A DNA stretch of 64,000 bases from Actinomycetota bacterium. GTDB lineage: Bacteria; Actinomycetota; Actinomycetes; JACCUZ01. Positions 1-64,000 of this stretch are shown one piece after another. The stretch lies in contig JAVEDI010000104.1 of the NCBI GenBank assembly GCA_030841035.1, positions 9,445 through 73,444 on the forward strand, written 5' to 3'. The notes below the pieces were generated by a model that was not told the DNA's origin, made no database searches, and saw nothing but the letters and a program-made list of their open reading frames with translations. Every line of letters starts with the position of its first letter. The stretch's first letter is position 1. Both the position numbers and the translations under genes were made by a program.

Positions 1-39
1 ATTGGTTCAGTGGACAAATACCAAGGGAGGCAAGAGCTC

Positions 40-1143
40 ATGGCGCGAGGCATCAACACAGGTGGAGACGTCGTCCGCACGACGGTGGACGGCGTCGACC
101 TCGCCACCATCTGGCAGGACATGCAGGCGGCAAACGACCTGCGCAACCGAGACCGAGACAGTCTGCGGGCGATCCTGACGCATCGCACAACGGCCGTCGG
201 CGACGAGGTCCCCCAGACGTCCGTTTTGGACGATTTCGAAGATATGTCCGAGATGGGGGCTCCCCATTCGATCCGGACCGGCATCGCCACGATCCCGATG
301 GGCTTCAACTTCAAGGACCGCGACCTGGCCGCACGCTACAGCTGGAGGTTTTTGCGTGACGCGGACGCGGCTCAAGTCGAGGCCGTTCATCAAGGCGCTC
401 TCGACGCTGATGCCCGGCAACAGCTCCAGTCGGTGATGGGCGCGCTGCTCAACAACACCAACCGGACCAGCCCGGAGGGCCTCACGGTGTATCCGCTGTG
501 GAACGCCGACGGCGTTGTGCCGCCCGAGTGGAACGGGGTCACATTCCCCGGGTCTCATTCGCACTACCTCGTGAGCAGCAGCGCTACGTTCGATGGCGGC
601 GATATCCGGGATGCCTACCAGGCTGTCGCGCATCACGGCTACGGCAGCCCGGACGTGGGCGGCAAGGTCATCGTGTTCCTCAACCCGGTGCAGGCGGACG
701 CGGCTCGCGGCTTCGTCAAGGGGACGGCGGCGACGGACCCGTTTGACTACATCCCTGGTGCATCCGCCCCGGCCTACCTCACGGACCAGACCATCGTCGG
801 TGACCGGCCTCCGGCGAATGTCGGGGCCATCTCAATCTTCGGGCAGTACGGCGCGGCGCTGCTTAGCGAGAGCTCGCTCGTCCCAAACGGCTACGTCGTC
901 GCCGTTGCCACATTCGGCAGCAACGACCAGCGCAACGTGATCGCATTCCGCGAGCATCGGCGCCCGGAGTACCAAGGGCTTCGCCAGATCCCCGGCTCGT
1001 CGCCGGAGTACCCGCTTCAGGACTCGTACTACACGCGGTCCTGGGGCACCGGCGTCCGACAGCGTGGCGGCGCGGCCGTCGTCCAGGTCAAGGCGAGCGG
1101 CTCCTACGACGTGCCCGCCGCGTACCAGACGGTCATCGCGTGA
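40..1143 (+). CDS. Putative phage major capsid protein
   Basis: The ORF is open from GTG 10, and ATG 40 is preceded by AAGGGAGG (23-30). About 368 aa, with size and composition like actinophage HK97/P22-type coat proteins. This is recognition only; no search or fold prediction was done. Confidence 0.5.
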   Translation: MARGINTGGDVVRTTVDGVDLATIWQDMQAANDLRNRDRDSLRAILTHRTTAVGDEVPQTSVLDDFEDMSEMGAPHSIRTGIATIPMGFNFKDRDLAARYSWRFLRDADAAQVEAVHQGALDADARQQLQSVMGALLNNTNRTSPEGLTVYPLWNADGVVPPEWNGVTFPGSHSHYLVSSSATFDGGDIRDAYQAVAHHGYGSPDVGGKVIVFLNPVQADAARGFVKGTAATDPFDYIPGASAPAYLTDQTIVGDRPPANVGAISIFGQYGAALLSESSLVPNGYVVAVATFGSNDQRNVIAFREHRRPEYQGLRQIPGSSPEYPLQDSYYTRSWGTGVRQRGGAAVVQVKASGSYDVPAAYQTVIA

Positions 1144-1589
1144 TGGACGCCGCTCTTGAGCCCGCCATCCTTGCGATGACGGACGCCATGGTCGCCGCCT
1201 CCGGCTGGTCCGAACGGCTCTATCCGGACAACGGCTGGCTCGCAGAAGACGAACAACTCTCAATGGTCGTCCTCACCGCACTTGGCGACGGTGCCGAGCC
1301 GTTCCCGGCTGAGCGGCTCGTCGGTGGCACGCACGTCGTCGTCTACGCCACCGGGCGCGTGCTGGCGCTGGCACCGGACGTCAGCCAGGCAACGGCAGAT
1401 GCCGCCCTGCGGGCTGCCGCGCCGACACAGGGCGTCTGCGACTACTGCCCTGAGCCGTTGCTGGGGTCCGCCGTTCTACTGCCCTACCCGGCGGGCGCAA
1501 CCGTCGTTGCCGTGAGCCTCTGCGCGGCCTGCGTCGCGTTCCTGCGCTCAACCTTCCCGACCGCCCACTACGTCACCTGTGGAGGCTGA
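1140..1589 (+). CDS. Hypothetical protein (element-encoded)
   Basis: The start overlaps the capsid stop (GTGATG). Coding-like codon bias. The C-terminal half is Cys-rich (CDYC...CAAC). Confidence 0.5.
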   Translation: MMDAALEPAILAMTDAMVAASGWSERLYPDNGWLAEDEQLSMVVLTALGDGAEPFPAERLVGGTHVVVYATGRVLALAPDVSQATADAALRAAAPTQGVCDYCPEPLLGSAVLLPYPAGATVVAVSLCAACVAFLRSTFPTAHYVTCGG

Positions 1590-1591
1590 CC

Positions 1592-1801
1592 GTGGACACG
1601 CTCAACACCGAAGAAGTGCTCGCGCTCGCAACCGAGGCGCGGAGCTGGCCGACCATCGGCGCCCTGGCCGACCGCTACCGGGTCAACGGCCGAGCCATCC
1701 GCAAGGCCGTCGCTAACGGAGATCTCCAGGCGGTTCGACTCAACGTCCTGCGCATCAACCCGGCCTCGTTCGCGGCCTGGCTGGACGCCCGACAGCCCTA
1801 A
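1592..1801 (+). CDS. Excisionase-family helix-turn-helix DNA-binding protein
   Basis: 69 aa. The central segment WPTIGALADRYRVNGRAIRKAVANGDL reads as an excisionase/MerR-type HTH. It follows the previous gene after 2 nt. Confidence 0.5.
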   Translation: MDTLNTEEVLALATEARSWPTIGALADRYRVNGRAIRKAVANGDLQAVRLNVLRINPASFAAWLDARQP

Positions 1802-1856
1802 ATCGTCGGAGGGGGCGGCCTCGGGAAAGACCGCCCACTCCCCAACAACGGAGGTA

Positions 1857-2126
1857 ATGATGGCAACCCTGCAGACCCTGCTGGCCCGGTGGCAAGGCCT
1901 CGGTCTTCGCCTTGACCCACTGGCAGCCCGAAACGCCGGGGTCTACTGCGGCGACGCGAGCGGGTGGGTGTGGCTCGCCTTGCGAGAACTCGGGGACTCA
2001 GCTCCGGTCCTGGTCCTGCTAGCGCTCCTGGAGGCGCGCGGTTACCCGGACCCGGAACGCATCCTTCTGGACGCGGTCACCGACTCGTCCGGCGGATACG
2101 CCTGGTACCGGCTCGCGGTGCGGTGA
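1857..2126 (+). CDS. Hypothetical protein (element-encoded)
   Basis: 89-aa ORF, ATG after GGAGG (1849-1853), followed by a hairpin. Confidence 0.4.
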   Translation: MMATLQTLLARWQGLGLRLDPLAARNAGVYCGDASGWVWLALRELGDSAPVLVLLALLEARGYPDPERILLDAVTDSSGGYAWYRLAVR

Positions 2127-2136
2127 CCGCGCATTA

Positions 2137-2172
2137 CTCGACCCCGCAGGAGCGAGTCGCTACGGGGTCGAG
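2137..2172 (+). terminator. Hairpin, possible intrinsic terminator
   Basis: CTCGACCCCG (2137-2146) pairs with CGGGGTCGAG (2163-2172) over 10 bp. It lies 11 nt after the stop of 1857..2126. There is no U-tract. Confidence 0.3.
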
Positions 2173-2386
2173 AGGCGCTGGTAAGGCGCGGCCACGTCAA
2201 GGAGCCGAGATAAGCGTTGCACGGCCTGACCCGACCTGCAACGACGAGATCCGACCTGGCTAGACCCCTTGAAAACATTGAAGTTCTGGTCCTAGCGCCC
2301 GGCCCTGTGCAGCCCTCACAGTAGGCCTTGGCGCACTGGTAAACCGCCCTCGGTTCTTCAACCTCAAACACGTCAAAGGAACCCCC

Positions 2387-4396
2387 GTGACGCATACAAG
2401 AACAAGGGCCGACCTCCACAAGGTCGCCGAGGCCTGTCATGGCGCGGTCTGGGAGTCCGACGACCAGTGCTCGGCCCTGTGCCCCTCGCATGAAGACACG
2501 TCCCCGTCATTGCGGATCGGGGTGGGCGACGACGGGCGGGTGACCGTCTATTGCCACGCCGGATGCGACTACGGGGACATTCGCGCGGCACTCGTGAGGC
2601 GAGGCATCCGCACGGAAACCCTCAGACCAGCGGCGGCGCAGACGCGCAGGAAGCAGAAACGGTCGGTACCAAAAAAGAAGCGACGACGCCAGCCGAAAGC
2701 CAAGCCTCTGCCGTATGACGACGACGTCGCCAAGTGGCACACGCACTTGAGGCGCAGTGAGCAACTCGGACCAGCGCGCAACTATCTCCGGACGCTCCGC
2801 GGCCTCAGTACAAGCACCATCCTCCGCTACGAGATTGGTCACCGATACGGGCGGTACGTCATCCCCGTTCGCGATGCCGAAGGGCTCCTCGTCAATGTGC
2901 GCAAGTACGACCCTGAGGCGACCAGCGACAAGATGACGAGCTGGCCGGGCCACGGTGGTTCAGTGCTATATCCGTTGGAGGCGTTGACGGAGGCCGATCT
3001 GAGCGAGGCGGTCCTGTTGTGCGAAGGCGAGTGGGACGCGCTCCTGGCCGGGCAGTACGGTCTCGTCGCCGTCACAGGGACTGGGGGCGCGAGCGCACCG
3101 CCGTCCGACCTGGACGCGTTGCGTGACCGGCGCGTGTACATCGCCTACGACTGTGACGATGCCGGGAGATCCGGAGCGCACAAGGTTGCCGCCCTGCTCA
3201 ACGAGGTCGCCAAGGAAGTGTTCGTGGTGGACCTCGGGCTCGGGCTCGGCGAGGACATCACCGACTGGTTCGTTACCCACGAGAAGACCGCCGACGACCT
3301 CCTGGCTCTTATGGCCGCTGCCGAGCCGTGGATTGAGGAAGACGAGGATGAGGGTGAGCTGTTCGTCACGCTGGCGGACCTTGAGGAGACGCGACTTCGT
3401 TGGCTGTGGGCTGGCCGCATCCCTGCCGGAAAGTTGACGATGCTGGAGGGCGACCCAGGCCTCGGCAAGAGCATGCTCTGGGCCAAGCTCGTCGCCCACA
3501 TCACGACGGGTGAACCACTTCCGGGTGACGGTGAAGTACACGACCCGGCTGACGTGCTGGTGGTCTGTGCTGAGGACGACCTGCACGACACCATCGCGCC
3601 TCGACTTCGGGCGGCCGGAGCCGACCTGCGGCGCGTGCACTCCGTGACCCTGGCGCGAGACGACAAAGGCCACCTCATTCCGCTGAGCATCCCCGAGGAC
3701 CTGCCTCGGCTCCGCAAGGCCATCGTTACGGCGCGAGCCTCGCTGATCGTCTTTGACCCGGTGATCGCGTATCTGAGCGAAACCATCAACAGCGGAAACG
3801 ACGCGAGCGTCCGGCGCGCCTTGACACCGCTCGCCGAGATCGCGCAGACCACGGGCGCGGCCGTCGTGATGATCCGGCACTTGAACAAGCAGGGAGATCT
3901 CAAGGCTCTCTATCGCGGCGGAGGCTCAATTGCGTTCATCGGAGCTGCCCGCAGCGGGCTCGTCGTTGACCGGCACCCGGAGCAAGAAGGGGTCGTCGTG
4001 CTGGCGCAGACGAAGTCCAATCTCGCGCGCGGCGTGCCGGCCCTCGCCTACTCGGTGGACTCGTGGGCCGAGGACCCAACTATCCCGGTGGTCACCTGGG
4101 GCGACGAACTAAACATCACGGCCGAGCAGTTGCTGCACAAGCCGGACGGGCGCACGGACGCACCGACGCGCGATGCCGCGGTGACCTTCCTGCGGGAACT
4201 GCTCGCAGACGGCCCTGTCGCGGCCAAGGAAGTCCAGAAGGCCGCCAGGGAAGCGGGTATCGCGTGGCGAACCGTGGAGCGGGCCAAGGAGCGGGCTGTG
4301 GCACGGACGAGGGCAGCGCACTCGGACACTGGTGTGATCAAGGGCTGGGAGTGGTTCATTCCGCGCCTCCACATCGTCCGCGAGGACGACGAGTGA
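2387..4396 (+). CDS. Bifunctional DNA primase / replicative helicase (zinc-finger + Toprim + RepA/AAA_25-like ATPase)
   Basis: Cys/His motif CPSHEDTSPSL...YCHAGC. Toprim acidic motifs LLCEGEWDAL and YDCDDAG. Walker A GDPGLGKS. GTG start after AAAGGA. Confidence 0.8.
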   Translation: MTHTRTRADLHKVAEACHGAVWESDDQCSALCPSHEDTSPSLRIGVGDDGRVTVYCHAGCDYGDIRAALVRRGIRTETLRPAAAQTRRKQKRSVPKKKRRRQPKAKPLPYDDDVAKWHTHLRRSEQLGPARNYLRTLRGLSTSTILRYEIGHRYGRYVIPVRDAEGLLVNVRKYDPEATSDKMTSWPGHGGSVLYPLEALTEADLSEAVLLCEGEWDALLAGQYGLVAVTGTGGASAPPSDLDALRDRRVYIAYDCDDAGRSGAHKVAALLNEVAKEVFVVDLGLGLGEDITDWFVTHEKTADDLLALMAAAEPWIEEDEDEGELFVTLADLEETRLRWLWAGRIPAGKLTMLEGDPGLGKSMLWAKLVAHITTGEPLPGDGEVHDPADVLVVCAEDDLHDTIAPRLRAAGADLRRVHSVTLARDDKGHLIPLSIPEDLPRLRKAIVTARASLIVFDPVIAYLSETINSGNDASVRRALTPLAEIAQTTGAAVVMIRHLNKQGDLKALYRGGGSIAFIGAARSGLVVDRHPEQEGVVVLAQTKSNLARGVPALAYSVDSWAEDPTIPVVTWGDELNITAEQLLHKPDGRTDAPTRDAAVTFLRELLADGPVAAKEVQKAAREAGIAWRTVERAKERAVARTRAAHSDTGVIKGWEWFIPRLHIVREDDE

Positions 4397-4407
4397 ACGC
4401 GGCGGAC

Positions 4408-4429
4408 CCGAGTTCTGGCCCGAACTCGG
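4408..4429 (+). terminator. Hairpin after the primase gene
   Basis: CCGAGTTC (4408-4415) pairs with GAACTCGG (4422-4429) around a 6-nt loop, 12 nt after the stop. Confidence 0.35.
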
Positions 4430-4607
4430 TGCGGAACTCCCAGCGTGCCTACCTACCTACTGGCGGTCTTGGGCGGTGTGGTGTGCAACCTCTGTGCCAG
4501 ACCGCCAAAGACCGCCCAGGCTCGCATGGGCAGCCTGGGAGTCCGGTCACAAGTTCAGTGACCGAGTTCCCTTCACATGCCTCGTCAACCAATCTCAAGG
4601 GAGTGTC

Positions 4608-5132
4608 ATGAGCAAGGGAAACCGAACTCGACGTAAGGCGGCTGGTCTGTTGCCCACCGACCAGAAGTGTCATGCCCGGAAGAAGGACGGCACCGCATGC
4701 AAGCGTCCACCTATCAAAGGCGGAACTGTGTGCCCCAGCCACGGCGGTTCAGCCCCACAGGTCCGCGCCAAGGCCGCTGAGCGGCTGCGGGAGGGCATCA
4801 TGCCGATGCTCGCCCGGCTGTGGCAGATCGCCCACGACGAGACCAAGTCGGACGCCGTGCAGTTGGCTGCTGTGCGGGACTGGCTCGACCGCGCCGGGGT
4901 CAAGGAGGCCATCGAGCTGGATGTTCGAGTGCTCCCCTGGGAGGGCCTCATCGACGGCATCGTGAGCGACGTCGACGACCGGCAGCTGTCGAGGGTGGCC
5001 CGCGTCATCAGCGGCGAGGTCGTGGACAACGGCGAGGCTGGCGAACTGCCTGACCTCACCTCCCCCACGCCGCAGGCGCAGCCGCCCATCCCGAGCCGGC
5101 GACGACGAGGGTCATCCCTAGCGCGCCGCTAG
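4608..5132 (+). CDS. Hypothetical DNA-binding protein, small-terminase-like
   Basis: ATG 4608 follows AAGGGAG. The basic N-terminus has a Cys/His cluster (CHARKKDGTACKRPPIKGGTVCPSHGGSAPQ), a pattern I associate with small packaging/DNA-binding proteins of actinophages and plasmids. Function unverified. Confidence 0.45.
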   Translation: MSKGNRTRRKAAGLLPTDQKCHARKKDGTACKRPPIKGGTVCPSHGGSAPQVRAKAAERLREGIMPMLARLWQIAHDETKSDAVQLAAVRDWLDRAGVKEAIELDVRVLPWEGLIDGIVSDVDDRQLSRVARVISGEVVDNGEAGELPDLTSPTPQAQPPIPSRRRRGSSLARR

Positions 5133-5247
5133 CGAAGCCGATACGCCGGTGTCGGCCTCTACCTGCACGAATGAACTTCGGCCTCGAACTTCTACATGCT
5201 GCTCAACCCCAAGCGGCTCAGAGCACCGCTGCAACCAAGGAGGCAGC

Positions 5248-5748
5248 ATGACCCGCACCACGCAACCCGCGCCGGTAGACGCCGACCAGGCCGACGCAGA
5301 CGCCGCCCAGGGCCCAACCGCCGACCACAGCCCTGCCAGCCCGTCTACGTCGGCCCTGGCGGCTGCTGTGGCCGACGGCAGCGTCGCCCTGTACCGGGTG
5401 CGGGTTAGCGGCACCCTGCGCAGGCTCACGTACCTCGCGGAAGGCACCGAGGCCCGCGAGGTCGCCAACTGGTACGCCGAGCGGTTGGACGAAGGCGCGA
5501 CCGTCAAGGACGTCGCCGCCGAGGCTGGCGTCCGGCCGCTGGCCGTGCGCCGGTCCGTTTGGGCTCTTGAACTTGCGGAGGCCATTGACGACGGCGACCT
5601 CGACGACCTCTGGGACGACTGCGACCCCGACGAGACGCGCCAGTTCATCATCCAGGTCTCCGACCACGACTACCCGTACGGCGAGACACCCCTCACGGAC
5701 CCCGCCAACGCGGGCGGACACGTCGTGGTCAACGGGGACCAGTCGTGA
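5248..5748 (+). CDS. Hypothetical acidic protein (element-encoded)
   Basis: ATG 5248 follows AAGGAGG. 166 aa with an acidic C-terminal half. Confidence 0.5.
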   Translation: MTRTTQPAPVDADQADADAAQGPTADHSPASPSTSALAAAVADGSVALYRVRVSGTLRRLTYLAEGTEAREVANWYAERLDEGATVKDVAAEAGVRPLAVRRSVWALELAEAIDDGDLDDLWDDCDPDETRQFIIQVSDHDYPYGETPLTDPANAGGHVVVNGDQS

Positions 5749-5753
5749 ACGGC

Positions 5754-5963
5754 CTACATGTCATCCATCAGCTTGAGCAACTTCTCGAGGGGGATGCGCT
5801 TCCCGTACTTTTCCGTGGTCTTCCCGCGCATCCAGACCACGGTTGCCTTGCCGATTCGCAGATTGCCAACGTGCTTGTCCTGAGAGTCATGGATGGCAAG
5901 CCGGATGCCGTTGTTGCCGAGGTTGATGCCGCTGACCTGATCCATCCTCATTTTGACGTTCAT
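5754..5963 (-). CDS. Small hypothetical protein (69 aa, Lys/Gly/Asn-rich)
   Basis: ATG is preceded by GGGAGG at 6-nt spacing. The local GC is the lowest in the element. It is the only minus-strand gene inside the plus-strand block and is divergent from the serine recombinase. Confidence 0.5.
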   Translation of the reverse strand: MNVKMRMDQVSGINLGNNGIRLAIHDSQDKHVGNLRIGKATVVWMRGKTTEKYGKRIPLEKLLKLMDDM

Positions 5964-6025
5964 GTGCTACCTCCCGTTGATGTTGATCAGAAGGTACAGA
6001 TCTTCGGGCCTGAAGGGGGCCGAAC

Positions 6026-6718
6026 GTGAACGTCATCGGCTACGTGCGAGTCAGCACTGACGACCAGGCCGCGTCCGGGCTGGGCCTCGACGCACAGCGC
6101 GCGACCATCGCCGGCGAGGCAGCCAAGCGCGGCTGGAGCGTGACGTGGGTGGAGGACGCCGGGCACAGCGCCAAGACCTTGAAGCGGCCAGGCGTGACCA
6201 CCGCCCTCAACCTGCTCGCCAAGGGCGAGGCGCAGGTGCTCGTCGTCGCCAAGTTGGACCGGCTCAGCCGGTCGGTGCAGGACTTCGCCGCGACGATGGA
6301 CACCGCGAGGAAACAGGGCTGGGCGCTTGTCGCTCTCGACCTGGGCGTGGACACGACCACTCCGGCAGGCGAGCTCGTCGCCAACGTGATGGCCGCCGTT
6401 GCGCAGTGGGAGCGCCGCGTCATCAGTGACCGTACGAAGGACGCTCTGGCGGCAGCCCAAGCGAGAGGAACCCGGCTCGGTCGCCCACGCGCCATCGACG
6501 CCGGGCTACTGCTCCGCATCGTGGGGCTGCGCTATGACGCCGGTCTCTCCCTACGCCAGATCGCCACCGTCCTCAATGACGAGGGCATGCCCACCGTGCG
6601 CGGTGGTCGCTGCTGGCACCCCGCCACGATCCGCGGCCTGCTCCACAGCCACCTGCTCGACCAGCCGGCCGAGGCCGAGACGGACCAATCCACCACGAAG
6701 AAATGCAGGGCAGTCTGA
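6026..6718 (+). CDS. Serine recombinase (resolvase/invertase family)
   Basis: N-terminal catalytic motif YVRVSTDDQ, a resolvase core and a C-terminal HTH (LSLRQIATVLNDEG). GTG start after GAAGGGGG. Confidence 0.9.
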   Translation: MNVIGYVRVSTDDQAASGLGLDAQRATIAGEAAKRGWSVTWVEDAGHSAKTLKRPGVTTALNLLAKGEAQVLVVAKLDRLSRSVQDFAATMDTARKQGWALVALDLGVDTTTPAGELVANVMAAVAQWERRVISDRTKDALAAAQARGTRLGRPRAIDAGLLLRIVGLRYDAGLSLRQIATVLNDEGMPTVRGGRCWHPATIRGLLHSHLLDQPAEAETDQSTTKKCRAV

Positions 6719-7881
6719 TGGCTGACAAGAAGCGCGAGCCTGTCAGGGGCTACGCGGGCATGTACAAGATCAGACGGACCAAGGGTGTCGTCTACGAGAT
6801 TCGGTACCGCGCCCGGGACGACCGAGGGGAGTGGCAGCAGTTCTCAGCGACATTCCCCACGAAGGAGGAAGCCGCTGCTGAAATGGACGAGCGCAGAGCC
6901 GCCCGCCGAAAGGGCACACACATCACACCGGCGCGGGGTCGGCGCACGTTCGGTGACGTGACCGCGCAATGGCTCGACAGCAAGGACCGCAAGGCCCGCA
7001 CGATGAAGGGCTATCAGCACATCCTCGACAGTTGGCTCGGATCGTGGCGGCACCGTCAGGTGTCCAGCATCACCTACGACGACTGTGCTTCCGTGCTCGT
7101 CGCGATGCGAACCGCCGGTCGGCACGGTCAGACGGTTCGCAACGTCTACAACGTCATGCGCGGCGTGCTCGACCAGGCGGTCGAGGCAGGGTGCATCGCG
7201 GTTAACCCGGCCACACCGCTGCGCAAGCGACTGCCGCGGAGTGGAGAACGCGACGTGTGCTTCCTAACAGCCGACCAGGTGGCGACACTGTCGGCGTCCC
7301 TCCCCGCTCCCTACGACCTCGTCGTCACGTTCGCCGCCTGGTCTGGGCTGCGAGCTGGTGAGATCGCGGGTATGCGAGTGCGCAACGTTGACCCGATGCG
7401 CCGTCGGGTCCGGGTCGAGGAGACCGTGGTCGCGCTGCGCGGTGGCTTGCAGGCCGACACTCCGAAGACACCTAAGAGCCGCAGGGCTGTGCCGCTGCCG
7501 GCGTCGCTTGCACATCTGCTGGCCGACCACATCGCCGCCCGTGGCCTCGGCCCCAACGACTACATGTTCGGCAGCCCTGATGGCAGCCCCCTCAACCACG
7601 GCCGCTTCTACCAACGCATATTCAAGCCTGCGGCCAACGGGATTGGCTTGCCGGATTTGAGGTTCCACGATCTGCGGCACACGTACGCATCGCTGATGCG
7701 GCCGCACCTTGACATGTTCGAGCTGAGTCGGCGGATGGGACACAGCACTTACCGGCTGACAGCGGACACCTACTCGCACTTGTACGAGACGGATGACCCC
7801 ACATTGGACGAGAGGCTCGACGCGGCCTTTCAGGCAGCTACGACTCCTAGCCCTGTTGTTGCGAGGCTAGTCATCGCCTAG
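6718..7881 (+). CDS. Tyrosine recombinase / phage integrase
   Basis: Catalytic signature LRFHDLRHTYASL ... HSTYRLTADTYSHLY. ATG 6718 shares one base with the recombinase stop (TGATG). Alternative ATG at 6703. Confidence 0.9.
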   Translation: MADKKREPVRGYAGMYKIRRTKGVVYEIRYRARDDRGEWQQFSATFPTKEEAAAEMDERRAARRKGTHITPARGRRTFGDVTAQWLDSKDRKARTMKGYQHILDSWLGSWRHRQVSSITYDDCASVLVAMRTAGRHGQTVRNVYNVMRGVLDQAVEAGCIAVNPATPLRKRLPRSGERDVCFLTADQVATLSASLPAPYDLVVTFAAWSGLRAGEIAGMRVRNVDPMRRRVRVEETVVALRGGLQADTPKTPKSRRAVPLPASLAHLLADHIAARGLGPNDYMFGSPDGSPLNHGRFYQRIFKPAANGIGLPDLRFHDLRHTYASLMRPHLDMFELSRRMGHSTYRLTADTYSHLYETDDPTLDERLDAAFQAATTPSPVVARLVIA

Positions 7882-7987
7882 TCACCGCGAGTTCCCATAT
7901 GGAATCCATGAGCTGACCGCAGCCAGGAGCACCGACAGAGCCGGTCTCCCGCGCTAGGTGACCAGCCCGCGCCTTGCGGGGCGGCGG

Positions 7988-8395
7988 TCAGTTGTTGGGA
8001 ATGACTGAGGGTGCTTGCAAGAGCGCGGAAATTTCGCGGTGAAGACTGCCGATAAGGACGTGTCGCTCTTCGATCTCATCGCGCAACTCGTCGACAGCGC
8101 GCTGCAGGCGCACAACCTGGTCGAGCGTGCTTGAACGATCTACATCCTGATGTTCCGCGGCCGTGCGTGGAGTCGCCGCCCTCGCAGACGCCGTTGGTCG
8201 AGGTGAACGCTTGCTGACGGCAGCCTCCCGCAGGACGTCCTCGGCGAGGACCTCCCGCAATGGTTTTTGGCCAATTGACGTCAGGCGTGTCTGCACGCGG
8301 GGTGGGTCTTTGAGTGCCCACTTGCGAATGGCCTCGACACCCAAGCCAGCCCGAGCGGAGGCTTCCTGGAGGGTCCACCACCCGTCGTCCGGCAC
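7988..8395 (-). CDS. HTH DNA-binding protein (excisionase/MerR-type) with C-terminal coiled coil
   Basis: GTG start after GAGG. N-terminus WWTLQEASARAGLGVEAIRKWA is HTH-like and the C-terminus is heptad-like. Convergent with int. Confidence 0.6.
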   Translation of the reverse strand: MPDDGWWTLQEASARAGLGVEAIRKWALKDPPRVQTRLTSIGQKPLREVLAEDVLREAAVSKRSPRPTASARAATPRTAAEHQDVDRSSTLDQVVRLQRAVDELRDEIEERHVLIGSLHREISALLQAPSVIPNN

Positions 8396-8409
8396 AGTCC
8401 TGCCTCACG

Positions 8410-8447
8410 CATTGTTGGGCAAAGTTGGTGTAATCTGGCCAACAATG
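8410..8447. promoter_or_regulatory. Candidate operator: 9-bp inverted repeat in a divergent intergenic region
   Basis: CATTGTTGG (8410-8418) and CCAACAATG (8439-8447) are perfect reverse complements with a 20-nt spacer. They sit between the starts of 7988..8395(-) and 8445..8903(+). Confidence 0.45.
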
Positions 8448-8903
8448 GGAAACGTTGGCCAACCCGAGAATACGCCGACTATGGCTCAGGAGGCCATAGT
8501 CGGCATGCTGCTGGCGTTGTCCAGGGAGCTTGAGCTCCCAGCTCGTCCTTGGCCACTAGTGGCAGCCTGCCAAACGTTGGCCAACGAGTTGCCACCGGAG
8601 TCGCCCTTCGTTGGTCACTTGGAGCGAGCCACTAGCACTCTGACCGGCGCGCAGGACGTCGAAGCATGGCTTCTCTCGCTTGCCGAGCGTGGGTCACTCC
8701 GGGCAGAGGGGCGCGCAAACGAGGCGCGCTGGATCGCGAGTCCGGACTGGTTGGCCAACTGGCAGGTCCCCGCCGCTGCGATCCAGGAGACAGAAGTCGG
8801 GGCTTGGGCTGCGGCCTCTCAGGCCCTAATGAGGTCCTTATCAATTTGGCGGAAGACTGTGTCGGCCGTGGCGAACGGGTCGGATCCGTCCGCCGAGCAC
8901 TGA
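8445..8903 (+). CDS. Hypothetical helical protein (uncertain gene)
   Basis: ATG 8445 is in frame within ORF 8163..8903; the part upstream of 8445 is antisense to the HTH gene. Its 3' end overlaps the convergent kinase gene by 85 nt, so one of the two ends may be wrong. Confidence 0.35.
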   Translation: MGNVGQPENTPTMAQEAIVGMLLALSRELELPARPWPLVAACQTLANELPPESPFVGHLERATSTLTGAQDVEAWLLSLAERGSLRAEGRANEARWIASPDWLANWQVPAAAIQETEVGAWAAASQALMRSLSIWRKTVSAVANGSDPSAEH

Positions 8904-9898
8904 CGCATGCGACGCCACCCCGACGCGTAGCGTCGCTCAGCCTCAACCCGCCACCCTCTGCCCCTGAGGGGGCGCGCGACGACCCGATAGGCGTTGCCGC
9001 CCCACTCCCCGTCCCACGCGGTTGTTTGGCCGTCAGTCGTCGGCCACTGCCAGTCAACGAATTCTGCTCGAGTAAGGGCTCTGATCATCTCGCTGGCAGC
9101 GTCGTAACGACCGTTTGCACCAGGCCGAGTCGACTTGCGCACGATCCGACGAAGCGAGTCCGGCACGTGCGGCTGGAACACGCTGTGTCGTGGCAGCACC
9201 GCCGAGCGGCCGCTCGCGAGACGTTCTGAGAGACCCTCCATGGTGTAGGTCTCATACGGGAACGGCCCCGAGAGCATCTCGGCCAGAGACATGCCCATGG
9301 AGTAGATGTCGGACTGAACCGTGTACAGCTGACCGATGAATGTCTCTGGTGGCGTCCAGAACTGTGGACTCAGCAATGGTGGGGCGGCTTCGCCGTCCAT
9401 GCGCATGGCTTCCCCGAGGTCGCCGACCTTGGCGACGGTTCCGTCCGACGTGAGAAAGAGGTTCGATGGCTTGAGGTCGCGGTGAAGCACTTTGTGAACA
9501 TCATGCAGGTGCGCGACGCCCCTCAGGCTGCGCAATGCGATGTCGCGGGCCTCGCCTGAACTGAATCGTCGTCCATTGACCATCGCGTCGAGGACGCTGC
9601 CCTGCTCGTAGTAAGGCATCATCATCTGAATCACAGCCAGCGTGCGGTCGGTGCCGGCGACCTCCGCGACGTCATAGATGTCCGCCACGTTGTCGTGGTC
9701 GATCTCTCGCAAGAAGGTGGCTTCCGTTGCGGCGAGTGTGTCTTCACGCCCGAGCAGACTGACTCTCTTGCCGACCTGCAGGGCCTGCGTGTAGATGTTT
9801 CTGTAGAGCCGGACCTCGCAGCTGCCGTAGTGCAGGGTCTTGAGCACCCCGTAGGGCAGCGTGAGGGTTCCTTCTGCGACGAGAACCTGTTTCGGCAT
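8819..9898 (-). CDS. Eukaryotic-like Ser/Thr protein kinase, cytoplasmic, with a Trp/Arg-rich C-terminal extension
   Basis: Catalytic loop HRDLKPSNLF, VGDLGEA (DFG equivalent) and TPPE (APE equivalent). No TM segment. ATG 9898 lies 4 nt after the stop of the upstream gene. Confidence 0.8.
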   Translation of the reverse strand: MPKQVLVAEGTLTLPYGVLKTLHYGSCEVRLYRNIYTQALQVGKRVSLLGREDTLAATEATFLREIDHDNVADIYDVAEVAGTDRTLAVIQMMMPYYEQGSVLDAMVNGRRFSSGEARDIALRSLRGVAHLHDVHKVLHRDLKPSNLFLTSDGTVAKVGDLGEAMRMDGEAAPPLLSPQFWTPPETFIGQLYTVQSDIYSMGMSLAEMLSGPFPYETYTMEGLSERLASGRSAVLPRHSVFQPHVPDSLRRIVRKSTRPGANGRYDAASEMIRALTRAEFVDWQWPTTDGQTTAWDGEWGGNAYRVVARPLRGRGWRVEAERRYASGWRRMRQCSADGSDPFATADTVFRQIDKDLIRA

Positions 9899-9902
9899 CC
9901 CT

Positions 9903-10472
9903 CTAGCCAATCTCGCGCGCAGTGACGAGCGCACTGGCAAACGCCGGAGCCCGGGTATCCCACTTGGGAGTTGGGTCGATCCCAAGTTCTTTGGCGACGA
10001 TGGGACGGAGTTCCTTGGAGGCAGGGGTCACTGCAAAGGTCTTCTTCACCATGTCGTGCGTCACTCGCACGACATCGGTCGACGTGCGTTGAGCCGCAAG
10101 CAACACGACCGCTTCCAGTTGCCCCCGTCGCCGCGCGTCGCTCGGGCTCATTGCTTGCTTGGAGGTACCAGCGTTCAACAGCGCGACGACTCTGGGCTTC
10201 AGCCTCACGAAAAGCGCCTGGAGGCTCTCCTCTAGCTCGGAGAGCGCTCGCGGTTCACCCAATTTGTGATCTTCGAGCGCGAGGCGATCAGCCCGGTCGT
10301 CGACGGGCTCGCCGCCTGTAGAGACCAGCCCAAACCAAACGACGCCCGCCGCCAGGTGGACGCCGAGGATCGGCGCGTCGTCTTTCGCCATGGCGATGAG
10401 TATGACTAGCGGTGACCGTTCTTGACTGGGGTTGTCAAAAGAGGCGCGCTCGGTGGGCCACACCTGGGCCAC
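9903..10472 (-). CDS. Hypothetical protein, first gene of the kinase operon
   Basis: 189-aa ORF (GTG 10472; alternative ATG 10391). The alternating beta/alpha pattern (ILGVHLA, VVWFGLV, ..VVALLNA, ..LEAVVLLAA) reads to me as an RNase H-like fold. Inference only. Confidence 0.5.
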   Translation of the reverse strand: MAQVWPTERASFDNPSQERSPLVILIAMAKDDAPILGVHLAAGVVWFGLVSTGGEPVDDRADRLALEDHKLGEPRALSELEESLQALFVRLKPRVVALLNAGTSKQAMSPSDARRRGQLEAVVLLAAQRTSTDVVRVTHDMVKKTFAVTPASKELRPIVAKELGIDPTPKWDTRAPAFASALVTAREIG

Positions 10473-10562
10473 AGAGCCACCCGCACCAGGAGCCTCCAGG
10501 ACCGTCCAAGCCAGCCGGGCGCAGGTAACGTGACCTGCGCGTTTGCGCGCAATCCCGAGGTA

Positions 10563-10652
10563 GTTGGGCGATGCATAGTGGCCTAGTGCGGCGGTCTTGA
10601 AAACCGCTATGAGGGGTGACTCTCATCGTGGGTTCGAATCCCACGCCCTCCG
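10563..10652 (+). tRNA. tRNA-Ser(UGA)-derived sequence with a defective acceptor stem (probable att remnant / pseudo-tRNA)
   Basis: Canonical D-arm (GCA TAGTGGCCTAG TGC), anticodon arm GCGGT-CTTGAAA-ACCGC (anticodon TGA), long variable arm and T-arm GTGGG-TTCGAAT-CCCAC. The 3' acceptor GCCCTCC needs GGAGGGC, but the 5' side reads GTTGGGC (5/7 pairs) with a 3-nt rather than 2-nt linker. Confidence 0.6.
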
Positions 10653-10743
10653 CCCGGCAGCACGCGGACACTGTCCTGCGGCTGCGCTCACGTGCGTACG
10701 CCGGAGACCGGTTCGCCCGGCTGCCCCCCGCTAGGCTGCGGAA

Positions 10744-11697
10744 ATGTCGCTGATCGTCACCCGCGGGCTGACCAAGAGGTTCGGTCGCGTGACGGCGCTT
10801 TCGGACCTCACCCTGGACATCCCACCCGGCGTGGTCGGCCTGGTCGGTGCCAACGGCGCCGGCAAGTCGACGCTGATCAAGATCCTGCTGGGCCTCTCGC
10901 AGGCCACCACGGGCACCGCCGAGGTCCTCGGCCTCGACGTCACGACGAACGGCGCGAAGATCCGCGAGGTCGTGGGCTACATGCCCGAGCACGACTGCCT
11001 GCCGCCGGACGTGTCGGCGACCGAGCTGGTGGTGCACATGGCGCGCATGTCGGGGCTCCCCACGACGGCGGCACGCGAGCGGGCCGCCGACACCCTGCGC
11101 CACGTCGGTCTCTATGAGGAGCGCTACCGGCCGATCAGCGGCTACTCCACCGGCATGCGGCAGCGGGTCAAGCTGGCGCAGGCACTGGTCCACGACCCGC
11201 GGCTGGTGATGCTCGACGAGCCGACCAACGGGCTCGACCCTGCCGGCCGCGACGACATGCTGGGGCTGATCCGGCGCATCGGCACCGTGTTCGGCATCTC
11301 GGTGCTCGTCACCTCCCATCTCATGGGTGAGCTCGAGCGGGTCTGCGACCACGTCGTCGTCATCGACGGCGGCACGCTCCTGCGATCGTCCTCGACGGCC
11401 GACGTGACGGCGGTGACCCAGCTGCTGCTGCTCGAGGTCGACGACGCGGTCGAGCAGGTCGCCGCCCGACTACGCGAGCTCGGCGTCGACGTACACCCGT
11501 CGGGCACGGCACTCGAGCTCGTGCTGCGCGGCGACGAGACGTACGACGCCGTGCGCGACGTGGTCGCCGAGCTGGGCGTGGGCCTGGTGCGGCTGGAGCG
11601 ACGCCGCCACCACATGCTCGACATCTTCCGACCCGACGGCGGCACACGCGTCGCGGCTGTGTCCGGCACCGGAGCGGGGGAGGTGCGCGGCGCATGA
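10744..11697 (+). CDS. ABC transporter ATP-binding protein
   Basis: Walker A GANGAGKST, signature YSTGMRQR, Walker B LVMLDEP. Confidence 0.9.
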   Translation: MSLIVTRGLTKRFGRVTALSDLTLDIPPGVVGLVGANGAGKSTLIKILLGLSQATTGTAEVLGLDVTTNGAKIREVVGYMPEHDCLPPDVSATELVVHMARMSGLPTTAARERAADTLRHVGLYEERYRPISGYSTGMRQRVKLAQALVHDPRLVMLDEPTNGLDPAGRDDMLGLIRRIGTVFGISVLVTSHLMGELERVCDHVVVIDGGTLLRSSSTADVTAVTQLLLLEVDDAVEQVAARLRELGVDVHPSGTALELVLRGDETYDAVRDVVAELGVGLVRLERRRHHMLDIFRPDGGTRVAAVSGTGAGEVRGA

Positions 11698-12572
11698 GCG
11701 AGACCGGCGTCATCCACGACATCGGCTACCGTCACTACGACGGCCCCCGACTGGGCTTGCGGTACATCACTCGCTCGCTGTTCGTGTCGAGCCTCAAAGG
11801 GGCCTACGGCTTCGGTCGCTCGGCGCGCTCCAAGGTCATGCCGCTGCTGCTGCTGGGCGTCATCACCCTGCCGGCGTTCGTCATCGCGGCGATCGTGACC
11901 ATCGGCAGCCTCGACACCCTGCCGCTGCAGTACACGCAGTACGCCGCCCGGCTGCAGCTGCTGATCGCCATCTTCGTCGCCGGGCAGGCACCGCAGATGG
12001 TGTCGCGCGACCTGCGCTTCGGTGTCGTCGCCCTGTACTTCTCCCGGCCACTGACCCGGCAGTCCTACGTGCAGGCCAAGTACGCCGCCATGGCCGCGGC
12101 CCTGTTCGTGCTGGTGACGATCCCGTTGCTGGTGCTCTACGTCGGTGCCCTGCTCGCGAAGCTCCCGGTCAGGCAGCAGACCAGTGACCTGGCCTACGGG
12201 CTGGTCGGTGCCGCGCTGCTCGCGCTGGTGCTGGCCGGGATCGGCCTGGTGATCGCGGCCTTCACACCGCGCCGCGGTCTCGGCGTCGCAGCCGTCATCG
12301 CGGTGCTGCTCGTGGCGACCGGGGTGGCTGCGACGTTGCAGGGCGTCGCTCGAGACCAGGGCAACGACACGATCGCCGGTTACGCCGGGCTGATCTCGCC
12401 GTTCACCCTCGTCGACGGCGTGCAGGTGTGGGCGTTCGGCTCGGACCCGGCCTCCCTGGCGGGGCCGCCCGGTACGACCGGTGGGCTGGTCTGTCTCGCC
12501 GTGACGTTGGCTGTCATCGCCGGCACGTACGGCCTGCTGCTGCTGCGCTACCGCAGGGTGTCGGTGTCGTGA
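11694..12572 (+). CDS. ABC-2 type transporter permease
   Basis: Multiple hydrophobic helices. The start overlaps the upstream ATPase stop (ATGA). Confidence 0.7.
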   Translation: MSETGVIHDIGYRHYDGPRLGLRYITRSLFVSSLKGAYGFGRSARSKVMPLLLLGVITLPAFVIAAIVTIGSLDTLPLQYTQYAARLQLLIAIFVAGQAPQMVSRDLRFGVVALYFSRPLTRQSYVQAKYAAMAAALFVLVTIPLLVLYVGALLAKLPVRQQTSDLAYGLVGAALLALVLAGIGLVIAAFTPRRGLGVAAVIAVLLVATGVAATLQGVARDQGNDTIAGYAGLISPFTLVDGVQVWAFGSDPASLAGPPGTTGGLVCLAVTLAVIAGTYGLLLLRYRRVSVS

Positions 12573-13543
12573 GCGTCCTGCGACTGGAGTCCGTCTCCCG
12601 CTGGTACGGCAACGTCGTCGCCGTCAACGACGTCACCATGACGATCGGTCCGGGCATCACCGGGCTGCTCGGTCCCAACGGTGCCGGCAAGTCGACCCTC
12701 ATCCACATGATGGGGGGCTTCCTGGCGCCGTCGTCAGGCAGCGTGACCCTCGACGGTGAGCGGGTGTGGCACAACGAGTCGATCTATCGCCAGGTCGGGC
12801 TGGTGCCCGAGCGCGAGGCGATGTACGACGTCGTCAGCGGCTGGTCCTTCACGCTGGCCAACGCCCGGCTGCACCAGCTGCCCGACCCCGAGGCCGCCGC
12901 ACGCCGCGCCCTCGAGGTCGTCGAGATGACCGACGCCGCCGACCGCGACATCTCGACGTACAGCAAGGGGATGAAGCAGCGGGTCAAGATGGCGTCCGCG
13001 CTCGTGCACGACCCGTCGGTGCTGCTGCTGGACGAGCCGTTCAACGGCATGGATCCCCGCCAGCGGCTGCACCTCATGGAGCTGTTGCGCAGCATGGGCG
13101 AGCAGGGCCGCACCGTGCTGTTCAGCTCTCACATCCTCGAGGAGGTCGAGCAGGTCGCCGGCACCATCGAGGTCATGGTGGCCGGCCGGCACGCTGCGTC
13201 CGGCGACTTCCGCGAGATACGGCGGCTGATGACCGAGCGGCCGCACCTCTACACGGTGCAGTCCAGCGACGACCGCGCCCTCGCCGCGCTGGTCATCGCC
13301 GACGGGTGCGCATCGGCGGTCGAGCTGGTGGCCGCCGACGCCGGCGTCAGCAGCGCGGCCGCGCGGCCGGGCCACGCGACGGGTGAGGGTGAGGTGGGGT
13401 CGCTGCGGGTGCAGGCGACCGACTACGGCAGGTTCGCGCACGTGCTGCCACGGCTGGCACGCGAGGGTGACATCCGGCTGTTCCAGGTGAGCCCCGCTGA
13501 CGAGTCGCTGGAGAGCGTGTTCGGCTACCTGGTGAACCGATGA
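12569..13543 (+). CDS. ABC transporter ATP-binding protein
   Basis: GTG 12569 overlaps the upstream stop (GTGA). Walker A GPNGAGKST, signature YSKGMKQR, Walker B LLLLDEP. Confidence 0.9.
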   Translation: MSVLRLESVSRWYGNVVAVNDVTMTIGPGITGLLGPNGAGKSTLIHMMGGFLAPSSGSVTLDGERVWHNESIYRQVGLVPEREAMYDVVSGWSFTLANARLHQLPDPEAAARRALEVVEMTDAADRDISTYSKGMKQRVKMASALVHDPSVLLLDEPFNGMDPRQRLHLMELLRSMGEQGRTVLFSSHILEEVEQVAGTIEVMVAGRHAASGDFREIRRLMTERPHLYTVQSSDDRALAALVIADGCASAVELVAADAGVSSAAARPGHATGEGEVGSLRVQATDYGRFAHVLPRLAREGDIRLFQVSPADESLESVFGYLVNR

Positions 13544-14268
13544 ACCGGACCGTTGCGCTGTTGACCGTCCGCACGTTGCTGGGCCGGCGACGGGCCTGGC
13601 TGCTGCTCGCGCTGCCGGCCGTGCTGCTGCTGCTCAGCGTCGTGATCCGCCTGACCGTGGGGTCCGACGAGGACGTCACCGTCGGCCTGCTCGGCGCGTT
13701 CGCGCTGGCGACGGTCGTGCCGCTGCTGGGGCTCATCGCCGGCACCGGCGCCATCGGTGCCGAGATCGACGACGGCTCGATCGTCTACCTGCTGTCCAAG
13801 CCGCTCAGTCGTCAGACGATCGTCACCACCAAGCTCGCCGTGGCCGTCGCCGTCATCGCCGGATTCGCTGCTGTGCCCGTCCTGGTTGCCGGGTTCGTGC
13901 TCTCGGGGGCGGCCGACCGGCTGGCGGTGGCCTACGCCCTCGGCGCGCTCATCGCCGGCGTGGCCTACTGCGCCCTGTTCCTGATGGTCGCCGTGCTCAC
14001 GCGCAACGCGGTGGTGATCGGGCTGCTCTACGCCCTGGTGTGGGAGTCGCTGGTCGGCAGCTTCGTGCCGGGGGCCCAGGCGCTGAGCATCCAGCAGTGG
14101 TCCCTGTCGGTGACCCGCGCGGTGGTCGGCCCGGCCGCCGAGGGCCTCGGCGTGACCTCGGCCGTCCGGCCGGCGGTCGCCGTACCGCTGCTCGTGCTGC
14201 TCGTCGTCGGCGCCACGCTCGCGGCCGGCCGCCGGCTGCGCTCCCTGCGCCTCACCGGAGACGAGTAA
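13540..14268 (+). CDS. ABC-2 type transporter permease
   Basis: Six hydrophobic segments. ATGA overlap with the upstream ATPase. Confidence 0.7.
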   Translation: MNRTVALLTVRTLLGRRRAWLLLALPAVLLLLSVVIRLTVGSDEDVTVGLLGAFALATVVPLLGLIAGTGAIGAEIDDGSIVYLLSKPLSRQTIVTTKLAVAVAVIAGFAAVPVLVAGFVLSGAADRLAVAYALGALIAGVAYCALFLMVAVLTRNAVVIGLLYALVWESLVGSFVPGAQALSIQQWSLSVTRAVVGPAAEGLGVTSAVRPAVAVPLLVLLVVGATLAAGRRLRSLRLTGDE

Positions 14269-14350
14269 CCGGCCCGCCTCCGCGCACCGGAGCGCTTGTG
14301 CGGCGGGCGCGCAGCGGTCAGGCTGACCCCGCGGTCCTGAAGGAGGCGTC

Positions 14351-15763
14351 GTGAGCGACTACGACTACGACCTGCTGGTGCTCGGCTCCGGTCCCGGTGG
14401 CCAGAAAGCCGCGATCGCCGCGGCCAAGCTCGGCTACCGCGCCGCCGTCGTCGAGCGCCGGCACATGCTCGGCGGGGTCTGCATCAACACCGGCACGGTG
14501 CCGTCCAAGACGCTGCGCGAGGCGGTCCTGTACCTGACCGGCCTGAACATGCGCGACCTCTACGGGCAGAGCTACCGGGTCAAGGACGACATCACGATCC
14601 AGGACCTGCTCTCCCGCACCCAGCACGTGATCGGGCGCGAGGTCGAGATCATCCGCAGCCAGCTGTTCCGCAACGGCGTGCACCTCATCCACGGCACCGG
14701 CCGGTTCGTCGACGACCACACCGTCGCCGTGCGACCGCACGACAGCGACACGGACCGCGTCGTGCGGTCGAGCAGGATAGTGATCGCCACCGGCACGCGG
14801 CCGGCGCGCCCGCCGGAGGTCGCGTTCGACGGGCAGCACATCGTCGACTCCGACGGCATCCTCGCCCTCGAGAAGGTCCCCGCCTCGATGGTCGTCGTCG
14901 GGGCCGGAGTGATCGGGGTGGAGTACGCGTCCATGTTCGCTGCGCTCGGCACCCGCGTCACGGTCGTGGAGCGCCGCAGCCAGATGCTCGAGTTCTGCGA
15001 CTCCGAGATCGTCGAGGCCCTCAAGTTCCATCTGCGCGACCTGTCTGTCACCTTCCGATTCGGCGAGTCGGTGGCCAAGGTGGAGGCGAGCGAGCGCGGC
15101 ACGGTCACGACGCTGGAGAGCGGCAAGCGCATCCCGGCCGACACCGTCATGTATTCGGCGGGCCGCCAGGGCACTACCGAGACGCTCGACCTGCACAATG
15201 CCGGGCTGAGCGCCGACGACCGCGGCCGCATCAAGGTCGGACCGGACTTCCGCACCGAGGTCGAGCACATCTACGCCGTCGGTGACGTGATCGGCTTCCC
15301 GGCACTGGCCTCGACGTCGATGGAGCAGGGCCGGCTGGCGGCGTACTGCGCGTTCGACGAGCCGGTCGACTCGCTGCTCGCCCTGCAGCCGATCGGCATC
15401 TACTCGATCCCCGAGATCAGCTATTGCGGTCAGACCGAGGACCAGCTGACCAAGTCGTCGGTGCCCTACGAGGTCGGCGTCTCGCGTTACCGCGAGCTCG
15501 CTCGCGGGCAGATCGTCGGCGACTCCTACGGCATGCTCAAGCTGCTCGTGTCGACGGAGACCCGTCAGCTGCTCGGCGTACACGTCTTCGGCACCACGGC
15601 CACCGAGCTCGTGCACATCGGGCAGGCGATCATGACGTGCGGCGGGACCGTCGACCACCTCGTCGACACCGTCTTCAACTACCCGACGCTCTCCGAGGCC
15701 TACAAGATCGCCGCGCTCGACGCCGCCAACAAGATGCGGGCGGTCGAGCGGCTGACGGGCTGA
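14351..15763 (+). CDS. sthA: Soluble pyridine nucleotide transhydrogenase
   Basis: GTG after GAAGGAGG. The N-terminus [14 protein letters not shown] and the motifs [20 protein letters not shown] and [11 protein letters not shown] are collinear with E. coli SthA as I recall it. Confidence 0.85.
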
Positions 15764-15829
15764 CTCCCCGGAAGCCGTGCGTGGCCCTTGTCCGCTACGC
15801 CCGGATCGTCCTAGGGTGGGGCCCGGACC

Positions 15830-15845
15830 ACTGGTCTAGTCCACC
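15830..15845. promoter_or_regulatory. dre-like (DasR-responsive-element-like) operator
   Basis: ACTGGTCTAGTCCACC matches the Streptomyces dre consensus ACTGGTCTAGACCACT at 14/16 positions. It ends 11 nt before the PTS IIB start. Confidence 0.5.
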
Positions 15846-15856
15846 TGGAGGTGCCG

Positions 15857-16348
15857 ATGCCCGTCACCCACCTGCGTATCGACAACCGGCTGATCCACGG
15901 CCAGGTCACCGTGTCGTGGGTGGGCGTCCTGGATGCCAACCACCTGATCGTCACCAACGACGAGGTGGCGGCCGACGAGATGCAGCGACTGATCCTGCCG
16001 CAGGCGGCGCGCGGCGTGAAGACCTCGGTGCTCGGCGTGCAGGACACCATCGACTACTGCACCGGTGAGAACGCCGCGGACGAGCGCATCATGGTCATCG
16101 CCAAGCTGCCGAGCGACGCCCTGGCGCTGGTCGAGGGCGGCGTGCGCCCCGACGAGATCAACGTCGGCAACCAGGCGCCTCGCCCGGCCAGCAAGTTCAC
16201 GATGGTCACCCGGTCGATCGCCGTGACCGCCGAGGACGCGAAGACGTTCCGCGCGATCGCGGACCGCGGCTTCACGCTTCACCAACGGATGATGCCGACC
16301 GACCGCGACCACGACTTCCTGCGGGTGCTCGAGGACAAGGGACTGTGA
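15857..16348 (+). CDS. PTS mannose/sorbose-family EIIB component
   Basis: Motif RIDNRLIHGQV (phospho-His region). ATG 15857 follows GGAGG. Alternative GTG at 15851. Confidence 0.85.
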   Translation: MPVTHLRIDNRLIHGQVTVSWVGVLDANHLIVTNDEVAADEMQRLILPQAARGVKTSVLGVQDTIDYCTGENAADERIMVIAKLPSDALALVEGGVRPDEINVGNQAPRPASKFTMVTRSIAVTAEDAKTFRAIADRGFTLHQRMMPTDRDHDFLRVLEDKGL

Positions 16349-17613
16349 GGGCCGGGTGCTCGCCTCCGGTACCGGCCGCTCCCGACCTGTTGCTCACGCA
16401 CGCGCGACTGGTCGCGCCGGGCCGGGTCATCGAGGACTCATGGGTCGCCGTGCTGGCCGGACGGGTCTCGCGGCTCGGCACGGGAACACCGCCGTGGGGC
16501 GATGACGCGCCGCAGACCGTCGACTGCGGCGGTGACTGGCTGGCGCCGGGGTTCATCGACGTGCACGCACACGGCGGCGGCGGCGGAGACGTCATGAGCC
16601 CCGACGCAGAGGCGCGCCGCCGGGTGCGCGAGGTCCATGCCCGGCACGGCACGACGGCGATGCTCGCCTCCACCGTCTCGGCGCCCCGAGCCGCCCTGTA
16701 CGACGCCGTCTGCCGCCTCGCCGCCGACGCGGCAGCGTCCCGCACGGAGGACGACGGGGTCACTGCCGCTGACGCCCCGACCCGTCCGGCCGCTCGTCTG
16801 GTCGGCATCCATCTGGAGGGCCCGTTCGTCTCGGCCCGGCGCAAGGGTGCGCACGACCAGGCGCACCTGCGCCGCCCTGACGGGGAGGAGCTCGCGAGCC
16901 TGCTCAGCGCCGGCGCCGGACACGTGCGCACCATCACCCTCGCGCCCGAGCTGCCAGGGGGCCTCGAGCTGGTGAGCCGCGCGGTCGCGGCCGGGCTGGT
17001 CGTCGCCCTCGGCCACACCGACGCCGACGCCGACGTACTGCGCCAGGCGGTCGACCGCGGCGCGAGCGCGCTGACCCACACCTACAACTGCATGCGTCCG
17101 CTGCACCACCGCGAACCGGGTGGCGTGGGCCTCGGGATGGACGACGAGCGCCTCATCTGCGAGCTGATCCTCGACGGCGTACACGTCGGCCCCGTCGCGG
17201 CCCGCGCGCTCGTGCGTGCGGCCGGCACCGAGCGGGTCTGTCTGGTCACCGACGCGATGGCGGCGACGGGCATGCCCGACGGCACCTACGAGGTCGGCGG
17301 TTCGCGCGTCGAGGTGGTCGGTGGCCGGGTCGTGCTGCAAGGCACCGACGTGCTGGCAGCGAGCACCCTCACGATGGGCGACGCGGTGCGCAACGCGGTG
17401 CGGATGCTGGGGCTCGACGTACCGACGGCGGTCGCCATGGCCACGACGGTGCCGGCCCGGCTGCTCGACAGCGACGAGGTCGGCGCGGTCGCGGTGGGAC
17501 GGCGGGCCGACCTCGTGCGGCTCCGCGCCGACGCCTCACTGGCGACGACATACGTCGGTGGCCGGGAGGTCACCGCCTGCGACCCGAGCACCGCCCCCGA
17601 GTCCGTCCCATGA
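16345..17613 (+). CDS. nagA: N-acetylglucosamine-6-phosphate deacetylase family amidohydrolase
   Basis: Metal motif FIDVHAHGGGG, then GIHLEGPF and TDAMAA. GTGA overlap with the IIB stop. Confidence 0.85.
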   Translation: MRAGCSPPVPAAPDLLLTHARLVAPGRVIEDSWVAVLAGRVSRLGTGTPPWGDDAPQTVDCGGDWLAPGFIDVHAHGGGGGDVMSPDAEARRRVREVHARHGTTAMLASTVSAPRAALYDAVCRLAADAAASRTEDDGVTAADAPTRPAARLVGIHLEGPFVSARRKGAHDQAHLRRPDGEELASLLSAGAGHVRTITLAPELPGGLELVSRAVAAGLVVALGHTDADADVLRQAVDRGASALTHTYNCMRPLHHREPGGVGLGMDDERLICELILDGVHVGPVAARALVRAAGTERVCLVTDAMAATGMPDGTYEVGGSRVEVVGGRVVLQGTDVLAASTLTMGDAVRNAVRMLGLDVPTAVAMATTVPARLLDSDEVGAVAVGRRADLVRLRADASLATTYVGGREVTACDPSTAPESVP

Positions 17614-17698
17614 GAGAGCCACCGATCCCCCTGTAGACCGGAGTCGGTGCGCCCCGGCGTCCCATGACTCGACGAGACGACCCGAGTGAGGTGTCGCA

Positions 17699-18463
17699 AT
17701 GTTCCAAGCCCTGCTCCTGGCTCTCTGGGGCGCCTACTGCATCTTCGATGTCCTCGGCCCCAACCTGTTCTACTCCGGCCGCCCGCTCATCGCCGGCACC
17801 GTCGCCGGTCTCATCGTGGGCGAGCCGACGCTCGGCATGGCGATCGGGGCCACGCTGGAGCTGACGGCGCTCGGCGTCTACACCTTCGGCGGTGCAACCA
17901 CGCCCGACTACCAGACCGGTGCCATCGTCGGCACCGCGCTGGCGTCCGGGGCCGCCGGCAGCGACGCCCAGCAGATCGCTCTCGGGCTCACCGTCGGCGT
18001 GCCCGCGGCGATCCTGCTTGCGAGCCTCGACCCGGTCGGTCGGTTCCTGCCGACCTTCTGGATCCACCGTGCCGACCGCTACGCCGCCGAGGGCAACTCG
18101 CGGGGGTTGACGTTGATGCACTGGACGGCGTTCCTCCCCTGGGGCCTCACACGAGCGATCCCGACGTTCCTCGCCGCCCTCGCTGCCCAGTCGACGGTGC
18201 GCCACGTGCAGGAGGCGATCCCCGAGGGCTTCACGCGCGGCATGACGCTGGTCGGTGCCCTGCTGCCGGCCGTCGGCTTCGCGATGCTGCTGCGCATCAT
18301 GCCGGTCCGCCGCTACTGGTACATGCTCGTGATCGGCTTCGTCATGTTCGCCTACCTGCAGGTGCCGCTCGTCGGCATCGCCATCTTCGGCGTCGCGCTC
18401 GCCGCCCTGTTCATGCACCTCAAGTACAGCCGCGAGCCTCAGCAGGAGGCCGCCAATGTCTGA
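17699..18463 (+). CDS. PTS mannose/sorbose-family EIIC component
   Basis: 254-aa polytopic membrane protein with a IIC(Man)-like N-terminus (MFQALLLALW...IAGTVAGLIVGEP...GATLEL). Confidence 0.85.
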   Translation: MFQALLLALWGAYCIFDVLGPNLFYSGRPLIAGTVAGLIVGEPTLGMAIGATLELTALGVYTFGGATTPDYQTGAIVGTALASGAAGSDAQQIALGLTVGVPAAILLASLDPVGRFLPTFWIHRADRYAAEGNSRGLTLMHWTAFLPWGLTRAIPTFLAALAAQSTVRHVQEAIPEGFTRGMTLVGALLPAVGFAMLLRIMPVRRYWYMLVIGFVMFAYLQVPLVGIAIFGVALAALFMHLKYSREPQQEAANV

Positions 18464-19343
18464 CACCGTGACGGTCCCCGAGGACGAGGTGCACGACGAG
18501 TCGCCGGCACCTCAGCTGTCCAGGTCCGACCTCAACAAGTCGTTCTGGCGCTTCTTCACCTCCTTCCAGATCTCCTGGAACTACGAGCGCATGCAGGCGC
18601 TCGGATTCGCCTACGCCATGGAGCCTGTGCTCAGGAGGCTCTACCCCGACAAGGAGGAGTACGCCGAGGGGCTGCAACGGCACCTGACGTTCTTCAACAC
18701 CAGCCCGATCATCGGCGCTCCGCTCATCATCGGGTCGTCGATCGCGATGGAGGAGGCCCACGCCAAGACGTCGGCGGAGGGCGTCAAGGTCGGGCTGATG
18801 GGACCGATGGCCGGTGTCGGGGACACCCTCACGTTCGCCCTCTACAACAGCATCATCTTCACGATCGCGTCGGCCTGGGCGTTGCAGGGCAAGGCCATCG
18901 GACCCATCTTCGCGGCCGTCATGGTGCTCATCCCCTACTTCCTGGTGCGCCGCTGGCAGTTCTTCTTCGGCTACCACCAAGGTCGCAACCTGGTGAAGTC
19001 GATCGCGACCGGTGCGCTGGACAGGCTCAGCGAGGCCGCAACGATCCTGGGGCTCGTGGTGCTGGGCGGCTTCATCCCGTCGATCGTCAAGGTCGTCACG
19101 TCGCTGACCTACCAGCAGACGGTCACGGTGCAGGGGCGCAAGGTGACGCAGGACGTTGCGGTGCAGACCCAGCTCGACGACATCGTGCCCTACCTCTTGC
19201 CCGTGGCCGTGACGGCGGGCGTCTACCTGGTGATGAAGAGATTCAGACTCAACCCGCTGTGGGCCATAGCCGGCATCTTCGCGCTGGGGCTCACCCTCGG
19301 CTGGCTCGACTGGTTCGCGCCCGCCCTGCCCGGCAAGAAGTAG
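18456..19343 (+). CDS. PTS mannose/sorbose-family EIID component
   Basis: Motif FWRFFTSFQISWNYERMQALGFAYAM is typical of IID. 8-nt overlap with IIC. Confidence 0.85.
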   Translation: MSDTVTVPEDEVHDESPAPQLSRSDLNKSFWRFFTSFQISWNYERMQALGFAYAMEPVLRRLYPDKEEYAEGLQRHLTFFNTSPIIGAPLIIGSSIAMEEAHAKTSAEGVKVGLMGPMAGVGDTLTFALYNSIIFTIASAWALQGKAIGPIFAAVMVLIPYFLVRRWQFFFGYHQGRNLVKSIATGALDRLSEAATILGLVVLGGFIPSIVKVVTSLTYQQTVTVQGRKVTQDVAVQTQLDDIVPYLLPVAVTAGVYLVMKRFRLNPLWAIAGIFALGLTLGWLDWFAPALPGKK

Positions 19344-19345
19344 CC

Positions 19346-19780
19346 GTGACACCGCAGTCACTGCGTCCCACGGTCGTGCTCGTCGGGCACGCCACGCTGG
19401 CCCGCGGCGTGCTCGACGCGGCCGAGATGATCCTCGGACCGCAGGCCGACGTGCACGCCGTGGGCATGACGCCCGACCAGGACCCTGCCGAGCTGCTGGC
19501 CGCGGTGCAGCGGGTGACCCGCGGCGGTCGGCCGGCAGGGCAGCTGCTGGTGCTCGCCGACCTCTTCGGAGGTAGCCCGGCCAACGCCGTCGCCGCGGCC
19601 GTGCTGCGCGACAGCGGCGCCGAGCTGGTCACCGGCCTCAACCTGCCGATGGTGCTGGAGGTCCTCACCAGCGCCGACGACGCGACGGTCGCGGACCTTG
19701 CCGCCACCGCGGCGCGCGCCGGCGCCGAGGGGGTGCTCGATGCGGGACGCCGGCTGCGCGATGCGGCGGCCGATGGCTGA
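19346..19780 (+). CDS. PTS mannose/sorbose-family EIIA component
   Basis: GTG 19346 lies 2 nt after the IID stop. N-terminus VVLVGHATLARGVL carries the phospho-His context. Confidence 0.75.
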   Translation: MTPQSLRPTVVLVGHATLARGVLDAAEMILGPQADVHAVGMTPDQDPAELLAAVQRVTRGGRPAGQLLVLADLFGGSPANAVAAAVLRDSGAELVTGLNLPMVLEVLTSADDATVADLAATAARAGAEGVLDAGRRLRDAAADG

Positions 19781-19787
19781 GCGACGC

Positions 19788-20558
19788 TCACGAGAGTGCT
19801 GCAGGGGGGTCGCGACGGGCATGCATGAGCACCTCGTAGCGGTCGCCGCGGTAGATCGAGGCCGCGAACTCGATGACCACCCCGTCACCGTCGCGGGTGA
19901 TGCGCTCGATCTGGAACGCGGGCTCACCCCGCGGCGTCTCGAGCAGCTCCGCGTCGGCTGCCTGCAGCGTCGTGACGGTGACGCGCTGCACCGCCTCGGC
20001 GATGGTGACGTCGTAGCGCTCGGCCAGCAGCTCGTAGAGGCTGCGCGTGGCGAGGTCCTCGTCGGCCAGGCCGGGGAAGCGGCGCGCCGGCAGGTGGGTC
20101 TGCTCGACGGCCATGGGTACGCCGTCCGCGGTGCGGACCCGACGTATCCGCGCGACCCTGCTGCCCGCCGGCACCTCCAGCCGGGCGGCGAGACCGCGTC
20201 CCGCGCGCAGCGTGTCCACGCCCAGCATCCGCGCGCCGGCCACCAGGCCGCGGGCCTGCATGTCCTCGGTGAACGAGGTGAGGTGCTCGGTGTGGGCCAG
20301 CCGTCGTTCGGCGACGAAGGTGCCGCGGCCCTGCTGGCGGTAGACGAGTCGTCGGTGGGCCATCCGCTCGATCTGGGCGCGCACGGTCATCCGCGCGACG
20401 CCGAACCGCTCGGCCAGCTCACGCTCGCTGGGCAGTGCCGAACCAGGCTCGAGCTCGGCGACGTACGACTCGAGAATCTCCTGCAGCGCCGCACCTTTTC
20501 GGCCCTCGGCCAGCTCGCCCGGCAGCGTAGACACGCGACGTCGCTCTCTCCCCGGCAT
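19788..20558 (-). CDS. GntR/HutC-family transcriptional regulator (DasR/NagR-like, UTRA effector domain)
   Basis: N-terminal wHTH LPSERELAERFGVARMTVRAQIERM plus a UTRA-type C-terminal half. Divergent from ptsH-murQ. Confidence 0.85.
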   Translation of the reverse strand: MPGRERRRVSTLPGELAEGRKGAALQEILESYVAELEPGSALPSERELAERFGVARMTVRAQIERMAHRRLVYRQQGRGTFVAERRLAHTEHLTSFTEDMQARGLVAGARMLGVDTLRAGRGLAARLEVPAGSRVARIRRVRTADGVPMAVEQTHLPARRFPGLADEDLATRSLYELLAERYDVTIAEAVQRVTVTTLQAADAELLETPRGEPAFQIERITRDGDGVVIEFAASIYRGDRYEVLMHARRDPPAALS

Positions 20559-20659
20559 CGGGCGGCGGCCTCCTCGCTGCGGTCTGTCCGGGCTCCCGGT
20601 GACGACTCAGACTCTAGGGGCGCCCGCACCGGCGTGGGCGCATCGGCGGAGGAGCGAGG

Positions 20660-20932
20660 ATGGTGACCAGGAGAGTGACCGTGGCGAGCCGGGTGGGGCT
20701 GCATGCCCGGCCGGCGGCGATGTTCGTCAAGGTGGCCGCTGCGGCACCGGGCCCGGTGCGCATCGCGGTCGACGGGGGGACCCCGGTGGACGCCCGGAGC
20801 ATCCTCGCGGTGCTCGGGCTCGGCGTTGCCCAGGGCCAGGAGGTCGAGATCAGCGCCGAGGGCGAGAAGGCCGCCGCCACCCTCGACGCGCTCGAGGCGG
20901 TGCTCGTCACCGACCACGACACCCGAGGATGA
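20660..20932 (+). CDS. ptsH: Phosphocarrier protein HPr
   Basis: 90 aa. Active-site context GLHARPA, and the VDARSILAVLGLG region. Confidence 0.85.
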   Translation: MVTRRVTVASRVGLHARPAAMFVKVAAAAPGPVRIAVDGGTPVDARSILAVLGLGVAQGQEVEISAEGEKAAATLDALEAVLVTDHDTRG

Positions 20933-20942
20933 GGGGGACACC

Positions 20943-21854
20943 GTGAACGACGGGGTGCGGGACGAGCAGCTCGCCGCCCTGACCACCGAGAGCGCGCGCC
21001 CAGAGCTGGCCGACCTCGACCTGCGGCCGACGCACGAGCTGGTGCGGTTGATGCTCGACGAGCAGCGGGCGGTGGACGCTGCGCTGGAGGCGGCCGCCGG
21101 CTCACTGGAGCGTGCGGTCGACGCCGTCGCGCACCGGATGCGCCGTGGCGGTCGGCTGCTCTACCTGGGGGCGGGTACGCCGGGGCGGCTCGCGGCGCTG
21201 GACGCCGCGGAGTGCCCGCCGACGTTCGGGCTCGACCCAGGCCGCGTCGTCGCGCTCATCGCGGGCGGTCAGGACGCTCTCGGCGGCGCGCGGGAGGACG
21301 CGGAGGACCACGGTGCGGACGCGGTGGCGTCGCTGGAAGCCGTCGGAGCCGGGCCCGACGACGCCGTCGTCGGGATCTCGGCGAGCGGTCGCACGCCCTA
21401 CGTCCTCGAGGGGCTGCGTGCTGCCCGGGCGCTGGGCTGCCTGACGGTCGCGATCGCCAACAACGCGGGGGCGCCCATCTCCGGTGCCGCCGAGGTCGCC
21501 ATCGAGGTCGTGACCGGCCCGGAGGTCATCGCCGGCAGCACCCGGCTCAAGGCCGGGACGGCGCAGAAGGTGGTGCTCAACGCGCTCTCGACGCTCGTGA
21601 TGGTGCGCCTGGGACGCACCTTCGGCAACCTGATGGTCGACGTCCGCCCCGGCAACGAGAAGCTGCGCGACCGGGCGCACCGCATCGTCGTCGAGGCCAC
21701 GGGTGCCTCGACGACGGCGGCCGGCTCGGCGCTCGAGGCGGCGGACGGCGAGACCAAGGTCGCCGTCGTCATGCTGCTCGCGGGAGTGGACGCGGCGGAG
21801 GCACGTCGACGACTGTCCGACGGCGCCGGCGTCCGGGAGGCGCTCGGCGGGTGA
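20943..21854 (+). CDS. murQ: N-acetylmuramic acid 6-phosphate etherase (SIS domain)
   Basis: GTG 20943. Motifs LTTESARPE, GRLLYLGAGTPGRL, ECPPTFG, GISASGRTPY and TRLKAGTAQKVVLN are typical of MurQ. Confidence 0.85.
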   Translation: MNDGVRDEQLAALTTESARPELADLDLRPTHELVRLMLDEQRAVDAALEAAAGSLERAVDAVAHRMRRGGRLLYLGAGTPGRLAALDAAECPPTFGLDPGRVVALIAGGQDALGGAREDAEDHGADAVASLEAVGAGPDDAVVGISASGRTPYVLEGLRAARALGCLTVAIANNAGAPISGAAEVAIEVVTGPEVIAGSTRLKAGTAQKVVLNALSTLVMVRLGRTFGNLMVDVRPGNEKLRDRAHRIVVEATGASTTAAGSALEAADGETKVAVVMLLAGVDAAEARRRLSDGAGVREALGG

Positions 21855-21909
21855 CCCACCCTCGTGGGCCCGCGGCGCGCCTACCGGCGCCGGTAGTCAG
21901 GCTGTCCTG

Positions 21910-22437
21910 TCAGTCGTCGTCCTGGTCGTCGTCCGGCGTCGCCATCGCGCTCGCGATGTAGGCGAATTGACCCGTCTTCGCGTTGGGCGGCGGGTTGATC
22001 AGCACGGTGGCCATGTCGCACGTCTGCGGGACGGCCAGCCAGACCCGGAACCGGGCGTCACCCTCGGGCACGCTCAGCGGCTGCTGTGCGCTGCGCGCGG
22101 CGAGCTGTCCCCCGCAGTAGAGGCTGGCGGTGATCAGGGTGACCGGGTTGTCAGTGCTGCCATCGGCGCGCAGGATCTGCAGGCCCTCCAGGCGTACGTC
22201 GGTGCGGCCGTCCTCCCGGACGCGCACCTCGCCCTTGTCGAGCACCCACGGCAGCCCTCCCGGACCCACTTCGAAGATGGGCGGGTCGGTCGGCTTGCTG
22301 GGTGTGAGGTCGGCCTTGATCAGGTTGTGGCCGTGCCGGCCGTGACCGCCGTCGTGGGCGAGCGCGGCGGCGGGGTTGAGAGCCAGGGCCCCGACAGCCA
22401 CGGCTGCGGCGAGTGCCAGACGCGAGTTCAGGCGCAT
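21910..22437 (-). CDS. Secreted hypothetical protein with a His-rich N-terminus and acidic tail
   Basis: ATG 22437 follows GGAGG. Signal peptide MRLNSRLALAAAVAVGALALNPAAALA, then HDGGHGRHGHN, and a C-terminal DDDQDDD. Confidence 0.6.
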   Translation of the reverse strand: MRLNSRLALAAAVAVGALALNPAAALAHDGGHGRHGHNLIKADLTPSKPTDPPIFEVGPGGLPWVLDKGEVRVREDGRTDVRLEGLQILRADGSTDNPVTLITASLYCGGQLAARSAQQPLSVPEGDARFRVWLAVPQTCDMATVLINPPPNAKTGQFAYIASAMATPDDDQDDD

Positions 22438-22652
22438 GATGGTGACCTCCATGAAGCGTTGAGGGATGCGGACCGGTGCCCGGTCGTGCCTCGGGGACGG
22501 GCGGGGCGTCCTGTACCGGATACGGGCCGGCGGCGGGGCGCGTTCATCGGCGTACTGCCATGGTGGTCGTCACGGGTCGCCCGGTGAACGTGGGCACGGT
22601 CCCGGCCGTACTCCGGAAGACAGCTCACCCGGGAAACCAGGAAGGCAGGACG

Positions 22653-23207
22653 GTGGCACTCCGGCGGGACAGCCGTCCGCAGGCAGAGAGCACGGACCTG
22701 GACCTGTCCTGCGACCCCGGCCTCCGGCTGGCCTGGCGCTCGCACGCCGACGAGCTCTACGGCTACGCCCGCAAGGCCCTCGGTGACGCCGCGGCCGCCG
22801 AGGAGGCGCTGCAGGAGACGTTCCTGCGCGCCTGGCGGGCGGCCGACCGCTACGACGCCTCCCGGCCGCTGCGGCCGTGGCTGTTCGCGATCCTGCGCAA
22901 CGTGGTCATCGACGAGGCGCGGGCGCGAGGTGTGCGGCCGGTGCCGCGCGACCGGGAGCCGGCCGAGTCGGTGGAGCCCCTGGACGACCCGCTCGAGCGG
23001 GCCCTGGACGCGTGGCTGGTGGAGGAGGCGCTGCGCCGCATCCGTCCGGAACACCGGGTGGTGCTGGTCGAGACCTACTACCGGGCCCGGCCCTACGCGG
23101 AGGTCGCGGTGGAGCTGGGCATCCCGGAGGGCACCGCGCGCAGCCGCGCCTTCTACGGCCTGCGCGCCCTGCGGCTGGCGCTCGAGGAGATGGGGTGGGA
23201 GGGATGA
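22653..23207 (+). CDS. ECF-type RNA polymerase sigma factor
   Basis: Region 2 (EEALQETFLRAWRAADRYD, RPWLFAILRNVVIDEAR) and region 4 (YAEVAVELGIPEGTARSRAFYGL). GTG 22653 after AGGAAGG is my preferred start; the ORF is open from 22476. Confidence 0.85.
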   Translation: MALRRDSRPQAESTDLDLSCDPGLRLAWRSHADELYGYARKALGDAAAAEEALQETFLRAWRAADRYDASRPLRPWLFAILRNVVIDEARARGVRPVPRDREPAESVEPLDDPLERALDAWLVEEALRRIRPEHRVVLVETYYRARPYAEVAVELGIPEGTARSRAFYGLRALRLALEEMGWEG

Positions 23208-23869
23208 GGCACGAATGCGCGGTGCGCCCCGAGGACCTCGGTCCCTACCTGCTCGGCCAGCTGGGACGAAACGAGGCCGCGCTCGTCGAGGAGGCCGTGA
23301 GCTCCTGCGCGTCGTGCTCCGCCGAGGTCGAGCGGCTGCGTCCGGTCGCCGCCGCGTTGGCCCGGGCAAGCGCGCCCGTCGAGGAAGCCGCCCCGCGGGC
23401 GCCGTCACCGGCGCTGGACCGGGTGCTCGCCTCGGTCCACGGCGAGCGGGCGGCCCAGCGCCGGCGGTGGCGGACCCGCGTGACGCTCGCTGCCGCCTCT
23501 GTCGTGCTGCTGGGTGCCGCCCTCGTGGGCGCGTTCGTCGCGGTCGGCCACGACACGGGGGGGCGCGACGTCGCGCTGTCCGGCCGTACCCCGGCGACGG
23601 GCAACGCGACGGTGTCCTCGCAGCCGTGGGGGACGGAGATCACGCTGGACGTCCGGGGCCTGACCCCCGGCAAGTCGTACGGCGCCTGGCTGGCCGACGA
23701 CTCCGGCAAGCGCGTTCCCGCGGGCACGTTCCGCCCGATGGCCGACGGCACTGCCCGCCTCGACCTGGGCGCCTCGCTGGCCCTGGACCAGGCCGGCACG
23801 GTGGGCGTCACGGAGCTCGGCGGCACCGACGTACTCCAGGCCGACCTGCAGACCGGTCCCGCCAGCTGA
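23204..23869 (+). CDS. Anti-sigma factor (N-terminal Cys/His motif, one TM helix, extracytoplasmic domain)
   Basis: ATGA overlap with the sigma gene. N-terminus MRHEC...SSCASCSAEV, and TM helix VTLAAASVVLLGAALVGAFVAV. Confidence 0.75.
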   Translation: MRHECAVRPEDLGPYLLGQLGRNEAALVEEAVSSCASCSAEVERLRPVAAALARASAPVEEAAPRAPSPALDRVLASVHGERAAQRRRWRTRVTLAAASVVLLGAALVGAFVAVGHDTGGRDVALSGRTPATGNATVSSQPWGTEITLDVRGLTPGKSYGAWLADDSGKRVPAGTFRPMADGTARLDLGASLALDQAGTVGVTELGGTDVLQADLQTGPAS

Positions 23870-23907
23870 CGGTCCCGCCCGCCGCGCCCACTCCCCTCCC
23901 GCCCCGC

Positions 23908-24093
23908 GCTTACCGTGATCGTGAGGCGGATCGGCACGTTTTCGGTGCCGGTTACCCTCACGATCACGAGGCGGCGGCGCATCGGGACGGGCGGCGCAGC
24001 GCTTGCCGCCGCTTACGGTGATCGTGAGGCGGATCGGCACGTTTTCGGTGCCGGTTACCCTCACGATCACGGGGCGGCGGCGCATCGGGACGG
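23908..24093 (+). repeat. Tandem duplication (103-bp period) of a unit containing a 53-nt hairpin
   Basis: Hairpin copies lie at 23915-23967 and 24018-24070, with identical 12-bp stems GTGATCGTGAGG / CCTCACGATCAC and identical inner sequence. The units differ at two positions just outside the stem. Confidence 0.85.
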
Positions 24094-24138
24094 ACGGGGG
24101 CGGCGCCACGGAATGGGCAGGCTGGTAGGAGGAGGGGC

Positions 24139-24567
24139 ATGGACGATCGGCCGGTGACGCCGCTCTGGTACCACCCGACCCTCGGCCTGTTGGCCGGTGG
24201 ACTGCTGGCCAGCGCCGAGACCCGCAACCTCGCGGTGTTCCTCAGCGCCCTGCTGGTCTACGCCGTCGGGTCGGCCGTCCTGGTGTCGTCGTACCGCAAG
24301 CTGGCCGGCACGTGGGTGAGCGGTGCGCCGCGGGGGCGGGCCGGGCGCATCTCGGTGGTGCTGATGCTCGCGCTGTACGCCGTCGCGGGGCTGGCGGCCG
24401 TGCTCGACCTCGGGCTGGGGCTGCGCGGTACGTTCGTCCTGGCCGGTGTCGCCGCATTCGCGCTGGTGGTCGTGCTCGGTCGGCGCTTCGACGCGGCCCT
24501 GCGCGCGCAGATCCTGCGCGAGGAGGCGCCCGCGGCAGCCCCACCTGCCACCACGCGACCGGCCTAG
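24139..24567 (+). CDS. Hypothetical integral membrane protein
   Basis: 142 aa with four hydrophobic helices. Confidence 0.6.
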   Translation: MDDRPVTPLWYHPTLGLLAGGLLASAETRNLAVFLSALLVYAVGSAVLVSSYRKLAGTWVSGAPRGRAGRISVVLMLALYAVAGLAAVLDLGLGLRGTFVLAGVAAFALVVVLGRRFDAALRAQILREEAPAAAPPATTRPA

Positions 24568-24597
24568 CCGGATCGGCCGAGGACCACGGAGGCAGGC

Positions 24598-25392
24598 GTG
24601 CCTGAGGGACACACCATCCGCCGGCACGCGGCGGAGCACAAGCGACGGTTCGGGGGCCACCACGTCGCGGTGACCAGCCCGCAGGGACGCTTCGTCGAGG
24701 GCGCCGCGCTCCTGGACGGACGTCGGCTGGAGGGCACCGACGCCCACGGCAAGCACCTCTTCCTCGAGTTCGCCGGGCAACGGCTGCTGCACGTGCACCT
24801 GGGCCTCATCGGCGCGTGGACGTTCGGCGACACTCCGGCGCCCGAGCCGCGCGGCGCCGTACGGGTGCGCCTGGTCTCCGACGGGTCGTACGCCGACCTG
24901 CGCGGGGCCACCGCCGTGGAGGTCTGGACACCGGCCGACAAGCGGCTGCTGCTCGCCAGGCTGGGCCCCGACCCCCTGCGGCGGGGCGCCGACCCCGACC
25001 GAGCCTGGGCCCGGATCGCGCGCAGCCGCGCCCCGATCGGGCAGCTGCTCATGGACCAGTCGGTCCTGGCCGGCGTCGGCAACGTCTACCGGGCCGAGTC
25101 GCTGTTCCGGGCGGGCATGGACCCGCACCGGGCAGGCCGCGAGGTGACGGCAGTCGAGTGGCAGGCGCTATGGGCGGACCTCGTCCTGCTGCTGCGAGCG
25201 GGCCTGCGCACGGGTCGCATCGTCACCACGCGCCCGGCCGACCGGGAGCGCGGCGGCCGGGTGCGCAGCGAGGACGCCCACTACGTCTACCGCCGGGCCG
25301 GGCTGCCGTGCCGGGTGTGCGGCACGCCGGTGCGCACCGAGGTGATGGCGGCCCGCAACCTCTTCTGGTGCCCGGTCTGCCAGGCCCGCTGA
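24598..25392 (+). CDS. nei: Endonuclease VIII / Fpg-Nei family DNA glycosylase
   Basis: N-terminus MPEGHTIRRH as in actinobacterial Nei. H2TH region QSVLAGVGNVYRAESLF. C-terminal zinc finger CRVCGTPV...FWCPVCQ. Confidence 0.85.
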   Translation: MPEGHTIRRHAAEHKRRFGGHHVAVTSPQGRFVEGAALLDGRRLEGTDAHGKHLFLEFAGQRLLHVHLGLIGAWTFGDTPAPEPRGAVRVRLVSDGSYADLRGATAVEVWTPADKRLLLARLGPDPLRRGADPDRAWARIARSRAPIGQLLMDQSVLAGVGNVYRAESLFRAGMDPHRAGREVTAVEWQALWADLVLLLRAGLRTGRIVTTRPADRERGGRVRSEDAHYVYRRAGLPCRVCGTPVRTEVMAARNLFWCPVCQAR

Positions 25393-25440
25393 GCGGGCGG
25401 CGCCCCGCGCGGTTCAGCCGGCGGCGCCGACCGCCGCGGT

Positions 25441-26433
25441 TCAGCGGGCGCGGGCGCTGCCGTTGCCGACGCGCAGTGGCGCGGTGTCGACCGCCTCGAA
25501 AGCCGAGGCGGGCACCCGCTTGAGGTCGTCGAGCAGGCTGGTGCTCCAGCGGGCGTCGCGCGTGCCCTGGAAGAACCACGGTGAGCCGTTGTCGGCCAGC
25601 ACCAGCCCGTAGGTCTTCATCGCGCGCAGCACCGTCCGTGCGGGGCGGCCGTAGGAGGCGATCGGGTAGGACGCCTTGAGCCGGAACCGTGCACCCATCG
25701 GGGGGTACGACGGGTCGCTGACCGACCCGGCGTCGTGGCGCGCCGGCCAGATGTGGGCCCGGTCGGTCACGTCCGTCGTGAACCGCACCGCGTGGTCCAC
25801 CCGGCCCGCGAGCACCTCGTCGTAGCGCAGCAGACCGGGCAGGATGGGCAGGCCCGCAGCGTCCGCCGACGTCCAGCCCTGCGGGCGCAGCAGGTTGCTC
25901 CGCAGCCGCCACGACGCCCCGGACCCGGCCCGCCACGTGCCGTTCGGGTCCTGCTGGGTGGCCCAGGTCTCGTAGAGCCGGCACGTCGAGCGGTCCACCA
26001 CGATCGCGTGCCGGTCGCCGTCCGAGCCGCGGCCGCCCTCGATCCTGGTGTCCCGGCCCAGCGGGTAGCGCAGCCGGTCGCTCTCGGACCGGTAGGTGAA
26101 CCGCACCGCGACCTTGGGATGAGCACGGCCGACGACGGTCACCGGGATGCCGTAGTCGGTCGGTGCCGCGCCGAAGGACGGCCCGAAGTCGGGATGCAGC
26201 CGGCGGTCCGGCGACATGTGCGCCAGCCATTGGCCGCTGCGCGGGTGCACCGGGAGGCCGCTGACCCGGGCGTGCCAGTAGTTGTCCGCCGGGAACACCG
26301 GGCAGCGCGTGCCGGGCAGCCGAGGCAGGGCGCTCTGGGCCGGTGTCGGGGCCACGGCGAGGAGCACCGTGACCGCGAGGACGGCGAACAGGGCGGAGAG
26401 CAGGGGGGCGACCAGCGCCGGGCGTGACCTCAC
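25441..26433 (-). CDS. Secreted hypothetical protein
   Basis: GTG 26433 gives the signal-like N-terminus VRSRPALVAPLLSALFAVLAVTVLLAVAPTPAQS. The longer 647-aa ORF extension is antisense to the globin gene. Confidence 0.65.
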   Translation of the reverse strand: MRSRPALVAPLLSALFAVLAVTVLLAVAPTPAQSALPRLPGTRCPVFPADNYWHARVSGLPVHPRSGQWLAHMSPDRRLHPDFGPSFGAAPTDYGIPVTVVGRAHPKVAVRFTYRSESDRLRYPLGRDTRIEGGRGSDGDRHAIVVDRSTCRLYETWATQQDPNGTWRAGSGASWRLRSNLLRPQGWTSADAAGLPILPGLLRYDEVLAGRVDHAVRFTTDVTDRAHIWPARHDAGSVSDPSYPPMGARFRLKASYPIASYGRPARTVLRAMKTYGLVLADNGSPWFFQGTRDARWSTSLLDDLKRVPASAFEAVDTAPLRVGNGSARAR

Positions 26434-26727
26434 CCGAGGACTATCGACGCCACCGGCCTCCAACCTGACCCGGACTGCGCAGCCGGCGTCGGGACAGCGG
26501 TACGACGCCGCGGCGCGGGGCTCGATCGCGTGGCTGCCTGGGCTTTTGCCGGGCCATCCCGGGGGTCGGGAGCCGGGATAGGCGCGGCGGTCCGGAGCGC
26601 GTAACCTGACCCCTCGGTCTCGGGCCGGCGGCGAGGGTGCCGTCCCGAAGGCGAATCGCACCGACGGGGCTGCGGGACCTGCTGCGGCGCCGCTGCGACG
26701 AGGTGCAGAGAGGACGAGAGCGGGCGC

Positions 26728-27972
26728 ATGGACTCGACCGGCGACCAGTTCGAGCGAGCGATCCCGCCCCTGGAGGACGACATCGCGCTCCTCGAGGAGA
26801 ACCTCCAGCTGATCTCCGACCAGTCCGATCGGGTCGTCGGGTACTTCTACGCCTCCCTGTTTCTGGAGAACCCACAGCTGCGCTCGATGTTCCCTGCGGC
26901 GATGGACGTCCAGCGGGAGCGGCTGTTCCGGGCGCTGACCAGCGCCGTCGGCCACCTCGCGGAGCCCGAGAAGTTCGTGCCGATGCTGCAGGCGCTGGGG
27001 AGGGATCACCGCAAGTTCGACGTCCGCCCGGAGCAGTACGCCGCGGTCGGGCGCGCCCTGATCACCGCGCTGCGCACGTACAGCGAGCAGTTCTGGGTCC
27101 CGGAGCTCGAGGACGCCTGGCGGCGGGCCTACACCTATCTGGCGACCACGATGATGGAGGGCGCGCACCTGTCGGCGCGGGTTGAACCGGCCTGGTGGGA
27201 CGCTGAGATCGTCGCCCACGAGCGCCGCGCCGAGGACATCGCCGTGATCACGGTGCGCCCGGACCGGCCCTTCCACTACCGCGCCGGCCAGTTCACGAGC
27301 ATCGAGACGTCCTACCAGCCGCGGTCGTGGCGCACCTACTCGATGGCGACCGGCCCGAGTCCCGACGGTTTGGTCGAGTTCCACGTCCGCGTGGTGGGTG
27401 GCGGCTTCGTCAGCGGACCTCTGGTGTGGCGGGCCAGGGTCGGCGACATCCTCAAGCTGGGCCAGCCGATGGGTGAGATGGCCATCGACAAGCAGTCACG
27501 CCGTGACGTCGTCTGCGTCGCAGGCGGCACGGGGCTGGCTCCTGTCAAGGCGATGATCGACGAGATGACCCGGTGGAACACGGCGCGCAGGGTCACGCTG
27601 CTGTTCGGGGTCCCCACCCGCAACGAGCTGTACGACCTCGCCGCGCTGCAGCGTCTCGCCGCCATGCACTCTTGGCTGACCGTCCTCCCGTGCGTCTCCG
27701 ACGACCCGGGCTGGGCCGGGGAGCGGGGCAACCTGCCTGACGTGCTCGCCCGGCGCGGACCGTGGAGCGAGCACGACGTGGTGGTGTGCGGCTCACCGGC
27801 GATGACCCGTGCGACGCTGGGCCGGCTGCGCGACATGGGCGTACCCGACCAGCGCATCACCTACGACGCCGCAGGCGACGTACACCCCGCGGCCGCGCAG
27901 GTCATCGACCTGCGTCGCACCCGCGCCAACCGGGCTGCCCGAGCGGCCCGGTCCGCCCCGCAACAGCGCTGA
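26728..27972 (+). CDS. Globin-domain / FAD-NAD(P) reductase fusion (type II flavohemoglobin-like)
   Basis: N-terminal globin (FYASLFLENPQLRSMFP...LGRDHRKFDV) is fused to a ferredoxin-reductase module (RTYSMA FAD motif, VAGGTGLAPV NAD motif). Confidence 0.8.
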   Translation: MDSTGDQFERAIPPLEDDIALLEENLQLISDQSDRVVGYFYASLFLENPQLRSMFPAAMDVQRERLFRALTSAVGHLAEPEKFVPMLQALGRDHRKFDVRPEQYAAVGRALITALRTYSEQFWVPELEDAWRRAYTYLATTMMEGAHLSARVEPAWWDAEIVAHERRAEDIAVITVRPDRPFHYRAGQFTSIETSYQPRSWRTYSMATGPSPDGLVEFHVRVVGGGFVSGPLVWRARVGDILKLGQPMGEMAIDKQSRRDVVCVAGGTGLAPVKAMIDEMTRWNTARRVTLLFGVPTRNELYDLAALQRLAAMHSWLTVLPCVSDDPGWAGERGNLPDVLARRGPWSEHDVVVCGSPAMTRATLGRLRDMGVPDQRITYDAAGDVHPAAAQVIDLRRTRANRAARAARSAPQQR

Positions 27973-27978
27973 CACGTC

Positions 27979-29313
27979 GTGGACAGCTTCGACTGGCAGA
28001 CCCATCCCGAGGCCGAGGCGCTCGTCGCCTCCCTCGTGCGGTCGGCGCTCGCCGCGAGTCCGGCCGGCAGAGTGCTCGCCGAGCGGCTCCCGGCCGAGAC
28101 CTCCACCGGCATCGGTGACTGGCTCGACCACGTGGGCGCAGACGTCGACCCGGCCGCGCTCAGCGCCGCCGGCTTCGTCCACGCGCCGGGCACCAGCCCC
28201 GGGGTCTGGCGGCACCCGGGGGCGCAGCTGCCCGCCGTCGTACCCGGTCCGCCGCTGCTCGCGCTGCGGGTCGACGACGCCGCGGCCTTCGCGGCCGCCC
28301 ACGGCGGCGCAGGCGTGAGCGGCTCGCCGTACGCCGGCTACCGCAGCGCCGCCGTGCACCATCCCGACGAGGAGGGCCAACCCGTGCTCGGCGTCGAGCG
28401 CCGGTCCTGGGCATCGGGAGTGCTCCCCGCCGAGCTGGACGCCGACGCGGCGCTGCGGGCGCGGCGACAGTGGGCGGAGCGGCCTCGCGCCTACGGTCTC
28501 CTGGGTGCGCGCGACGGGATGCGGGAGGCGCGCGAGCGGGCCGAGGCGATGGTGGCCGAGGTCGGTGCGGACCTCGCGGCGTCGTACGTGATGGAGGTCG
28601 AGCGGGGCTACTGGATGAGTCGCAACACCGCGGCCGCCGTGCAGCACGCCCGCCAGAACCGGCTCGGGCTGGGCTGGGGCAACCACGACCACCACACGTT
28701 CCGGTCGTCGCGCGGCACGTTCCGCGAGCTGATCGACATCTTGCGCGTCCTCGGGTTCCAGCTGCGCGAGCGCTTCTATGCCGGTGAGGAGGCCGGCTGG
28801 GGGGCGCAGGTGCTCGAGCACCGCGGCGCTGGCCTGGTCGTGTTCGCCGACGTCGACCTGACGCCCGACGAGGTCGCCATCGACTTCGCGTCGGTCGAGC
28901 TTCCGGCCGCGCCCGACCGCACCGACGGGCTGGGCACCGTCGGGCTGTGGTGCTTCCTGCACGGCGAGTCGGTCCTGCAGGCCGGCATGCACCACCTCGA
29001 GGGGCAGTTCGACTTCGACCGGCTGCGCGACGACCTGGCCGCCCGCTCGATCGGGCAGATGACGCCGTTCTCCGACCTGCCGCACCTGCGCCAGGCGTTC
29101 ACCGAGCCCGAGCGCTGGCCGGTGACGCGCGAGCGCATCGACGCCCTCGTCGAGACCGGCGGGCTGCACCCCACGAAGGCCGCCGAGTTCCTCGCGCGCG
29201 GCGCCCCCGGCTCGCACCTGGAGAACCTCGCCCGCCGCGGTGGCTTCAAGGGCTTCAACCAGGCCAACGTGTCGACCACGATGCGGGCCACCGACCCGCG
29301 CGTGCTCGCCTGA
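27979..29313 (+). CDS. Hypothetical protein, possible metal-dependent (VOC/DUF1338-like) enzyme
   Basis: 444 aa. His clusters WGNHDHHTFRSS, VLEHRG and MHHLEG loosely recall the metal ligands of VOC/DUF1338 proteins. Weak recognition only. Confidence 0.55.
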   Translation: MDSFDWQTHPEAEALVASLVRSALAASPAGRVLAERLPAETSTGIGDWLDHVGADVDPAALSAAGFVHAPGTSPGVWRHPGAQLPAVVPGPPLLALRVDDAAAFAAAHGGAGVSGSPYAGYRSAAVHHPDEEGQPVLGVERRSWASGVLPAELDADAALRARRQWAERPRAYGLLGARDGMREARERAEAMVAEVGADLAASYVMEVERGYWMSRNTAAAVQHARQNRLGLGWGNHDHHTFRSSRGTFRELIDILRVLGFQLRERFYAGEEAGWGAQVLEHRGAGLVVFADVDLTPDEVAIDFASVELPAAPDRTDGLGTVGLWCFLHGESVLQAGMHHLEGQFDFDRLRDDLAARSIGQMTPFSDLPHLRQAFTEPERWPVTRERIDALVETGGLHPTKAAEFLARGAPGSHLENLARRGGFKGFNQANVSTTMRATDPRVLA

Positions 29314-29354
29314 CCCGCCGTCCTGGGCGTGCGCCGATCCGCGCCCCGGGATCG

Positions 29355-29407
29355 GTGATCGTGAGGGGATCCGGCACGGATCGGGTGCTGATCCTCCTCA
29401 CGATCAC
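29355..29407 (+). repeat. Third copy of the 53-nt hairpin element
   Basis: Same 12-bp basal stem GTGATCGTGAGG / CCTCACGATCAC and the same total length as the copies at 23915 and 24018. The inner 29 nt differ but still fold (GGATC/GATCC and CGGCAC/GTGCT). Confidence 0.8.
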
Positions 29408-29453
29408 GGGAAGGGGGGCACGGGAAGAGGGGCACGGGAAGGGGGGCGGCGGG
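29408..29453 (+). repeat. G-tract tandem repeat (14-nt period, 3 units)
   Basis: GGGAAGGGGGGCAC / GGGAAGAGGGGCAC / GGGAAGGGGGGCGG at 29408, 29422 and 29436. It abuts the stop codon (29454-29456) of the minus-strand aldehyde dehydrogenase. Confidence 0.6.
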
Positions 29454-30998
29454 TCAGAGGCGGAAACCGGGGTCGTACGCCGCGTCGGCGAACCCGCCGC
29501 CGAGCCCCTGGCCGATCCCGGGCGTGTCCAGCTGCGCCTTCTGCAGCGTGCCGGCGTAGTCCCAGTTCATCGACTGCCAACGGGTGAACTGGTCGAGCAC
29601 CCAGATGCCCGACTGGCGAGAGCCGTTGCCCGAGAGCCCGTTGCCGCCGAAGGGCAGGTGCGCCTCGGCGCCCGACGTCGAGTTGTTGACGCTGACCATG
29701 CCGGCCGAGCAGCGTTCGCGGAAGCGGAACGCCGTCGCCGCGTCCGAGGTGTAGATCGCGGCCGAGAGCCCGTAGCCGTGGCCGTTCGCGAGCTCGACGG
29801 CCTCGTCGAACGAGTCCCACACCCCTACGCCGATCAGCGGCCCGAAGGTCTCGACGCGGTACAGCTCGTCCTCGGCCGATACGCCGCTCACCACGGTGGG
29901 GTGCACGTACAAGCCGGTCGACGGATCACCGACGAAGCCTTCGCGGGGGTTGTCGCCGGTGATCCGGCCCGTCCCCGTCGAGCCGTGTACGCCGTGGTGC
30001 GGCTGCACGAGGTCGAGGTGCTTCTCGAACGCCGCCAGGTAGTTCTCGTTGATCAGCGGCCCGAACAGCACGTCACCCGTCGGCTCGCCCACCGGCGCTG
30101 CCGCCAGTGCCGCACCGAGGCGCGCCACGAACTCGTCGTACACGCTGCGGTGCACGAACGCGGTGCCGAGAGAGGTGCAGCGCTGCCCGGCGGTGCCGAA
30201 CCCGCTGAACAGCGCGCCGTCCACGGCGAGGTCGAGGTCGGCGTCGGCGGTGACGACCAGGGGGTTCTTGCCGCCGAGCTCGAGACAGGCCGACTGCAGG
30301 TGGCGCCCGGCGAGCTCGCCGATGCGCCGTCCGACGGTCGTCGATCCGGTGAAGCCGACCTTGTCCACGACACCCGCCTCCAGTGCCGCGGACAGTCCCT
30401 CGAACGCCGTCGGCCCGTCGGCATGCACGACCTGCAGCACCTCGCGTGGCACACCGCCGTGCCAGAACAGCGACGCGAGGGCCTCGGCGACGGCCGGTGC
30501 CGACTCCGACGGCTTCCACACCACGGCGTTGCCGCACACCAGCGCCGGCACGACGTACCACGAGGGCACCGCGACGGGGAAGTTCGCCGCCGTCACGATC
30601 GCGGCGACGCCCACCGGCACGCGAAAGGTGAACAGCTGCTTGTCGGGCATCTCGCTCGGGACCGTCTGGCCGTAGAGCCGGCGCCCCTCGCCGAGGAAGA
30701 AGTCGCAGGTGTCGACGATCTCCTGCACCTCGCCGAGCGCCTCGGCGTAGGGCTTGCCGATCTCGCGGGTGACCAGCGCCGCCAGCGCGGCCTTGTTCGC
30801 CTCGACCAGCCGGCCGACCTGCGCGATCACCCGCCCGCGGGCCGGAGCCGGCACCCGGGCCCAACCCTGCTGCGCCTCGCGCGCGCGTCGGCAGACGGCG
30901 ACGAACCCGTCGGGGTCGGTGCCGTCCCGCTCGAGCACCACCTCGTCGAGACGGGCAGGGTTGCGGGAGACCAGACGGGCGGCGGCCGTCACGGCCAC
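29454..30998 (-). CDS. Aldehyde dehydrogenase (ALDH7/aminoadipate-semialdehyde-dehydrogenase-like)
   Basis: Motifs GEVQEIVDTCDF, NFPVAV, ELGGKNP, GTAGQRCTS and TSGAEAHLPFGG. Confidence 0.9.
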   Translation of the reverse strand: MAVTAAARLVSRNPARLDEVVLERDGTDPDGFVAVCRRAREAQQGWARVPAPARGRVIAQVGRLVEANKAALAALVTREIGKPYAEALGEVQEIVDTCDFFLGEGRRLYGQTVPSEMPDKQLFTFRVPVGVAAIVTAANFPVAVPSWYVVPALVCGNAVVWKPSESAPAVAEALASLFWHGGVPREVLQVVHADGPTAFEGLSAALEAGVVDKVGFTGSTTVGRRIGELAGRHLQSACLELGGKNPLVVTADADLDLAVDGALFSGFGTAGQRCTSLGTAFVHRSVYDEFVARLGAALAAAPVGEPTGDVLFGPLINENYLAAFEKHLDLVQPHHGVHGSTGTGRITGDNPREGFVGDPSTGLYVHPTVVSGVSAEDELYRVETFGPLIGVGVWDSFDEAVELANGHGYGLSAAIYTSDAATAFRFRERCSAGMVSVNNSTSGAEAHLPFGGNGLSGNGSRQSGIWVLDQFTRWQSMNWDYAGTLQKAQLDTPGIGQGLGGGFADAAYDPGFRL

Positions 30999-31077
30999 CG
31001 CCCCACGAGTCGTGCGCCCCGGGGGCGGTCGTGCGCGGCGAGGTCCATGTCGGTCACCGTACGACGGTGCCGGTGGC

Positions 31078-33804
31078 TCACCAGAGCTGGTCGGCCCGCA
31101 GCAGGTCGGCCAGCTCCTCGGTCGGCACGGGGCGTCCGACCAGGAAGCCCTGGGCCTCGTCGCAGCCCATCGCCCGCAGCGCGGCCAGCTGGTGCTCGGT
31201 CTCGACGCCCTCGGCCACGACGGCGAGGTCGTGGGCGTGCGCGAGAGCGACGACCGCGGCCACCACCGCGTCGTCCTGACGGCTGACCCCCAGCCGGGTG
31301 ACGAACGACCGGTCGATCTTGAGGAAGCGCAGGTCGAAGCGCTGCAGGTAGCCCAGGGCGGAGTAGCCGGTGCCGAAGTCGTCGAGGCCGACGTCCATGC
31401 CCAGCTCGGCGATCCGCTGCAGCGACTCGGTCACGACGGGGGTGATGGCGAGCAGGGTGCTCTCGGTGATCTCCACGCGGATCGCCGACCCGTCGACGCC
31501 ATACCAGCGCATCGCCGCGTGCATCCGGTCGACGAAGCCGCGGTCGCCGAGGGATCGGGCCGAGACGTTGGTCGAGATGCGCTGCACGGCCAGCTCGGGA
31601 TCCTTGACCCAGCTGGCGAACGCCCGCAGGCTCAGCTCGAACATGCGGGCGTCGAGCTCCACGATCAGCCCGGTGTCCTCGGCCGCGTCGATGAAGTCAC
31701 CCGGGAGGACGAGGCCGCGGACCGGGTCGGCGATGCGGGCGAGTGCCTCGGCGGCGCGGACGCGGCCGCAGGACAGGTCGAGGAGCGGCTGGAAGTGCGG
31801 TACCAGGAGGTCCTCGGCGAGGGCCCTGCGCAGCAGCGTCTCCGCCTCGACCCGTGCCTCGACCCTCGCGCGCAGCGCGTCGTCGAAGAGGGCGTACTGG
31901 TCGCGCCCGTCGTCCTTGGCCCGGTAGAGGGCGAGGTCAGCCTCGCGGTAGAGGTCGCTGTGCGACCGATCGGGGGTCGACGCGACGGCGACCCCGATGC
32001 TGGCGGTGGCGACGAACGGTTCGTCGCGGCCGGCGAGCACGTAGGGCCGCCGCAGGGTCTCCAGCAGCCGCGCGACGATGGCATGCAGGTCGTCCAGATG
32101 GGTGATGCCCTCGATCAGCACGACGAACTCGTCACCGCCCAGCCGCGCGACCGTGGCGTCGGCCCGGCTGAGTGCCTGGAGTCTCGCCGCGACCTCGATG
32201 AGCAGGGCGTCGCCGACCTGGTGCCCGAGGGAGTCGTTGACCAGCTTGAAGCGGTCGATGTCCAGCAGCAGCAAGGCACACGAGCCCTCGACACGCTGCA
32301 ACCGGGCCAGCGCCTGGTCGAGCCGGTCGGTCAGCAGGGCGCGGTTGGCCAGCCCGGTCAACGTGTCGGTCAGTGCGAGGCGCTCGAGCTCGGCCTGCTC
32401 CTTCCGGCGCTCGGTGACGTCCAGCGCGTGCGTGATGAGGTAGAGGGCGTCGCCGTCGGGTCCCACCGCGACCGAGCTGGTCAGCCAGGCGTAGACCGTG
32501 CTGCCGTCCTTAGCGCGGAACCGCTTGTCGAACGCGAGCTGGGTGACCCGGCCCTGCAGCACGCCCTGGAAGCGGCGCAAGTCCGTCTCGATGTCGCCGG
32601 GATGGGTGCATTCGGCCATCGTGCGGCCGGCGAGCTCGTCGGGTGAGTAGCCCAACATGGCGCAGAACGCCGCGTTGGCACGCAGGTACTGGCCCGCCGT
32701 GCCGGGGGTCAGGCTGATCATCGACATGCCGATCGGGGCGTTGTCGAAGGCCACCCGGAAGTGCTGTTCGCTCGCGGCCAGGGCCGCGTCGGCGTCGTAC
32801 TGGTCGGTGACGTCGGCGAAGGAGCACACGACCGCCGACATCTCGCCGGCGACATCGTGCACAGGCACCGCGTTCACGCACAGCCAACGCAGCTCGGAGC
32901 CGGGCAGCTGAAGGCCCAGCAGCTGGTCGTGCTGCGCCTCACCGGTCGCCAGGGCGACCGCCGAGGGGTGCTCGGTCGCCGGCCATGGCGAGCCGTCAGG
33001 GTGGACGGTGCGCCAGTGGTCCTCGTAGCTGCTGCGCCCGAGCAGCTGCTCCACGGTCATGCCCAGAGCCCGCTCCGCGGCGCGGTTGGCGAAGACGATG
33101 AAGCCCTCGAGGTCCTGCACGACCATGCCGTCGGTCATCGCCTCGAGCACGGCCGTCGCGCGCGCCTGGATGGCGTCCCGCGAGCGCAGGTCGAGGGCAT
33201 GGGCGAGGCGGTTCGCGCCCACGTCGGCGAGCATCTCGAGCACCTCGAGCTCGGTCTCGTCGAAGGCGAACGGCTGGGACGACAGGGCGGCGATCAGTGC
33301 GATGACCTCACCGTTGTGCACCAGCGGGACGGCCGCCACGGAGAGCGTGGCCGTGCGCTTGGCGATCGCACGGGAGGTACGCGGGTCACGGCGACCGTCG
33401 GTGCACAGCTGCGCGCGACGGGTACGTAGCGCCAGACCGCTGAGGGAACCCTCCACCGGGATGGTGTCGCCGACGACCAGCCGGGTGGTGCCGGCCGTCG
33501 CGCGTGCCACGACGACCTCGCCTACCGGCTGACCCGTGACGGCGCCTTCCGCGTCGACCACGGCGCATACGGCCTCGGCCAGCATGGTGAAGATGGTGGC
33601 CGGGTCGGGCGGCGCGCAGGCCAGCCTGCTCTGCGCTTCGATGACGGCTTGCAACTGGCGCGCGTTGGGTACGCGCGGTCGCCGAAGCCCGCTCGGATGG
33701 TAGGTGGGCCCGGCCGCTGGCTTCGCCGCGACGCTCACAAGGGTCACATCGGCCCACAAGGACCCAAACCTGAGGGGTTGACGAAGAATTTCCCGTCCCT
33801 GCAC
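31078..33804 (-). CDS. Multidomain c-di-GMP turnover protein (GAF-PAS-PAS-GGDEF-EAL)
   Basis: RLGGDEFVVLI (GGDEF), EALARI and DDFGTGYS (EAL), with PAS-like and GAF-like segments upstream. Confidence 0.9.
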   Translation of the reverse strand: MQGREILRQPLRFGSLWADVTLVSVAAKPAAGPTYHPSGLRRPRVPNARQLQAVIEAQSRLACAPPDPATIFTMLAEAVCAVVDAEGAVTGQPVGEVVVARATAGTTRLVVGDTIPVEGSLSGLALRTRRAQLCTDGRRDPRTSRAIAKRTATLSVAAVPLVHNGEVIALIAALSSQPFAFDETELEVLEMLADVGANRLAHALDLRSRDAIQARATAVLEAMTDGMVVQDLEGFIVFANRAAERALGMTVEQLLGRSSYEDHWRTVHPDGSPWPATEHPSAVALATGEAQHDQLLGLQLPGSELRWLCVNAVPVHDVAGEMSAVVCSFADVTDQYDADAALAASEQHFRVAFDNAPIGMSMISLTPGTAGQYLRANAAFCAMLGYSPDELAGRTMAECTHPGDIETDLRRFQGVLQGRVTQLAFDKRFRAKDGSTVYAWLTSSVAVGPDGDALYLITHALDVTERRKEQAELERLALTDTLTGLANRALLTDRLDQALARLQRVEGSCALLLLDIDRFKLVNDSLGHQVGDALLIEVAARLQALSRADATVARLGGDEFVVLIEGITHLDDLHAIVARLLETLRRPYVLAGRDEPFVATASIGVAVASTPDRSHSDLYREADLALYRAKDDGRDQYALFDDALRARVEARVEAETLLRRALAEDLLVPHFQPLLDLSCGRVRAAEALARIADPVRGLVLPGDFIDAAEDTGLIVELDARMFELSLRAFASWVKDPELAVQRISTNVSARSLGDRGFVDRMHAAMRWYGVDGSAIRVEITESTLLAITPVVTESLQRIAELGMDVGLDDFGTGYSALGYLQRFDLRFLKIDRSFVTRLGVSRQDDAVVAAVVALAHAHDLAVVAEGVETEHQLAALRAMGCDEAQGFLVGRPVPTEELADLLRADQLW

Positions 33805-33846
33805 AGCGGCTGGTCATGCCCCTAGGGTGGGCTGGACCGGCCGAGC

Positions 33847-35511
33847 ATGACCCGCGTGGAGGCGCAGATGCGTAGCACGATGCAGGACGTCCCCCTGTCG
33901 ATCGCCAGCATCGTGCGCTACGGCACCACGGTCCACGGGAGCAGCGAGGTCGTGACGAGCACCGGCGACGGCGTACGCCGGGCCACCTTCGCCGACGTCG
34001 GCCGGCGCGCCGCCCAGCTGGCCAACGCCCTGCGCGGGCTCGGTGTGACGGGCGACCAGCGGGTCGGCACCTTCATGTGGAACAACCAGGAGCACCTCGA
34101 GGCCTATCTGGCCGTGCCGGCGATGGGCGCGGTGCTGCACACCCTCAACGTGCGGCTCTTTCCCGACCAGCTCGCCTACATCATCGACCATGCCGAGGAC
34201 GTCGTCGTGCTTGCCGACGGCTCGGCGTTGCCGCTGCTTGCCAAGGTGCTTGCGCAGTGCCCGTCGGTGCGGCACGTGGTGGTCAACGGGGCCGCCGACA
34301 TCTCCGTGCTCGACGGGCTGGACCTCCTCGTGCACGCGTGGGAGGACCTGATCGCCGACCAGCCCGACACCTTCGACTGGGTCGAGGTGGACGAGCACGA
34401 CGCGGCGGCGATGTGCTACACGAGCGGCACGACCGGCAACCCCAAGGGCGTGGCCTACAGCCACCGGTCGATCTACCTGCACTCGATGCAGGTGTGCATG
34501 GGCGACGGGTTCACCCTCAACGCGCGGGACACGGTGCTCGTCGTCGTACCCATGTTCCACGCGATGGCGTGGGGGTTGCCCTACGCCGCGATGATGGTCG
34601 GTACGTCGATGGTGATGCCCGACCGTTTCCTCACGCCCGAGCCGCTGGCGCAGCTGATCGAGTCGCAGCGACCGACCATCGCCGGTGCGGTGCCGACCAT
34701 CTGGACCGCCCTGCTCGCGCACCTCGATGCACAGCCCTCGGACGTCTCGTCGCTGCGCAACGTGGTGGTCGGCGGGTCGGCCTGCCCGCCGGCGCTGATG
34801 AAGGCGTTCGAGGAACGGCACGGCCTGCACATCATCCATGCCTGGGGCATGACCGAGACGTCACCGCTGGGCTCCGTCTGCCAGCTGCCGCGTGGCGTCG
34901 ACGGTGAGGAGGCGTGGCCCTACCGCATCACGCAGGGCCGGCTCACCTGCGCCGTGCAGCACCGGCTGGTCGGGCCGGACGGTTCGTTCGTGCCGCACGA
35001 CGGGACGTCGGTCGGCGAGCTGCAGGTCCGGGGCCCGTGGGTGACGGCGTCGTACTACCACGACGACGACCCCGAGAAGTTCCACGACGGCTGGCTGCGC
35101 ACGGGCGACGTCGGCTCGATCTCTGCGGACGGGTTTCTGACGCTGACCGACCGGTCGAAGGACGTCATCAAGTCCGGTGGCGAGTGGATCTCCTCGGTCG
35201 AGCTCGAGAACGCGCTGATGGCCCACCCCGCGGTCGCGGAGGCATCGGTTGTCGGCGTCCCGGACGAGAGGTGGGGCGAGAGGCCCCTCGCCAGCGTCGT
35301 CGTACGCGAGGGCGAGACGGTCGACGTCGAGCAGCTGCGGGCGTTCCTCGCGGAGCGGGTCGCCTCCTGGCAGCTGCCGGAGCGGTGGGCCTTCATCGAC
35401 GAGGTGCCCAAGACGTCCGTCGGGAAGTTCGACAAGAAGGTGCTGCGCAAGCGGTACGCCGACGGAGCCCTCGCCGTGCAGACCATGGCCGGTCCCGGCG
35501 GCAGCGGCTGA
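33847..35511 (+). CDS. Long-chain-fatty-acid--CoA ligase (AMP-dependent synthetase)
   Basis: AMP-binding motif YTSGTTGNPKGV, then GWLRTGD and PKTSVGKFDKK. The start could instead be one of the in-frame ATGs a few codons downstream. Confidence 0.9.
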   Translation: MTRVEAQMRSTMQDVPLSIASIVRYGTTVHGSSEVVTSTGDGVRRATFADVGRRAAQLANALRGLGVTGDQRVGTFMWNNQEHLEAYLAVPAMGAVLHTLNVRLFPDQLAYIIDHAEDVVVLADGSALPLLAKVLAQCPSVRHVVVNGAADISVLDGLDLLVHAWEDLIADQPDTFDWVEVDEHDAAAMCYTSGTTGNPKGVAYSHRSIYLHSMQVCMGDGFTLNARDTVLVVVPMFHAMAWGLPYAAMMVGTSMVMPDRFLTPEPLAQLIESQRPTIAGAVPTIWTALLAHLDAQPSDVSSLRNVVVGGSACPPALMKAFEERHGLHIIHAWGMTETSPLGSVCQLPRGVDGEEAWPYRITQGRLTCAVQHRLVGPDGSFVPHDGTSVGELQVRGPWVTASYYHDDDPEKFHDGWLRTGDVGSISADGFLTLTDRSKDVIKSGGEWISSVELENALMAHPAVAEASVVGVPDERWGERPLASVVVREGETVDVEQLRAFLAERVASWQLPERWAFIDEVPKTSVGKFDKKVLRKRYADGALAVQTMAGPGGSG

Positions 35512-35614
35512 CGCGGCGGCGCCGGTCCGGTCATGCCCCGGACGCTTTGCCGGGCGTGACGCACGCCGGGTAGCCTGAGCGCTGCGACCGGCCGGCCTGC
35601 CGACCTGGTTGCGG

Positions 35615-35707
35615 GGAGGCGTCGCCTAGTCCGGTCTATGGCGCCGCACTGCTAATGCGGTTTGGGTCTACAGCCCATCGAGGGTTCAAATCCCTCCGCC
35701 TCCGCCA
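35615..35707 (+). tRNA. tRNA-Ser(GCU)
   Basis: Acceptor GGAGGCG/CGCCTCC (7/7), anticodon arm CCGCA-CTGCTAA-TGCGG, long variable arm, T-arm GAGGG-TTCAAAT-CCCTC, encoded CCA. Confidence 0.95.
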
Positions 35708-35726
35708 TCACGCGATCACCGACACA

Positions 35727-35764
35727 GACGAAGGGGCCCACCGCCGCGCGGGGGCCCCTTCGTC
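35727..35764. terminator. Bidirectional terminator hairpin
   Basis: GACGAAGGGGCCC (35727-35739) pairs with GGGCCCCTTCGTC (35752-35764) over 13 bp, between the tRNA-Ser 3' end and the convergent gene. Confidence 0.55.
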
Positions 35765-35781
35765 GGAAACGTGCCGGACAG

Positions 35782-36462
35782 TCAGCTGGACGACGGGTGC
35801 GACCCCACCGGCGTGCCCCCCACGGTGGAGGTGGAGCCGGACGAGTCGCCCGCGACGGTCTCCTTCGCGTCGCGGGCCTGGTCCGCGACGTCGTCGGTGG
35901 CCGACCGGGCCTCGTCCTTCACCGTTGCCACGCCTTGCTGAGCGGTGGACTTCACGGACTCGGCGGCCTGCTGCACCGGGCCCGTCAGGTTGTCCTTCAT
36001 CTCACCGGCTGCCTCGCTGAGCGGTTGCTTGAGCAGGTCCGAATGCTCGGCGGCCTGGTTCTTCAGCGCTGCGGCCCCCTGTTCCTCCTTCTCGGTGGCC
36101 GGTAGCAGAGAGGCCACCAGCCAGCCGGCTCCGAAGGCGATCAGCCCTGCGGCGAGCGGGTTGCCCTGCGTGCGCTGTCGCGCCTGGTCCGGCGCGGAGG
36201 CCGCGGCACCGGCGACGCTCGACGCAGCGGATGACACGCTGTCGCCGGCAGCGCTGAGACCGCCGTTCGCACCGCCGGCAGGCGAGGAGCGTCCCATGAC
36301 CTTCTCCTTCACGCTGCCCACCGCGTCGCGGGCGCGATCCACGCGCCGCTCTACCACCCGCGCCGGGCTCACTTTCTCGGTGAGGGCGTCGACGTCGCGG
36401 CTGAGCTCCTGCCGAGTCAATTCGATGTCCCTGCGGATGTCCTCGGGGTTGTTCGTCGTCAT
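35782..36462 (-). CDS. DUF3618-like protein
   Basis: N-terminus NPEDIRRDIELTRQELSRDVDALTEKVSP is typical of DUF3618. One central hydrophobic helix. Confidence 0.7.
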   Translation of the reverse strand: MTTNNPEDIRRDIELTRQELSRDVDALTEKVSPARVVERRVDRARDAVGSVKEKVMGRSSPAGGANGGLSAAGDSVSSAASSVAGAAASAPDQARQRTQGNPLAAGLIAFGAGWLVASLLPATEKEEQGAAALKNQAAEHSDLLKQPLSEAAGEMKDNLTGPVQQAAESVKSTAQQGVATVKDEARSATDDVADQARDAKETVAGDSSGSTSTVGGTPVGSHPSSS

Positions 36463-36467
36463 GCTGG

Positions 36468-36896
36468 TTACCGACCCTTCAGTGCGTCAGGGACTTCCTT
36501 GAGCGTGTCCACGGTCCGTTCGGGCTTGGGGTTGATCTCGCGCATCTTCGCGCGACCGCTCACGGCGAGCACCCCAGCGACGATCGCCCAGATCGCGGCG
36601 ACCAGGAGTGCCGCCCAGGCCTCGTCCATCACGTTGGCGAGCCCCCACCAGAGGGCGATCGAGAGGAACAGCACGACCATGTAGCCGGCGAACCCGGCGG
36701 CGCCGAGCATGCCGGCGGCCTTGCCGCTCTTGACGGCCTCCTGCTTGATCTCGGCCTTGGCGAGCTCCAGCTCCTGACGCATGAGCGTCGTCAGGTCGCT
36801 GGTCACCTCGCTGATCAGTGCGCCGACCGAGGTCCCCGAGACGTCGGGTCTCGACTCGGCCGTCGAGGTGGGATGCAGCTGGTCGGAGGTATTCAT
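36468..36896 (-). CDS. Actinobacterial holin-X-like small membrane protein
   Basis: ATG 36896. Segment LISEVTSDLTTLMRQELELAKAEIK is followed by two TM helices. 4-nt overlap with the upstream gene. Confidence 0.7.
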   Translation of the reverse strand: MNTSDQLHPTSTAESRPDVSGTSVGALISEVTSDLTTLMRQELELAKAEIKQEAVKSGKAAGMLGAAGFAGYMVVLFLSIALWWGLANVMDEAWAALLVAAIWAIVAGVLAVSGRAKMREINPKPERTVDTLKEVPDALKGR

Positions 36897-37624
36897 CGGA
36901 CCTGCCCCTGCGCGTAGCCGCCGCTGGCGACCGGTGCGTCCTCGACGATCAGGACCTCGGTCTCGGCGGCCGCGGCGGTCCCTATCGGCGTGCTCTCGTC
37001 CGGGTACGTCTCGGCGACGAACCCGTTCGTGACGACGCCGTCGTCCGGGTCGTCGTTGCGGGCGGACTGCACGGCTCCGCGCGTGAGCCGCCCGACGACC
37101 ACGCCCGCAACAGCCGCCCCGACGAGGAAGGCGCCCGGCTTGCGGCGAGCCACGTTGCGGACCTCTTCGACCAGGTGGCCGGGCTCCCGCTGGTCGAGCC
37201 ACCGGGCGACCTCGCCCAGCTTGTCAGCGGCCTGGTTGGCCAGGTCGCTGGCAGGCCCCGACTGCTGGTTGTGCGCTGCCATCGAGCGCAGCTCGTCGCT
37301 CAGGCCACGCAAGGCGCCCGTCGCCTTTTCCTTCTGCGCGGCAGCCTGTTCGTTGACCTGGCTTGCGACCTCGCGGGTGAGGTCTTTGGCCTGCCGACGC
37401 GTCTCGTCGGCTACGCCCTTGGCCTGTTCTGTCGCGGTCGCGGCCACCTGGCGGCCGGAGTCCTTGGCGGTCTGGCCGAGTTGGCCGGCCTGCTCCTTGG
37501 CCACGTCGGACTTAGACGATGACGAGGAGCCATCGGCAGGAGCGGCCGTGCCGGGGTAGTCCCCGCTCACCTCGCCGAGCCCCCGGTCACTGGGCGGCTG
37601 GTAGCCGCCTGGTGCATCGGTCAT
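36893..37624 (-). CDS. Hypothetical protein with LEA/apolipoprotein-like Ala/Gln/Lys repeats and one TM helix
   Basis: ATG 37624. Repetitive amphipathic segment (QAGQLGQTAKDSGRQVAATATEQAKGVADETRRQAKDLTREVASQVNEQAAAQKEKA), then GAFLVGAAVAGVVVG. Confidence 0.6.
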   Translation of the reverse strand: MTDAPGGYQPPSDRGLGEVSGDYPGTAAPADGSSSSSKSDVAKEQAGQLGQTAKDSGRQVAATATEQAKGVADETRRQAKDLTREVASQVNEQAAAQKEKATGALRGLSDELRSMAAHNQQSGPASDLANQAADKLGEVARWLDQREPGHLVEEVRNVARRKPGAFLVGAAVAGVVVGRLTRGAVQSARNDDPDDGVVTNGFVAETYPDESTPIGTAAAAETEVLIVEDAPVASGGYAQGQVR

Positions 37625-37796
37625 GGTCCTTCCCTTTCTTACGCGCCACCCAGGTCGGGCGGCTGTCTTCTTTCGGTAGCCACGGCTACGGCGGTCAAAC
37701 CGGTTCCCTTTCCGGAATCGGGTCCCCTCCCGGTATCGCCGCATCACGTCCTGTGGCGACGGGTTTGAGCTGCGCGTCAGGGGCAAGCCCCCTGAC

Positions 37797-38813
37797 ATGA
37801 GCGAAGACAGCGACGCGTCGATCGAGCACTTGCCCGACCCGGACGACCCGCGCAAGCCGGAGGAGCCCAGCGACCTGAACCGCCGTTCGTGGTGGGGTGT
37901 GCTCAAGCGCACAGTCACCGAGTTCAAGGACGACAACTGCACCGACTGGGCCGCGGCGCTGACCTACTACGGCGTGCTGGCGATGTTCCCGGCGCTGATC
38001 GCGATGACGTCGCTGATCGGGCTTGTCGGTGACCCGAAGAAGACCACCGACGCGCTGTTGAAGATCGTGGACAGCCTCGGTCCCTCCTCGGCGGTCAAGA
38101 CGTTCGCCAACCCGGTGCAGCAGATCGCCCAGAACCACTCCGCCGGCTTCGCCTTGATACTGGGCCTCGCCGCGGCTCTGTGGTCGGCCTCGGGATACGT
38201 CGGGGCCTTCAGCAGGGCCGCCAACGCGATCTACGAGGTCGAGGAGGGCAGGCCCTTCTACAAGCTGCGGCCTGTTCAGTTGTTGGTCACGCTGATCTGC
38301 ATCATCCTGATCGCCCTGGTCGCCCTAGCTCTCGTCGTCACCGGCCCGGTCGCGCAAGCGGTGGGGGACGCGGTCGGGCTCGGTGGCTCCATCGTGACCG
38401 TCTGGGACATCGCGAAGTGGCCGGTGATGGCTGTCGTCATCAGCCTGATCTTCTCCTTGCTCTACTACGCGACGCCGAACGTCAAGCAGCCGAAGTTCAG
38501 GTGGTTCACCATGGGCGGCTTCCTCGCGCTCGTGGTCTGGATCGTCGCCTCGGCGGGCTTTGCCTTCTACGTCGCGAACTTCTCCTCCTACAACAAGACG
38601 TACGGCGCTCTCGGTGCCGTGGTCGTGTTTCTCGTGTGGCTGTGGATCTCGAACGTCGCCGTGCTGTTCGGCGCCGAGTTCAACGCCGAGCTGGAGCGTG
38701 GCCGCGAGCTGCAGGCCGGCATGGGCGAGGCGGAGGAGACGATCCAGCTGCCGCCGCGCGACACGAAGAAGATGAAGGACGAGACTCGGCGAACGGGAGT
38801 GAAGAGCCGCTGA
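37797..38813 (+). CDS. YihY/BrkB-family membrane protein
   Basis: N-terminus WWGVLKRTVTEFKDDNCTDWAAALTYYGVLAMFPALIA and GALGAVVVFLVWLWISN are typical of YihY. Confidence 0.85.
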   Translation: MSEDSDASIEHLPDPDDPRKPEEPSDLNRRSWWGVLKRTVTEFKDDNCTDWAAALTYYGVLAMFPALIAMTSLIGLVGDPKKTTDALLKIVDSLGPSSAVKTFANPVQQIAQNHSAGFALILGLAAALWSASGYVGAFSRAANAIYEVEEGRPFYKLRPVQLLVTLICIILIALVALALVVTGPVAQAVGDAVGLGGSIVTVWDIAKWPVMAVVISLIFSLLYYATPNVKQPKFRWFTMGGFLALVVWIVASAGFAFYVANFSSYNKTYGALGAVVVFLVWLWISNVAVLFGAEFNAELERGRELQAGMGEAEETIQLPPRDTKKMKDETRRTGVKSR

Positions 38814-38837
38814 GCTGTCGCGCCTACTGCCTGCTGC

Positions 38838-40655
38838 TCACTCGTCGCCGAGGCGGGCCCGGAGCCCGTCGAGCTCGGTCCAGAGCATGACCGGCACCTT
38901 GTCGGTGCCGATCTTCTCGAACCACTGCTGGATCTGCGTCAGCTCCTCGCGCCATTCGTCGGGGTCGACCGCGAGCACTCGCTCGATCTGCTCCGCCGTC
39001 ATGTCCAGGCCGCTCACGTCGAGGGACTCCGGTGTCGGGACATGGCCGATCGGGGTCTCCATCGCCGCCACCTTCCCTTCGATCCGCTCGATGGCCCACT
39101 TGAGGACGCGGCCGTTCTCGCCGAACCCCGGCCACAGGAAGCCGCCGTCGTCGTCGCGACGGAACCAGTTGACGTAGAAGATGCGGGGCAGCTTGGACGC
39201 GTCAGCAGCCTTCCCGAGCTGGACCCAGTGGTTGAGATAGTCACCCGCGTTGTAGCCGATGAACGGCAACATCGCCATCGGGTCACGACGGATGACGCCG
39301 ACCTCGCCGGCTGCGGCGGCGGTGGTCTCCGACGAGAGTGTCGCGCCCATGAACACGCCGTGCACCCAGTCGCGCGCCTCGGTGACGAGGGGCACGGTCG
39401 TCTTGCGGCGACCGCCGAACAGGATGGCCGAGATCGGCACGCCCTCGGGGTCGTCGTACTCGGGTGCGATGATCGGGCACTGGGTGATCGGTGTACAGAA
39501 CCGGCTGTTGGGGTGCGCCGAGGGCTCGTCCGACTCCGGCGTCCAGTCGCGGCCCTTCCAGTCGGTCAGGTGGCTCGGCGGCTTGTCGGTCATGCCCTCC
39601 CACCAGATGTCGCCGTCGTCGGTGAGCGCGACGTTGGTGAACACCGAGTTGCCCCGGGCGATGGTGCGCATCGCGTTGGGGTTGGTGTCCCAGCCCGTGC
39701 CCGGCGCGACGCCGAACAGTCCGAACTCCGGATTGAGCGCGTAGAGCCGGCCGTCCTCCCCGAAACGCATCCACGCGATGTCGTCACCCAGCGTCTCGAC
39801 CTTCCAGCCCTCGAGGGTGGGCTCGAGCATCGCGAGGTTCGTCTTTCCGCAGGCGCTCGGGAACGCCGCGGCGACGTAGTAGACCTGCCCCTCCGGAGAG
39901 GTGAGCTTCAGGATGAGCATGTGCTCGGCGAGCCAGCCCTCGTCGCGCGCCATGACCGAGGCGATGCGGAGGGAGAAGCACTTCTTGCCGAGCAGCGAGT
40001 TGCCGCCGTAGCCGGAGCCGTAGCTCCAGATCGTGCGTTCCTCGGGGAACTGGGTGATGTACTTCGTGTCGTTGCAGGGCCACGGGACGTCGGCCTCGCC
40101 TGGCTCCAGCGGCGCCCCGACCGAGTGGAGGCAGGGTACGAAGGGGGCGTCGTCGCCCATCCGCTCCAGCACCTTGGCACCCATGCGCGCCATGATGCGC
40201 ATGGACGCGACGACGTACGGCGAGTCCGTGAGCTCGACGCCGAACATCGGCGACTCGGCCTCGAGCGGTCCCATGCAGAAAGGGATGACGTACATGGTGC
40301 GGCCACGCATCGACCCCCGGTAAAGGTCGGTCATCACCGCCTTCATCTCATCGGGGTCCATCCAGTTGTTGGTGGCCCCGGCGTCGGCCTCGTCGCGCGA
40401 GCAGATGAACGTGCGTTCCTCGACCCGCGCGACATCACTGGGGTCGGTACGCGCCCAGAACGAGTTGGGCTTCTTCGACTCGTCGAGGCGCACGAGCGCG
40501 CCTGTGTCGACGAGTTGCGAGGTCAGCCGGTCCCACTCCTGATCGGAGCCGTCGCACCACACGATGTGGTCCGGCTGGGTCAGCTGCGCGACCTCGTGGA
40601 CCCAGCCGAGGAGACCGGAGTGCCTGGTAGGGGCATCGAGCGCTTCGGCAGTCAT
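38838..40655 (-). CDS. pckG: Phosphoenolpyruvate carboxykinase (GTP)
   Basis: ATG 40655. Kinase-1a loop FPSACGKTN, then [12 protein letters not shown] and FGGRR. About 605 aa. Confidence 0.95.
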
Positions 40656-40972
40656 CGTGGATGCGGTCCCTTTCCCGTGGTCCCCGTCCGCCCTCGAACC
40701 GGGGGCGGTGCCGGACTGCTCCGATCGGTGGCGGTCGCGGCGCGCCCGCCGGTCGAGGCCTGCCTCACGGTAACGCCTCATGACCGTGATACGGCACGGG
40801 GGTTTCCTGAGACAAGTGGCGACGGTCCTTGCCAACCGAGGCCGGCAGGACGATAGTGCCCGCCCGCCGGTGGGCCCACACCTGGGGGCGATTCGAGGGG
40901 ACGCGTCCGGGGTATCTCGTGCGCTACGGCAGACCGCCGTACGCCCCTGTTTCCGACCTCGGGAGCCCCGCG

Positions 40973-41158
40973 ATGGACCGTCCCCTGCCCGCCCGCCTCG
41001 ACGCGCCCGATCTCGGCGGCGCCCTGACCGGATTCCTGGTCGCGATCGTCCTGCTCCTCGCCATAGGGGTCGCCGCCTTCTTCTACTTCGGCGGCCAGGC
41101 GAAGGTCGACATCAAGAAGCCGAACGTCAGCGTGAGCGCCAGCCCCGAGAGCACCTGA
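40973..41158 (+). CDS. Small membrane protein (61 aa), uncertain
   Basis: ATG 40973. Single TM helix [22 protein letters not shown]. Confidence 0.4.
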
Positions 41159-41216
41159 CGAGCCGATTCGGAGCGCCCGAGCCGGTCTTGTACAGTTGCC
41201 ACGGCCCTCGGGCCAT

Positions 41217-41289
41217 GCGCCCGTAGCTCAACGGATAGAGCATCTGACTACGGATCAGAAGGTTGGGGTTTCGAATACCTCCGGGCGCG
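41217..41289 (+). tRNA. tRNA-Arg(ACG)
   Basis: Acceptor GCGCCCG/CGGGCGC (7/7), D-arm TAGCTCAACGGATAGAGC, anticodon arm TCTGA-CTACGGA-TCAGA, T-arm GGGGT-TTCGAAT-ACCTC. Confidence 0.9.
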
Positions 41290-41395
41290 CCCACGTGATC
41301 ATGGTCCTGAGCAGGGCAAGCGCCGTTCAGGCCTAACCTGGGGACGCGACCTCCCCAGCCACATCGCTCGTCCACGATGCCGCATCCGGCGGCAG

Positions 41396-41530
41396 CTACA
41401 CCGGGCGCAGCTGCGAGACCCGCGCACTGAGCGTGCGGATCGAATGCGACCAGCCGATCCGCTCCGCGATCACCGTGGCCGCATCGTCGGGAACGCTGTC
41501 AACCGCTCCCGGATCCGTGGCTCGACCGCA
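41396..41530 (-). pseudogene. Remnant of a transposase N-terminal HTH domain
   Basis: Minus-strand translation ...VPDDAATVIAERIGWSHSIRTLSARVSQLRPV* resembles the HTH segment (..ATVIAERIGW..LRERV.ELRP.Y) of actinobacterial IS transposases. It is truncated by a stop and has no catalytic domain. Confidence 0.3.
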
Positions 41531-41566
41531 CCCACCACCGACCCCGCCGGTGTCCGTTGCTGCCCC

Positions 41567-43096
41567 TCAAGGTGGCTCGGAGGTCTCTGGGTCCTCCGAA
41601 TGTGTCAACCATGCGACATCGTCCATGGGCAATAGCAGAGCTTGGCCGCGAGGAGCCATTGGCCCCTGGCCATGAGTCGGCTGCCTCCCTTCGGGATCAT
41701 GAACGACAGTCGCGGAAGTCAGCTCAAGCAGGATCCGGCCCTCGCTCAGTTCAACCAAACGGTCGAGTCGCCCTCGGACGACCATTTTCGACCTCAAATG
41801 CACTTCGGCCGATCGACCTCTTAGCTCGGCGATCCACGTTCGGAGGTCGATTCTTGCTTCCCGAGCCGGTCTTCTCTTTGGAAGCACGACTGTCTCCTTC
41901 AACTCGTGCGGCGTGGGCGGCGGATCAACGTTCGTGTCGCGCCCTTCCATGGCACCCCCGCTCCGTTTTCGGGCCGTCGCGGCGAACGTACGTAGTGCGC
42001 GACCACCATGCACAAGGGTTGGCGCGGCGGCGGGCACGATCGTCAACGGCGCGTTTTGAGCGACGGCCGCCAAGCCGAACACTGCGAAAACGGCGGCCAC
42101 CAGGCCATCTAGGGCCCCTAGGTTTGCCCCCAGTTGCGAGAGCAAGTCAGAGCCACTCACACCGGTCAGCAGTTGTCGCGAGAGGTTCCGAACGTCTTCC
42201 GGGAGCACATCAGTCTGACCCAGAACGACTCCACCGAGGACCCGATGCTTTTGCCCTCTCAACAGTCGCTCCAGCGCCGGATCAGCCTCGATGTACCGAG
42301 GAATGATGATCAGTGAGACCGACGACTGCTCGTGCGGGTCCCTCGCCATGTGCGCGGCCAGCGAGATGCCGACCGCCACGTCTGGAGCAGAATCCGGTGA
42401 TTGCGGAACGACTATGACAACTCGCTCCGCCAACTTGTCGCACATTGGGAAGTAGCCGGCTGGCAGCTTTGGGTAGAGGATCCCACGTTCTGCCTCAAGA
42501 TTCGGTGAACGGAATACTGACCATTTCCCGTCACAACTCGCGCCGGCGCTCGGGAGGCAGCTTTTGTCCGCATGACGCGTCCGGTCGTTGGTCGCCCCCA
42601 GCCTGGCCAGGTATCGGTGATAGACCCGATTCTGGTTGGCTGCCGGTTGAATGAGCAGTGGCACGTCAAGGTCGGTTGCGCACCGTGCCGCTTTCCATGC
42701 CGCCTCGTTGCTGTCATTTCGAGCCATGGCAACCGGCGGCCCATTTACCGGTGACGTGCTCCAGAACAGCGACGCAAGTTCTGCAGTGTCCACGCGCGTC
42801 GGGCCCCCAACACGGGTGAAAGACGCGGCCACCGGAGCCGGATTCAAGAACCCTGAGAACAGATACACCGACGCGACCAGGGCCGTCAAAGCAATGCCCA
42901 GCTTGAGCCAATGCTCGGCTGATGACCCGAAGAGCCGCGCAAGGGCCACGAGGAGACAAGTGGCAGCACCGATCAGCGCAACCACTGTGAGCTCCAGTGG
43001 GCCACCCTTTATCCATGACAGGGCCCCGGTGATCGCTAGCGCGAACGCGATGCCCGACCAGGGTGCGGCCCTTCGAAGCGATAGCGTTTGGGCCAT
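41567..43096 (-). CDS. Hypothetical membrane protein (possible cell-wall-binding-repeat-2-like ectodomain)
   Basis: 509 aa. N-terminal TM helices and one further TM near residue 330. Segments GGPTRVDTAELASLF...DLDVPLLIQPA recall CW_binding_2 repeats. Visibly lower GC than the surroundings. Confidence 0.6.
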   Translation of the reverse strand: MAQTLSLRRAAPWSGIAFALAITGALSWIKGGPLELTVVALIGAATCLLVALARLFGSSAEHWLKLGIALTALVASVYLFSGFLNPAPVAASFTRVGGPTRVDTAELASLFWSTSPVNGPPVAMARNDSNEAAWKAARCATDLDVPLLIQPAANQNRVYHRYLARLGATNDRTRHADKSCLPSAGASCDGKWSVFRSPNLEAERGILYPKLPAGYFPMCDKLAERVVIVVPQSPDSAPDVAVGISLAAHMARDPHEQSSVSLIIIPRYIEADPALERLLRGQKHRVLGGVVLGQTDVLPEDVRNLSRQLLTGVSGSDLLSQLGANLGALDGLVAAVFAVFGLAAVAQNAPLTIVPAAAPTLVHGGRALRTFAATARKRSGGAMEGRDTNVDPPPTPHELKETVVLPKRRPAREARIDLRTWIAELRGRSAEVHLRSKMVVRGRLDRLVELSEGRILLELTSATVVHDPEGRQPTHGQGPMAPRGQALLLPMDDVAWLTHSEDPETSEPP

Positions 43097-43763
43097 GGAG
43101 GCTCCTCAGTGGCCGCGAATTACGCAGCACAGTGCCGTGCGGCCAGGTTAACCGCCGCAGCGATGAATTTACGGACCTCTCTACGGATTGCAGTCGCTCT
43201 TCGACCCACGATGCGCGCGCTCTGTTGTCTTTGTCGGGGATCGTGGGGAAACGGCCTTTGTCGCTGGGCGAGCACCAGGTTTCTCGCCTCGACAGGACCG
43301 AGCGGGTGCCGCGCAAGCTACTCAGGGTCGCGGTGGTCTTCTGCACGGCGCTTGCACCTGATGGGTGACCAAACCCTTGGCGACGACCGCCGCCGCGGCA
43401 GGGGCGCCGAGTAGCAGCAGAAGGCCGACCACTGGTCCGGTGGCACGCAGTTGCTCGGGTGGGCGGCCCCATCGTCGTCCAGAGTTTGGATGCTCTCCTT
43501 TCCCCTTCTCCGCTTGATCCCGCCAGCGGCGACTTTCATCTCGGTGTGGCAGAAGCCGGCCCCGCGTCGGCCGGTGCGACAGCACCGCGTTCTGCGCAGG
43601 CCCTCTCTCTCGTCCCCGAGCCCGGAGCTTCCGCGATCCGCCGGGACGAGTGCCGCAGCTCACACAAGAACTCGCCCCGGTGTCACGCGGGTGACAGCGC
43701 GGCGTCCTCGGACGGACGACGGTCAACAACAACCGCAGCAACACAACCACGAAGGAGAAGTCC

Positions 43764-44021
43764 ATGAGCACCACCAGCTCGATCCGCCGGCTGACGCTCC
43801 GCTTCGTTGCCGCCACCGCCGCTGCATCCCTGGCCGTACTCGTCGGCGCTTCCACGGCGACCGCCGCGCCCATCCCGATCACGACCGTCAGCCACCACCA
43901 CGCCCACGGTTGCTCGACAGACCTGCACGAGCTCGTCGCGAACTTCCGGGCGCACCGGTTCACCGCGCAGGCGGCCAACGTCGCGGCGCAGCTGACGCGC
44001 CAGGCCTGCCTGTACGGCTGA
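43764..44021 (+). CDS. Small secreted protein (85 aa)
   Basis: ATG follows GAAGGAGAAG. Signal peptide ending ASTATAAP, mature part with HHHAHGC and a C-terminal Cys. Confidence 0.55.
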   Translation: MSTTSSIRRLTLRFVAATAAASLAVLVGASTATAAPIPITTVSHHHAHGCSTDLHELVANFRAHRFTAQAANVAAQLTRQACLYG

Positions 44022-44106
44022 CCGCGGCACGAGCGCCGCCTCCGCCCGGGGCGGGGCGGCGCTCGGCTCCCGTCCTCCCGTCGCCTTATCCGTGAAGGAG
44101 TTCGCA

Positions 44107-44376
44107 ATGCGCACCATCGTTCGGCGAGTCGCACGCGTCGGCTACCTCGAGACACTCTTCTGGACGACCGGGACGGTCGCCGCGTACGCCGCGCCGCGCC
44201 CGGTCGAGCCGGCCTATCCCTCCCCGGCGCCTGTGCCGACCGAGCCGCGCTTCGCGACGGAGGTGCGGTGGATGCTCGGCGGCGCCGCCCTTGTCCTGGC
44301 CGTGGCCGCCGTCGTGCTCGTGGTCGTACTCTGGCGCCGTTCCCACTCCGCCGCCCGGCGGATCGCGGCCTTGTGA
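44107..44376 (+). CDS. Small C-terminally membrane-anchored protein (89 aa)
   Basis: ATG 44107 follows GAAGGAG. Pro-rich middle, then TM helix LGGAALVLAVAAVVLVVVLW. Confidence 0.5.
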   Translation: MRTIVRRVARVGYLETLFWTTGTVAAYAAPRPVEPAYPSPAPVPTEPRFATEVRWMLGGAALVLAVAAVVLVVVLWRRSHSAARRIAAL

Positions 44377-45095
44377 GGTTTGCCGTGGACACCGACACCC
44401 TCGCCGGCACCCTGAGCCGCTGTCCCATGTTCGCGTCCCTCGACCGTCCCGAGCTGTCCGCACTCGCCGGCACCTGCTCCGACCACAGTTACGGGGCTGG
44501 CGAGATCGTGTGCCTGCGCGGCGACACCCGCGACTGCATGTACGTCGTCGCCGTCGGAAGCGTCGCCGTGTCGCTGTCCGCTGAGGACGGCCGCGACGTG
44601 CTGCTGGCCGTCCTCGGCCCGTGCGACTCGTTCGGCGAGCTCGCGATTGTCGACGGCGGCCCTCGGGTCGCAACTATCACCGCCCGGACCCGCACAACCC
44701 TGGTGGTCGTTCCGCGCGCACCGGTTGCCGAGCTGCTGACCCGCCGCCCGCTGGTGGCCGCCGCGGTCCTGCAGGCGTTGGCCGTCATGGTCCGCCGGCT
44801 CGACGAGCACGCCTGCGACCTGATCGTGCTCGACCTGCCGCGGCGCGTCGAGAAGTACCTGGCCCGCCTCGTCACCCCTGCCGACGCCCACATCCCGCGC
44901 GGCCGCAACGACCAGAGCGACGGCCTGGTGCCCGTGCAGCTCGACCTCAACCAGGCGGATCTGGCCCGGCAGGTCGGCGGCTCCCGTCAGCAGGTCAACC
45001 GCATCCTGATGAACCTGGAGGAAGCGGGGTCCATCGAACGGCTCGGGCACCGCATCGTCAGCATCCGCCCGAACGCTCTGTACTCCGGAAACTAA
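44373..45095 (+). CDS. Crp/Fnr-family transcriptional regulator
   Basis: cNMP-binding domain (FGELAIVDGGPRVATITA) plus a C-terminal HTH (LARQVGGSRQQVNRILMNLEEAG). GTG 44373 overlaps the upstream stop. Confidence 0.85.
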   Translation: MRFAVDTDTLAGTLSRCPMFASLDRPELSALAGTCSDHSYGAGEIVCLRGDTRDCMYVVAVGSVAVSLSAEDGRDVLLAVLGPCDSFGELAIVDGGPRVATITARTRTTLVVVPRAPVAELLTRRPLVAAAVLQALAVMVRRLDEHACDLIVLDLPRRVEKYLARLVTPADAHIPRGRNDQSDGLVPVQLDLNQADLARQVGGSRQQVNRILMNLEEAGSIERLGHRIVSIRPNALYSGN

Positions 45096-45150
45096 CCGGC
45101 ACCAGGTCCGCCCGGATACCGAGGACGGAATTTGCCCGCGGAGCTGCACG

Positions 45151-47598
45151 TCAAGCCGGGGGCGCGGTCAGGGGGCTTTGGCGGGGGAACGCGATGCGGA
45201 TCACGTTGAGCTTCTTCCCGACGCGAACGCCGAGGTTCCATTGGGAGTAGCGCTGGGTCATGGCGGTGTTGAGGGTGACGCGAAGCCGCCACTGGCCGTG
45301 GCCCATCGGGTAGAAGGCGGTGTCGCCGCCGTGCGGCGTCGTGGCCGAAGCGGCGGTCGTCGCGGGCGCGGCCCACCTGTACCGAGGGCGCGCGCGGCTC
45401 GTGACTCGCACAGTGACGGTGCGGCCCGCACGGACGTGGAATGTGCCGTCGCGCCACGACGCGCCCCGCAGCCATACGGTGAGGACGCGGTAGTTGCCGT
45501 CGACGGTGGAGGACAGCTCGGCGCCGTTCGTCGCGGTGGCGGTGTATCGGGTCAGGCCGTGACGGCCGGGCGCGGTCCGTACGACGCAGCGGGTGATGCC
45601 GGAGAGCGCATCAGTGGCGGCACAGGCAGGGTGAGGCATGGTGCCGCGGTACACGCCGCCGTTCAGCGCTCCGGTCAGGTGCACTCTCGGCGGGGTGCGG
45701 TCGATGTTGATGCCGGTGACGGTCGCGGCGGCAACGCCACCGTCGGTCGCGGTGACGATCCGCGTGAGGGACTGGCCGCCTCCGCTGTCGGTCAAGGTGA
45801 CCGGGGCCGGGCATGGCGAGGTGAGCTGGGCGGATCCGTCGGTGCAGGCAAACCGGACGGTGACCGGGCCGGAATACCAGCCGCGGGGCGTCTGTGGCTG
45901 GGTGCTGGTCACCGTGGTGGTGATCGTCGGGTCGGTACGGCTGGTCGAGTCGGCCGAACCGGTGAAGTCGACGCTGCCGAGGTAGGCGGCGGCGACGTGC
46001 CGAGTGCCGTCGGTGGGGACCGTGTAGGTGAGGCTGGCGACGCCGCTCGAGTCGAGCGGGGTGGTGCCGACTACGCCGCCATTCACGCTGAACTGCACGG
46101 TGCCGGTCGGTGTGCCCGCTGCAGGGTTAGCCGGGGTGACGGTTGCGGTGATGGCGTTGGGGCCAACGGTCACCGTGAGGGTGGTGGCGGCGGCTCCAAC
46201 CGGGACGGTTTGCTGCGCGGTGGGCGCGGCGGCGTAGTCGACGTCCCCGGCTTGATCGGCGTCGATGACACATGTGCCGGTGTGCTGGAAGGTCACCGTT
46301 CCGTCGGCGGCGACGGTGCAGGCGCTGCTCGTCGCGGATGGGTCGGCGCTGAACAGGACCGGCTGCCCGGACTGGCCGCCGGTGGCTGCGGCCGCGTACG
46401 AGTCGCCCACGGTCACAGTCGGCGGCGTGGTGGTGAAGCTCACCGCCTGCGCGACAGGTCCGACGGTGAGGTCACCGGTACCGCTGGACGTCGCGTAGTC
46501 GACGTCCCCGGCGAACGTGGCGGTGACTGCCCCGATGTGGCTGCCGGCGTGGATGCCGGTTGTGTCCACCCCGCCGAGCGTGGCGACCCCGCTGCTGTCG
46601 GTGGTCGCGGTGCCGACCGGAGTGCCGTTGAGGCTGAACGCGACATTCTCGCCGGGAACGCCGGGTCCGGACGCGGTAAGGGTGGCGGTCAGGGTCGCCG
46701 TCTGCCCGAAAGTGGAGGTCCCCCCGACAGAGCCGACGGTGGTCGGCGCCGCGATGCCACCACAGGCGTTCACGTCGTCACCGCCATGCGGTAGAGATCC
46801 GCTGGTGCTGCCGATCAGGGTGAGGGCGCCTGTGCTCGGATCGACCCTGAACAGCTTGCCGGTCGGATTCTCGTAGGAGGTCGCCAGCATGTCCCCGGCA
46901 GCGTCCATGAACAGGCCCATGATCGATCTCGCGTTGGCGTAGCCGGTCAGGGTGACGGTACTGGTGATTGCGCCGGTTGCCAGGTCGTAGGAGAAGATCG
47001 CCCCGTGGTCGGTGCCCCACAGGGTGCCGGAGCAGTCGAAGGTCACATCCATAGCCCCGGGGCTGGATCCGACGAAGATCACCGCACCGCTGGCTGTGTC
47101 GACCTTGTACAGGCCTGCACCGTTCGGGCCGCCGTAGGAGGCTGCGTACATCGTGCCGTCAGGAGCCTGGTCCAGCCCGTACGACAGACCCTGGCGGCTG
47201 CCGATCGGGGTGGTCGCGCCGGTGGTCTGATCGATCTGGACGAGTTGCCCGTTCTCAAGGCCGTACAGGTTGCCGTCGGTGCCGAACGCATCGCCGTACA
47301 ACCCGCTGTGGGTAGGACCGCTCAAGGCGCTGGTCGCGCCCGTCGTGGTGTCGAGAGGGCCGATGCGTCTGCCGTTGTCCAGCGTCACGACGGCGTTGTC
47401 GGCTGACGCGGCGCTGGCGGGCGTAGCAGTGATCGCGGTAGCGACAGCGATGACGATGCCGAGCATGGCGGCAAGCAGGCGAGACTGACGAGCGCGCACG
47501 GGCTCTCCAAGAGTTGAGTTCGCAATGGCGGACTCTCTCCAGGCCCGGTTGCACATAGCCTCGACGCCCTTCTCCACCGACTTGAGCCCGGCCGGCAC
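45151..47598 (-). CDS. Large secreted protein: N-terminal beta-propeller-like repeats plus multiple bacterial Ig-like domains
   Basis: Signal-like LLAAMLGIVIAVATAITATPASA. Repeated DG.LY/DGTMY blades. Ig-like units such as GTVQFSVNGGVVGTTPLDSSGVASLTY. The start is uncertain (47598, 47556 or internal). Confidence 0.75.
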   Translation of the reverse strand: MPAGLKSVEKGVEAMCNRAWRESAIANSTLGEPVRARQSRLLAAMLGIVIAVATAITATPASAASADNAVVTLDNGRRIGPLDTTTGATSALSGPTHSGLYGDAFGTDGNLYGLENGQLVQIDQTTGATTPIGSRQGLSYGLDQAPDGTMYAASYGGPNGAGLYKVDTASGAVIFVGSSPGAMDVTFDCSGTLWGTDHGAIFSYDLATGAITSTVTLTGYANARSIMGLFMDAAGDMLATSYENPTGKLFRVDPSTGALTLIGSTSGSLPHGGDDVNACGGIAAPTTVGSVGGTSTFGQTATLTATLTASGPGVPGENVAFSLNGTPVGTATTDSSGVATLGGVDTTGIHAGSHIGAVTATFAGDVDYATSSGTGDLTVGPVAQAVSFTTTPPTVTVGDSYAAAATGGQSGQPVLFSADPSATSSACTVAADGTVTFQHTGTCVIDADQAGDVDYAAAPTAQQTVPVGAAATTLTVTVGPNAITATVTPANPAAGTPTGTVQFSVNGGVVGTTPLDSSGVASLTYTVPTDGTRHVAAAYLGSVDFTGSADSTSRTDPTITTTVTSTQPQTPRGWYSGPVTVRFACTDGSAQLTSPCPAPVTLTDSGGGQSLTRIVTATDGGVAAATVTGINIDRTPPRVHLTGALNGGVYRGTMPHPACAATDALSGITRCVVRTAPGRHGLTRYTATATNGAELSSTVDGNYRVLTVWLRGASWRDGTFHVRAGRTVTVRVTSRARPRYRWAAPATTAASATTPHGGDTAFYPMGHGQWRLRVTLNTAMTQRYSQWNLGVRVGKKLNVIRIAFPRQSPLTAPPA

Positions 47599-47734
47599 GT
47601 GCGGGGTGGAACGTGCGGTGACGGGCTGGACACCGCCACCGTCACCGCCCAGGGCTCACGCTCCAGCTCGACACGGCAGCCGTTCTCGGGCGGGAGCGCC
47701 GGCCGCAGCCACAGCTATGCCGGCACGATCGCGG

Positions 47735-48388
47735 TCAGCCGCAGAACGGCGCGTCCTGGTCGGCGATCCCGGCTATGTTCGGATGCCCGGCGATGTGCGG
47801 GGTGAGGGGCTGCAGGGTGAAGCCGGGCAGGTTCGGTGAGGCCCAGAACGCGGCCTGGGTGATGTACGCGCTGCCGTCTGTGTTCAGCGTCCGGTACGTC
47901 ACGAGGCGCACGTGGATGGTGAACCGCGCCCGGGTCGTACCGCTCCAGCACCGGGCCGCCGCGGAGGCGCGGCGAGCTCGCGCCACGCTGACCGGCGCGC
48001 CGATCGGGACACCGGCCACGGCGACCGCGATGTCCGGGCGCGCGCCCCCCGGCATGTACGGACCGGTGCCCGTCACGCCGAACGACATTCCACGAGTGAG
48101 AGCCGTCCGAACCGTGAACCGGCCGACGCCGCCCCTGATCGCGACCGTCCTCAGCGATCGGGAACTGGTACTGCCCCCTGTATGGAACACATCGACCACG
48201 CACCCAGGACAGCGCGGGATCCGTAGCGTCACCGTGGTCGTAGCCGCCGCGCGGCCACGCGCCGCCCGGCCGCCGGTCTGCGTGGCGGCTGCAGGTACGA
48301 CTGCTGCCAGGCCCAGCACCAGCGCCGCGAGGCCGATGACCAGGGTGCCCGCGCGATGCACAGGTAAGCGTCGAATGCGTGTACCCAT
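47735..48388 (-). CDS. Secreted hypothetical protein
   Basis: ATG 48388 gives the signal/TM segment AGTLVIGLAALVLGLAAVVPAAA. Four Cys. It lies upstream of the 815-aa gene on the same strand. Confidence 0.5.
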   Translation of the reverse strand: MGTRIRRLPVHRAGTLVIGLAALVLGLAAVVPAAATQTGGRAARGRAAATTTVTLRIPRCPGCVVDVFHTGGSTSSRSLRTVAIRGGVGRFTVRTALTRGMSFGVTGTGPYMPGGARPDIAVAVAGVPIGAPVSVARARRASAAARCWSGTTRARFTIHVRLVTYRTLNTDGSAYITQAAFWASPNLPGFTLQPLTPHIAGHPNIAGIADQDAPFCG

Positions 48389-48598
48389 GGCGTAGCCCAT
48401 CTCAGATCCGGGCCAGGACTCGTTCGGCAACCGCCGCCAGCCTGCGGGCGCACGGTAGCCAACAGGCGTCGGGTGCGTCAACGCTCACTGTCTTCTACAG
48501 AAAGGCGCTCAGCGCCGATGGGGCACCCACGCCTGCGCGCAGCCCCGTCACCTACGGCGACCTGCTCGCGTGCGACGGCCCGGGGCGTGCTGCTGATG

Positions 48599-49042
48599 TC
48601 AGGCCGTCGGAGACGATCCCTGGTCCGCGGGAACCGACGCCTGGCTGATGTTGACCATCCACGTGATGCCGAACCGGTCGACGCAGGAACCGAACTCGTC
48701 TCCCCACATCTGCCGTTCGAGGGGAACCGACACGGTGCCGCCGTCGGAGAGCTTTCCCCAGTACCCGCGCAGGGCTTCGCCGTCGTCCCCGCTCAGACTC
48801 ACCGCGATGTTGTCGCCCGGGTTGTGTTCCATCCCCGGCGGGGTGTCGGAGGCCATGAGCGTGAATCCGTCGTCGGTCTCGAGCATGGCGTGCATGATCT
48901 TGTCGGCCTCCGGGCCGTCAGATGCGCCGATCTGACCGAAGGTGTTCAGCGCCAGGGAGCCGCCGAACACCCCCTTGTAGAACTCCATCGCTTGCCGTGC
49001 GTCGCCGTTGAAGCTGATGTAGGGGTTCAGACGAGAGGCCAC
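48599..49042 (-). CDS. VOC-superfamily protein (PhnB-like)
   Basis: GTG 49042 follows AAGGAGG. N-terminus LNPYISFNGDARQAMEFYKGVFGG and C-terminal FGITWMVN are typical of PhnB-like glyoxalase-fold proteins. Confidence 0.75.
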   Translation of the reverse strand: MASRLNPYISFNGDARQAMEFYKGVFGGSLALNTFGQIGASDGPEADKIMHAMLETDDGFTLMASDTPPGMEHNPGDNIAVSLSGDDGEALRGYWGKLSDGGTVSVPLERQMWGDEFGSCVDRFGITWMVNISQASVPADQGSSPTA

Positions 49043-49148
49043 GGGCCCTCCTTGGTCGAGACCAATCCGGAACTCCACTAAAGCAGAACAGCCACGGGCA
49101 GTCGTCGTACGAGGGCGCCCATGGCTGTCCGTGCACCGGCTCGCGGGA

Positions 49149-49595
49149 TCAGGTGGTGCCGCTGCAGATCCCCTGCGAGAGGCCCGCCGACGAGGAGTAC
49201 TTCCAGTTGTCCTTGGCGCCCTTGAGGTTCTGGACGCCGACGCACCAGGCCGTGTCGCCGGCGAGGTTGGCGGTAGTGCCGCCGGGCACAGTGACGTTGG
49301 CGCTCGCCTTGCCCAGGTCCACGGCAGTTCCAGCAGTGGGTGTGAGCACGTAACGGCCACTGACGATGGTGATGGTGGCCGTTCCGGTGTTGTCGACGTA
49401 GTACGCCGCGATCTCCTTGCCGAGGGTGGACACGTCGGCCTTGGCCGCGGTGTCCTGAGCCTTCGCGCGCTGCGACAGGAACACCGGGATGGCGATCGCT
49501 GCCAGGATACCGATGATGATCATGACAACGAGGAGCTCGATGAGGGTGAAGCCGCCCTCATTCTCCTCGCTGGTCGTGCGAAGCCGGGGGAGCAT
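49149..49595 (-). CDS. Type IV pilin (prepilin-type N-terminal cleavage/methylation domain)
   Basis: ATG 49595. Class III signal ...EGGFTLIELLVVMIIIGILAAIAIP, and a C-terminal Cys pair (WCVG...GICSG). Confidence 0.85.
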   Translation of the reverse strand: MLPRLRTTSEENEGGFTLIELLVVMIIIGILAAIAIPVFLSQRAKAQDTAAKADVSTLGKEIAAYYVDNTGTATITIVSGRYVLTPTAGTAVDLGKASANVTVPGGTTANLAGDTAWCVGVQNLKGAKDNWKYSSSAGLSQGICSGTT

Positions 49596-49909
49596 GAGCC
49601 TCGTCCTTTCGGGATGGGGTATGAACCACTCCTCGGTCCCCGTGACTCCTGTGGAAGGGGACCCGCGAGGACAGCTGGCGGCCACGATGTGTGGACCCCC
49701 TGGCCGTCGCGGCCCCGTCTCGCGACGGAAATACCTATCTGGCCGCTGGTTTACATTGACTGATGCAATGTCGGGCCCGTCATGGGCAGCCTTGAGCGCC
49801 CGAGTGCTCCCAATTTGATCAAGCCTCCGGGGTGAACGGGCGCTCCTCGAGCCCCGGGTACCGATGTCCGCGGTTGGTACTCTCTCTGGTCTCAGGAAAG
49901 GGGGGCGCC

Positions 49910-50062
49910 GTGACGATTCCCGACCCGACCCCGATGCCGCCCAGCCCGCTGCCGGATCCGGCCCGGCCCGGCCCTATCCCGGACCCGGACTCGCCGGGGC
50001 CCACCGATCCGACGCCTCCGGCCCCAGGCCCGCCGGCGCCTGGGCCGGAAGAGCTGTACTGA
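49910..50062 (+). CDS. Possible 50-aa proline-rich micro-protein
   Basis: GTG 49910 follows GAAAGGGGGG. Almost all third codon positions are G/C. Sequence VTIPDPTPMPPSPLPDPARPGPIPDPDSPGPTDPTPPAPGPPAPGPEELY. Confidence 0.3.
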   Translation: MTIPDPTPMPPSPLPDPARPGPIPDPDSPGPTDPTPPAPGPPAPGPEELY

Positions 50063-50241
50063 CTGCTCGAAGCCGAGCTCGACGACGGACCAGGCCCCGC
50101 CTGTCCGACCCAGGGGCCGGAGCCGCCCGCTGATGATCATTTGGGCGCCGCGGTGAAGTAGCATCCCGCAACCGACGCGGGACCGGCGGTGCGAGCGCGC
50201 GCCGGACTGGGCCGTCGACCCCGCCAGCCTGGAGTGTCGCC

Positions 50242-50685
50242 ATGTCATCAGGGATCCGCGTCGTCACGGCTGACGAACGCTCGAAGAACACCCCGCAGAC
50301 CCCGGGCCTGCTCCGGGAGGTCGCCTTCGACTCCCACTCGGTGGTGGACGGTCAGCTCAACGCCTTCCTCAGCACCGTCGAGCCGGCTGCGTCGACCGGC
50401 GCGCACCACCACGGCGAGCAGGACACGGTGCTCTACGTGCTGAGCGGCACTGCCGCCTACGCCTGGGGTCCCGACCTGGAGAACGTCGTCTGGGCGGGCG
50501 AGGGCGACTTCGTCTACATCCCGGGCGGCGTCGTGCACCAGGAGATCAACCCCTCGCCCGACCTGGTGACCCGATGGGTGGTCGTCCGCTCGGGGGCCGA
50601 CCCGGTCGTCGTGAACCTGGAGCACCTCGACGGGGCAGCGGAGCGGCGAGCGGCGCAGATCATCGGGCAGGCCGGCCCGGCGTAG
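50242..50685 (+). CDS. Cupin-domain protein
   Basis: Cupin metal motifs GAHHHGEQDTVLYVLSG and GGVVHQEIN. Confidence 0.8.
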   Translation: MSSGIRVVTADERSKNTPQTPGLLREVAFDSHSVVDGQLNAFLSTVEPAASTGAHHHGEQDTVLYVLSGTAAYAWGPDLENVVWAGEGDFVYIPGGVVHQEINPSPDLVTRWVVVRSGADPVVVNLEHLDGAAERRAAQIIGQAGPA

Positions 50686-50689
50686 CGCT

Positions 50690-50754
50690 CTTGACAGGTG
50701 CCACGCACGAATGAAAGCGTAGTCATCATACGGGACGATGTTCGATATGTTGAA
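50690..50754 (+). promoter_or_regulatory. Promoter/operator region P1 of the catabolic cluster
   Basis: TTGACAG (50690-50696), GAAAGCGTA at +22, ATCATACGGGAC (50724-50735), GTTCGATATGTTGAAC (50739-50754). Collinear with 59773-59839. Confidence 0.5.
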
Positions 50755-50836
50755 CAGTCCGGCTACGTCAGCTCACCCGCCTCACGTTACGCGTGCTGCC
50801 CGCGGTGACGCCGTCCGGGTGAGAGGAGCGCTCGCA

Positions 50837-52096
50837 GTGGCACGCGTGCCGATATGCATGGTCGGCTGCGGCGGCATGGGCAGCCGCCATGTCAGCGGCT
50901 ACGGCGCCCTCGAGCGCGTCGGTCTGTCCAACGTGGACCTCGTCGCGGTCTGCGACGTCCGGGCCGACAACGCCCAGCGCGTCGCCGCCGAGGCCGAAGC
51001 CGCTACCGGCCGGCGTCCCCTGGTCTTCGGATCCGTCGAGGAGGCACTGCGGGACAGCGGCGCGGCGGCGTACGACGTCGTCACGGACGCCAGCAGTCAC
51101 CTTCCGGTCGTCGCGCCCATCCTCGACGCCGGAAAGCACGTCCTGTGCGAGAAGCCGCTGGCTCTCACGGTCCGCTCGGGGCGCGAGCTGGTCAACCGGG
51201 CGGCGGCGTCCGGCGCGCTGCTCGCGACCGCGGAGAACTACCGTCGCGACCCCACGAACCGGCTCGCGAAGGCGGTGATCGACTCCGGGCTGCTCGGCGA
51301 GATCTTCCTGATGCGTCAGGTGCTCGTCGGCGGCAATGACCGCATCCTCATCACGCCATGGCGACACCTCAAGGACAAGGGCGCCATCGGGTTGGACATG
51401 GGCGTCCACTTCACCGACCTGTTCCAGTACTACCTGGGGCCGTTCGAGTCGGCGTACGGCCACGGCTTCATCGCCGAGCCGATCCGCTACCGGCAGGAGC
51501 AGCTGGAGTTCGAGTCGGCGGCTTACGTGCAGCGGCTCGCCGAGATCCCCGACGAGATCGTGGCGACCGGCGAGGACTCGGTCACGGTCACCTACCGCAT
51601 GGCGTCCGGTGTCACCGTGCAGCTGGCCTACATCCCGTCAGGACCGGGCTGGCTCTACCAGGAGCGTGTCCTGCACGGCCGGGCCGGCTCGCTGCAGATC
51701 TTCCGCGACCGCACCGGACAGGCACCCGTCCTGCACACGGCGGCAGGGTCGCTCACCGGGCCCGAGCTGGCCGAGGCCGCAGGTGGCGTGTCCCTCGACC
51801 CGGTCACCGAGGCGCTGTTCGGCGGCGACTTCTCCTACGACCTCGATTTCGCCACGACCGACGCCAACCTGCTCGCGATCGAGATCCACGACTTCGCCGC
51901 GGCCGTCCTGGACGGCCGGCGCCCGGAGATCGACGGGACGCTCGGCCTCAGCGCCGTCGCAGCGGTGCTGGCTGCCTACGAGAGCGGGCTCGTCGGTCAA
52001 GCGGTCCGCATCGAGGACGTGCTCTCCGGTTCGCTCTCCGGCTATCAGGACGAGATCGACGCCGGCCTGACGCAGTACCTCACCGTCTCCGCATGA
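50837..52096 (+). CDS. Gfo/Idh/MocA-family oxidoreductase
   Basis: GTG 50837 follows GAGAGGAG. Rossmann N-terminus VPICMVGCGGMGSRH and motif EKPLAL. ATG 50738 is rejected because it lies inside the conserved operator. Confidence 0.85.
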   Translation: MARVPICMVGCGGMGSRHVSGYGALERVGLSNVDLVAVCDVRADNAQRVAAEAEAATGRRPLVFGSVEEALRDSGAAAYDVVTDASSHLPVVAPILDAGKHVLCEKPLALTVRSGRELVNRAAASGALLATAENYRRDPTNRLAKAVIDSGLLGEIFLMRQVLVGGNDRILITPWRHLKDKGAIGLDMGVHFTDLFQYYLGPFESAYGHGFIAEPIRYRQEQLEFESAAYVQRLAEIPDEIVATGEDSVTVTYRMASGVTVQLAYIPSGPGWLYQERVLHGRAGSLQIFRDRTGQAPVLHTAAGSLTGPELAEAAGGVSLDPVTEALFGGDFSYDLDFATTDANLLAIEIHDFAAAVLDGRRPEIDGTLGLSAVAAVLAAYESGLVGQAVRIEDVLSGSLSGYQDEIDAGLTQYLTVSA

Positions 52097-52638
52097 TCAC
52101 ACCCGAACTTCCGAGCCTGACCTTGCTTCAGGCACATCCGGTCAAGCAGGTGGCGATCGTCGTGCGGGACCTCGAGGCCTCGGTGCGCACGTACGCCGCG
52201 CTCCTCGGCATCGCTCCGTGGACGGCCTACGAGCTGACGCCCGACGTCCTGCAGGACATGCACTACTACGGCGAGCCGGTGACGTTCGGGCTGCGGCACG
52301 CGCTTGCCTGGAAGGGCGACGTGCAGTTCGAGCTGGTGCAGCCGCTGTCGGGGCCCAGCATCTTCACCGACCACCTCGAGGCACATGGTGAGGGGCTGCA
52401 CCACATCGGTGTGTACGTCCCTGACCACGCTCGTGCAGTTGCCGAGGTACGGGCCCAAGGATTCCGGCCGTTGCAGGGTGCCCGCGGCTTCGGTGCGACA
52501 GGCGACGGTGCGTTCGCGTACTTCGACAAGCACGACCTGGGCGTCATCGTCGAGCTGATCGAGGCGCCGTCGGTCCGACGCGAACCCTTGTTCATCCACC
52601 CACCGCCCGCCGACCAGAGCGCAGAGGGTCCATCGTGA
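52093..52638 (+). CDS. VOC-family (glyoxalase/dioxygenase fold) protein
   Basis: ATGA overlap with the upstream gene. Motifs VKQVAIVVRDLEA and GLHHIGVYV. Confidence 0.8.
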   Translation: MITPELPSLTLLQAHPVKQVAIVVRDLEASVRTYAALLGIAPWTAYELTPDVLQDMHYYGEPVTFGLRHALAWKGDVQFELVQPLSGPSIFTDHLEAHGEGLHHIGVYVPDHARAVAEVRAQGFRPLQGARGFGATGDGAFAYFDKHDLGVIVELIEAPSVRREPLFIHPPPADQSAEGPS

Positions 52639-53756
52639 AGATCGAGAGCATCGAACCGTACGTCGCGCACAACTGGACGTTCGTGCGCGTCACCACGGAC
52701 ACGGGACTCGTGGGCGTCGGCGAGTCGACGTTCTTCGGCTTCCCTGAAGCCACTGCCGCCGTCATCCGCACCTTCGCTGACGCACTGCGCGGTGAGGACC
52801 CGATGCGGACCGAGTACCACTTCCTGTCGCTCTACCGTGCCTACTCGATGCGGGGCATGGCGATCGGCGGAGCGCTCAGCGCCATCGACCAGGCCCTGTG
52901 GGACATCAAGGGCAAGCACTTCGAGGTCCCGGTGTACGACCTGCTGGGTGGTCGGGTGCGCGACAAGGTCCGGGCCATGTTGGTGCTTCCCTACGGCACC
53001 CTCGAGGAGGTCGTCGCTGAGGCCGTCGCGGCAGTCGAGGAGGGCTACACCGCCCTGAAGGTCCTGCTGTTCGAGCCGGGGCACCATCTGATGCGGCATG
53101 CCGAGAAGATCGCCGACATGGTCGCCCGGATCGCCGCCATCCGGAAGGCGGTGGGCGACGAGATCGACCTCGGCATCGAGCTGCACCGGAACATGGCGCC
53201 CGGTGACTCCGTGGCAGCCATCCGCGAGTTCGAACCGTTCCGCCCGATGTTCGTCGAGGACCCCATCCCGCCCGACAGCGTTCTCTCCTTCGGTGCGATC
53301 GCCGCGAAGACGCGTGTCCCGATGGCCGCCGGTGAGCGGAACACGACGATCTGGGAGTTCCGTGAGTACATCGAGAACGGCGTGGCCCACATCCGACCCG
53401 ACGTCGGCATCGCAGGCGGCATCACTCACACCAAGAAGATCTGCGCCCTCGCTGAGGCCCACCATCTCGGCGTGATCCCGCACGCCGTGCCGTCCGGACC
53501 CGTCGCGACCGCTGCCCAGGTTCAGCTGGGCATGGCCGTCCCCAACTGGGAGGTGCAGGAGCATCGCCGGCAGGACCAGGAACCGTGGACGCTCGCCGTG
53601 CAGCACATCGTCCCTGTCGTCAACGGGTTCTTCGAACCGGTCGATGCTCCAGGGCTGGGCATCGAGCTGAAGGTCGATGCGCTCGGCGGCATCCCGCCGG
53701 CGCCGCCCGCCGGACCGACCGCGGTACGCGAGGACGGGGCGGTGGCGTTCCGGTGA
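52635..53756 (+). CDS. Enolase-superfamily sugar-acid dehydratase (galactonate/mannonate dehydratase-like)
   Basis: GTGA overlap. N-terminus MKIESIEPYV...VRVTTDTGLVGVGE, then ALWDIKGK and metal-ligand contexts IDLGIELH, FVEDP and AAGER. Confidence 0.85.
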   Translation: MKIESIEPYVAHNWTFVRVTTDTGLVGVGESTFFGFPEATAAVIRTFADALRGEDPMRTEYHFLSLYRAYSMRGMAIGGALSAIDQALWDIKGKHFEVPVYDLLGGRVRDKVRAMLVLPYGTLEEVVAEAVAAVEEGYTALKVLLFEPGHHLMRHAEKIADMVARIAAIRKAVGDEIDLGIELHRNMAPGDSVAAIREFEPFRPMFVEDPIPPDSVLSFGAIAAKTRVPMAAGERNTTIWEFREYIENGVAHIRPDVGIAGGITHTKKICALAEAHHLGVIPHAVPSGPVATAAQVQLGMAVPNWEVQEHRRQDQEPWTLAVQHIVPVVNGFFEPVDAPGLGIELKVDALGGIPPAPPAGPTAVREDGAVAFR

Positions 53757-54613
53757 GCGAGCTGATCCTGGACAGCCACAGCCACGCGTGGGAGCGGTGG
53801 CCCTACGACCTCGCGGTGCCCGACCCCGCGACGCGCGGCTCGGCCGAGCACCTCATCTACGAGATGGACCGGCACGGCGTCACCGAGGCCGTCATCGTCG
53901 CGGCGCGGATCGACCACAACCCGAAGAACAACGAGTACGTCGCCGAGGCGGTGCGCCGACACCCCGGTCGGCTGCACCAGTTTGCCGACGTCGACTCCGT
54001 CTGGTCGGTTGAGCACCACACGCCCGGGGCGGCTAAGCGGTTGGGCGACATCGCCGACCGGCTGGCCCCCAAGGGGTTCACCCACTACCTCGATCGCAGG
54101 AACGACGGCTGGCTTCTCTCGCGCGACGGGCAGGACTTCTTTCGCGTGGCCGCCGAGCGCAAACTGATCGCAAGCCTCGCCGCGGGTCCGGAGTGGCAGG
54201 AAGACATCCGGCGCGTCGCTGCGACGTACCCCGAGCTGACGATCATGATCCACCATCTCGGGCTGGTCCCGGCGCAGGGGCCGGAGTCGCGAGCGGCGAT
54301 GGACCAGCTCCTGCCCTCCGCCGAGCTGCCGAACATCGTGGTGAAGTTCTCGGGCTTCCACTACCTGCTGGACGACGGCTGGGAGTACCCGCACCGCAAA
54401 GCCAGGTGGATCGCCGAGGCGTTGTACCAGGCGTTCGGTCCCACGCAGCTCTGCTGGGCGTCCGACTTCCCGGCGCTCACGCGATACATGACCTATCGGC
54501 AGTCGTTGGAGATCGTCCGTACCCACTGCGACTTCATCTCCGACAGTGACCGGCCGTGGATCCTCGGCCGGACGCTCGCCGGCCTGCTCCACGACGAGGG
54601 TGAGCCCACATGA
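53753..54613 (+). CDS. Amidohydrolase-2 family protein (sugar lactonase / decarboxylase-type)
   Basis: GTGA overlap. HxH motif LDSHSHAW, then MIHHLG and WASDFP. Confidence 0.8.
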   Translation: MSELILDSHSHAWERWPYDLAVPDPATRGSAEHLIYEMDRHGVTEAVIVAARIDHNPKNNEYVAEAVRRHPGRLHQFADVDSVWSVEHHTPGAAKRLGDIADRLAPKGFTHYLDRRNDGWLLSRDGQDFFRVAAERKLIASLAAGPEWQEDIRRVAATYPELTIMIHHLGLVPAQGPESRAAMDQLLPSAELPNIVVKFSGFHYLLDDGWEYPHRKARWIAEALYQAFGPTQLCWASDFPALTRYMTYRQSLEIVRTHCDFISDSDRPWILGRTLAGLLHDEGEPT

Positions 54614-55977
54614 CCGTGTTCTCGACGCGCAACCCGGCCACCGATGAGCTGGTACGGACCTACGACGTGCATGGCCCCGACGAGGTGGAGAGCCGGCTCC
54701 AGCGCGTGTACGACGCCTGGCGGGCTCTGCGCGACATCACCGTCGAGGAGCGGGCCGTGATGCTCGGCCGCCTGGCGAAGCACTTCGAGGAGAACGTCGA
54801 CCGGTACGCCGCGCTCGTCACGCAGGAGATGGGCCGGCCGCTCGTCGAGGCGAGGCCGGAGATCCTCAAGTGCGCAGTGACGTGCCGGGTCGTGGCCGAG
54901 CGCGGTGTCGACTGGCTGCGACCGCTCAGGGTCGACACCGAGGTGCGCTCCAGCGTCGTTCGTTTCGAGAGCCTCGGTCCGATCCTTGCGGTCATGCCGT
55001 GGAACTTCCCGTTCTTCCAGGTCATCCGGTTCTTCGCGCCGGCCTTCCTCGCCGGCAACACGGCGCTCGTGAAGCACGCCGAGAACGTTCCCGCGTGCGC
55101 GGAGGCGCTGGAGGAGGCGTTCGCCTCGATGGGGGCGCCCGAGGGAACCCTGCTCAACGTGCGCGTCGAGCGGGACGCCGTGGGCGCGCTCATCGAGGAT
55201 GCGCGCATCCGCAGCGTCACGTTCACCGGCAGCGTCGCGGCGGGACGGACGGTCGCGAAGCAGGCCGGGGCGGCGGGCAAGAAGTCAGTCCTGGAGCTCG
55301 GCGGCTCCGACCCCTTCGTGGTCCTGGGGGACGCCGACCTGGACGTCGCCGTTCCGGGCGCCGTGCAGGCGCGCTTCGCCAACGCGGGACAGAGCTGCAT
55401 CTGCGGCAAGCGGTTCCTGGTGCACGCGGACATCGCCGAGGACTTCCTCCACAGGTTCGCCGAGCAGGCCGGCCGCATCGTGGTCGGGGACCCGACCGAC
55501 GAGGCGACGACGATGGGACCGCTGGCTCGCGCCGACCTGCGCGACGCCCTGCACGCCCAGGTCGAGCGCAGCATCGCCATGGGCGCTCGGGCGTTCCTCG
55601 AAGGCGGCCCGGTGGAGGGGCCCGGGTACTTCTACCGTCCGACCATCCTCGTCGACGTCCCGGAGGATGCGCCCGCCGGTTGCCAGGAGCTGTTCGGTCC
55701 CGTCGCCAGCGTCTTCACCTTCCGCAGCGACGACGAAGCACTGGCGCTCGCCAACAGCACCAGCTTCGGTCTCGGGTCGTCGGTGTGGACCCGGGACGAC
55801 CAGCGCGCTGCCCGCTTCGTGGACGGCATCGAGGCAGGCGCGGTCTTCGTCAACGATGTCGTGCGCTCTGATGCGCGGCTCTCCTTCGGGGGTGTCAAGG
55901 CCTCCGGCTTCGGGCGGGAGCTCGGCCTTCTGGGCAGCCGTGAGTTCACGAACGCCAAGATGGTCTGGATCGCATAG
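54610..55977 (+). CDS. NAD(P)-dependent aldehyde dehydrogenase (succinate-semialdehyde-dehydrogenase-like)
   Basis: ATGA overlap. Motifs PWNFPF, ELGGSDP and NAGQSCICGKR. Confidence 0.9.
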   Translation: MTVFSTRNPATDELVRTYDVHGPDEVESRLQRVYDAWRALRDITVEERAVMLGRLAKHFEENVDRYAALVTQEMGRPLVEARPEILKCAVTCRVVAERGVDWLRPLRVDTEVRSSVVRFESLGPILAVMPWNFPFFQVIRFFAPAFLAGNTALVKHAENVPACAEALEEAFASMGAPEGTLLNVRVERDAVGALIEDARIRSVTFTGSVAAGRTVAKQAGAAGKKSVLELGGSDPFVVLGDADLDVAVPGAVQARFANAGQSCICGKRFLVHADIAEDFLHRFAEQAGRIVVGDPTDEATTMGPLARADLRDALHAQVERSIAMGARAFLEGGPVEGPGYFYRPTILVDVPEDAPAGCQELFGPVASVFTFRSDDEALALANSTSFGLGSSVWTRDDQRAARFVDGIEAGAVFVNDVVRSDARLSFGGVKASGFGRELGLLGSREFTNAKMVWIA

Positions 55978-55980
55978 GGC

Positions 55981-57075
55981 ATGCCCGCCGAGGAGCTCGT
56001 CCAACTGCGCGCCGACGGGCGGATGCGCATGGGCTACTGCCTGCCCACGTTCGCCTGGCCGGGGCCGACGCTGTTCCGGACACCGAACGTGGAGGTGGTC
56101 GATGCGCCGGACATCATCGCCCTGGCCCGCGACGCGGAGGACGCGGGCTTCCAGTCCGTCTGGGCGTGCGACCACCTCATGCTGGGCAAGGACAACGCCG
56201 TACTCGAGGGCTGGACGGTGCTGTCCGCGGTCGCCGGCGCGACCAGCCGAGTGCAGCTGGGTCTGATCCACCAGGCCAACCTGCAGCGCGCCCCTTCGTT
56301 GCACGCCAACATGACGGCGACCCTCGACCAGCTCAGCGGCGGGCGGTTCGTGTTCTTCCCCGACATGAGCACCTACGCCGCGGAGAACATCGCCTACGGG
56401 CTCGACTGGGACGTGGATGACGACGTGCGCGTCGCCAAGCTCGCCGAGGCGCTGGAGATCATCCTGGCGCTGTGGACCACGGAGCAGCCGGTGTCCTTCA
56501 GCGGCCGCTACTACCGCGTCGACGGCGCGCAGGCGCAGCCACGGCCGGCTCAGCGACCACGGCCCCCCTTGTGGTTCGGCGAGATCCATCCCGCCCAGCT
56601 GGCACTGTGCGCGAAGTACGGAGACGGCTGGAACTCGACCCCGGTCCGGACCCAGCAGCTGTGCGAGCGCATCGTGTCGCTGGAGGACGCCTGCCGCGCC
56701 GTCGGCCGGAACCCGGCTGAGATCGAGAAGTCCTACGAGACGCAGGTCCTCGTGGCGCCGGACCACGACCAGCTTCGCGAGACACTGCGCCGGTTGTTGG
56801 CGAGGCCGGGCTTCCCGGGCGACGACCTACCGGGGCAACATGCCTCGGCGGAGCTGTGGGACTACGTGGACGGACGGCGTCCGGACCTGCCCGCCGACCT
56901 CGTCGATACCTGGGTCATCGGTACGCCGGAGGAGGCGCGCGCGCGGCTGGCCGAGCTGCGGGCCGTGGGCATCGACCATCTGCTGCTGTGGTTCATGGAC
57001 GCGCCTGACCGCGCGGGCATGCGGTTGTTCGCCTCCGAGGTCATGGGTTGGCCCGGCGCCAGTGTGGAACAGTGA
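55981..57075 (+). CDS. LLM-class flavin/F420-dependent oxidoreductase
   Basis: Luciferase-like pattern (MRMGYCLPTF...FQSVWACDHL...). Alternative start ATG 56023. Confidence 0.8.
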   Translation: MPAEELVQLRADGRMRMGYCLPTFAWPGPTLFRTPNVEVVDAPDIIALARDAEDAGFQSVWACDHLMLGKDNAVLEGWTVLSAVAGATSRVQLGLIHQANLQRAPSLHANMTATLDQLSGGRFVFFPDMSTYAAENIAYGLDWDVDDDVRVAKLAEALEIILALWTTEQPVSFSGRYYRVDGAQAQPRPAQRPRPPLWFGEIHPAQLALCAKYGDGWNSTPVRTQQLCERIVSLEDACRAVGRNPAEIEKSYETQVLVAPDHDQLRETLRRLLARPGFPGDDLPGQHASAELWDYVDGRRPDLPADLVDTWVIGTPEEARARLAELRAVGIDHLLLWFMDAPDRAGMRLFASEVMGWPGASVEQ

Positions 57076-57143
57076 AGGTCGCTGCCAGCCGTGCACCGGC
57101 CTCCGCAGCCACCTCGGACCCCGACGACGGACGGGAGACCACG

Positions 57144-57974
57144 ATGGACGATCTCGCGCCCGGGCCGAAGCCGGTTCCGGCGCTGGTGAGAGCGAAACGG
57201 ATCCTCGACGACTTGAGCCTGGACGGGAAGGCCAAGGGCGTCTCCGACATCGCGCGCAACCTCGCGCTGCCCAAGAGCACCGTGCACGGCCTCTGCCGAA
57301 CTCTGGAGGAGCTCGGCCTGCTGGTGCGCACCGGCGCGAACCAGTTCACCGTCGGACCGCACGTGCTGGCGTGGGCCAACGCCTACCAGAGTCAGAGCAG
57401 CCTCCCGCAGGCGTTCATGGAGCTGGCAGAGCAGGCCGGCATGCGCAGCCAGTCGATCAACCTCTCGATCCCTTCGGGACATGAGGTCATGTACATCGCC
57501 TGCCGACAGGGCTCGGACCCGCTAGGGGTCAGCTTCCGCCCAGGTCTCCGGCTGCCCGCGCCGTTCACCGCGACCGGTAAGGCGATGCTCGCCACCATGA
57601 GCGATGCCGAGGTGCGGGAGCTCTTCGCGCAGCGGTGGCCCGACGCGTGGACTCCCTCGAGCGTGCCCGACATCGACGCGCTGCTCGCCGAGCTGGTCGT
57701 CACCCGCGCGCGCGGCTATTCGCTGGACGACGGGCAGCTGCGCGAGTCGATGACCTGTTTCGGTGCGCCCGTGTTCGGTGCCGGCAGCGTGTCCGCCGTG
57801 GCCGGCGTGGCGATCGGTGTCCTCACCGCGGACAGCGACGAGGACGCGTTCGATTCCATCGCGGCGACCGTGACCCAGCTCGCCGCGCAGCTCACCCGGC
57901 GGCTGGGGGGACGACCGCGGACGGACCTCCCGCGTGAGCCCGAGCACTCCTTGACAGCGGCCCGGAGTTCGTGA
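57144..57974 (+). CDS. IclR-family transcriptional regulator
   Basis: wHTH VSDIARNLALPKSTVHGLCRTLEELGLL plus an IclR effector domain. The ORF is open from 57048. Confidence 0.85.
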   Translation: MDDLAPGPKPVPALVRAKRILDDLSLDGKAKGVSDIARNLALPKSTVHGLCRTLEELGLLVRTGANQFTVGPHVLAWANAYQSQSSLPQAFMELAEQAGMRSQSINLSIPSGHEVMYIACRQGSDPLGVSFRPGLRLPAPFTATGKAMLATMSDAEVRELFAQRWPDAWTPSSVPDIDALLAELVVTRARGYSLDDGQLRESMTCFGAPVFGAGSVSAVAGVAIGVLTADSDEDAFDSIAATVTQLAAQLTRRLGGRPRTDLPREPEHSLTAARSS

Positions 57975-58016
57975 AACGTTCAACACTGTGATCTTCGTTC
58001 CACCAAGTGAACGAAG
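57951..58016 (+). promoter_or_regulatory. Promoter/operator region P3 (inside the iclR 3' end and downstream of it)
   Basis: TTGACAG (57951-57957), GAAACGTTC at +22 (57973-57981), and the 8-bp inverted repeat CTTCGTTC (57993-58000) / GAACGAAG (58009-58016). Confidence 0.45.
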
Positions 58017-58073
58017 AGTCGCTTCGGCGGGCCTTCGCAGCCCGTCCTTCCCCTGACCTCGCAAGGAGCGCGC

Positions 58074-58367
58074 GTGATCGTCCTCGTCGCCAAGTACGTC
58101 GTCCAGCCGGGCCACATCGACACGGTCCTTGACAGGCTGCGCGAGATGAAGCCCCGCGTGGACGCGGAGGAGCCTGGCTGCACCTTCTACCAGGTCTCGC
58201 GTTCGACCGAGCAGGAGGACTTGGTGCTGCTGTACGAGCACTACGTCGACGAGGACGCCCTGCTCGGCCACCGCGACACGGCGCACTTCAAGGAGATCAT
58301 CGAGGGCCAGGTCGTGCCGCTGCTGGTCGAGCGCCAGCGCGAGCTCTACTCGCTGGCCATCGGCTGA
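58074..58367 (+). CDS. Antibiotic-biosynthesis-monooxygenase (ABM, dimeric alpha/beta barrel) domain protein
   Basis: GTG follows AAGGAG. 97 aa with an ABM-like pattern (VAKYVVQPG...EPGCTFYQVSRS...LYEHYVDEDAL..H). Confidence 0.75.
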   Translation: MIVLVAKYVVQPGHIDTVLDRLREMKPRVDAEEPGCTFYQVSRSTEQEDLVLLYEHYVDEDALLGHRDTAHFKEIIEGQVVPLLVERQRELYSLAIG

Positions 58368-58371
58368 GCCG

Positions 58372-59370
58372 GTGCGCCTGGTCTCACTCGCCGTTCCTGC
58401 GGTCGTCGGGTCACAGCGTCGTCTCGGCGCAGTGCTCGACGACGGCCGGGTCGTCGACCTCAACGCCGGGTACGAGCTCGTTCTGCGACGCAAGCACGGC
58501 CTCGTCGAGGACAGCGCGCGGCGGATCGCGGCCGCCGTCGTGCCGGCGAGCATGCGCAGCTTCCTCGAGGGCGCGGACATCTCCCGTGAGGCCGCTCGCT
58601 GCGTCCTGGACGCGATCGCCCAGCAGGCGTACGTCGACGCCGGCGAGGTGGTCGTCCCGGTCGAGACCGCACAGCCGCTCGCCCCGATCCCCGATCCGCC
58701 GCTGATCCGGGACTTCATGGCCTTCGAGGAGCACCTGCTCAACATCTATCCGCGGCTGGGTCGAGAGATCCCGCCGACCTGGTACGAGATGCCGGTGTAC
58801 TACAAGGGCAACCCCGCGAGCATCGGAGCGGCGGGCGATGTCATCGACCTGCCCTCCTACGCCGACACGCTGGACTTCGAGTTCGAGCTCGCGGCCGTGA
58901 TCGGGCGGCCCGGCACGGACATCAGCGCCGAGGACGCGCTGGACCATGTGGCCGGATACATGATCTACAACGACTTCAGCGCGCGCGACATCCAGCAACG
59001 CGAGATGTCGGTAGGACTGGGACCGGCCAAGGGCAAGGACTTCACGAAGGCACACGTCTTCGGGCCGTGGTTGGTCACGACCGATGAGGTGCCCGACGTC
59101 TACGCCCTTGCCATGCGCGCCGAGGTCAACGGCCGGCTGTGGTGCGAGTCGAGCACCTCGACGATGCACTGGCGGTTCGAGGACATGATCGCGCACGCAT
59201 CGCGAGACGAGGGCCTACGGGTCGGCGAGATCTTCGGCTCCGGCACCGTCGGCGGGGGGTCGGGGGCCGAACGGGGCGAGTCACTGTCTCCCGGCGACAC
59301 CGTGGTCCTGACCGTGGAGCACCTCGGCACGCTCTCCAACCAGGTCGGCAAGCCCGCTCCAGCTCGTTAG
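58372..59370 (+). CDS. Fumarylacetoacetate hydrolase (FAH) family protein
   Basis: FAH-fold motifs (DFEFELAAVIG, GYMIYNDFSARD, GKDF, GDTVVL). Confidence 0.85.
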   Translation: MRLVSLAVPAVVGSQRRLGAVLDDGRVVDLNAGYELVLRRKHGLVEDSARRIAAAVVPASMRSFLEGADISREAARCVLDAIAQQAYVDAGEVVVPVETAQPLAPIPDPPLIRDFMAFEEHLLNIYPRLGREIPPTWYEMPVYYKGNPASIGAAGDVIDLPSYADTLDFEFELAAVIGRPGTDISAEDALDHVAGYMIYNDFSARDIQQREMSVGLGPAKGKDFTKAHVFGPWLVTTDEVPDVYALAMRAEVNGRLWCESSTSTMHWRFEDMIAHASRDEGLRVGEIFGSGTVGGGSGAERGESLSPGDTVVLTVEHLGTLSNQVGKPAPAR

Positions 59371-59417
59371 CGCTCCCGGATCGGCTCCCTGCGACGTACC
59401 CGTGCGAGGAACAACCC

Positions 59418-59753
59418 GTGATCCATGAACTGCGTACCTACCACTGCATGCCTGGTCGGCTGCCCGACGTCCTGCACCGGTTCGAGACGGTGACCCTGCG
59501 GCTCTTCGAACGACACGGCATCCGCCAGGTCGGCTTCTGGACGTACGCCGTCGGAGGCCCGAGCCAGGACCTCGTCTATCTGCTGGAGTGGCAGTCGATG
59601 GCCGACCGCGAGGCGCGCTGGGCGGCGTTCCAGGCCGATCCGGAGTGGATCGAGGCGCGTCGACGCAGCGAGGCCGACGGGCCGATCATCGCCTCAGGCA
59701 CGAACGCCATGCTCGCGCCGACGACGTTCTCAGCCACCGGTGCCGCGCTCTAG
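59418..59753 (+). CDS. NIPSNAP-family protein
   Basis: GTG 59418 follows GAGGA. N-terminus IHELRTYHCMPG and the pattern W..F..DPEW are typical of NIPSNAP. Confidence 0.7.
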   Translation: MIHELRTYHCMPGRLPDVLHRFETVTLRLFERHGIRQVGFWTYAVGGPSQDLVYLLEWQSMADREARWAAFQADPEWIEARRRSEADGPIIASGTNAMLAPTTFSATGAAL

Positions 59754-59772
59754 CACGACCGGCTCGGATCCC

Positions 59773-59839
59773 TTGACAGGCCTCCGCATTCCATGAAACG
59801 TTCCTGTCATCATACGGGACAACGTTCGAAATACTGAAC
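59773..59839 (+). promoter_or_regulatory. Promoter/operator region P2 of the catabolic cluster
   Basis: TTGACAG (59773-59779), GAAACGTTC at +22 (59795-59803), ATCATACGGGAC (59809-59820), GTTCGAAATACTGAAC (59824-59839). Confidence 0.5.
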
Positions 59840-59909
59840 ACCCTGACAGGCTCACCCCAGCCGCACGCGCTGGCTGACGCTCATCTCACCTCGAGGTAAG
59901 GAACGGTCC

Positions 59910-60752
59910 ATGAACACTGCCGAAGCACTGGCTGCGCTCGGGGTCACCGAGGCTGACTTCACCCCGCAGCAGCAGCGCCAGCTGGACGAGGACGGCTACT
60001 TCATCGTCCCCGAGTACTTCACCGCCGAGCAGGTCGAGGCGCTGCGCGGCGCCTACGACGCGTGCGCCAACGACGCCGTCGTCCTCGGCGACCTCGGGAT
60101 CGAGCCCGGTGGCGTGTTCATCTTCGACCTGTTCAACAAGTCCGAGGTCTTCGACCTGTGCCTGTCCAGCCGGCCGACCCTCGCCGCGGCGCAGGACCTC
60201 ATGGGTGACATCCGCGTCTACTCGCTCAACGGGCGCAACCCGGCCAAGGGCCGCGGGCAGCAGTCGCTGCACAGCGACGTACCGCGGTCGCACCCCACCG
60301 ACTGGCGGGTCGTCAACACGATGATCATGTTGGACGACATGAGCGAGGAGAACGGCGCCACGCGCCTCGTGCCGGGCTCGCACAAGTGGCCCGCTCTCAA
60401 CGTGCCGGACGACAACCTGGCAGGCGAGAAGGCTCCGGCCCCCACCCCCGAGGAGCTGGCGCAGTTCCCGGACGACGCGACGGCACCCCACCCCCAGGAG
60501 ATCAAGGTCACCGGGAAGGCCGGGTCGATCTGTGTCATCAACGGCCACATCTGGCACGGGGGCACGCTCAACCGCTCCGGTGCGTCACGTCGCCTCCTGC
60601 ACCTCGCGATCGGGCGGCGTGACGTCCCTCCGCAGCTCGACCAGCGCGAGTACCTCACCCCGTCGCTGAAGAACCGCTCGAACCCGGCGCAGCAGTACCT
60701 GCTGGACATCGAGGACGCCGAGCCCGCCGTCCCGGACCCCGTTCGCAGCTGA
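59910..60752 (+). CDS. Phytanoyl-CoA dioxygenase (PhyH) family Fe(II)/2-oxoglutarate oxygenase
   Basis: ATG follows AAGGAA. HxD motif LHSDV, distal His in GHIWHGG, and RR.L. Confidence 0.8.
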   Translation: MNTAEALAALGVTEADFTPQQQRQLDEDGYFIVPEYFTAEQVEALRGAYDACANDAVVLGDLGIEPGGVFIFDLFNKSEVFDLCLSSRPTLAAAQDLMGDIRVYSLNGRNPAKGRGQQSLHSDVPRSHPTDWRVVNTMIMLDDMSEENGATRLVPGSHKWPALNVPDDNLAGEKAPAPTPEELAQFPDDATAPHPQEIKVTGKAGSICVINGHIWHGGTLNRSGASRRLLHLAIGRRDVPPQLDQREYLTPSLKNRSNPAQQYLLDIEDAEPAVPDPVRS

Positions 60753-60796
60753 CACACCGCACGGACGGTTGCCGGTCGCGTGGAAACGGAGTGAAC

Positions 60797-62383
60797 ATGT
60801 CGCACGACCCCGAGGTCGGCGGGCCTGGGACCGCGGACGTGGCGGCCGGCAACGGCGCGACCATGCTCGCCTCCGAGCCGGTCGCCGGGCCGGTCATCTC
60901 GTTGCGCGGGGTCAGCAAGCACTACGGCGGCGTGTACGCCGTGCGCGGCATCGACCTCGATCTGTACGCCGGTGAGGTGCACGCCCTGCTCGGCGAGAAC
61001 GGTGCGGGGAAGAGCACCTTGGTCAAGGTGCTCGGCGGGATCCACCGGCCCACCGAGGGATCGATCGTCCTGGACGGTGAGGTCGTCGACTTCCACTCAC
61101 CGGCCCAGTCGCAGGCAGCCGGGATCAGCGTCGTGCACCAGGAGCCGGCGCTGTTCCCGGACCTGGACATCGCCGAGAACATCTACCAGGGCCGCTACCC
61201 GCGGCGTGGTCCCCGAGCCATCAGCTGGCGCGACGTGTATGCCAACGCCAGCAAGCACCTTCAGGAGCTCGGCGTCGAGCTCGACGTCCGCGCAAAGATC
61301 GACTCGCTCTCCGTCGCCGAATGCCAGATCGTCGAGATAGCCAAGGCCCTCTCGTTGAACGCGCGAGTCCTCGTGCTCGACGAACCGACCGCGGCCCTGT
61401 CCGCCGGTGAGGTCGAGGACTTCTTCCGCATCGTCAACGCGCTGCGTGCTCGGGGCGTGGCCATCCTGTTCGTCAGCCACCGCCTGGAAGAGATCCAGTC
61501 GCTCGCCGACCGGGTGACCGTCCTGCGCGATGCGGCCCTCGCGGTCACTGCCGAAGCGGCCACGCTCAGCCGCGAGGAGCTGATCCGCCACATGGTCGGT
61601 CGACGACTCGACGACCTGTTCCCGAAGGGGGAGGCGCGCATCGGCGAGCCGGTGCTGACGGTCCGGAACCTGACGCGGGCCGGTGTCTTCAACGACGTCA
61701 GCCTCGAGGTGCGGGCGGGCGAGATCCTGGGGCTGTGCGGACTGGTGGGGGCGGGGCGCACCGAGATCGCCCGGGTGCTGTTCGGTATCGACCACGCCGA
61801 CTCCGGCACCGTCGCGGTCCGCGGTGAGACGGTGCGGATCGACTCGCCGACGACGGCGATGCGCCACGGAATCGCCTACCTGCCCGAGGACCGGCACGGC
61901 CAGGGCCTGGTCCTCGACTGGAACGTCGCGAGCAACACGACCCTTGCCGTGCTGCGCTCACTGACGACCCACGGGCTGATCCGGCGCAGCAGGGAGAAGC
62001 GGCTCGCCGAGGGTTACGTCAAGGACCTCGCGGTCAAGTGCCAGACGGTCGCGCAGAAGGTCCTGAACCTCTCGGGCGGCAACCAGCAGAAGATCGTGCT
62101 GGCGAAGTGGCTGGCGACCAAGCCCGCGGTGCTGATCCTCGACGAGCCCACGCGCGGTGTCGACATCGGCACCAAGGCGGAGGTGCACCGGCTGATCTCC
62201 GGGCTGGCTCAGCGGGGCATCGCGATCTTGATGATCTCCAGCGAGCTGCCGGAGATCATCGGCATGTCCGACCGGGTGCTCGTGCTGCACGAGGGCCGGG
62301 TCAGCGGCGAGTTCGTCCGCGTGGAGCTGGACCAGGAGACATTGATGGCCGCCGCGACCGGGCAGGTGACGCATGACCGTTGA
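60797..62383 (+). CDS. Sugar ABC transporter ATP-binding protein (tandem ATPase domains, RbsA-like)
   Basis: Two Walker A sites (GENGAGKST, GLVGAGRTE), signature LSGGNQQK, Walker B LILDEP. ATG 60797 follows GGAG; the ORF is open from GTG 60791. Confidence 0.9.
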   Translation: MSHDPEVGGPGTADVAAGNGATMLASEPVAGPVISLRGVSKHYGGVYAVRGIDLDLYAGEVHALLGENGAGKSTLVKVLGGIHRPTEGSIVLDGEVVDFHSPAQSQAAGISVVHQEPALFPDLDIAENIYQGRYPRRGPRAISWRDVYANASKHLQELGVELDVRAKIDSLSVAECQIVEIAKALSLNARVLVLDEPTAALSAGEVEDFFRIVNALRARGVAILFVSHRLEEIQSLADRVTVLRDAALAVTAEAATLSREELIRHMVGRRLDDLFPKGEARIGEPVLTVRNLTRAGVFNDVSLEVRAGEILGLCGLVGAGRTEIARVLFGIDHADSGTVAVRGETVRIDSPTTAMRHGIAYLPEDRHGQGLVLDWNVASNTTLAVLRSLTTHGLIRRSREKRLAEGYVKDLAVKCQTVAQKVLNLSGGNQQKIVLAKWLATKPAVLILDEPTRGVDIGTKAEVHRLISGLAQRGIAILMISSELPEIIGMSDRVLVLHEGRVSGEFVRVELDQETLMAAATGQVTHDR

Positions 62384-63422
62384 GGAGCTTGTCGACGGGC
62401 CTCCCATGGCGCCACGGACCTCGCAGCGCTCGCTGTCGAGGACGCTCACGATGCTCTACCGGCAGCGCGAGGCGACCCTGCTCGTAGCACTCGCCCTCGT
62501 CGTGATCGTCATGACGGCGGTCAACTCGCGGTTCCTCTCGGCGAGCAACGTCCAGGACATGCTGATGAACGTCGCGATCCTGGCGATCATCGCGGTCGGG
62601 CAGACCTTCGTGGTGCTCACCCGGAACATCGATCTGTCCGTCGGGGCCAACATCGCGGTCTCGGCGTTCGTCGCCGGCGACTATCTGCGGAGCAACCCCG
62701 ATGGCAACCTGCTGGTGGTGCTCCTGCTCAGCTCGTTCGTAGGGCTGCTGCTGGGCGTGCTGAACGCTGTCCTCGTGACCTTCGGCGGCCTCCCCTCCGT
62801 CGTCGCGACGCTGGGCACGCTGTACGTCTACCGCGGGATCGTCGCGTTGCTCACCGAGGGCACCAACTCCATCAACGCCTTCCAGCTGCCTGAGAGCTTC
62901 GCCAACTTCGGGCAGAGCAAGCTGCTGGGTGTCTCGGTGCTGGCCTGGATCGCGCTCGTCGTCGTGGTGATCGCCGCGTACGTCCTGCGGTACACGCGTC
63001 CCGGTCGCGACATCTACGCCATCGGATCCAACGCCGACGCCGCACGGCTGGCCGGCGTACCGGTCCAGCGGCGGGTCTTCACCGCGTTCGCACTCTCGGG
63101 CATGCTCAGCGGGCTCTGCGGTGCGCTCTGGACCGCGCAGTACCTGAACGTCAACTCCGTCACGGCCAGCGGCTTCGAGTTCATCGTCATCGCCGCAGTC
63201 GTCGTCGGCGGGGTGAACATCTTCGGTGGCTCCGGAACGGTGCTGGGGGCAGCCCTGGGGGCACTCATCCTGATCTCCATCCAGAGCGGCCTGAACCTGC
63301 TCAAGGTCTCGCCCTTCTGGATCAGTGCCATCTACGGCGCGGCCATCCTGGTCGCCGTCGCCGTCGACGGCCTGCTGAGCAGGCGTATCCACGCCGCTCT
63401 GACCGCGGGAAGGCGAACGTGA
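62373..63422 (+). CDS. Sugar ABC transporter permease (RbsC-like)
   Basis: Polytopic. Motifs IDLSVGA and LGTLYVYRG. Confidence 0.85.
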   Translation: MTVEELVDGPPMAPRTSQRSLSRTLTMLYRQREATLLVALALVVIVMTAVNSRFLSASNVQDMLMNVAILAIIAVGQTFVVLTRNIDLSVGANIAVSAFVAGDYLRSNPDGNLLVVLLLSSFVGLLLGVLNAVLVTFGGLPSVVATLGTLYVYRGIVALLTEGTNSINAFQLPESFANFGQSKLLGVSVLAWIALVVVVIAAYVLRYTRPGRDIYAIGSNADAARLAGVPVQRRVFTAFALSGMLSGLCGALWTAQYLNVNSVTASGFEFIVIAAVVVGGVNIFGGSGTVLGAALGALILISIQSGLNLLKVSPFWISAIYGAAILVAVAVDGLLSRRIHAALTAGRRT

Positions 63423-64000
63423 TGAGAGGCGGTTCGGTGGTACGCCGGTTGTCGGTCTTTGGCCGCTGGGAGTCGTTCCTGCTCGTCCTGGTCGTGGTGA
63501 CGTTCCTGCTCGGCAGCGCAAGCTCCTCTGCCTTCGCGACGTCGGCCAACCTGTCCGCGGCGGCCGCCAGCTATACCGAGGTGGCCCTCATCGCGCTCCC
63601 GATGACCCTGATCATCATCATGGGAGACATCGACCTGTCGGTCGGCTCGGTGGTCGCTCTCGCCAGTACTGCGCTCGGCCGCATGACCATGGAGGGCTTC
63701 CCGATCGGGCTCAGCGTCGTGCTCGTCGTGCTGCTGGGCGCGATCGCGGGGGCGGTCAACGCCGTGCTCGTGGTGGTGCTGCGGCTGCCGTCACTGGTGG
63801 TCACTCTCGGGACGCTGACCCTCTACGCCGGGCTGGCGCGCGTCACCCTGAGCGCCGGCGGCGTCGCGCAGTTCCCGTCCTTCGTCAGCAACTTCGGCTC
63901 GGGCTACCTGCCGGGGACACTGGTGCCCTGGGCGCTTCTGGTCGTGGTCGTCGCCGTCATCCCGTTCGCCGTGGTGCTGCACTCCAGCCATCTGGGACGA
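63422..64000 (+). CDS. Second sugar ABC transporter permease (3' end truncated by the window edge)
   Basis: ATG 63422 shares one base with the upstream stop. Translation MRGGSVVRRL...IIMGDIDLSVGSVVAL...VVTLGTLTLYAG stays open to the window end. Confidence 0.8.
   Translation, partial: MRGGSVVRRLSVFGRWESFLLVLVVVTFLLGSASSSAFATSANLSAAAASYTEVALIALPMTLIIIMGDIDLSVGSVVALASTALGRMTMEGFPIGLSVVLVVLLGAIAGAVNAVLVVVLRLPSLVVTLGTLTLYAGLARVTLSAGGVAQFPSFVSNFGSGYLPGTLVPWALLVVVVAVIPFAVVLHSSHLGR

Follow-up and report, generated by a model that had tools for sequence, protein, structure and literature searches.

The closest known systems to the locus described here are the "integrase + capsid" candidate PICIs of Mycobacterium, which were described bioinformatically as regions combining an integrase with a major capsid gene (Abad et al., 2023; PMC10654092). 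SatelliteFinder also calls phiRv1/phiRv2-like elements PICI (PMC10085698). Among actinobacteria, MulchRoom, MiniFlayer and Ando are the known satellites. The satellite P4 has a genome of about 11.6-11.8 kb, integrates into a tRNA by means of a tyrosine integrase, encodes its own primase-helicase and has a much larger helper.

The DNA analyzed here (the window, 64,000 nucleotides) begins inside an integrated element of 11,791 bp, which comprises window positions 1-10611 and 1,218 nt further left. The element is compositionally distinct from its surroundings: the GC content was ~0.66 at positions 1-10000 and ~0.71 at 11001-20000, and GC3 was 0.72-0.90 in the element genes and 0.90-0.95 in the flanking genes. 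All of its ORFs are intact, and the catalytic motifs are kept. Because it has its own capsid and small-terminase-like genes but no other virion genes, the element is most likely a phage satellite, and we consider it probable that it is PICI-like and helper-dependent, itself providing the capsid protein and the specificity of packaging. The dependence on a helper, including for packaging, is suggested by the gene content and by the comparison with related elements, which form a conserved, little-studied satellite family spread across actinobacteria. The features are summarized in Table 1. An earlier note on this DNA had listed a capsid-like gene, an excisionase-type HTH, a Cys/His small-terminase-like protein, a serine recombinase, a tyrosine integrase and opposite-strand cargo, all of which were borne out at or close to the positions it had given. 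So was the zinc-finger/Toprim/AAA primase-helicase that it named, with matches to Toprim and AAA.

Table 1. Features of the element, with positions in the window.
Feature	Position	Strand	Evidence or description
Left-hand 1,218 nt	outside window		attL, excisionase-family HTH gene, gene for 114-aa product
Major capsid protein (MCP), 367 aa, Patience-like HK97-fold family	40..1143	+	phrog_3990 major head protein, E=2e-104
Gene D, 148 aa	1140..1589	+	N-terminal helical bundle, C-terminal CxxC...CxxC zinc ribbon
Gene E, 69-aa HTH_17-like DNA-binding protein, Xis/AlpA-type candidate	1592..1801	+	HTH_17 E=3e-4, under Pfam cut-off
Gene F, conserved 88-aa protein	1857..2126	+	orthologues in L003, L007, L102
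Primase-helicase, Toprim + AAA_25/RepA-like ATPase	2387..4396	+	AAA_25 E=4e-34, Toprim_2 E=4e-6
Gene H, TerS-like, 175 aa	4605..5132	+	N-terminal HGGxSTG zinc ribbon, helical core, C-terminal tail
Gene I, conserved 166-aa protein, HTH-looking core, satellite-specific	5248..5748	+	39-70% identity in L002, L003, L007, L102
69-aa Lys-rich ORF	5754..5963	-	inside 54.5% GC dip
Small serine recombinase, resolvase/invertase type, 230 aa	6026..6718	+	Resolvase E=1.5e-39
Tyrosine integrase, 392 aa	6703..7881	+	Phage_integrase E=1e-17; phrog_1 E=1e-63
Possible 135-aa HTH/coiled-coil ORF, variable region, gene call uncertain	7988..8395	-	ORF list
Cargo Ser/Thr protein kinase, PD-T4-6/MADS-6 defence kinase-like	8819..9898	-	Pkinase E=1e-28
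Cargo protein, 162-189 aa, in operon with kinase	9903..10472	-	sole match RuvC E=0.07, not significant
Tandem TGGGCCACAC repeats, candidate arm-type integrase sites	10454..10474	+	identical tandem pair at L001:340-360
attR, hybrid pseudo-tRNA-Ser(UGA)	10563..10654	+	ARAGORN (tga); element 5' piece GTTGGGCGAT + 39-nt core + bacterial 3' half

The left end was found on a JGI metagenome contig (L001) that is 100% identical to window positions 1-11143 and adds 1,411 nt on the left. On this contig, an intact tRNA-Ser(UGA) (L001:184-273) flanks the element, and a distance of 11,791 bp separates the left copy of an 81-nt direct repeat with a 39-nt exact core from its tRNA-like counterpart in the window. 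A relative (L099; 99.43% identity across 15.2 kb) has an empty attB, and its tRNA there equals the attL 5' part joined to the attR 3' part. Given the repeat with the intact tRNA, and the empty site in a 99.4%-identical genome, the element is therefore whole, has exact boundaries and was mobile in the recent past. The leftward extension and the search for an empty site had both been proposed in the earlier note as checks, and both turned out as it had envisaged. The part of the element that it could not see amounts to only 1,218 nt beyond the window edge, and the element is not an ordinary prophage because its left flank consists of the intact tRNA and the repeat, at a total length of 11,791 bp.

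We showed that the tyrosine integrase recombined inside the 39-nt core (10573-10611 in attR), which extends from the D arm as far as the anticodon arm of tRNA-Ser(UGA). The tRNA-Ser-like sequence previously noticed at the right end is present, but it is the attR pseudo-tRNA and no functional gene copy. Two acceptor-stem mismatches can be read from its sequence, it scores only as tRNA-Sec-like in Rfam, with mispaired acceptor positions, and its 3' half is identical to that of the empty-site tRNA. The functional hybrid tRNA lies at attL and the pseudo-tRNA at attR because the element supplies its own tRNA 3' half, the variable and T arms of which carry compensatory changes. The TGGGCCACAC pair on the metagenome contig lies immediately inward of attL. 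The locus contains five matches in all, where 1.3 would be expected by chance, and the two tandem pairs account for four of them, suggesting that they are integrase-binding sites. Metagenome scans revealed neither an attP junction nor a circular form nor DNA inside capsids, in a collection from which the known attR sequence was also absent. For the contigs of 11.5-11.7 kb with tRNA pieces at their ends, breaks in the assembly at the att repeats may be explanation enough.

Judged by sequence comparison, the capsid-like gene does encode an MCP of HK97 type, belonging to the Patience/Adjutor family, which answers the question of its fold raised in the earlier note. Using tblastn, we found ~43% identity to the annotated MCPs of 161 actinophages, among them phages of Gordonia, Mycobacterium, Microbacterium and Micrococcus, and the family profile matched the solved capsid proteins of Patience (8GIU, E=3e-113) and Adjutor (8SAJ, E=3e-111) (PMC11965321). 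The exact MCP protein is also encoded on the metagenome contig. The start of gene D overlaps the MCP stop by 4 nt, and the gene lies directly 3' of the MCP gene in five relatives as well (L002, L003, L004, L102 and L103). Its homologues formed 94 clusters (50% identity) among 1.84 billion proteins, and none occurred in 50,697 phage genomes. The AF2 model (pLDDT 83, pTM 0.75) gave no significant fold match, and the coupling to the MCP gene, the sole basis for assigning a role, points to a capsid-associated function.

In Pfam and PHROG profile searches, none of the element ORFs matched a family of portal, TerL, protease, tail, lysis or FtsK/Tra proteins, in agreement with the earlier reading, and no unassigned ORF within the delimited element is large enough to conceal a portal or TerL. 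As a positive control for this absence, we used 80 IMG/VR phage loci that carry the MCP family of the element. Queries with the portal, TerL, protease, decoration and major-tail proteins of phages Kurnik and NovaSharks found homologues in nearly all of these 80 loci, and in 0/19 satellite-context loci. In a neighbour-joining tree, all satellite-context MCPs fell into one clade and all 80 phage-context MCPs into the other. Matching synteny was detected in Micromonospora endolithica, Micromonospora sp. HK10, Nocardioides humi, Terrabacter sp. Root181 and metagenome contigs. The eight elements measured were 10,472-11,934 bp long and were inserted in tRNA-Ser, Asn, Arg, Lys and Met, another tRNA (L103) and the 5' end of the fpg gene. 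Within the family, MCP, D and the TerS-like gene form the best-conserved core.

Gene H, whose true start is probably 4605, scored 29.6 bits against NF041373 HGG_STG (cut-off 29). Its family profile matched the small terminases of PaP3 (E=1e-5) and NV1 (E=7e-5), which were also the top Foldseek matches (prob 0.91, E about 0.6), and Pfam Terminase_2 was detected in 2 of 50 homologues. By blastp, it matched (E=4e-9) an ORF of a phage sharing the MCP family; this ORF matches phrog_10899 TerS (E=5e-14) and lies ~700 nt upstream of TerL. Gene H therefore appears to be TerS-like, at a moderate level (E between 1e-5 and 4e-9) that applies to the helical core only. Gene I had no Pfam, PHROG or NCBIfam match and no homologue in the 50,697 phage genomes. 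Gene E shows 40-54% identity across the family, and its orthologues in L004, L102 and L103 gave weak HTH_17 matches; gene F had no Pfam or PHROG match. No repressor or induction switch was recognizable in the present copy.

The primase-helicase, for which the gene caller set the start at 2510, matched the phrog_239 DNA primase/helicase (E=1e-32), and its translation contains the Toprim E/DxD motif and the Walker A motif GDPGLGKS; in the primase-helicases of relatives, Prim-Pol replaces Toprim. The Lys-rich ORF in the GC dip is not conserved in relatives; it represents an accessory gene or else an AT-rich spot resembling an ori. The serine recombinase has its catalytic Ser within VRVSTDDQ and adjoins the integrase in all family members, even those with a large serine integrase. 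The tyrosine integrase gene overlaps it by 16 nt and encodes the R...HxxR...Y motifs.

Between the integrase and attR lies a cargo slot, the contents of which differ among family members: HEPN_Swt1/DUF5343, SLFN_AlbA_2, N6_N4 methyltransferase, DUF4145 and PD-T4-6-like kinase were found. The present kinase matched mad6 (E=3e-33) and PD-T4-6 (E=7e-29) in PADLOC, and phrog_2361 (E=1.5e-33). The ORF at 7988..8395 had no significant family match; the JGI caller instead placed a plus-strand ORF at 8481-8903. Since every family member has defence-like cargo genes, and satellite MCP and TerS homologues could disturb helper assembly, the element might be a domesticated, satellite-derived defence island that has ceased to spread in capsids, its MCP and TerS mainly poisoning the assembly or packaging of Patience-type phages alongside the kinase. 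We consider this unlikely. Near-identical genomes differ in whether they carry the element, and the tRNA 3' half in attP looks foreign, both of which indicate that the element moved horizontally not long ago; the sizes span a narrow range, as expected under a limit set by packaging; and known satellites can combine interference with transfer.

The integrase, xis-like genes, RepA-like primase-helicase and multimer-resolving resolvase are also plasmid-like, and pSAM2-type AICEs likewise integrate in tRNA. An integrative plasmid (AICE-like or mobilizable), moving by conjugation or another capsid-independent route with the MCP as a passenger or in another role, is nevertheless quite improbable: no FtsK/TraB-like or relaxase family was matched, a search of 72,556 plasmid records returned no homologue except one 27% match, and MCP, D and the TerS-like gene are the most conserved core. 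A decayed ordinary prophage that retained capsid, replication and integration genes by chance would explain the phage homologues of the MCP and TerS-like genes and the lack of most virion genes, but it is largely refuted, and very improbable, given the intact att sites and ORFs with their catalytic motifs, the empty site in a 99.4%-identical genome, the recurrence of one gene set, in the same order and within 10.5-11.9 kb, at different targets across several genera, the separate MCP clade and the absence of genes D and I from phages.

As a helper-dependent satellite, the element would stay dormant until the cell is infected by a helper siphophage whose head module is of the Patience type. It would then be excised by the excisionase-family HTH proteins and the integrase, and replicated by its primase-helicase, with the small serine recombinase probably resolving multimers. 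The TerS-like protein, which would share its core and C-terminal tail with phage TerS and differ in its N-terminal zinc-ribbon DNA-binding domain, may recruit the helper large terminase onto satellite DNA. The MCP, possibly together with zinc-ribbon protein D, would form, on the helper portal and scaffold, capsids of a size that matches a genome of 11-12 kb, and helper connectors and tails would complete the particle. The integrase-attR slot would hold exchangeable anti-phage cargo, here the PD-T4-6-like kinase. We know of no experimental precedent for a satellite building its own capsid with an MCP but without a portal, protease or scaffold.

The phage-satellite reading of the earlier note is thus supported, whereas its likening to capsid-forming PICIs (cfPICIs) and P4 does not extend to membership. 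The element resembles P4 in genome size, tRNA integration by a tyrosine integrase and its own primase-helicase. It is not P4-like by membership, since no PHROG or Pfam match corresponds to Sid, Psu, delta or epsilon and the primase type differs (Toprim + AAA_25, compared with the alpha-type protein of P4); it also has an MCP, which P4 lacks. With cfPICIs and the Streptomyces satellite phages MulchRoom, MiniFlayer and Ando, it shares its own MCP and, under the reading proposed here, the use of helper tails. However, both kinds encode everything needed for head formation and packaging: cfPICIs have portal, protease, connectors, TerS, TerL and HNH, and the Streptomyces satellites have TerS, TerL, portal, MCP, scaffolding protein and adaptor but no replication genes; the present element has only MCP and the TerS-like gene, plus its own primase-helicase, and with portal, protease, TerL and connectors missing it is no cfPICI. 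It resembles PICIs/SaPIs (PMC10085698; PMC10690885) in its size (~10-15 kb), integrase, AlpA/Xis-like HTH, pri-rep module, defence cargo and, as proposed here, an own TerS redirecting the helper TerL and helper-supplied virion parts. Classical PICIs, in contrast, lack an MCP and redirect capsid size through Cpm, Rcm or Ppi/Rpp-type factors; their integrase gene is first, whereas here it is the last operon gene, an extra serine recombinase is present and no divergent repressor pair is visible. The Mycobacterium candidate PICIs, too, are integrated elements of small size from actinobacteria that encode an integrase and an MCP of their own. They often lie in tRNA genes, with cargo adjoining the integration functions, and some have helicase or replication genes and terminase genes. 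An element of Mycolicibacterium mageritense (L106) has a Patience-like MCP, a PrimPol-AAA_25 gene, a small resolvase and an integrase, all common to the present family. The Mycobacterium candidates, none of which has been experimentally validated, are, going by their published descriptions, defined by integrase and MCP only, whereas the present family is distinguished by a fixed 11-gene order, a Patience-family MCP, the family-specific genes D and I, an HGGxSTG zinc-ribbon TerS, an obligatory small resolvase, and hosts in Micromonospora, Nocardioides, Terrabacter and other non-mycobacterial genera.

The exact major capsid protein (MCP) of the element at the left end of the window was also encoded by a 13.3-kb JGI metagenome contig (L001). 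Positions 1-11143 of the window were identical (100%) to positions 1412-12554 of this contig, and therefore 1,411 nt were gained on the left. This left stretch holds an intact tRNA-Ser(tga), a 64-aa excisionase-family HTH gene, and a 114-aa gene. The intact tRNA-Ser(UGA) and the matching direct repeat that the earlier note had expected to the left were thus both present: the left tRNA and window positions 10573-10653 form a direct repeat of 81 nt with 89% identity, and the spacing of the repeat gives an element length of 11,791 bp from attL to attR. The first 39 nt of the repeat are identical and span the D arm to the anticodon arm. The right-hand copy starts with GTTGGGC, not GGAGGGC, and therefore has two broken acceptor pairs; its fit in Rfam was only tRNA-Sec-like, with mispaired acceptor positions. 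The element accordingly does end at a tRNA-Ser-derived att, in which the right copy is a pseudo-tRNA (attR).

An empty tRNA-Ser site in a related genome, also anticipated in the note, was found in contig L099 (289.7 kb, sister metagenome), which was reached via a neighbouring gene product and is 99.43% identical to window 10573-25742. In L099, an XdhC-family gene and an ABC-transporter gene are 362 nt apart with a single tRNA-Ser(tga) between them. This tRNA consists of the 5' part of attL, the 39-nt core, and the 3' half of attR; therefore, the element is whole and has both ends defined, strand exchange fell within the 39-nt core, and the element brings its own tRNA 3' half. The element's 3' half (L001:193-273) and the host allele (L099:6223-6303) differ at 9 positions, and those in the variable and T arms compensate one another; attL is therefore a functional hybrid tRNA, and attR is a pseudo-tRNA. 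The 3' half looks foreign, which hints that the previous host belonged to another lineage, with its own tRNA-Ser allele. Tandem TGGGCCACAC pairs are located just inside both ends (L001:340-360 and window 10454-10474), and four of the five TGGGCCACAC matches of the locus sit in these two end pairs (1.3 expected); the pairs are candidate arm-type integrase sites. The predicted attP junction of the excised circle had no match in IMG/VR or the JGI metagenome contigs, and a shorter pattern matching the known attR had none there either, so the relevant contigs are absent from the collection and the attP result is uninformative. The locus is an integrated, recently mobile element and is evidently active, with both occupied and empty sites seen. 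The GC content was ∼0.66 in window 1-10000 vs. ∼0.71 in 11001-20000, and GC3 was 0.72-0.90 in the element genes vs. 0.90-0.95 in the flanking genes.

Elsewhere in the window, a patch of 62-65% GC (41300-43700) lies directly downstream of a tRNA-Arg(acg) (41216-41293). It holds only an orphan 509-aa ORF (41567-43096, minus strand) with no Pfam or NCBIfam match, and no integrase was found in it; the patch is possibly what is left of a further insertion targeted to a tRNA. An 815-aa protein with two Big_3_5 Ig-like matches in Pfam (45151-47598, minus strand), which adjoins a Crp-family regulator (44268-45095), is ordinary chromosomal content with no relation to the element.

Features of the element (window positions unless L001 is named) and lengths and integration sites of the element and its relatives
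Feature	Position	Length	Remarks
tRNA-Ser(tga), intact	L001:184-273		perfect acceptor stem; 51.9 bits, Rfam tRNA model
MCP	40-1143		PHROG 3990 "major head protein", E=2e-104
Protein D	1140-1589		start overlaps MCP stop codon; directly after MCP gene in every relative
Primase-helicase	2387-4396		Toprim + AAA_25
Protein H	4605-5132		HGGxSTG zinc ribbon, NF041373
Protein I	5248-5748		kept within satellite family; absent from phages
Small serine recombinase	6026-6718
Tyrosine integrase	6703-7881
Ser/Thr kinase	8819-9898		minus strand
ORF beside kinase		162-189 aa	minus strand
tRNA-Ser(tga)-like	10563-10654		ARAGORN
Element, window / L001		11,791 bp	tRNA-Ser
Element, L003		11,934 bp	tRNA-Asn
Element, L102		about 11,739 bp	tRNA-Asn
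Element, L103		about 11,492 bp	a tRNA
Element, L007		11,340 bp	tRNA-Arg
Element, L002		11,252 bp	5' end of fpg gene
Element, L004		10,935 bp	tRNA-Met
Element, L011		10,472 bp	tRNA-Lys

The gene list of the earlier note (capsid, HTH, primase-helicase, small-terminase-like protein, serine recombinase, integrase, opposite-strand cargo, and tRNA-Ser-like sequence) was recovered in full. The excisionase-family HTH matched TIGR01764 with 33.1 bits (cut-off, 28.8) and phrog_66 (E=2e-9), and no match to Pfam Phage_AlpA was found in the element. The kinase resembles the defence kinases PD-T4-6 (E=7e-29) and MADS-6 (E=3e-33). Between protein I and the resolvase, a 69-aa Lys-rich ORF (5754-5963, minus strand), which has no family match and is absent from the relatives, is surrounded by a sharp GC dip (54.5% at 5800-5999); an accessory gene and an AT-rich, origin-like spot are both conceivable. 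Promoter and terminator scans showed no enrichment.

The absence of tail, lysis, portal, large-terminase, and FtsK/Tra genes seen at first reading was confirmed by Pfam and PHROG scans, in which no ORF matched a portal, protease, scaffold, TerL, connector, tail, lysis, or FtsK/Tra family. As a sensitivity control, tblastn was run with five proteins from the phages Kurnik and NovaSharks (portal, TerL, protease, decoration, and major tail). These queries found homologues in nearly all of the 80 IMG/VR phage loci with the same MCP family, matched none of the 19 satellite-context loci, and gave nothing in the element. All ORFs of the 11.8 kb were accounted for, and no unassigned ORF longer than about 170 aa was left in the core.

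Of the likeness to capsid-forming PICI-type and P4-type satellites claimed earlier, a partial agreement with the classical PICI was left. By the criteria of Fillol-Salom 2018 and the SatelliteFinder PICI model, the element has an integrase and about 10-15 kb between att sites, and an AlpA/excisionase-type regulator with a pri-rep module (TIGR01764, phrog_66, Toprim + AAA_25). For the packaging-redirection gene (TerS, Ppi, or Rpp), protein H is a candidate, with moderate sequence support for its TerS-like identity. It departs from the classical PICI in carrying a structural gene and in gene order: the PICI order is int, regulators, alpA, pri-rep, and packaging, and here the MCP gene is near the start and the integrase is the last core gene. 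Of the cfPICI set (MCP, protease, portal, head-tail connectors, TerS, TerL, and HNH), the MCP and the TerS-like protein alone are present. Of the P4-like set (Sid, Psu, delta, epsilon, AlpA, alpha-type primase, and integrase), only the integrase was recovered when every ORF was searched with Pfam and PHROG. An AICE, which besides int, xis, and rep has an FtsK/TraB-like translocase, does not fit, as no FtsK_SpoIIIE or Tra was found.

The MCP shares ∼43% identity with MCPs annotated in 161 actinophages, whose genomes span 55-71 kb, and no sequence in IMG/VR was >44% identical to it. A profile of 34 close MCP relatives matched the solved capsids of Patience (8GIU, E=3e-113) and Adjutor (8SAJ, E=3e-111), and full-length homology covering profile positions 3-361 places the protein in the Patience-type capsid family. 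Because of these matches, the question raised in the note of whether 40-1143 has a capsid fold was settled without a model: it belongs to an HK97-fold family. Patience and Adjutor are mycobacteriophages whose T=7 HK97-fold capsids are "supersized", contain 64.5-70.5 kb, and include the gp4 accessory protein and a decoration protein (PMC11965321). Protein D was represented by 94 clusters (50% identity) in a set of 1.84 billion proteins and had no homologue in 50,697 phage genomes. Its AF2 model (pLDDT 83, confident) gave no significant Foldseek match in PDB or BFVD, and its zinc ribbon alone resembles ZZ or DUF7455 modules. Protein D showed no similarity to the product of the gene behind the MCP gene in NovaSharks or Kurnik.

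Several lines of sequence evidence give moderate support for protein H as TerS-like. Its helical core matched small terminases by profile (PaP3, E=1e-5; NV1, E=7e-5), and the same two small terminases were the top Foldseek matches of its AF2 model (pLDDT 78; Foldseek prob 0.91, at an E-value of only about 0.6). Pfam Terminase_2 was found in 2 of 50 H homologues. The IMG/VR phage contig L040 encodes an MCP of this family, and an ORF ∼700 nt upstream of its TerL gene matched PHROG 10899, "terminase small subunit" (E=5e-14); this ORF lacks the zinc ribbon, and its alignment with H (E=4e-9) covers the C-terminal 77 residues of the latter. A phage-like core and tail with a different DNA-binding head would be expected of the TerS of a satellite that redirects a helper's terminase. 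Microbacterium phage Margaery, which has an H homologue, was considered as a helper type and rejected: its MCP belongs to another family and its H homologue is not beside the terminase.

The relatives share the order HTH, (small ORF), MCP, D, HTH, small ORF, primase-helicase (AAA_25 with Toprim or Prim-Pol), H, I, resolvase, tyrosine integrase, and variable cargo. This order was found in Micromonospora endolithica, Micromonospora sp. HK10, Nocardioides humi, Terrabacter sp. Root181, and several metagenome contigs; a scan of genome contigs with one peptide pattern gave 12 loci, a count that is not a measure of family prevalence. In the tRNA cases with a readable repeat (L003, L007, and L011), att identity begins at the anticodon stem, which fits an anticodon-loop crossover. 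Two contigs of 11.5-11.7 kb with tRNA-fragment ends (L102 and L103) were rejected as evidence of circular forms, with end overlaps of only 14 and 9 nt, because assembly breaks at att repeats explain the ends equally well. The cargo is unlike in each member (HEPN_Swt1/DUF5343, SLFN_AlbA_2/DUF7668, N6_N4 methyltransferase, DUF4145, HTH_31/DUF397, and kinase). On one contig of a Nocardioides sp. MAG (JAOPXC010000399.1, 25.7 kb; L009/L010), two satellite-type MCP genes lie 12.2 kb apart, each with a resolvase, and therefore tandem elements of the family are indicated.

Sister types (L104, L105, and L106) keep an MCP of the same clade, PrimPol/AAA_25, and a small resolvase. L104 and L105 (contigs of about 11.7-12 kb) have an extra large serine recombinase and a Dam-like methyltransferase, and L106, from Mycolicibacterium mageritense, has a different layout: its tyrosine integrase is 528 aa long, and its MCP gene is oriented divergently. 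No relative was found in the plasmid collection. The sole IMG/VR locus without phage head or tail markers (IMGVR_UViG_2802429070_000003, about 1100-10100) codes for an MCP, an H-like protein, a resolvase, and a tyrosine integrase, and is a satellite of the same family inside a region that IMG/VR calls viral. In a midpoint-rooted NJ tree of 101 MCPs, built without bootstrap support, all 18 satellite-context MCPs and two of unknown context fell in one clade and all 80 phage-context MCPs in the other.

The earlier reading of a candidate phage satellite was thus borne out as to an integrated mobile element; from the gene content, the small spread in element size, the MCPs falling in a clade of their own, and a TerS-like protein akin to that of phages, we infer a satellite life cycle. 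Packaging of one genome in helper-sized heads is unlikely because the element is 11-12 kb and the likely helpers are 55-71 kb. We speculate that either small capsids are formed from the satellite MCP or multimers are packaged, and the universally conserved small resolvase might fit multimer resolution. If small capsids are formed from the satellite MCP, an anciently separated satellite lineage of Patience-type MCP would build on the helper portal and scaffold, and the result would be a small shell that fits a genome of about 11-12 kb, with protein D, the coupled zinc-ribbon protein, perhaps taking part. A chimeric TerS, phage-like in its core and tail and with a zinc-ribbon DNA reader specific to the satellite, would redirect packaging. 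With somewhat less than even confidence, we propose that an own capsid protein combined with a chimeric TerS is a distinct hijacking strategy, differing from P4 Sid, SaPI CpmB, PLE TcaP, and the full head module of cfPICIs.

Phage satellites have an influence on gene flow and on defence against phages, and in Actinomycetota, a phylum with antibiotic producers, soil bacteria, and mycobacteria among its members, they are almost uncharacterised. Micromonospora endolithica, Nocardioides humi, and Terrabacter sp. Root181 are culturable carriers of the family, and capsid-size remodelling by MCP substitution is directly testable because the Patience and Adjutor capsid structures are solved. Actinobacterial anti-phage genes could readily be sought in the variable slot that separates the integrase from attR.

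Among known systems, the Streptomyces satellite phages MulchRoom, MiniFlayer, and Ando have full head and packaging modules (TerS, TerL, portal, MCP, and scaffold) and no replication genes; the element is opposite in content, with replication genes present and portal and TerL absent. It agrees with P4 in integrase and genome size only, its primase-helicase being of the Toprim + AAA_25 type. In Mycobacterium, the PICI calls of SatelliteFinder correspond to phiRv1 and phiRv2 (PMC10085698), and "candidate PICIs" are regions with an integrase and an MCP that are known by bioinformatics alone (PMC10654092). With its integration machinery and MCP in one integrated region, the family fits that loose definition, and we rate it as a well-defined family of probable actinobacterial satellites, which combine MCP, TerS-like, pri-rep, resolvase, and integrase genes; it is cleanly delimited, widespread, and experimentally tractable.

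What the first reader, a model, noticed from the sequence alone, without database searches (positions are those of the whole stretch)
8819..10472. att-proximal two-gene operon: 189-aa RNase-H-like(?) protein + cytoplasmic Ser/Thr kinase, a candidate undescribed anti-phage/abortive module
The stop of 9903..10472 is 4 nt from the kinase ATG (9898), so this is one operon. It lies between the integrase and the att end, the slot where temperate phages and satellites carry accessory genes, including defence systems. The kinase keeps HRDLKPSN, DLG and TPPE, but I cannot find a canonical Gly-rich loop. It has no TM or PASTA-type sensor. Instead it ends in an ~100-aa Trp/Arg-rich domain (WQWPTTDGQTTAWDGEWGGNAYRVVARPLRGRGWRVEAERRYASGWRR). 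I read the partner as a beta-beta-beta-alpha-beta-alpha RNase-H-like fold, with His where RuvC-type nucleases have Asp. Kinase-based phage defence is established (Stk2, PglW of BREX type 2), but I do not recognise this pairing.
Basis: partly seen in the sequence, partly recalled or inferred. Interest (0 to 1): 0.75.

Follow-up and report, generated by a model that had tools for sequence, protein, structure and literature searches.

The report
Inactive-RuvC plus kinase mobile cassette
At the edge of a phage-like island sits a rare cassette found only in Actinobacteria: a RuvC-shaped protein without its nuclease residues, an intact Ser/Thr kinase with an unknown tail domain, and a small gene overlapping the kinase end on the other strand. 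It travels with mobile elements and defence genes, so it is a good candidate for an undescribed kinase-based anti-phage system, but no function has been tested.

Summary
Partner and kinase are real minus-strand genes 4 nt apart. The kinase keeps every catalytic residue but has a degenerate Gly loop. Its ~85-aa basic C-terminal domain models confidently and matches no PDB fold. The partner models as a RuvC fold (pLDDT 96, TM ~0.8), yet all four catalytic positions are lost (His/Asn for Asp7).

The unit is larger than reported. A third gene (8445..8903, +) converges on the kinase and overlaps its 3' end. It is present in all 13 distinct main-family loci with downstream sequence. An HTH gene (7988..8395, -) accompanies it in 7 of the loci fetched.

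The partner lies immediately upstream of the kinase in every locus examined, down to 26-34% identity. Hosts include Nocardioides, an Acidimicrobiales MAG and a Curtobacterium plasmid.

The cassette has foreign codon usage. It sits beside integrases, ICE genes, a Tn7-like module, toxin-antitoxin pairs and PADLOC defence hits (MzaB, NsnB, HEC-07, PDC-M19B, AbiE).

Partner and third gene match no PADLOC model, and I found no paper describing the pairing.

Best reading: a kinase-effector defence or toxin-antitoxin-like system with a dead-RuvC sensor or adaptor. The function is inferred, not shown. The att-end claim could not be tested.

The parts
9903..10391 (-). Partner gene: 162-aa RuvC-fold protein without the RuvC catalytic residues (a pseudo-resolvase). 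The longest ORF runs to GTG 10472, but homologues support ATG 10391.
   Evidence: AF2 pLDDT 96. Foldseek top 12 PDB hits are all RuvC. Family profile against PDB sequences: top 6 hits all RuvC, best 1.7e-5. Catalytic positions replaced. Homologue lengths.
9074..9898 (-). Kinase gene, N-terminal part: the conserved TLTLPY motif plus the Hanks-type Ser/Thr kinase domain (aa 1-275). The whole gene is 8819..9898.
   Evidence: Pfam Pkinase 9.6e-29. Invariant K44, E59, HRDxKxxN, D[LF]G, PPE and R264; degenerate G-loop. ATG lies 4 nt after the partner stop.
8819..9073 (-). Kinase C-terminal domain (aa 276-359 plus stop): basic and Trp/Arg-rich, four antiparallel strands plus a helix, with no known fold relative.
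   Evidence: AF2 pLDDT 92. Best Foldseek PDB E-value 0.13. No PDB sequence hit. Median pI 9.9.
8445..8903 (+). Third gene: a 152-aa protein of unknown family that converges on the kinase. It overlaps the kinase 3' end by 85 nt (8819..8903).
   Evidence: HMM hits at the same position and orientation in every main-family locus with downstream sequence. Only 14 homologues, several on contigs of the same length as kinase-bearing ones. This is the only open frame, and its GC1/2/3 pattern fits a coding region. A TANNNT hexamer lies exactly 8 nt before the ATG in 7 loci.
7988..8395 (-). Fourth gene: a 135-aa protein with a MerR/excisionase-like HTH and a C-terminal coiled-coil-like region. It diverges from the third gene.
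   Evidence: Homologue present in 7 loci, some of them without any integrase. Weak HTH_17/MerR hits in 2 of 6 members. phrog_66 at 0.014.
8410..8447 (.). Inverted repeat CATTGTTGGGCA / TGGCCAACAATG in the 49-nt divergent intergenic region. The right arm covers the third gene's ATG. It is a candidate operator.
   Evidence: A different perfect palindrome occupies the same position in L008 and L010.
6703..7881 (+). Context: the tyrosine integrase of the island. It is preceded by a serine recombinase (6026..6718) that overlaps it by 16 nt.
   Evidence: Pfam Phage_integrase 1.3e-17 and Resolvase 1.5e-39. phrog_1 at 1.1e-63.
10563..10654 (+). Context: tRNA-Ser(tga) at the boundary between the low-GC3 island and the core genome.
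   Evidence: ARAGORN. GC and GC3 shift.

Best explanation
Window 7988..10391 carries a self-contained cargo cassette of actinobacterial mobile elements. It has four parts. (1) A RuvC-fold protein that has lost the metal-binding catalytic residues. (2) A translationally coupled, catalytically competent Hanks-type Ser/Thr kinase, with a conserved N-terminal TLTLPY motif and a basic beta-sheet C-terminal domain of unknown fold. (3) A small, mildly acidic protein whose gene converges on the kinase gene and overlaps its 3' end; its conserved -10 hexamer is placed as for a leaderless mRNA. (4) Usually, a divergent MerR/Xis-like HTH gene.

Shown: the folds, the intact kinase active site, the loss of the nuclease site, strict co-occurrence and fixed gene order over deep divergence, foreign composition, and residence in prophage-like, ICE, plasmid-transposon and defence-island contexts.

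Inferred: the cassette is an anti-phage (abortive-infection or toxin-antitoxin-like) system in which the kinase is the effector. Once released, it would phosphorylate host and/or phage proteins to stop growth or phage development. The dead RuvC would act as sensor or adaptor, most simply by binding branched DNA such as phage replication or recombination intermediates without cutting it. Alternatively it could act by binding a phage protein. The third protein would be an inhibitor or antitoxin-like regulator of the kinase. Its expression would be linked to the kinase operon through the convergent overlap and controlled by the HTH protein.
For: Structure and sequence:
- Partner has a RuvC fold but lacks the equivalents of D7, E66, D138 and D141.
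- Kinase catalytic residues are invariant across the family.
- The C-terminal domain is confidently modelled yet has no PDB match.

Co-conservation:
- The partner lies immediately upstream of the kinase in all 14 loci and in L141-L145. L141-L145 were reached from partner representatives with profile E-values of only 4e-8 and 1.9e-4.
- The pair also occurs on a Curtobacterium plasmid at 34% kinase identity.
- The third gene is convergent and overlapping in every main-family locus with downstream sequence.

Rarity and patchiness:
- 61 kinase clusters at E<=1e-30 among 5.8 billion proteins.
- 57 partner representatives.
- 14 third-gene homologues.
- Spread across Nocardioides, a Nocardioidaceae MAG, an Acidimicrobiales MAG and Curtobacterium.

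Foreign DNA: GC3 of 0.67-0.76 against 0.93 in the neighbouring core gene.

Mobile-element context:
- The window island has a major head protein, a primase-helicase and two recombinases.
- Integrases lie near the cassette in the window, L004, L005, L007, L009, L139 and L144.
- In L009 and L139 the order is tRNA 3' end, cassette, integrase.
- ICE genes (TrwC, TraG) in L139 and Replic_Relax in L009 and L010.
- A TniQ plus AAA ATPase transposon module in L140.

Defence neighbours:
- MzaB 7.6e-59 and PDC-M33C in L005, NsnB 4.9e-58 in L008, HEC-07 4.5e-16 in L003, PDC-M19B 1.7e-33 in L001.
- AbiEi/AbiEii in L009.
- PIN, DUF433/DUF5615 and nucleotidyltransferase toxin-antitoxin genes in L007 and L141.
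- DNA methylase plus Vsr or a HATPase protein in L005 and L144.

Precedent: the kinase domain is similar to defence kinases (mad6 2.3e-33, PD-T4-6 models to 5.8e-29, phrog_2361 1.5e-33). Eukaryotic-like Ser/Thr kinases are accepted defence effectors (PMC9519451; Stk2 is cited there and in PMC13645617).
Against: - No experiment exists. Defence is guilt by association, drawn from about a dozen loci without a formal enrichment statistic.
- Partner, third gene and C-terminal domain have no PADLOC, PHROG or Pfam match, so no component beyond the kinase domain links to a validated system.
- No family member was found in IMG/VR viral contigs or in the GenBank phage collection. The prophage association is therefore not general.
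- Junction binding by the partner, a partner-kinase complex and inhibition by the third protein are all untested.
- Toxin-antitoxin-like addiction or an anti-defence role would give the same genomic signature.
- The HTH gene is absent or replaced in some loci.
Confidence: 0.5

Rival explanations
1. Addiction or stabilisation module. The kinase is a toxin, and the third protein (and/or the partner) is its antitoxin. The cassette exists to stabilise the mobile element that carries it and has no dedicated role against phages.
For: - Compact architecture with an HTH regulator and a candidate operator.
- Convergent overlapping small gene.
- Frequent toxin-antitoxin neighbours.
- Location on a plasmid, ICEs and a prophage-like island.
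Against: - The cassette also sits in chromosomal islets with no integrase in the fetched flanks, next to defence candidates (L003, L008).
- A toxin-antitoxin pair does not need a conserved RuvC-fold protein.
- Many toxin-antitoxin systems act in defence, so the two readings overlap.
Confidence: 0.2
2. Anti-defence or establishment factor of the mobile element. The kinase phosphorylates host defence or repair proteins, as reported for the phage T7 kinase. The dead RuvC acts as a decoy or inhibitor of host junction-processing enzymes.
For: - Carried by mobile elements.
- Phage kinases can disarm host defences (PMC13645617).
- A RuvC mimic could compete for junctions or for RuvAB.
Against: - Found beside chromosomal defence genes with no mobile-element genes in the fetched flanks (L003, L008).
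- Absent from the phage collections searched.
- The HTH and convergent-gene architecture suggests tight repression, more like a dangerous effector than an early establishment gene.
Confidence: 0.12
3. Recombination-control module of the integrative element. The RuvC-like protein binds the Holliday-junction intermediate of the tyrosine integrase, the HTH protein is the excisionase, and the kinase regulates directionality.
For: - Lies next to the integrase in the window, L007 and L139.
- The HTH protein shows weak excisionase-type HTH_17 similarity.
- The RuvC fold is that of a junction-binding enzyme.
Against: - The cassette occurs with no integrase in the fetched flanks in L001, L003 and L008, and on a plasmid beside a TniQ module.
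- L007 and L009, and faintly L139, carry their own separate HTH_17 gene next to the integrase.
Confidence: 0.08
4. Ordinary cellular signalling kinase with an accessory protein, unrelated to genetic conflict.
For: Actinobacteria encode many Hanks kinases. The best NCBIfam hit is the generic PknB-type model.
Against: - Extremely rare and patchy.
- Foreign GC3.
- Always in accessory or mobile contexts.
- 87 bits against the PknB equivalog cut-off of 450.
Confidence: 0.05

Closest known systems
Stk2 (Staphylococcus epidermidis) and PD-T4-6 (E. coli): single-protein eukaryotic-like Ser/Thr kinase defence systems
   Same: Cytoplasmic Hanks-type kinase carried on accessory DNA. The kinase domain hits PD-T4-6 PADLOC models (to 5.8e-29) and the PHROG Ser/Thr-kinase family. 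The proposed logic is the same: kinase as effector, activated on infection.
   Different: Those are single-gene systems. Here the kinase never occurs without a RuvC-fold partner and, within the main family, a convergent third gene. Similarity is limited to the catalytic domain (aa ~58-278). The TLTLPY motif and the C-terminal domain are specific to this family.
Stk of Stx prophage 933W, a prophage kinase that excludes phage HK97 (function from my own knowledge)
   Same: A kinase encoded by a prophage accessory region. tblastn gives 24.6% identity over aa 58-329 to stk of 933W-like Stx phages.
   Different: Distant sequence. No RuvC-like partner is annotated in the short immunity-region records seen. 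Different phylum.
MAD6 of the MADS system and PglW of BREX type 2 / Pgl
   Same: Defence-associated Hanks kinases. mad6 is the best PADLOC hit (2.3e-33).
   Different: Those are large multidomain proteins within 6-8-gene, methylation-linked systems. NCBIfam scores are 61 against 460 (MAD6) and 35 against 990 (PglW). No mad or pgl partner genes are present in the cassette.
RuvC Holliday-junction resolvase (bacterial and phage)
   Same: Same fold (TM 0.76-0.84) and detectable sequence homology. The region corresponding to RuvC's conserved 'VK' segment is retained as VTHxxVKK.
   Different: All four catalytic positions are lost. Scores fall below the Pfam and NCBIfam thresholds. It is not in a ruvABC context and is always coupled to a kinase.
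Catalytically inactive RuvC/YqgF-like domains used as scaffolds (TEFM, Spt6)
   Same: An RNase-H-like resolvase fold kept without nuclease chemistry. Both appear among the Foldseek hits.
   Different: Eukaryotic transcription factors with no kinase link. The resemblance is in principle only.
HipBA / HipBST kinase toxin-antitoxin systems
   Same: A kinase toxin with small partner proteins and an HTH regulator. The three-to-four-gene logic is similar.
   Different: HipA belongs to a different kinase superfamily, and no sequence relation was detected. Toxicity of the present kinase is untested.

Membership tests
RuvC resolvase (PF02075 / NF000711) | RNase-H-like RuvC fold | tested here: met
   AF2 model pLDDT 96. 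Top 12 Foldseek PDB hits are bacterial RuvC, E 1e-9 to 3e-7, TM 0.67-0.84.
RuvC resolvase (PF02075 / NF000711) | Catalytic acidic tetrad (E. coli D7, E66, D138, D141; H143/D146 in Thermus) | tested here: not met
   D7 is replaced by H or N. E66 aligns to a variable L/N position. D138/H143 aligns to a variable position. D141/D146 aligns to P149.
RuvC resolvase (PF02075 / NF000711) | Score above the curated family cut-off | tested here: not met
   Pfam 13.4 bits against 22.2. NCBIfam 25.4 bits against 163.
Hanks-type (eukaryotic-like) Ser/Thr protein kinase | Pkinase domain above the gathering score, with catalytic Lys, alphaC Glu, HRD, DFG-type Asp and APE-type motif | tested here: met
   101 bits against 31.7. 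K44, E59, HRDxKxxN, D160 and PPE are invariant.
Hanks-type (eukaryotic-like) Ser/Thr protein kinase | Canonical GxGxxG nucleotide-binding loop | tested here: not met
   The family consensus is hxGxsEVR with a single conserved Gly. Degenerate loops do occur in active kinases, so this does not argue against activity.
PD-T4-6 (single-gene kinase defence) | Similarity to PD-T4-6 profile models | tested here: met
   Twenty-one of the 25 listed PADLOC hits are PD-T4-6 models, best 5.8e-29, all covering the kinase domain only.
PD-T4-6 (single-gene kinase defence) | Stand-alone single-gene architecture | tested here: not met
   The kinase is preceded by the RuvC-fold gene in every locus and, within the main family, followed by the convergent gene.
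MADS (MAD6 kinase) | MAD6 equivalog score and the accompanying mad genes | tested here: not met
   NCBIfam 60.8 bits against 460. The only other hit is a weak mad1 match to the HTH protein (0.0023). No methyltransferase or other mad genes lie in the cassette.
BREX type 2 / Pgl (PglW) | PglW equivalog score and pglXYZ neighbours | tested here: not met
   34.5 bits against 990. The neighbours are an integrase, the HTH gene and a tRNA.
Stk2-type abortive infection | Kinase activated by a phage protein, leading to phosphorylation of essential host proteins and cell death | not testable with these tools
   Needs infection assays and phosphoproteomics.
Toxin-antitoxin system | Toxicity of one component, neutralised by a cognate partner | not testable with these tools
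   Only the architecture is suggestive: small convergent gene, HTH gene, candidate operator.
Defence-island resident | Repeated adjacency to known defence genes in independent loci | tested here: met
   MzaB, NsnB, HEC-07, PDC-M19B and PDC-M33C. AbiE and a DNA methylase plus Vsr. This is qualitative; no genome-wide enrichment statistic was computed.

The most novel reading that the evidence does not exclude
The dead RuvC is a sensor of DNA structure. It recognises four-way junctions or forks, which accumulate when a phage or plasmid replicates, cannot cut them, and instead switches on the coupled Hanks kinase. The convergent third protein would keep the kinase off in uninfected cells. This would be a new class of bacterial immune sensor, a pseudo-nuclease reading branched DNA, wired to a protein-phosphorylation effector.
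Probability: 0.2. Interest if true: 0.85.

Novelty: new variant of a known kind. Interest (0 to 1): 0.66.

Why it matters
Only a handful of kinase-based anti-phage systems are known, and for most the trigger is unclear. This cassette offers a fixed, minimal pairing of an intact kinase with a nuclease-dead Holliday-junction-resolvase fold, a new small domain and an unusual convergent overlapping gene. If it defends, it would show how a pseudo-enzyme can be reused as an immune sensor or adaptor, and it would add a system specific to Actinobacteria. The Curtobacterium flaccumfaciens plasmid copy shows the pair also occurs in a cultured plant pathogen. It also warns that automated 'PD-T4-6' or 'mad6' calls on actinobacterial kinases can hide distinct multi-gene systems.

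Tried and rejected
- The search for related loci with the partner alignment A2 failed because no stretch was conserved enough.
- With the kinase alignment A3 the tool chose the generic HRD motif. It returned only unrelated kinases at <=36% identity from metagenome and viral contigs. That spent the single metagenome scan. Its only use is to show no family member among the IMG/VR hits.
- No family member was found in the GenBank phage collection.
- Searches for att direct repeats around the cassette and across 1..12000 found only chance-level matches. The far end of the island lies outside the window.
- The sigma-70 consensus scan found no promoter, and terminator-like sites were at chance level.
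- The C-terminal domain gave no PDB sequence or fold match.
- The third-gene profile gave only weak single-repeat matches to designed alphaRep/HEAT proteins (E 0.002-0.03). This hints at a helical repeat and nothing more.
- The fourth-gene profile gave nothing in the PDB and only sub-threshold HTH_17/MerR hits in Pfam.
- A single-sequence PDB search with the partner gave only spurious ABC-ATPase matches.
- Six literature searches and two paper checks found no description of a RuvC-like plus Hanks-kinase cassette.
- I considered whether the fourth gene is the island's excisionase and rejected it. The gene travels with the cassette where no integrase was seen in the fetched flanks, and L007 and L009 (faintly L139) have their own HTH_17 gene.
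Full report
**1. What is in the sequence**

On the minus strand the partner ORF (9903..10472 as its longest form) ends with TAG at 9905..9903. After four bases (aggg) the kinase ATG follows at 9898.

The two closest partner homologues are 165 and 167 aa, and more distant full-length members are typically 154-170 aa. All begin at the equivalent of ATG 10391, so the partner is most likely 9903..10391, 162 aa. The kinase is 359 aa (8819..9898).

The region belongs to a block of lower G+C that fills window 1..~10,500. Third-codon-position GC is 0.72 for the partner, 0.76 for the kinase and 0.79 for the integrase. It is 0.93 for the ABC-transporter gene just beyond tRNA-Ser. The cassette is therefore horizontally acquired DNA.

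The block also encodes:
- a phage major head protein (10..1143; phrog_3990, 2e-104);
- a Toprim/AAA_25 primase-helicase (2387..4396);
- a serine recombinase (6026..6718);
- a tyrosine integrase (6703..7881).

It is the right-hand end of a prophage-like or satellite-like island whose left end lies outside the window.

**2. The kinase**

Pfam Pkinase scores 101 bits. A search of 5.8 billion proteins found only 61 clusters at E<=1e-30. Apart from a few truncated sequences and one 557-aa outlier, they are about 360 aa and align over most of their length.

In a 36-member alignment (down to 33% identity) the following are invariant or nearly so:
- the beta3 Lys (K44) and the alphaC Glu (E59);
- HRDxKxxN (139-146);
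- the Asp of D[LF]G (160);
- PPE (184-185) and R264.

An N-terminal TLTLPY motif is also invariant or nearly so. The Gly-rich loop is degenerate (hxGxsEVR). The enzyme therefore looks active.

Residues 276-359 form a separate, conserved domain with a median pI of 9.9. It was modelled alone with 33 sequences at pLDDT 92, as four long antiparallel strands followed by a helix. It has no sequence match and no significant fold match in the PDB (best E 0.13).

**3. The partner**

The single sequence gives only sub-threshold RuvC hits: Pfam 0.074, and NCBIfam 1.1e-5 at 25 bits against a cut-off of 163. An exhaustive profile search found 57 representative relatives.

A 31-sequence profile hits RuvC, and only RuvC, at the top of a PDB sequence search (six hits, best 1.7e-5). 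The AlphaFold model has pLDDT 96 and pTM 0.90. It superposes on Deinococcus, Thermus, Pseudomonas and E. coli RuvC, with Foldseek E-values of 1e-9 to 3e-7 and TM mostly 0.72-0.84. It also superposes on phage RuvC-like resolvases.

The active site, however, is gone:
- The first Asp is His, or Asn in some members.
- The Glu of 'AIEQ' aligns with a variable Leu/Asn position.
- The two C-terminal catalytic residues align with a variable residue and with Pro149 of the conserved W-x-x-R-A-P-A-F-A motif.

Residues conserved within the family are G10, R36, P66, R89, E93, W144 and R147. Their role is unknown. The partner is therefore a pseudo-resolvase. It is not the housekeeping RuvC.

**4. The unit is larger than two genes**

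A + strand gene (ATG 8445, stop 8903; 152 aa) converges on the kinase and overlaps its last 85 nt.

I built HMMs from the alignments and searched all six-frame ORFs of the fetched loci. This third gene appears at the same place and in the same orientation in every main-family locus that has downstream sequence. That includes L005, L007, L138 and L139, where the gene caller listed no gene there.

It has only 14 homologues in the large database. Several lie on contigs of the same length as kinase-bearing contigs. It has no Pfam, PADLOC, PHROG or NCBIfam hit. Its frame is the only open one, with a coding-type GC pattern.

In seven loci a TANNNT hexamer sits exactly 8 nt before its ATG. The hexamers are TAATCT, TAGGTT, TATTTT, TATTCT, TATCCT, TATCTT and TAGAGT, read. 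This is the geometry expected for a leaderless actinobacterial mRNA, which is my inference from general knowledge.

A fourth gene (7988..8395, minus strand; 135 aa) has a weak MerR/excisionase-type HTH and a coiled-coil-like tail. It diverges from the third gene in 7 loci.

The 49-nt intergenic region in the window holds a 12-bp inverted repeat whose right arm covers the third gene's ATG. L008 and L010 have a different perfect palindrome at the same position.

**5. Co-conservation**

The partner lies immediately upstream of the kinase, overlapping it by 1-8 nt or separated by 4 nt, in all of these:
- the window;
- L001-L010, L138 and L139;
- a Curtobacterium flaccumfaciens plasmid at 34% kinase identity, where hhalign matches its 152-aa upstream protein to the partner profile at probability 98.2% and E 4e-14;
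- loci reached from the opposite direction, starting from distant partner representatives P0093 (E 4e-8) and P0113 (E 1.9e-4).

I found no member of either family without the other.

**6. Context**

- Integrases lie within a few kb of the cassette in the window, L004, L005, L007, L009, L139 and L144.
- In L009 and L139 the order is tRNA 3' end, then cassette, then integrase. The rest of the element follows: Replic_Relax in L009, and TrwC plus TraG in L139.
- In the window it is the 5' end of tRNA-Ser that faces the cassette, and no att repeat is visible. The claim therefore stays unproven here.
- In Nocardioides antri the cassette sits between dnaB and an ECF sigma-factor gene. No integrase was detected in the 20-kb locus.
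- On the Curtobacterium plasmid it lies next to a TniQ gene and an AAA ATPase gene.
- Direct neighbours hit PADLOC models: MzaB (7.6e-59) and PDC-M33C in L005, NsnB/HEC-03B (4.9e-58) in L008, HEC-07 (4.5e-16) in L003, and PDC-M19B (1.7e-33) in L001.
- Other neighbours are AbiEi/AbiEii (L009), PIN, nucleotidyltransferase and DUF433/DUF5615 toxin-antitoxin genes (L007, L141), and a DNA methylase with Vsr or a HATPase protein (L005, L144).
- No family member appeared among IMG/VR hits or in GenBank phages.

**7. Interpretation**

Firmly established:
- the cassette is a conserved, rare, horizontally mobile three-to-four-gene unit;
- the kinase active site is intact;
- the partner has a RuvC fold with a dead active site.

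Inferred: the function. The most economical reading is a defence or toxin-antitoxin-like system with the kinase as effector, by analogy with Stk2, PD-T4-6 and the 933W Stk. It rests on the repeated defence-island and mobile-element context.

The dead RuvC is the obvious candidate for sensor or adaptor. Binding of branched DNA without cleavage is attractive because the fold and some basic segments are retained. Nothing here tests it.

The third protein is mildly acidic (median pI 5.5) and possibly a helical repeat (weak alphaRep matches). With its conserved convergent overlap it is a candidate inhibitor or regulator of the kinase. The HTH protein is a candidate transcriptional regulator.

The rivals cannot be excluded computationally. 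They are pure addiction, anti-defence, integrase-linked recombination control and ordinary signalling. The last two fit the distribution poorly.

**8. Novelty**

PADLOC v2 has no model for the partner or the third gene. The kinase hits only generic kinase-domain models. Pfam and NCBIfam do not recognise the partner above threshold, and do not recognise the third protein or the kinase's C-terminal domain at all. Six full-text searches and two paper checks found no description of this pairing.

I classify it as a new variant of a known kind (kinase-based conflict systems). If the pseudo-resolvase turns out to be a DNA-structure sensor, it could prove more distinctive than that.

Noticed in passing
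window 10..4396: A phage major head protein gene (phrog_3990, 2e-104) lies only about 1.2 kb upstream of a Toprim/AAA_25 primase-helicase. A weak small-terminase-like ORF (4476..5132) follows. This compact order looks more like a satellite or a degraded prophage than a standard prophage arm. The island continues beyond the window start.
   Followed up: partly
window 6026..7881: A serine recombinase (Resolvase, 1.5e-39) and a tyrosine integrase are tandem and overlap by 16 nt, so two recombinases of different families sit in one apparent operon.
   Followed up: no
window 8450..8759: The 14-mer AAACGTTGGCCAAC, which contains the palindrome TTGGCCAA, occurs twice exactly (8450, 8572) and once at 79% (8746) inside the third gene. 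It also pairs as an inverted repeat (8576-8589 with 8746-8759). Significance unknown.
   Followed up: no
window 41000..43500: A second low-G+C patch (0.62-0.65) lies directly after tRNA-Arg(acg) at 41216..41293. Its 509-aa and 383-aa ORFs have no Pfam hit. It may be another small island. In L007 a tRNA-Arg(acg) lies about 2 kb upstream of the integrase next to the cassette.
   Followed up: partly
L144 2073..7670: A 643-aa HATPase_c_3 gene overlaps the partner start by 4 nt, so it may be co-transcribed. It is preceded by a DNA methylase and an integrase. A second, unrelated 446-aa Pkinase gene lies just downstream of the cassette.
   Followed up: no
L003 6956..9685: The Nocardioides antri dnaB gene directly upstream of the cassette is 909 aa. 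It appears to carry an intein-like insertion (sequence ...SGCLTADTRL... to ...VHNS...).
   Followed up: no
L008 ~9460..9485 and L010 ~9455..9480: A near-perfect palindrome AAATGTAGTTT(n3-4)AAACTACATTT lies between the third gene and a different small divergent gene. In this distant clade that gene replaces the HTH gene. It is probably an operator.
   Followed up: no
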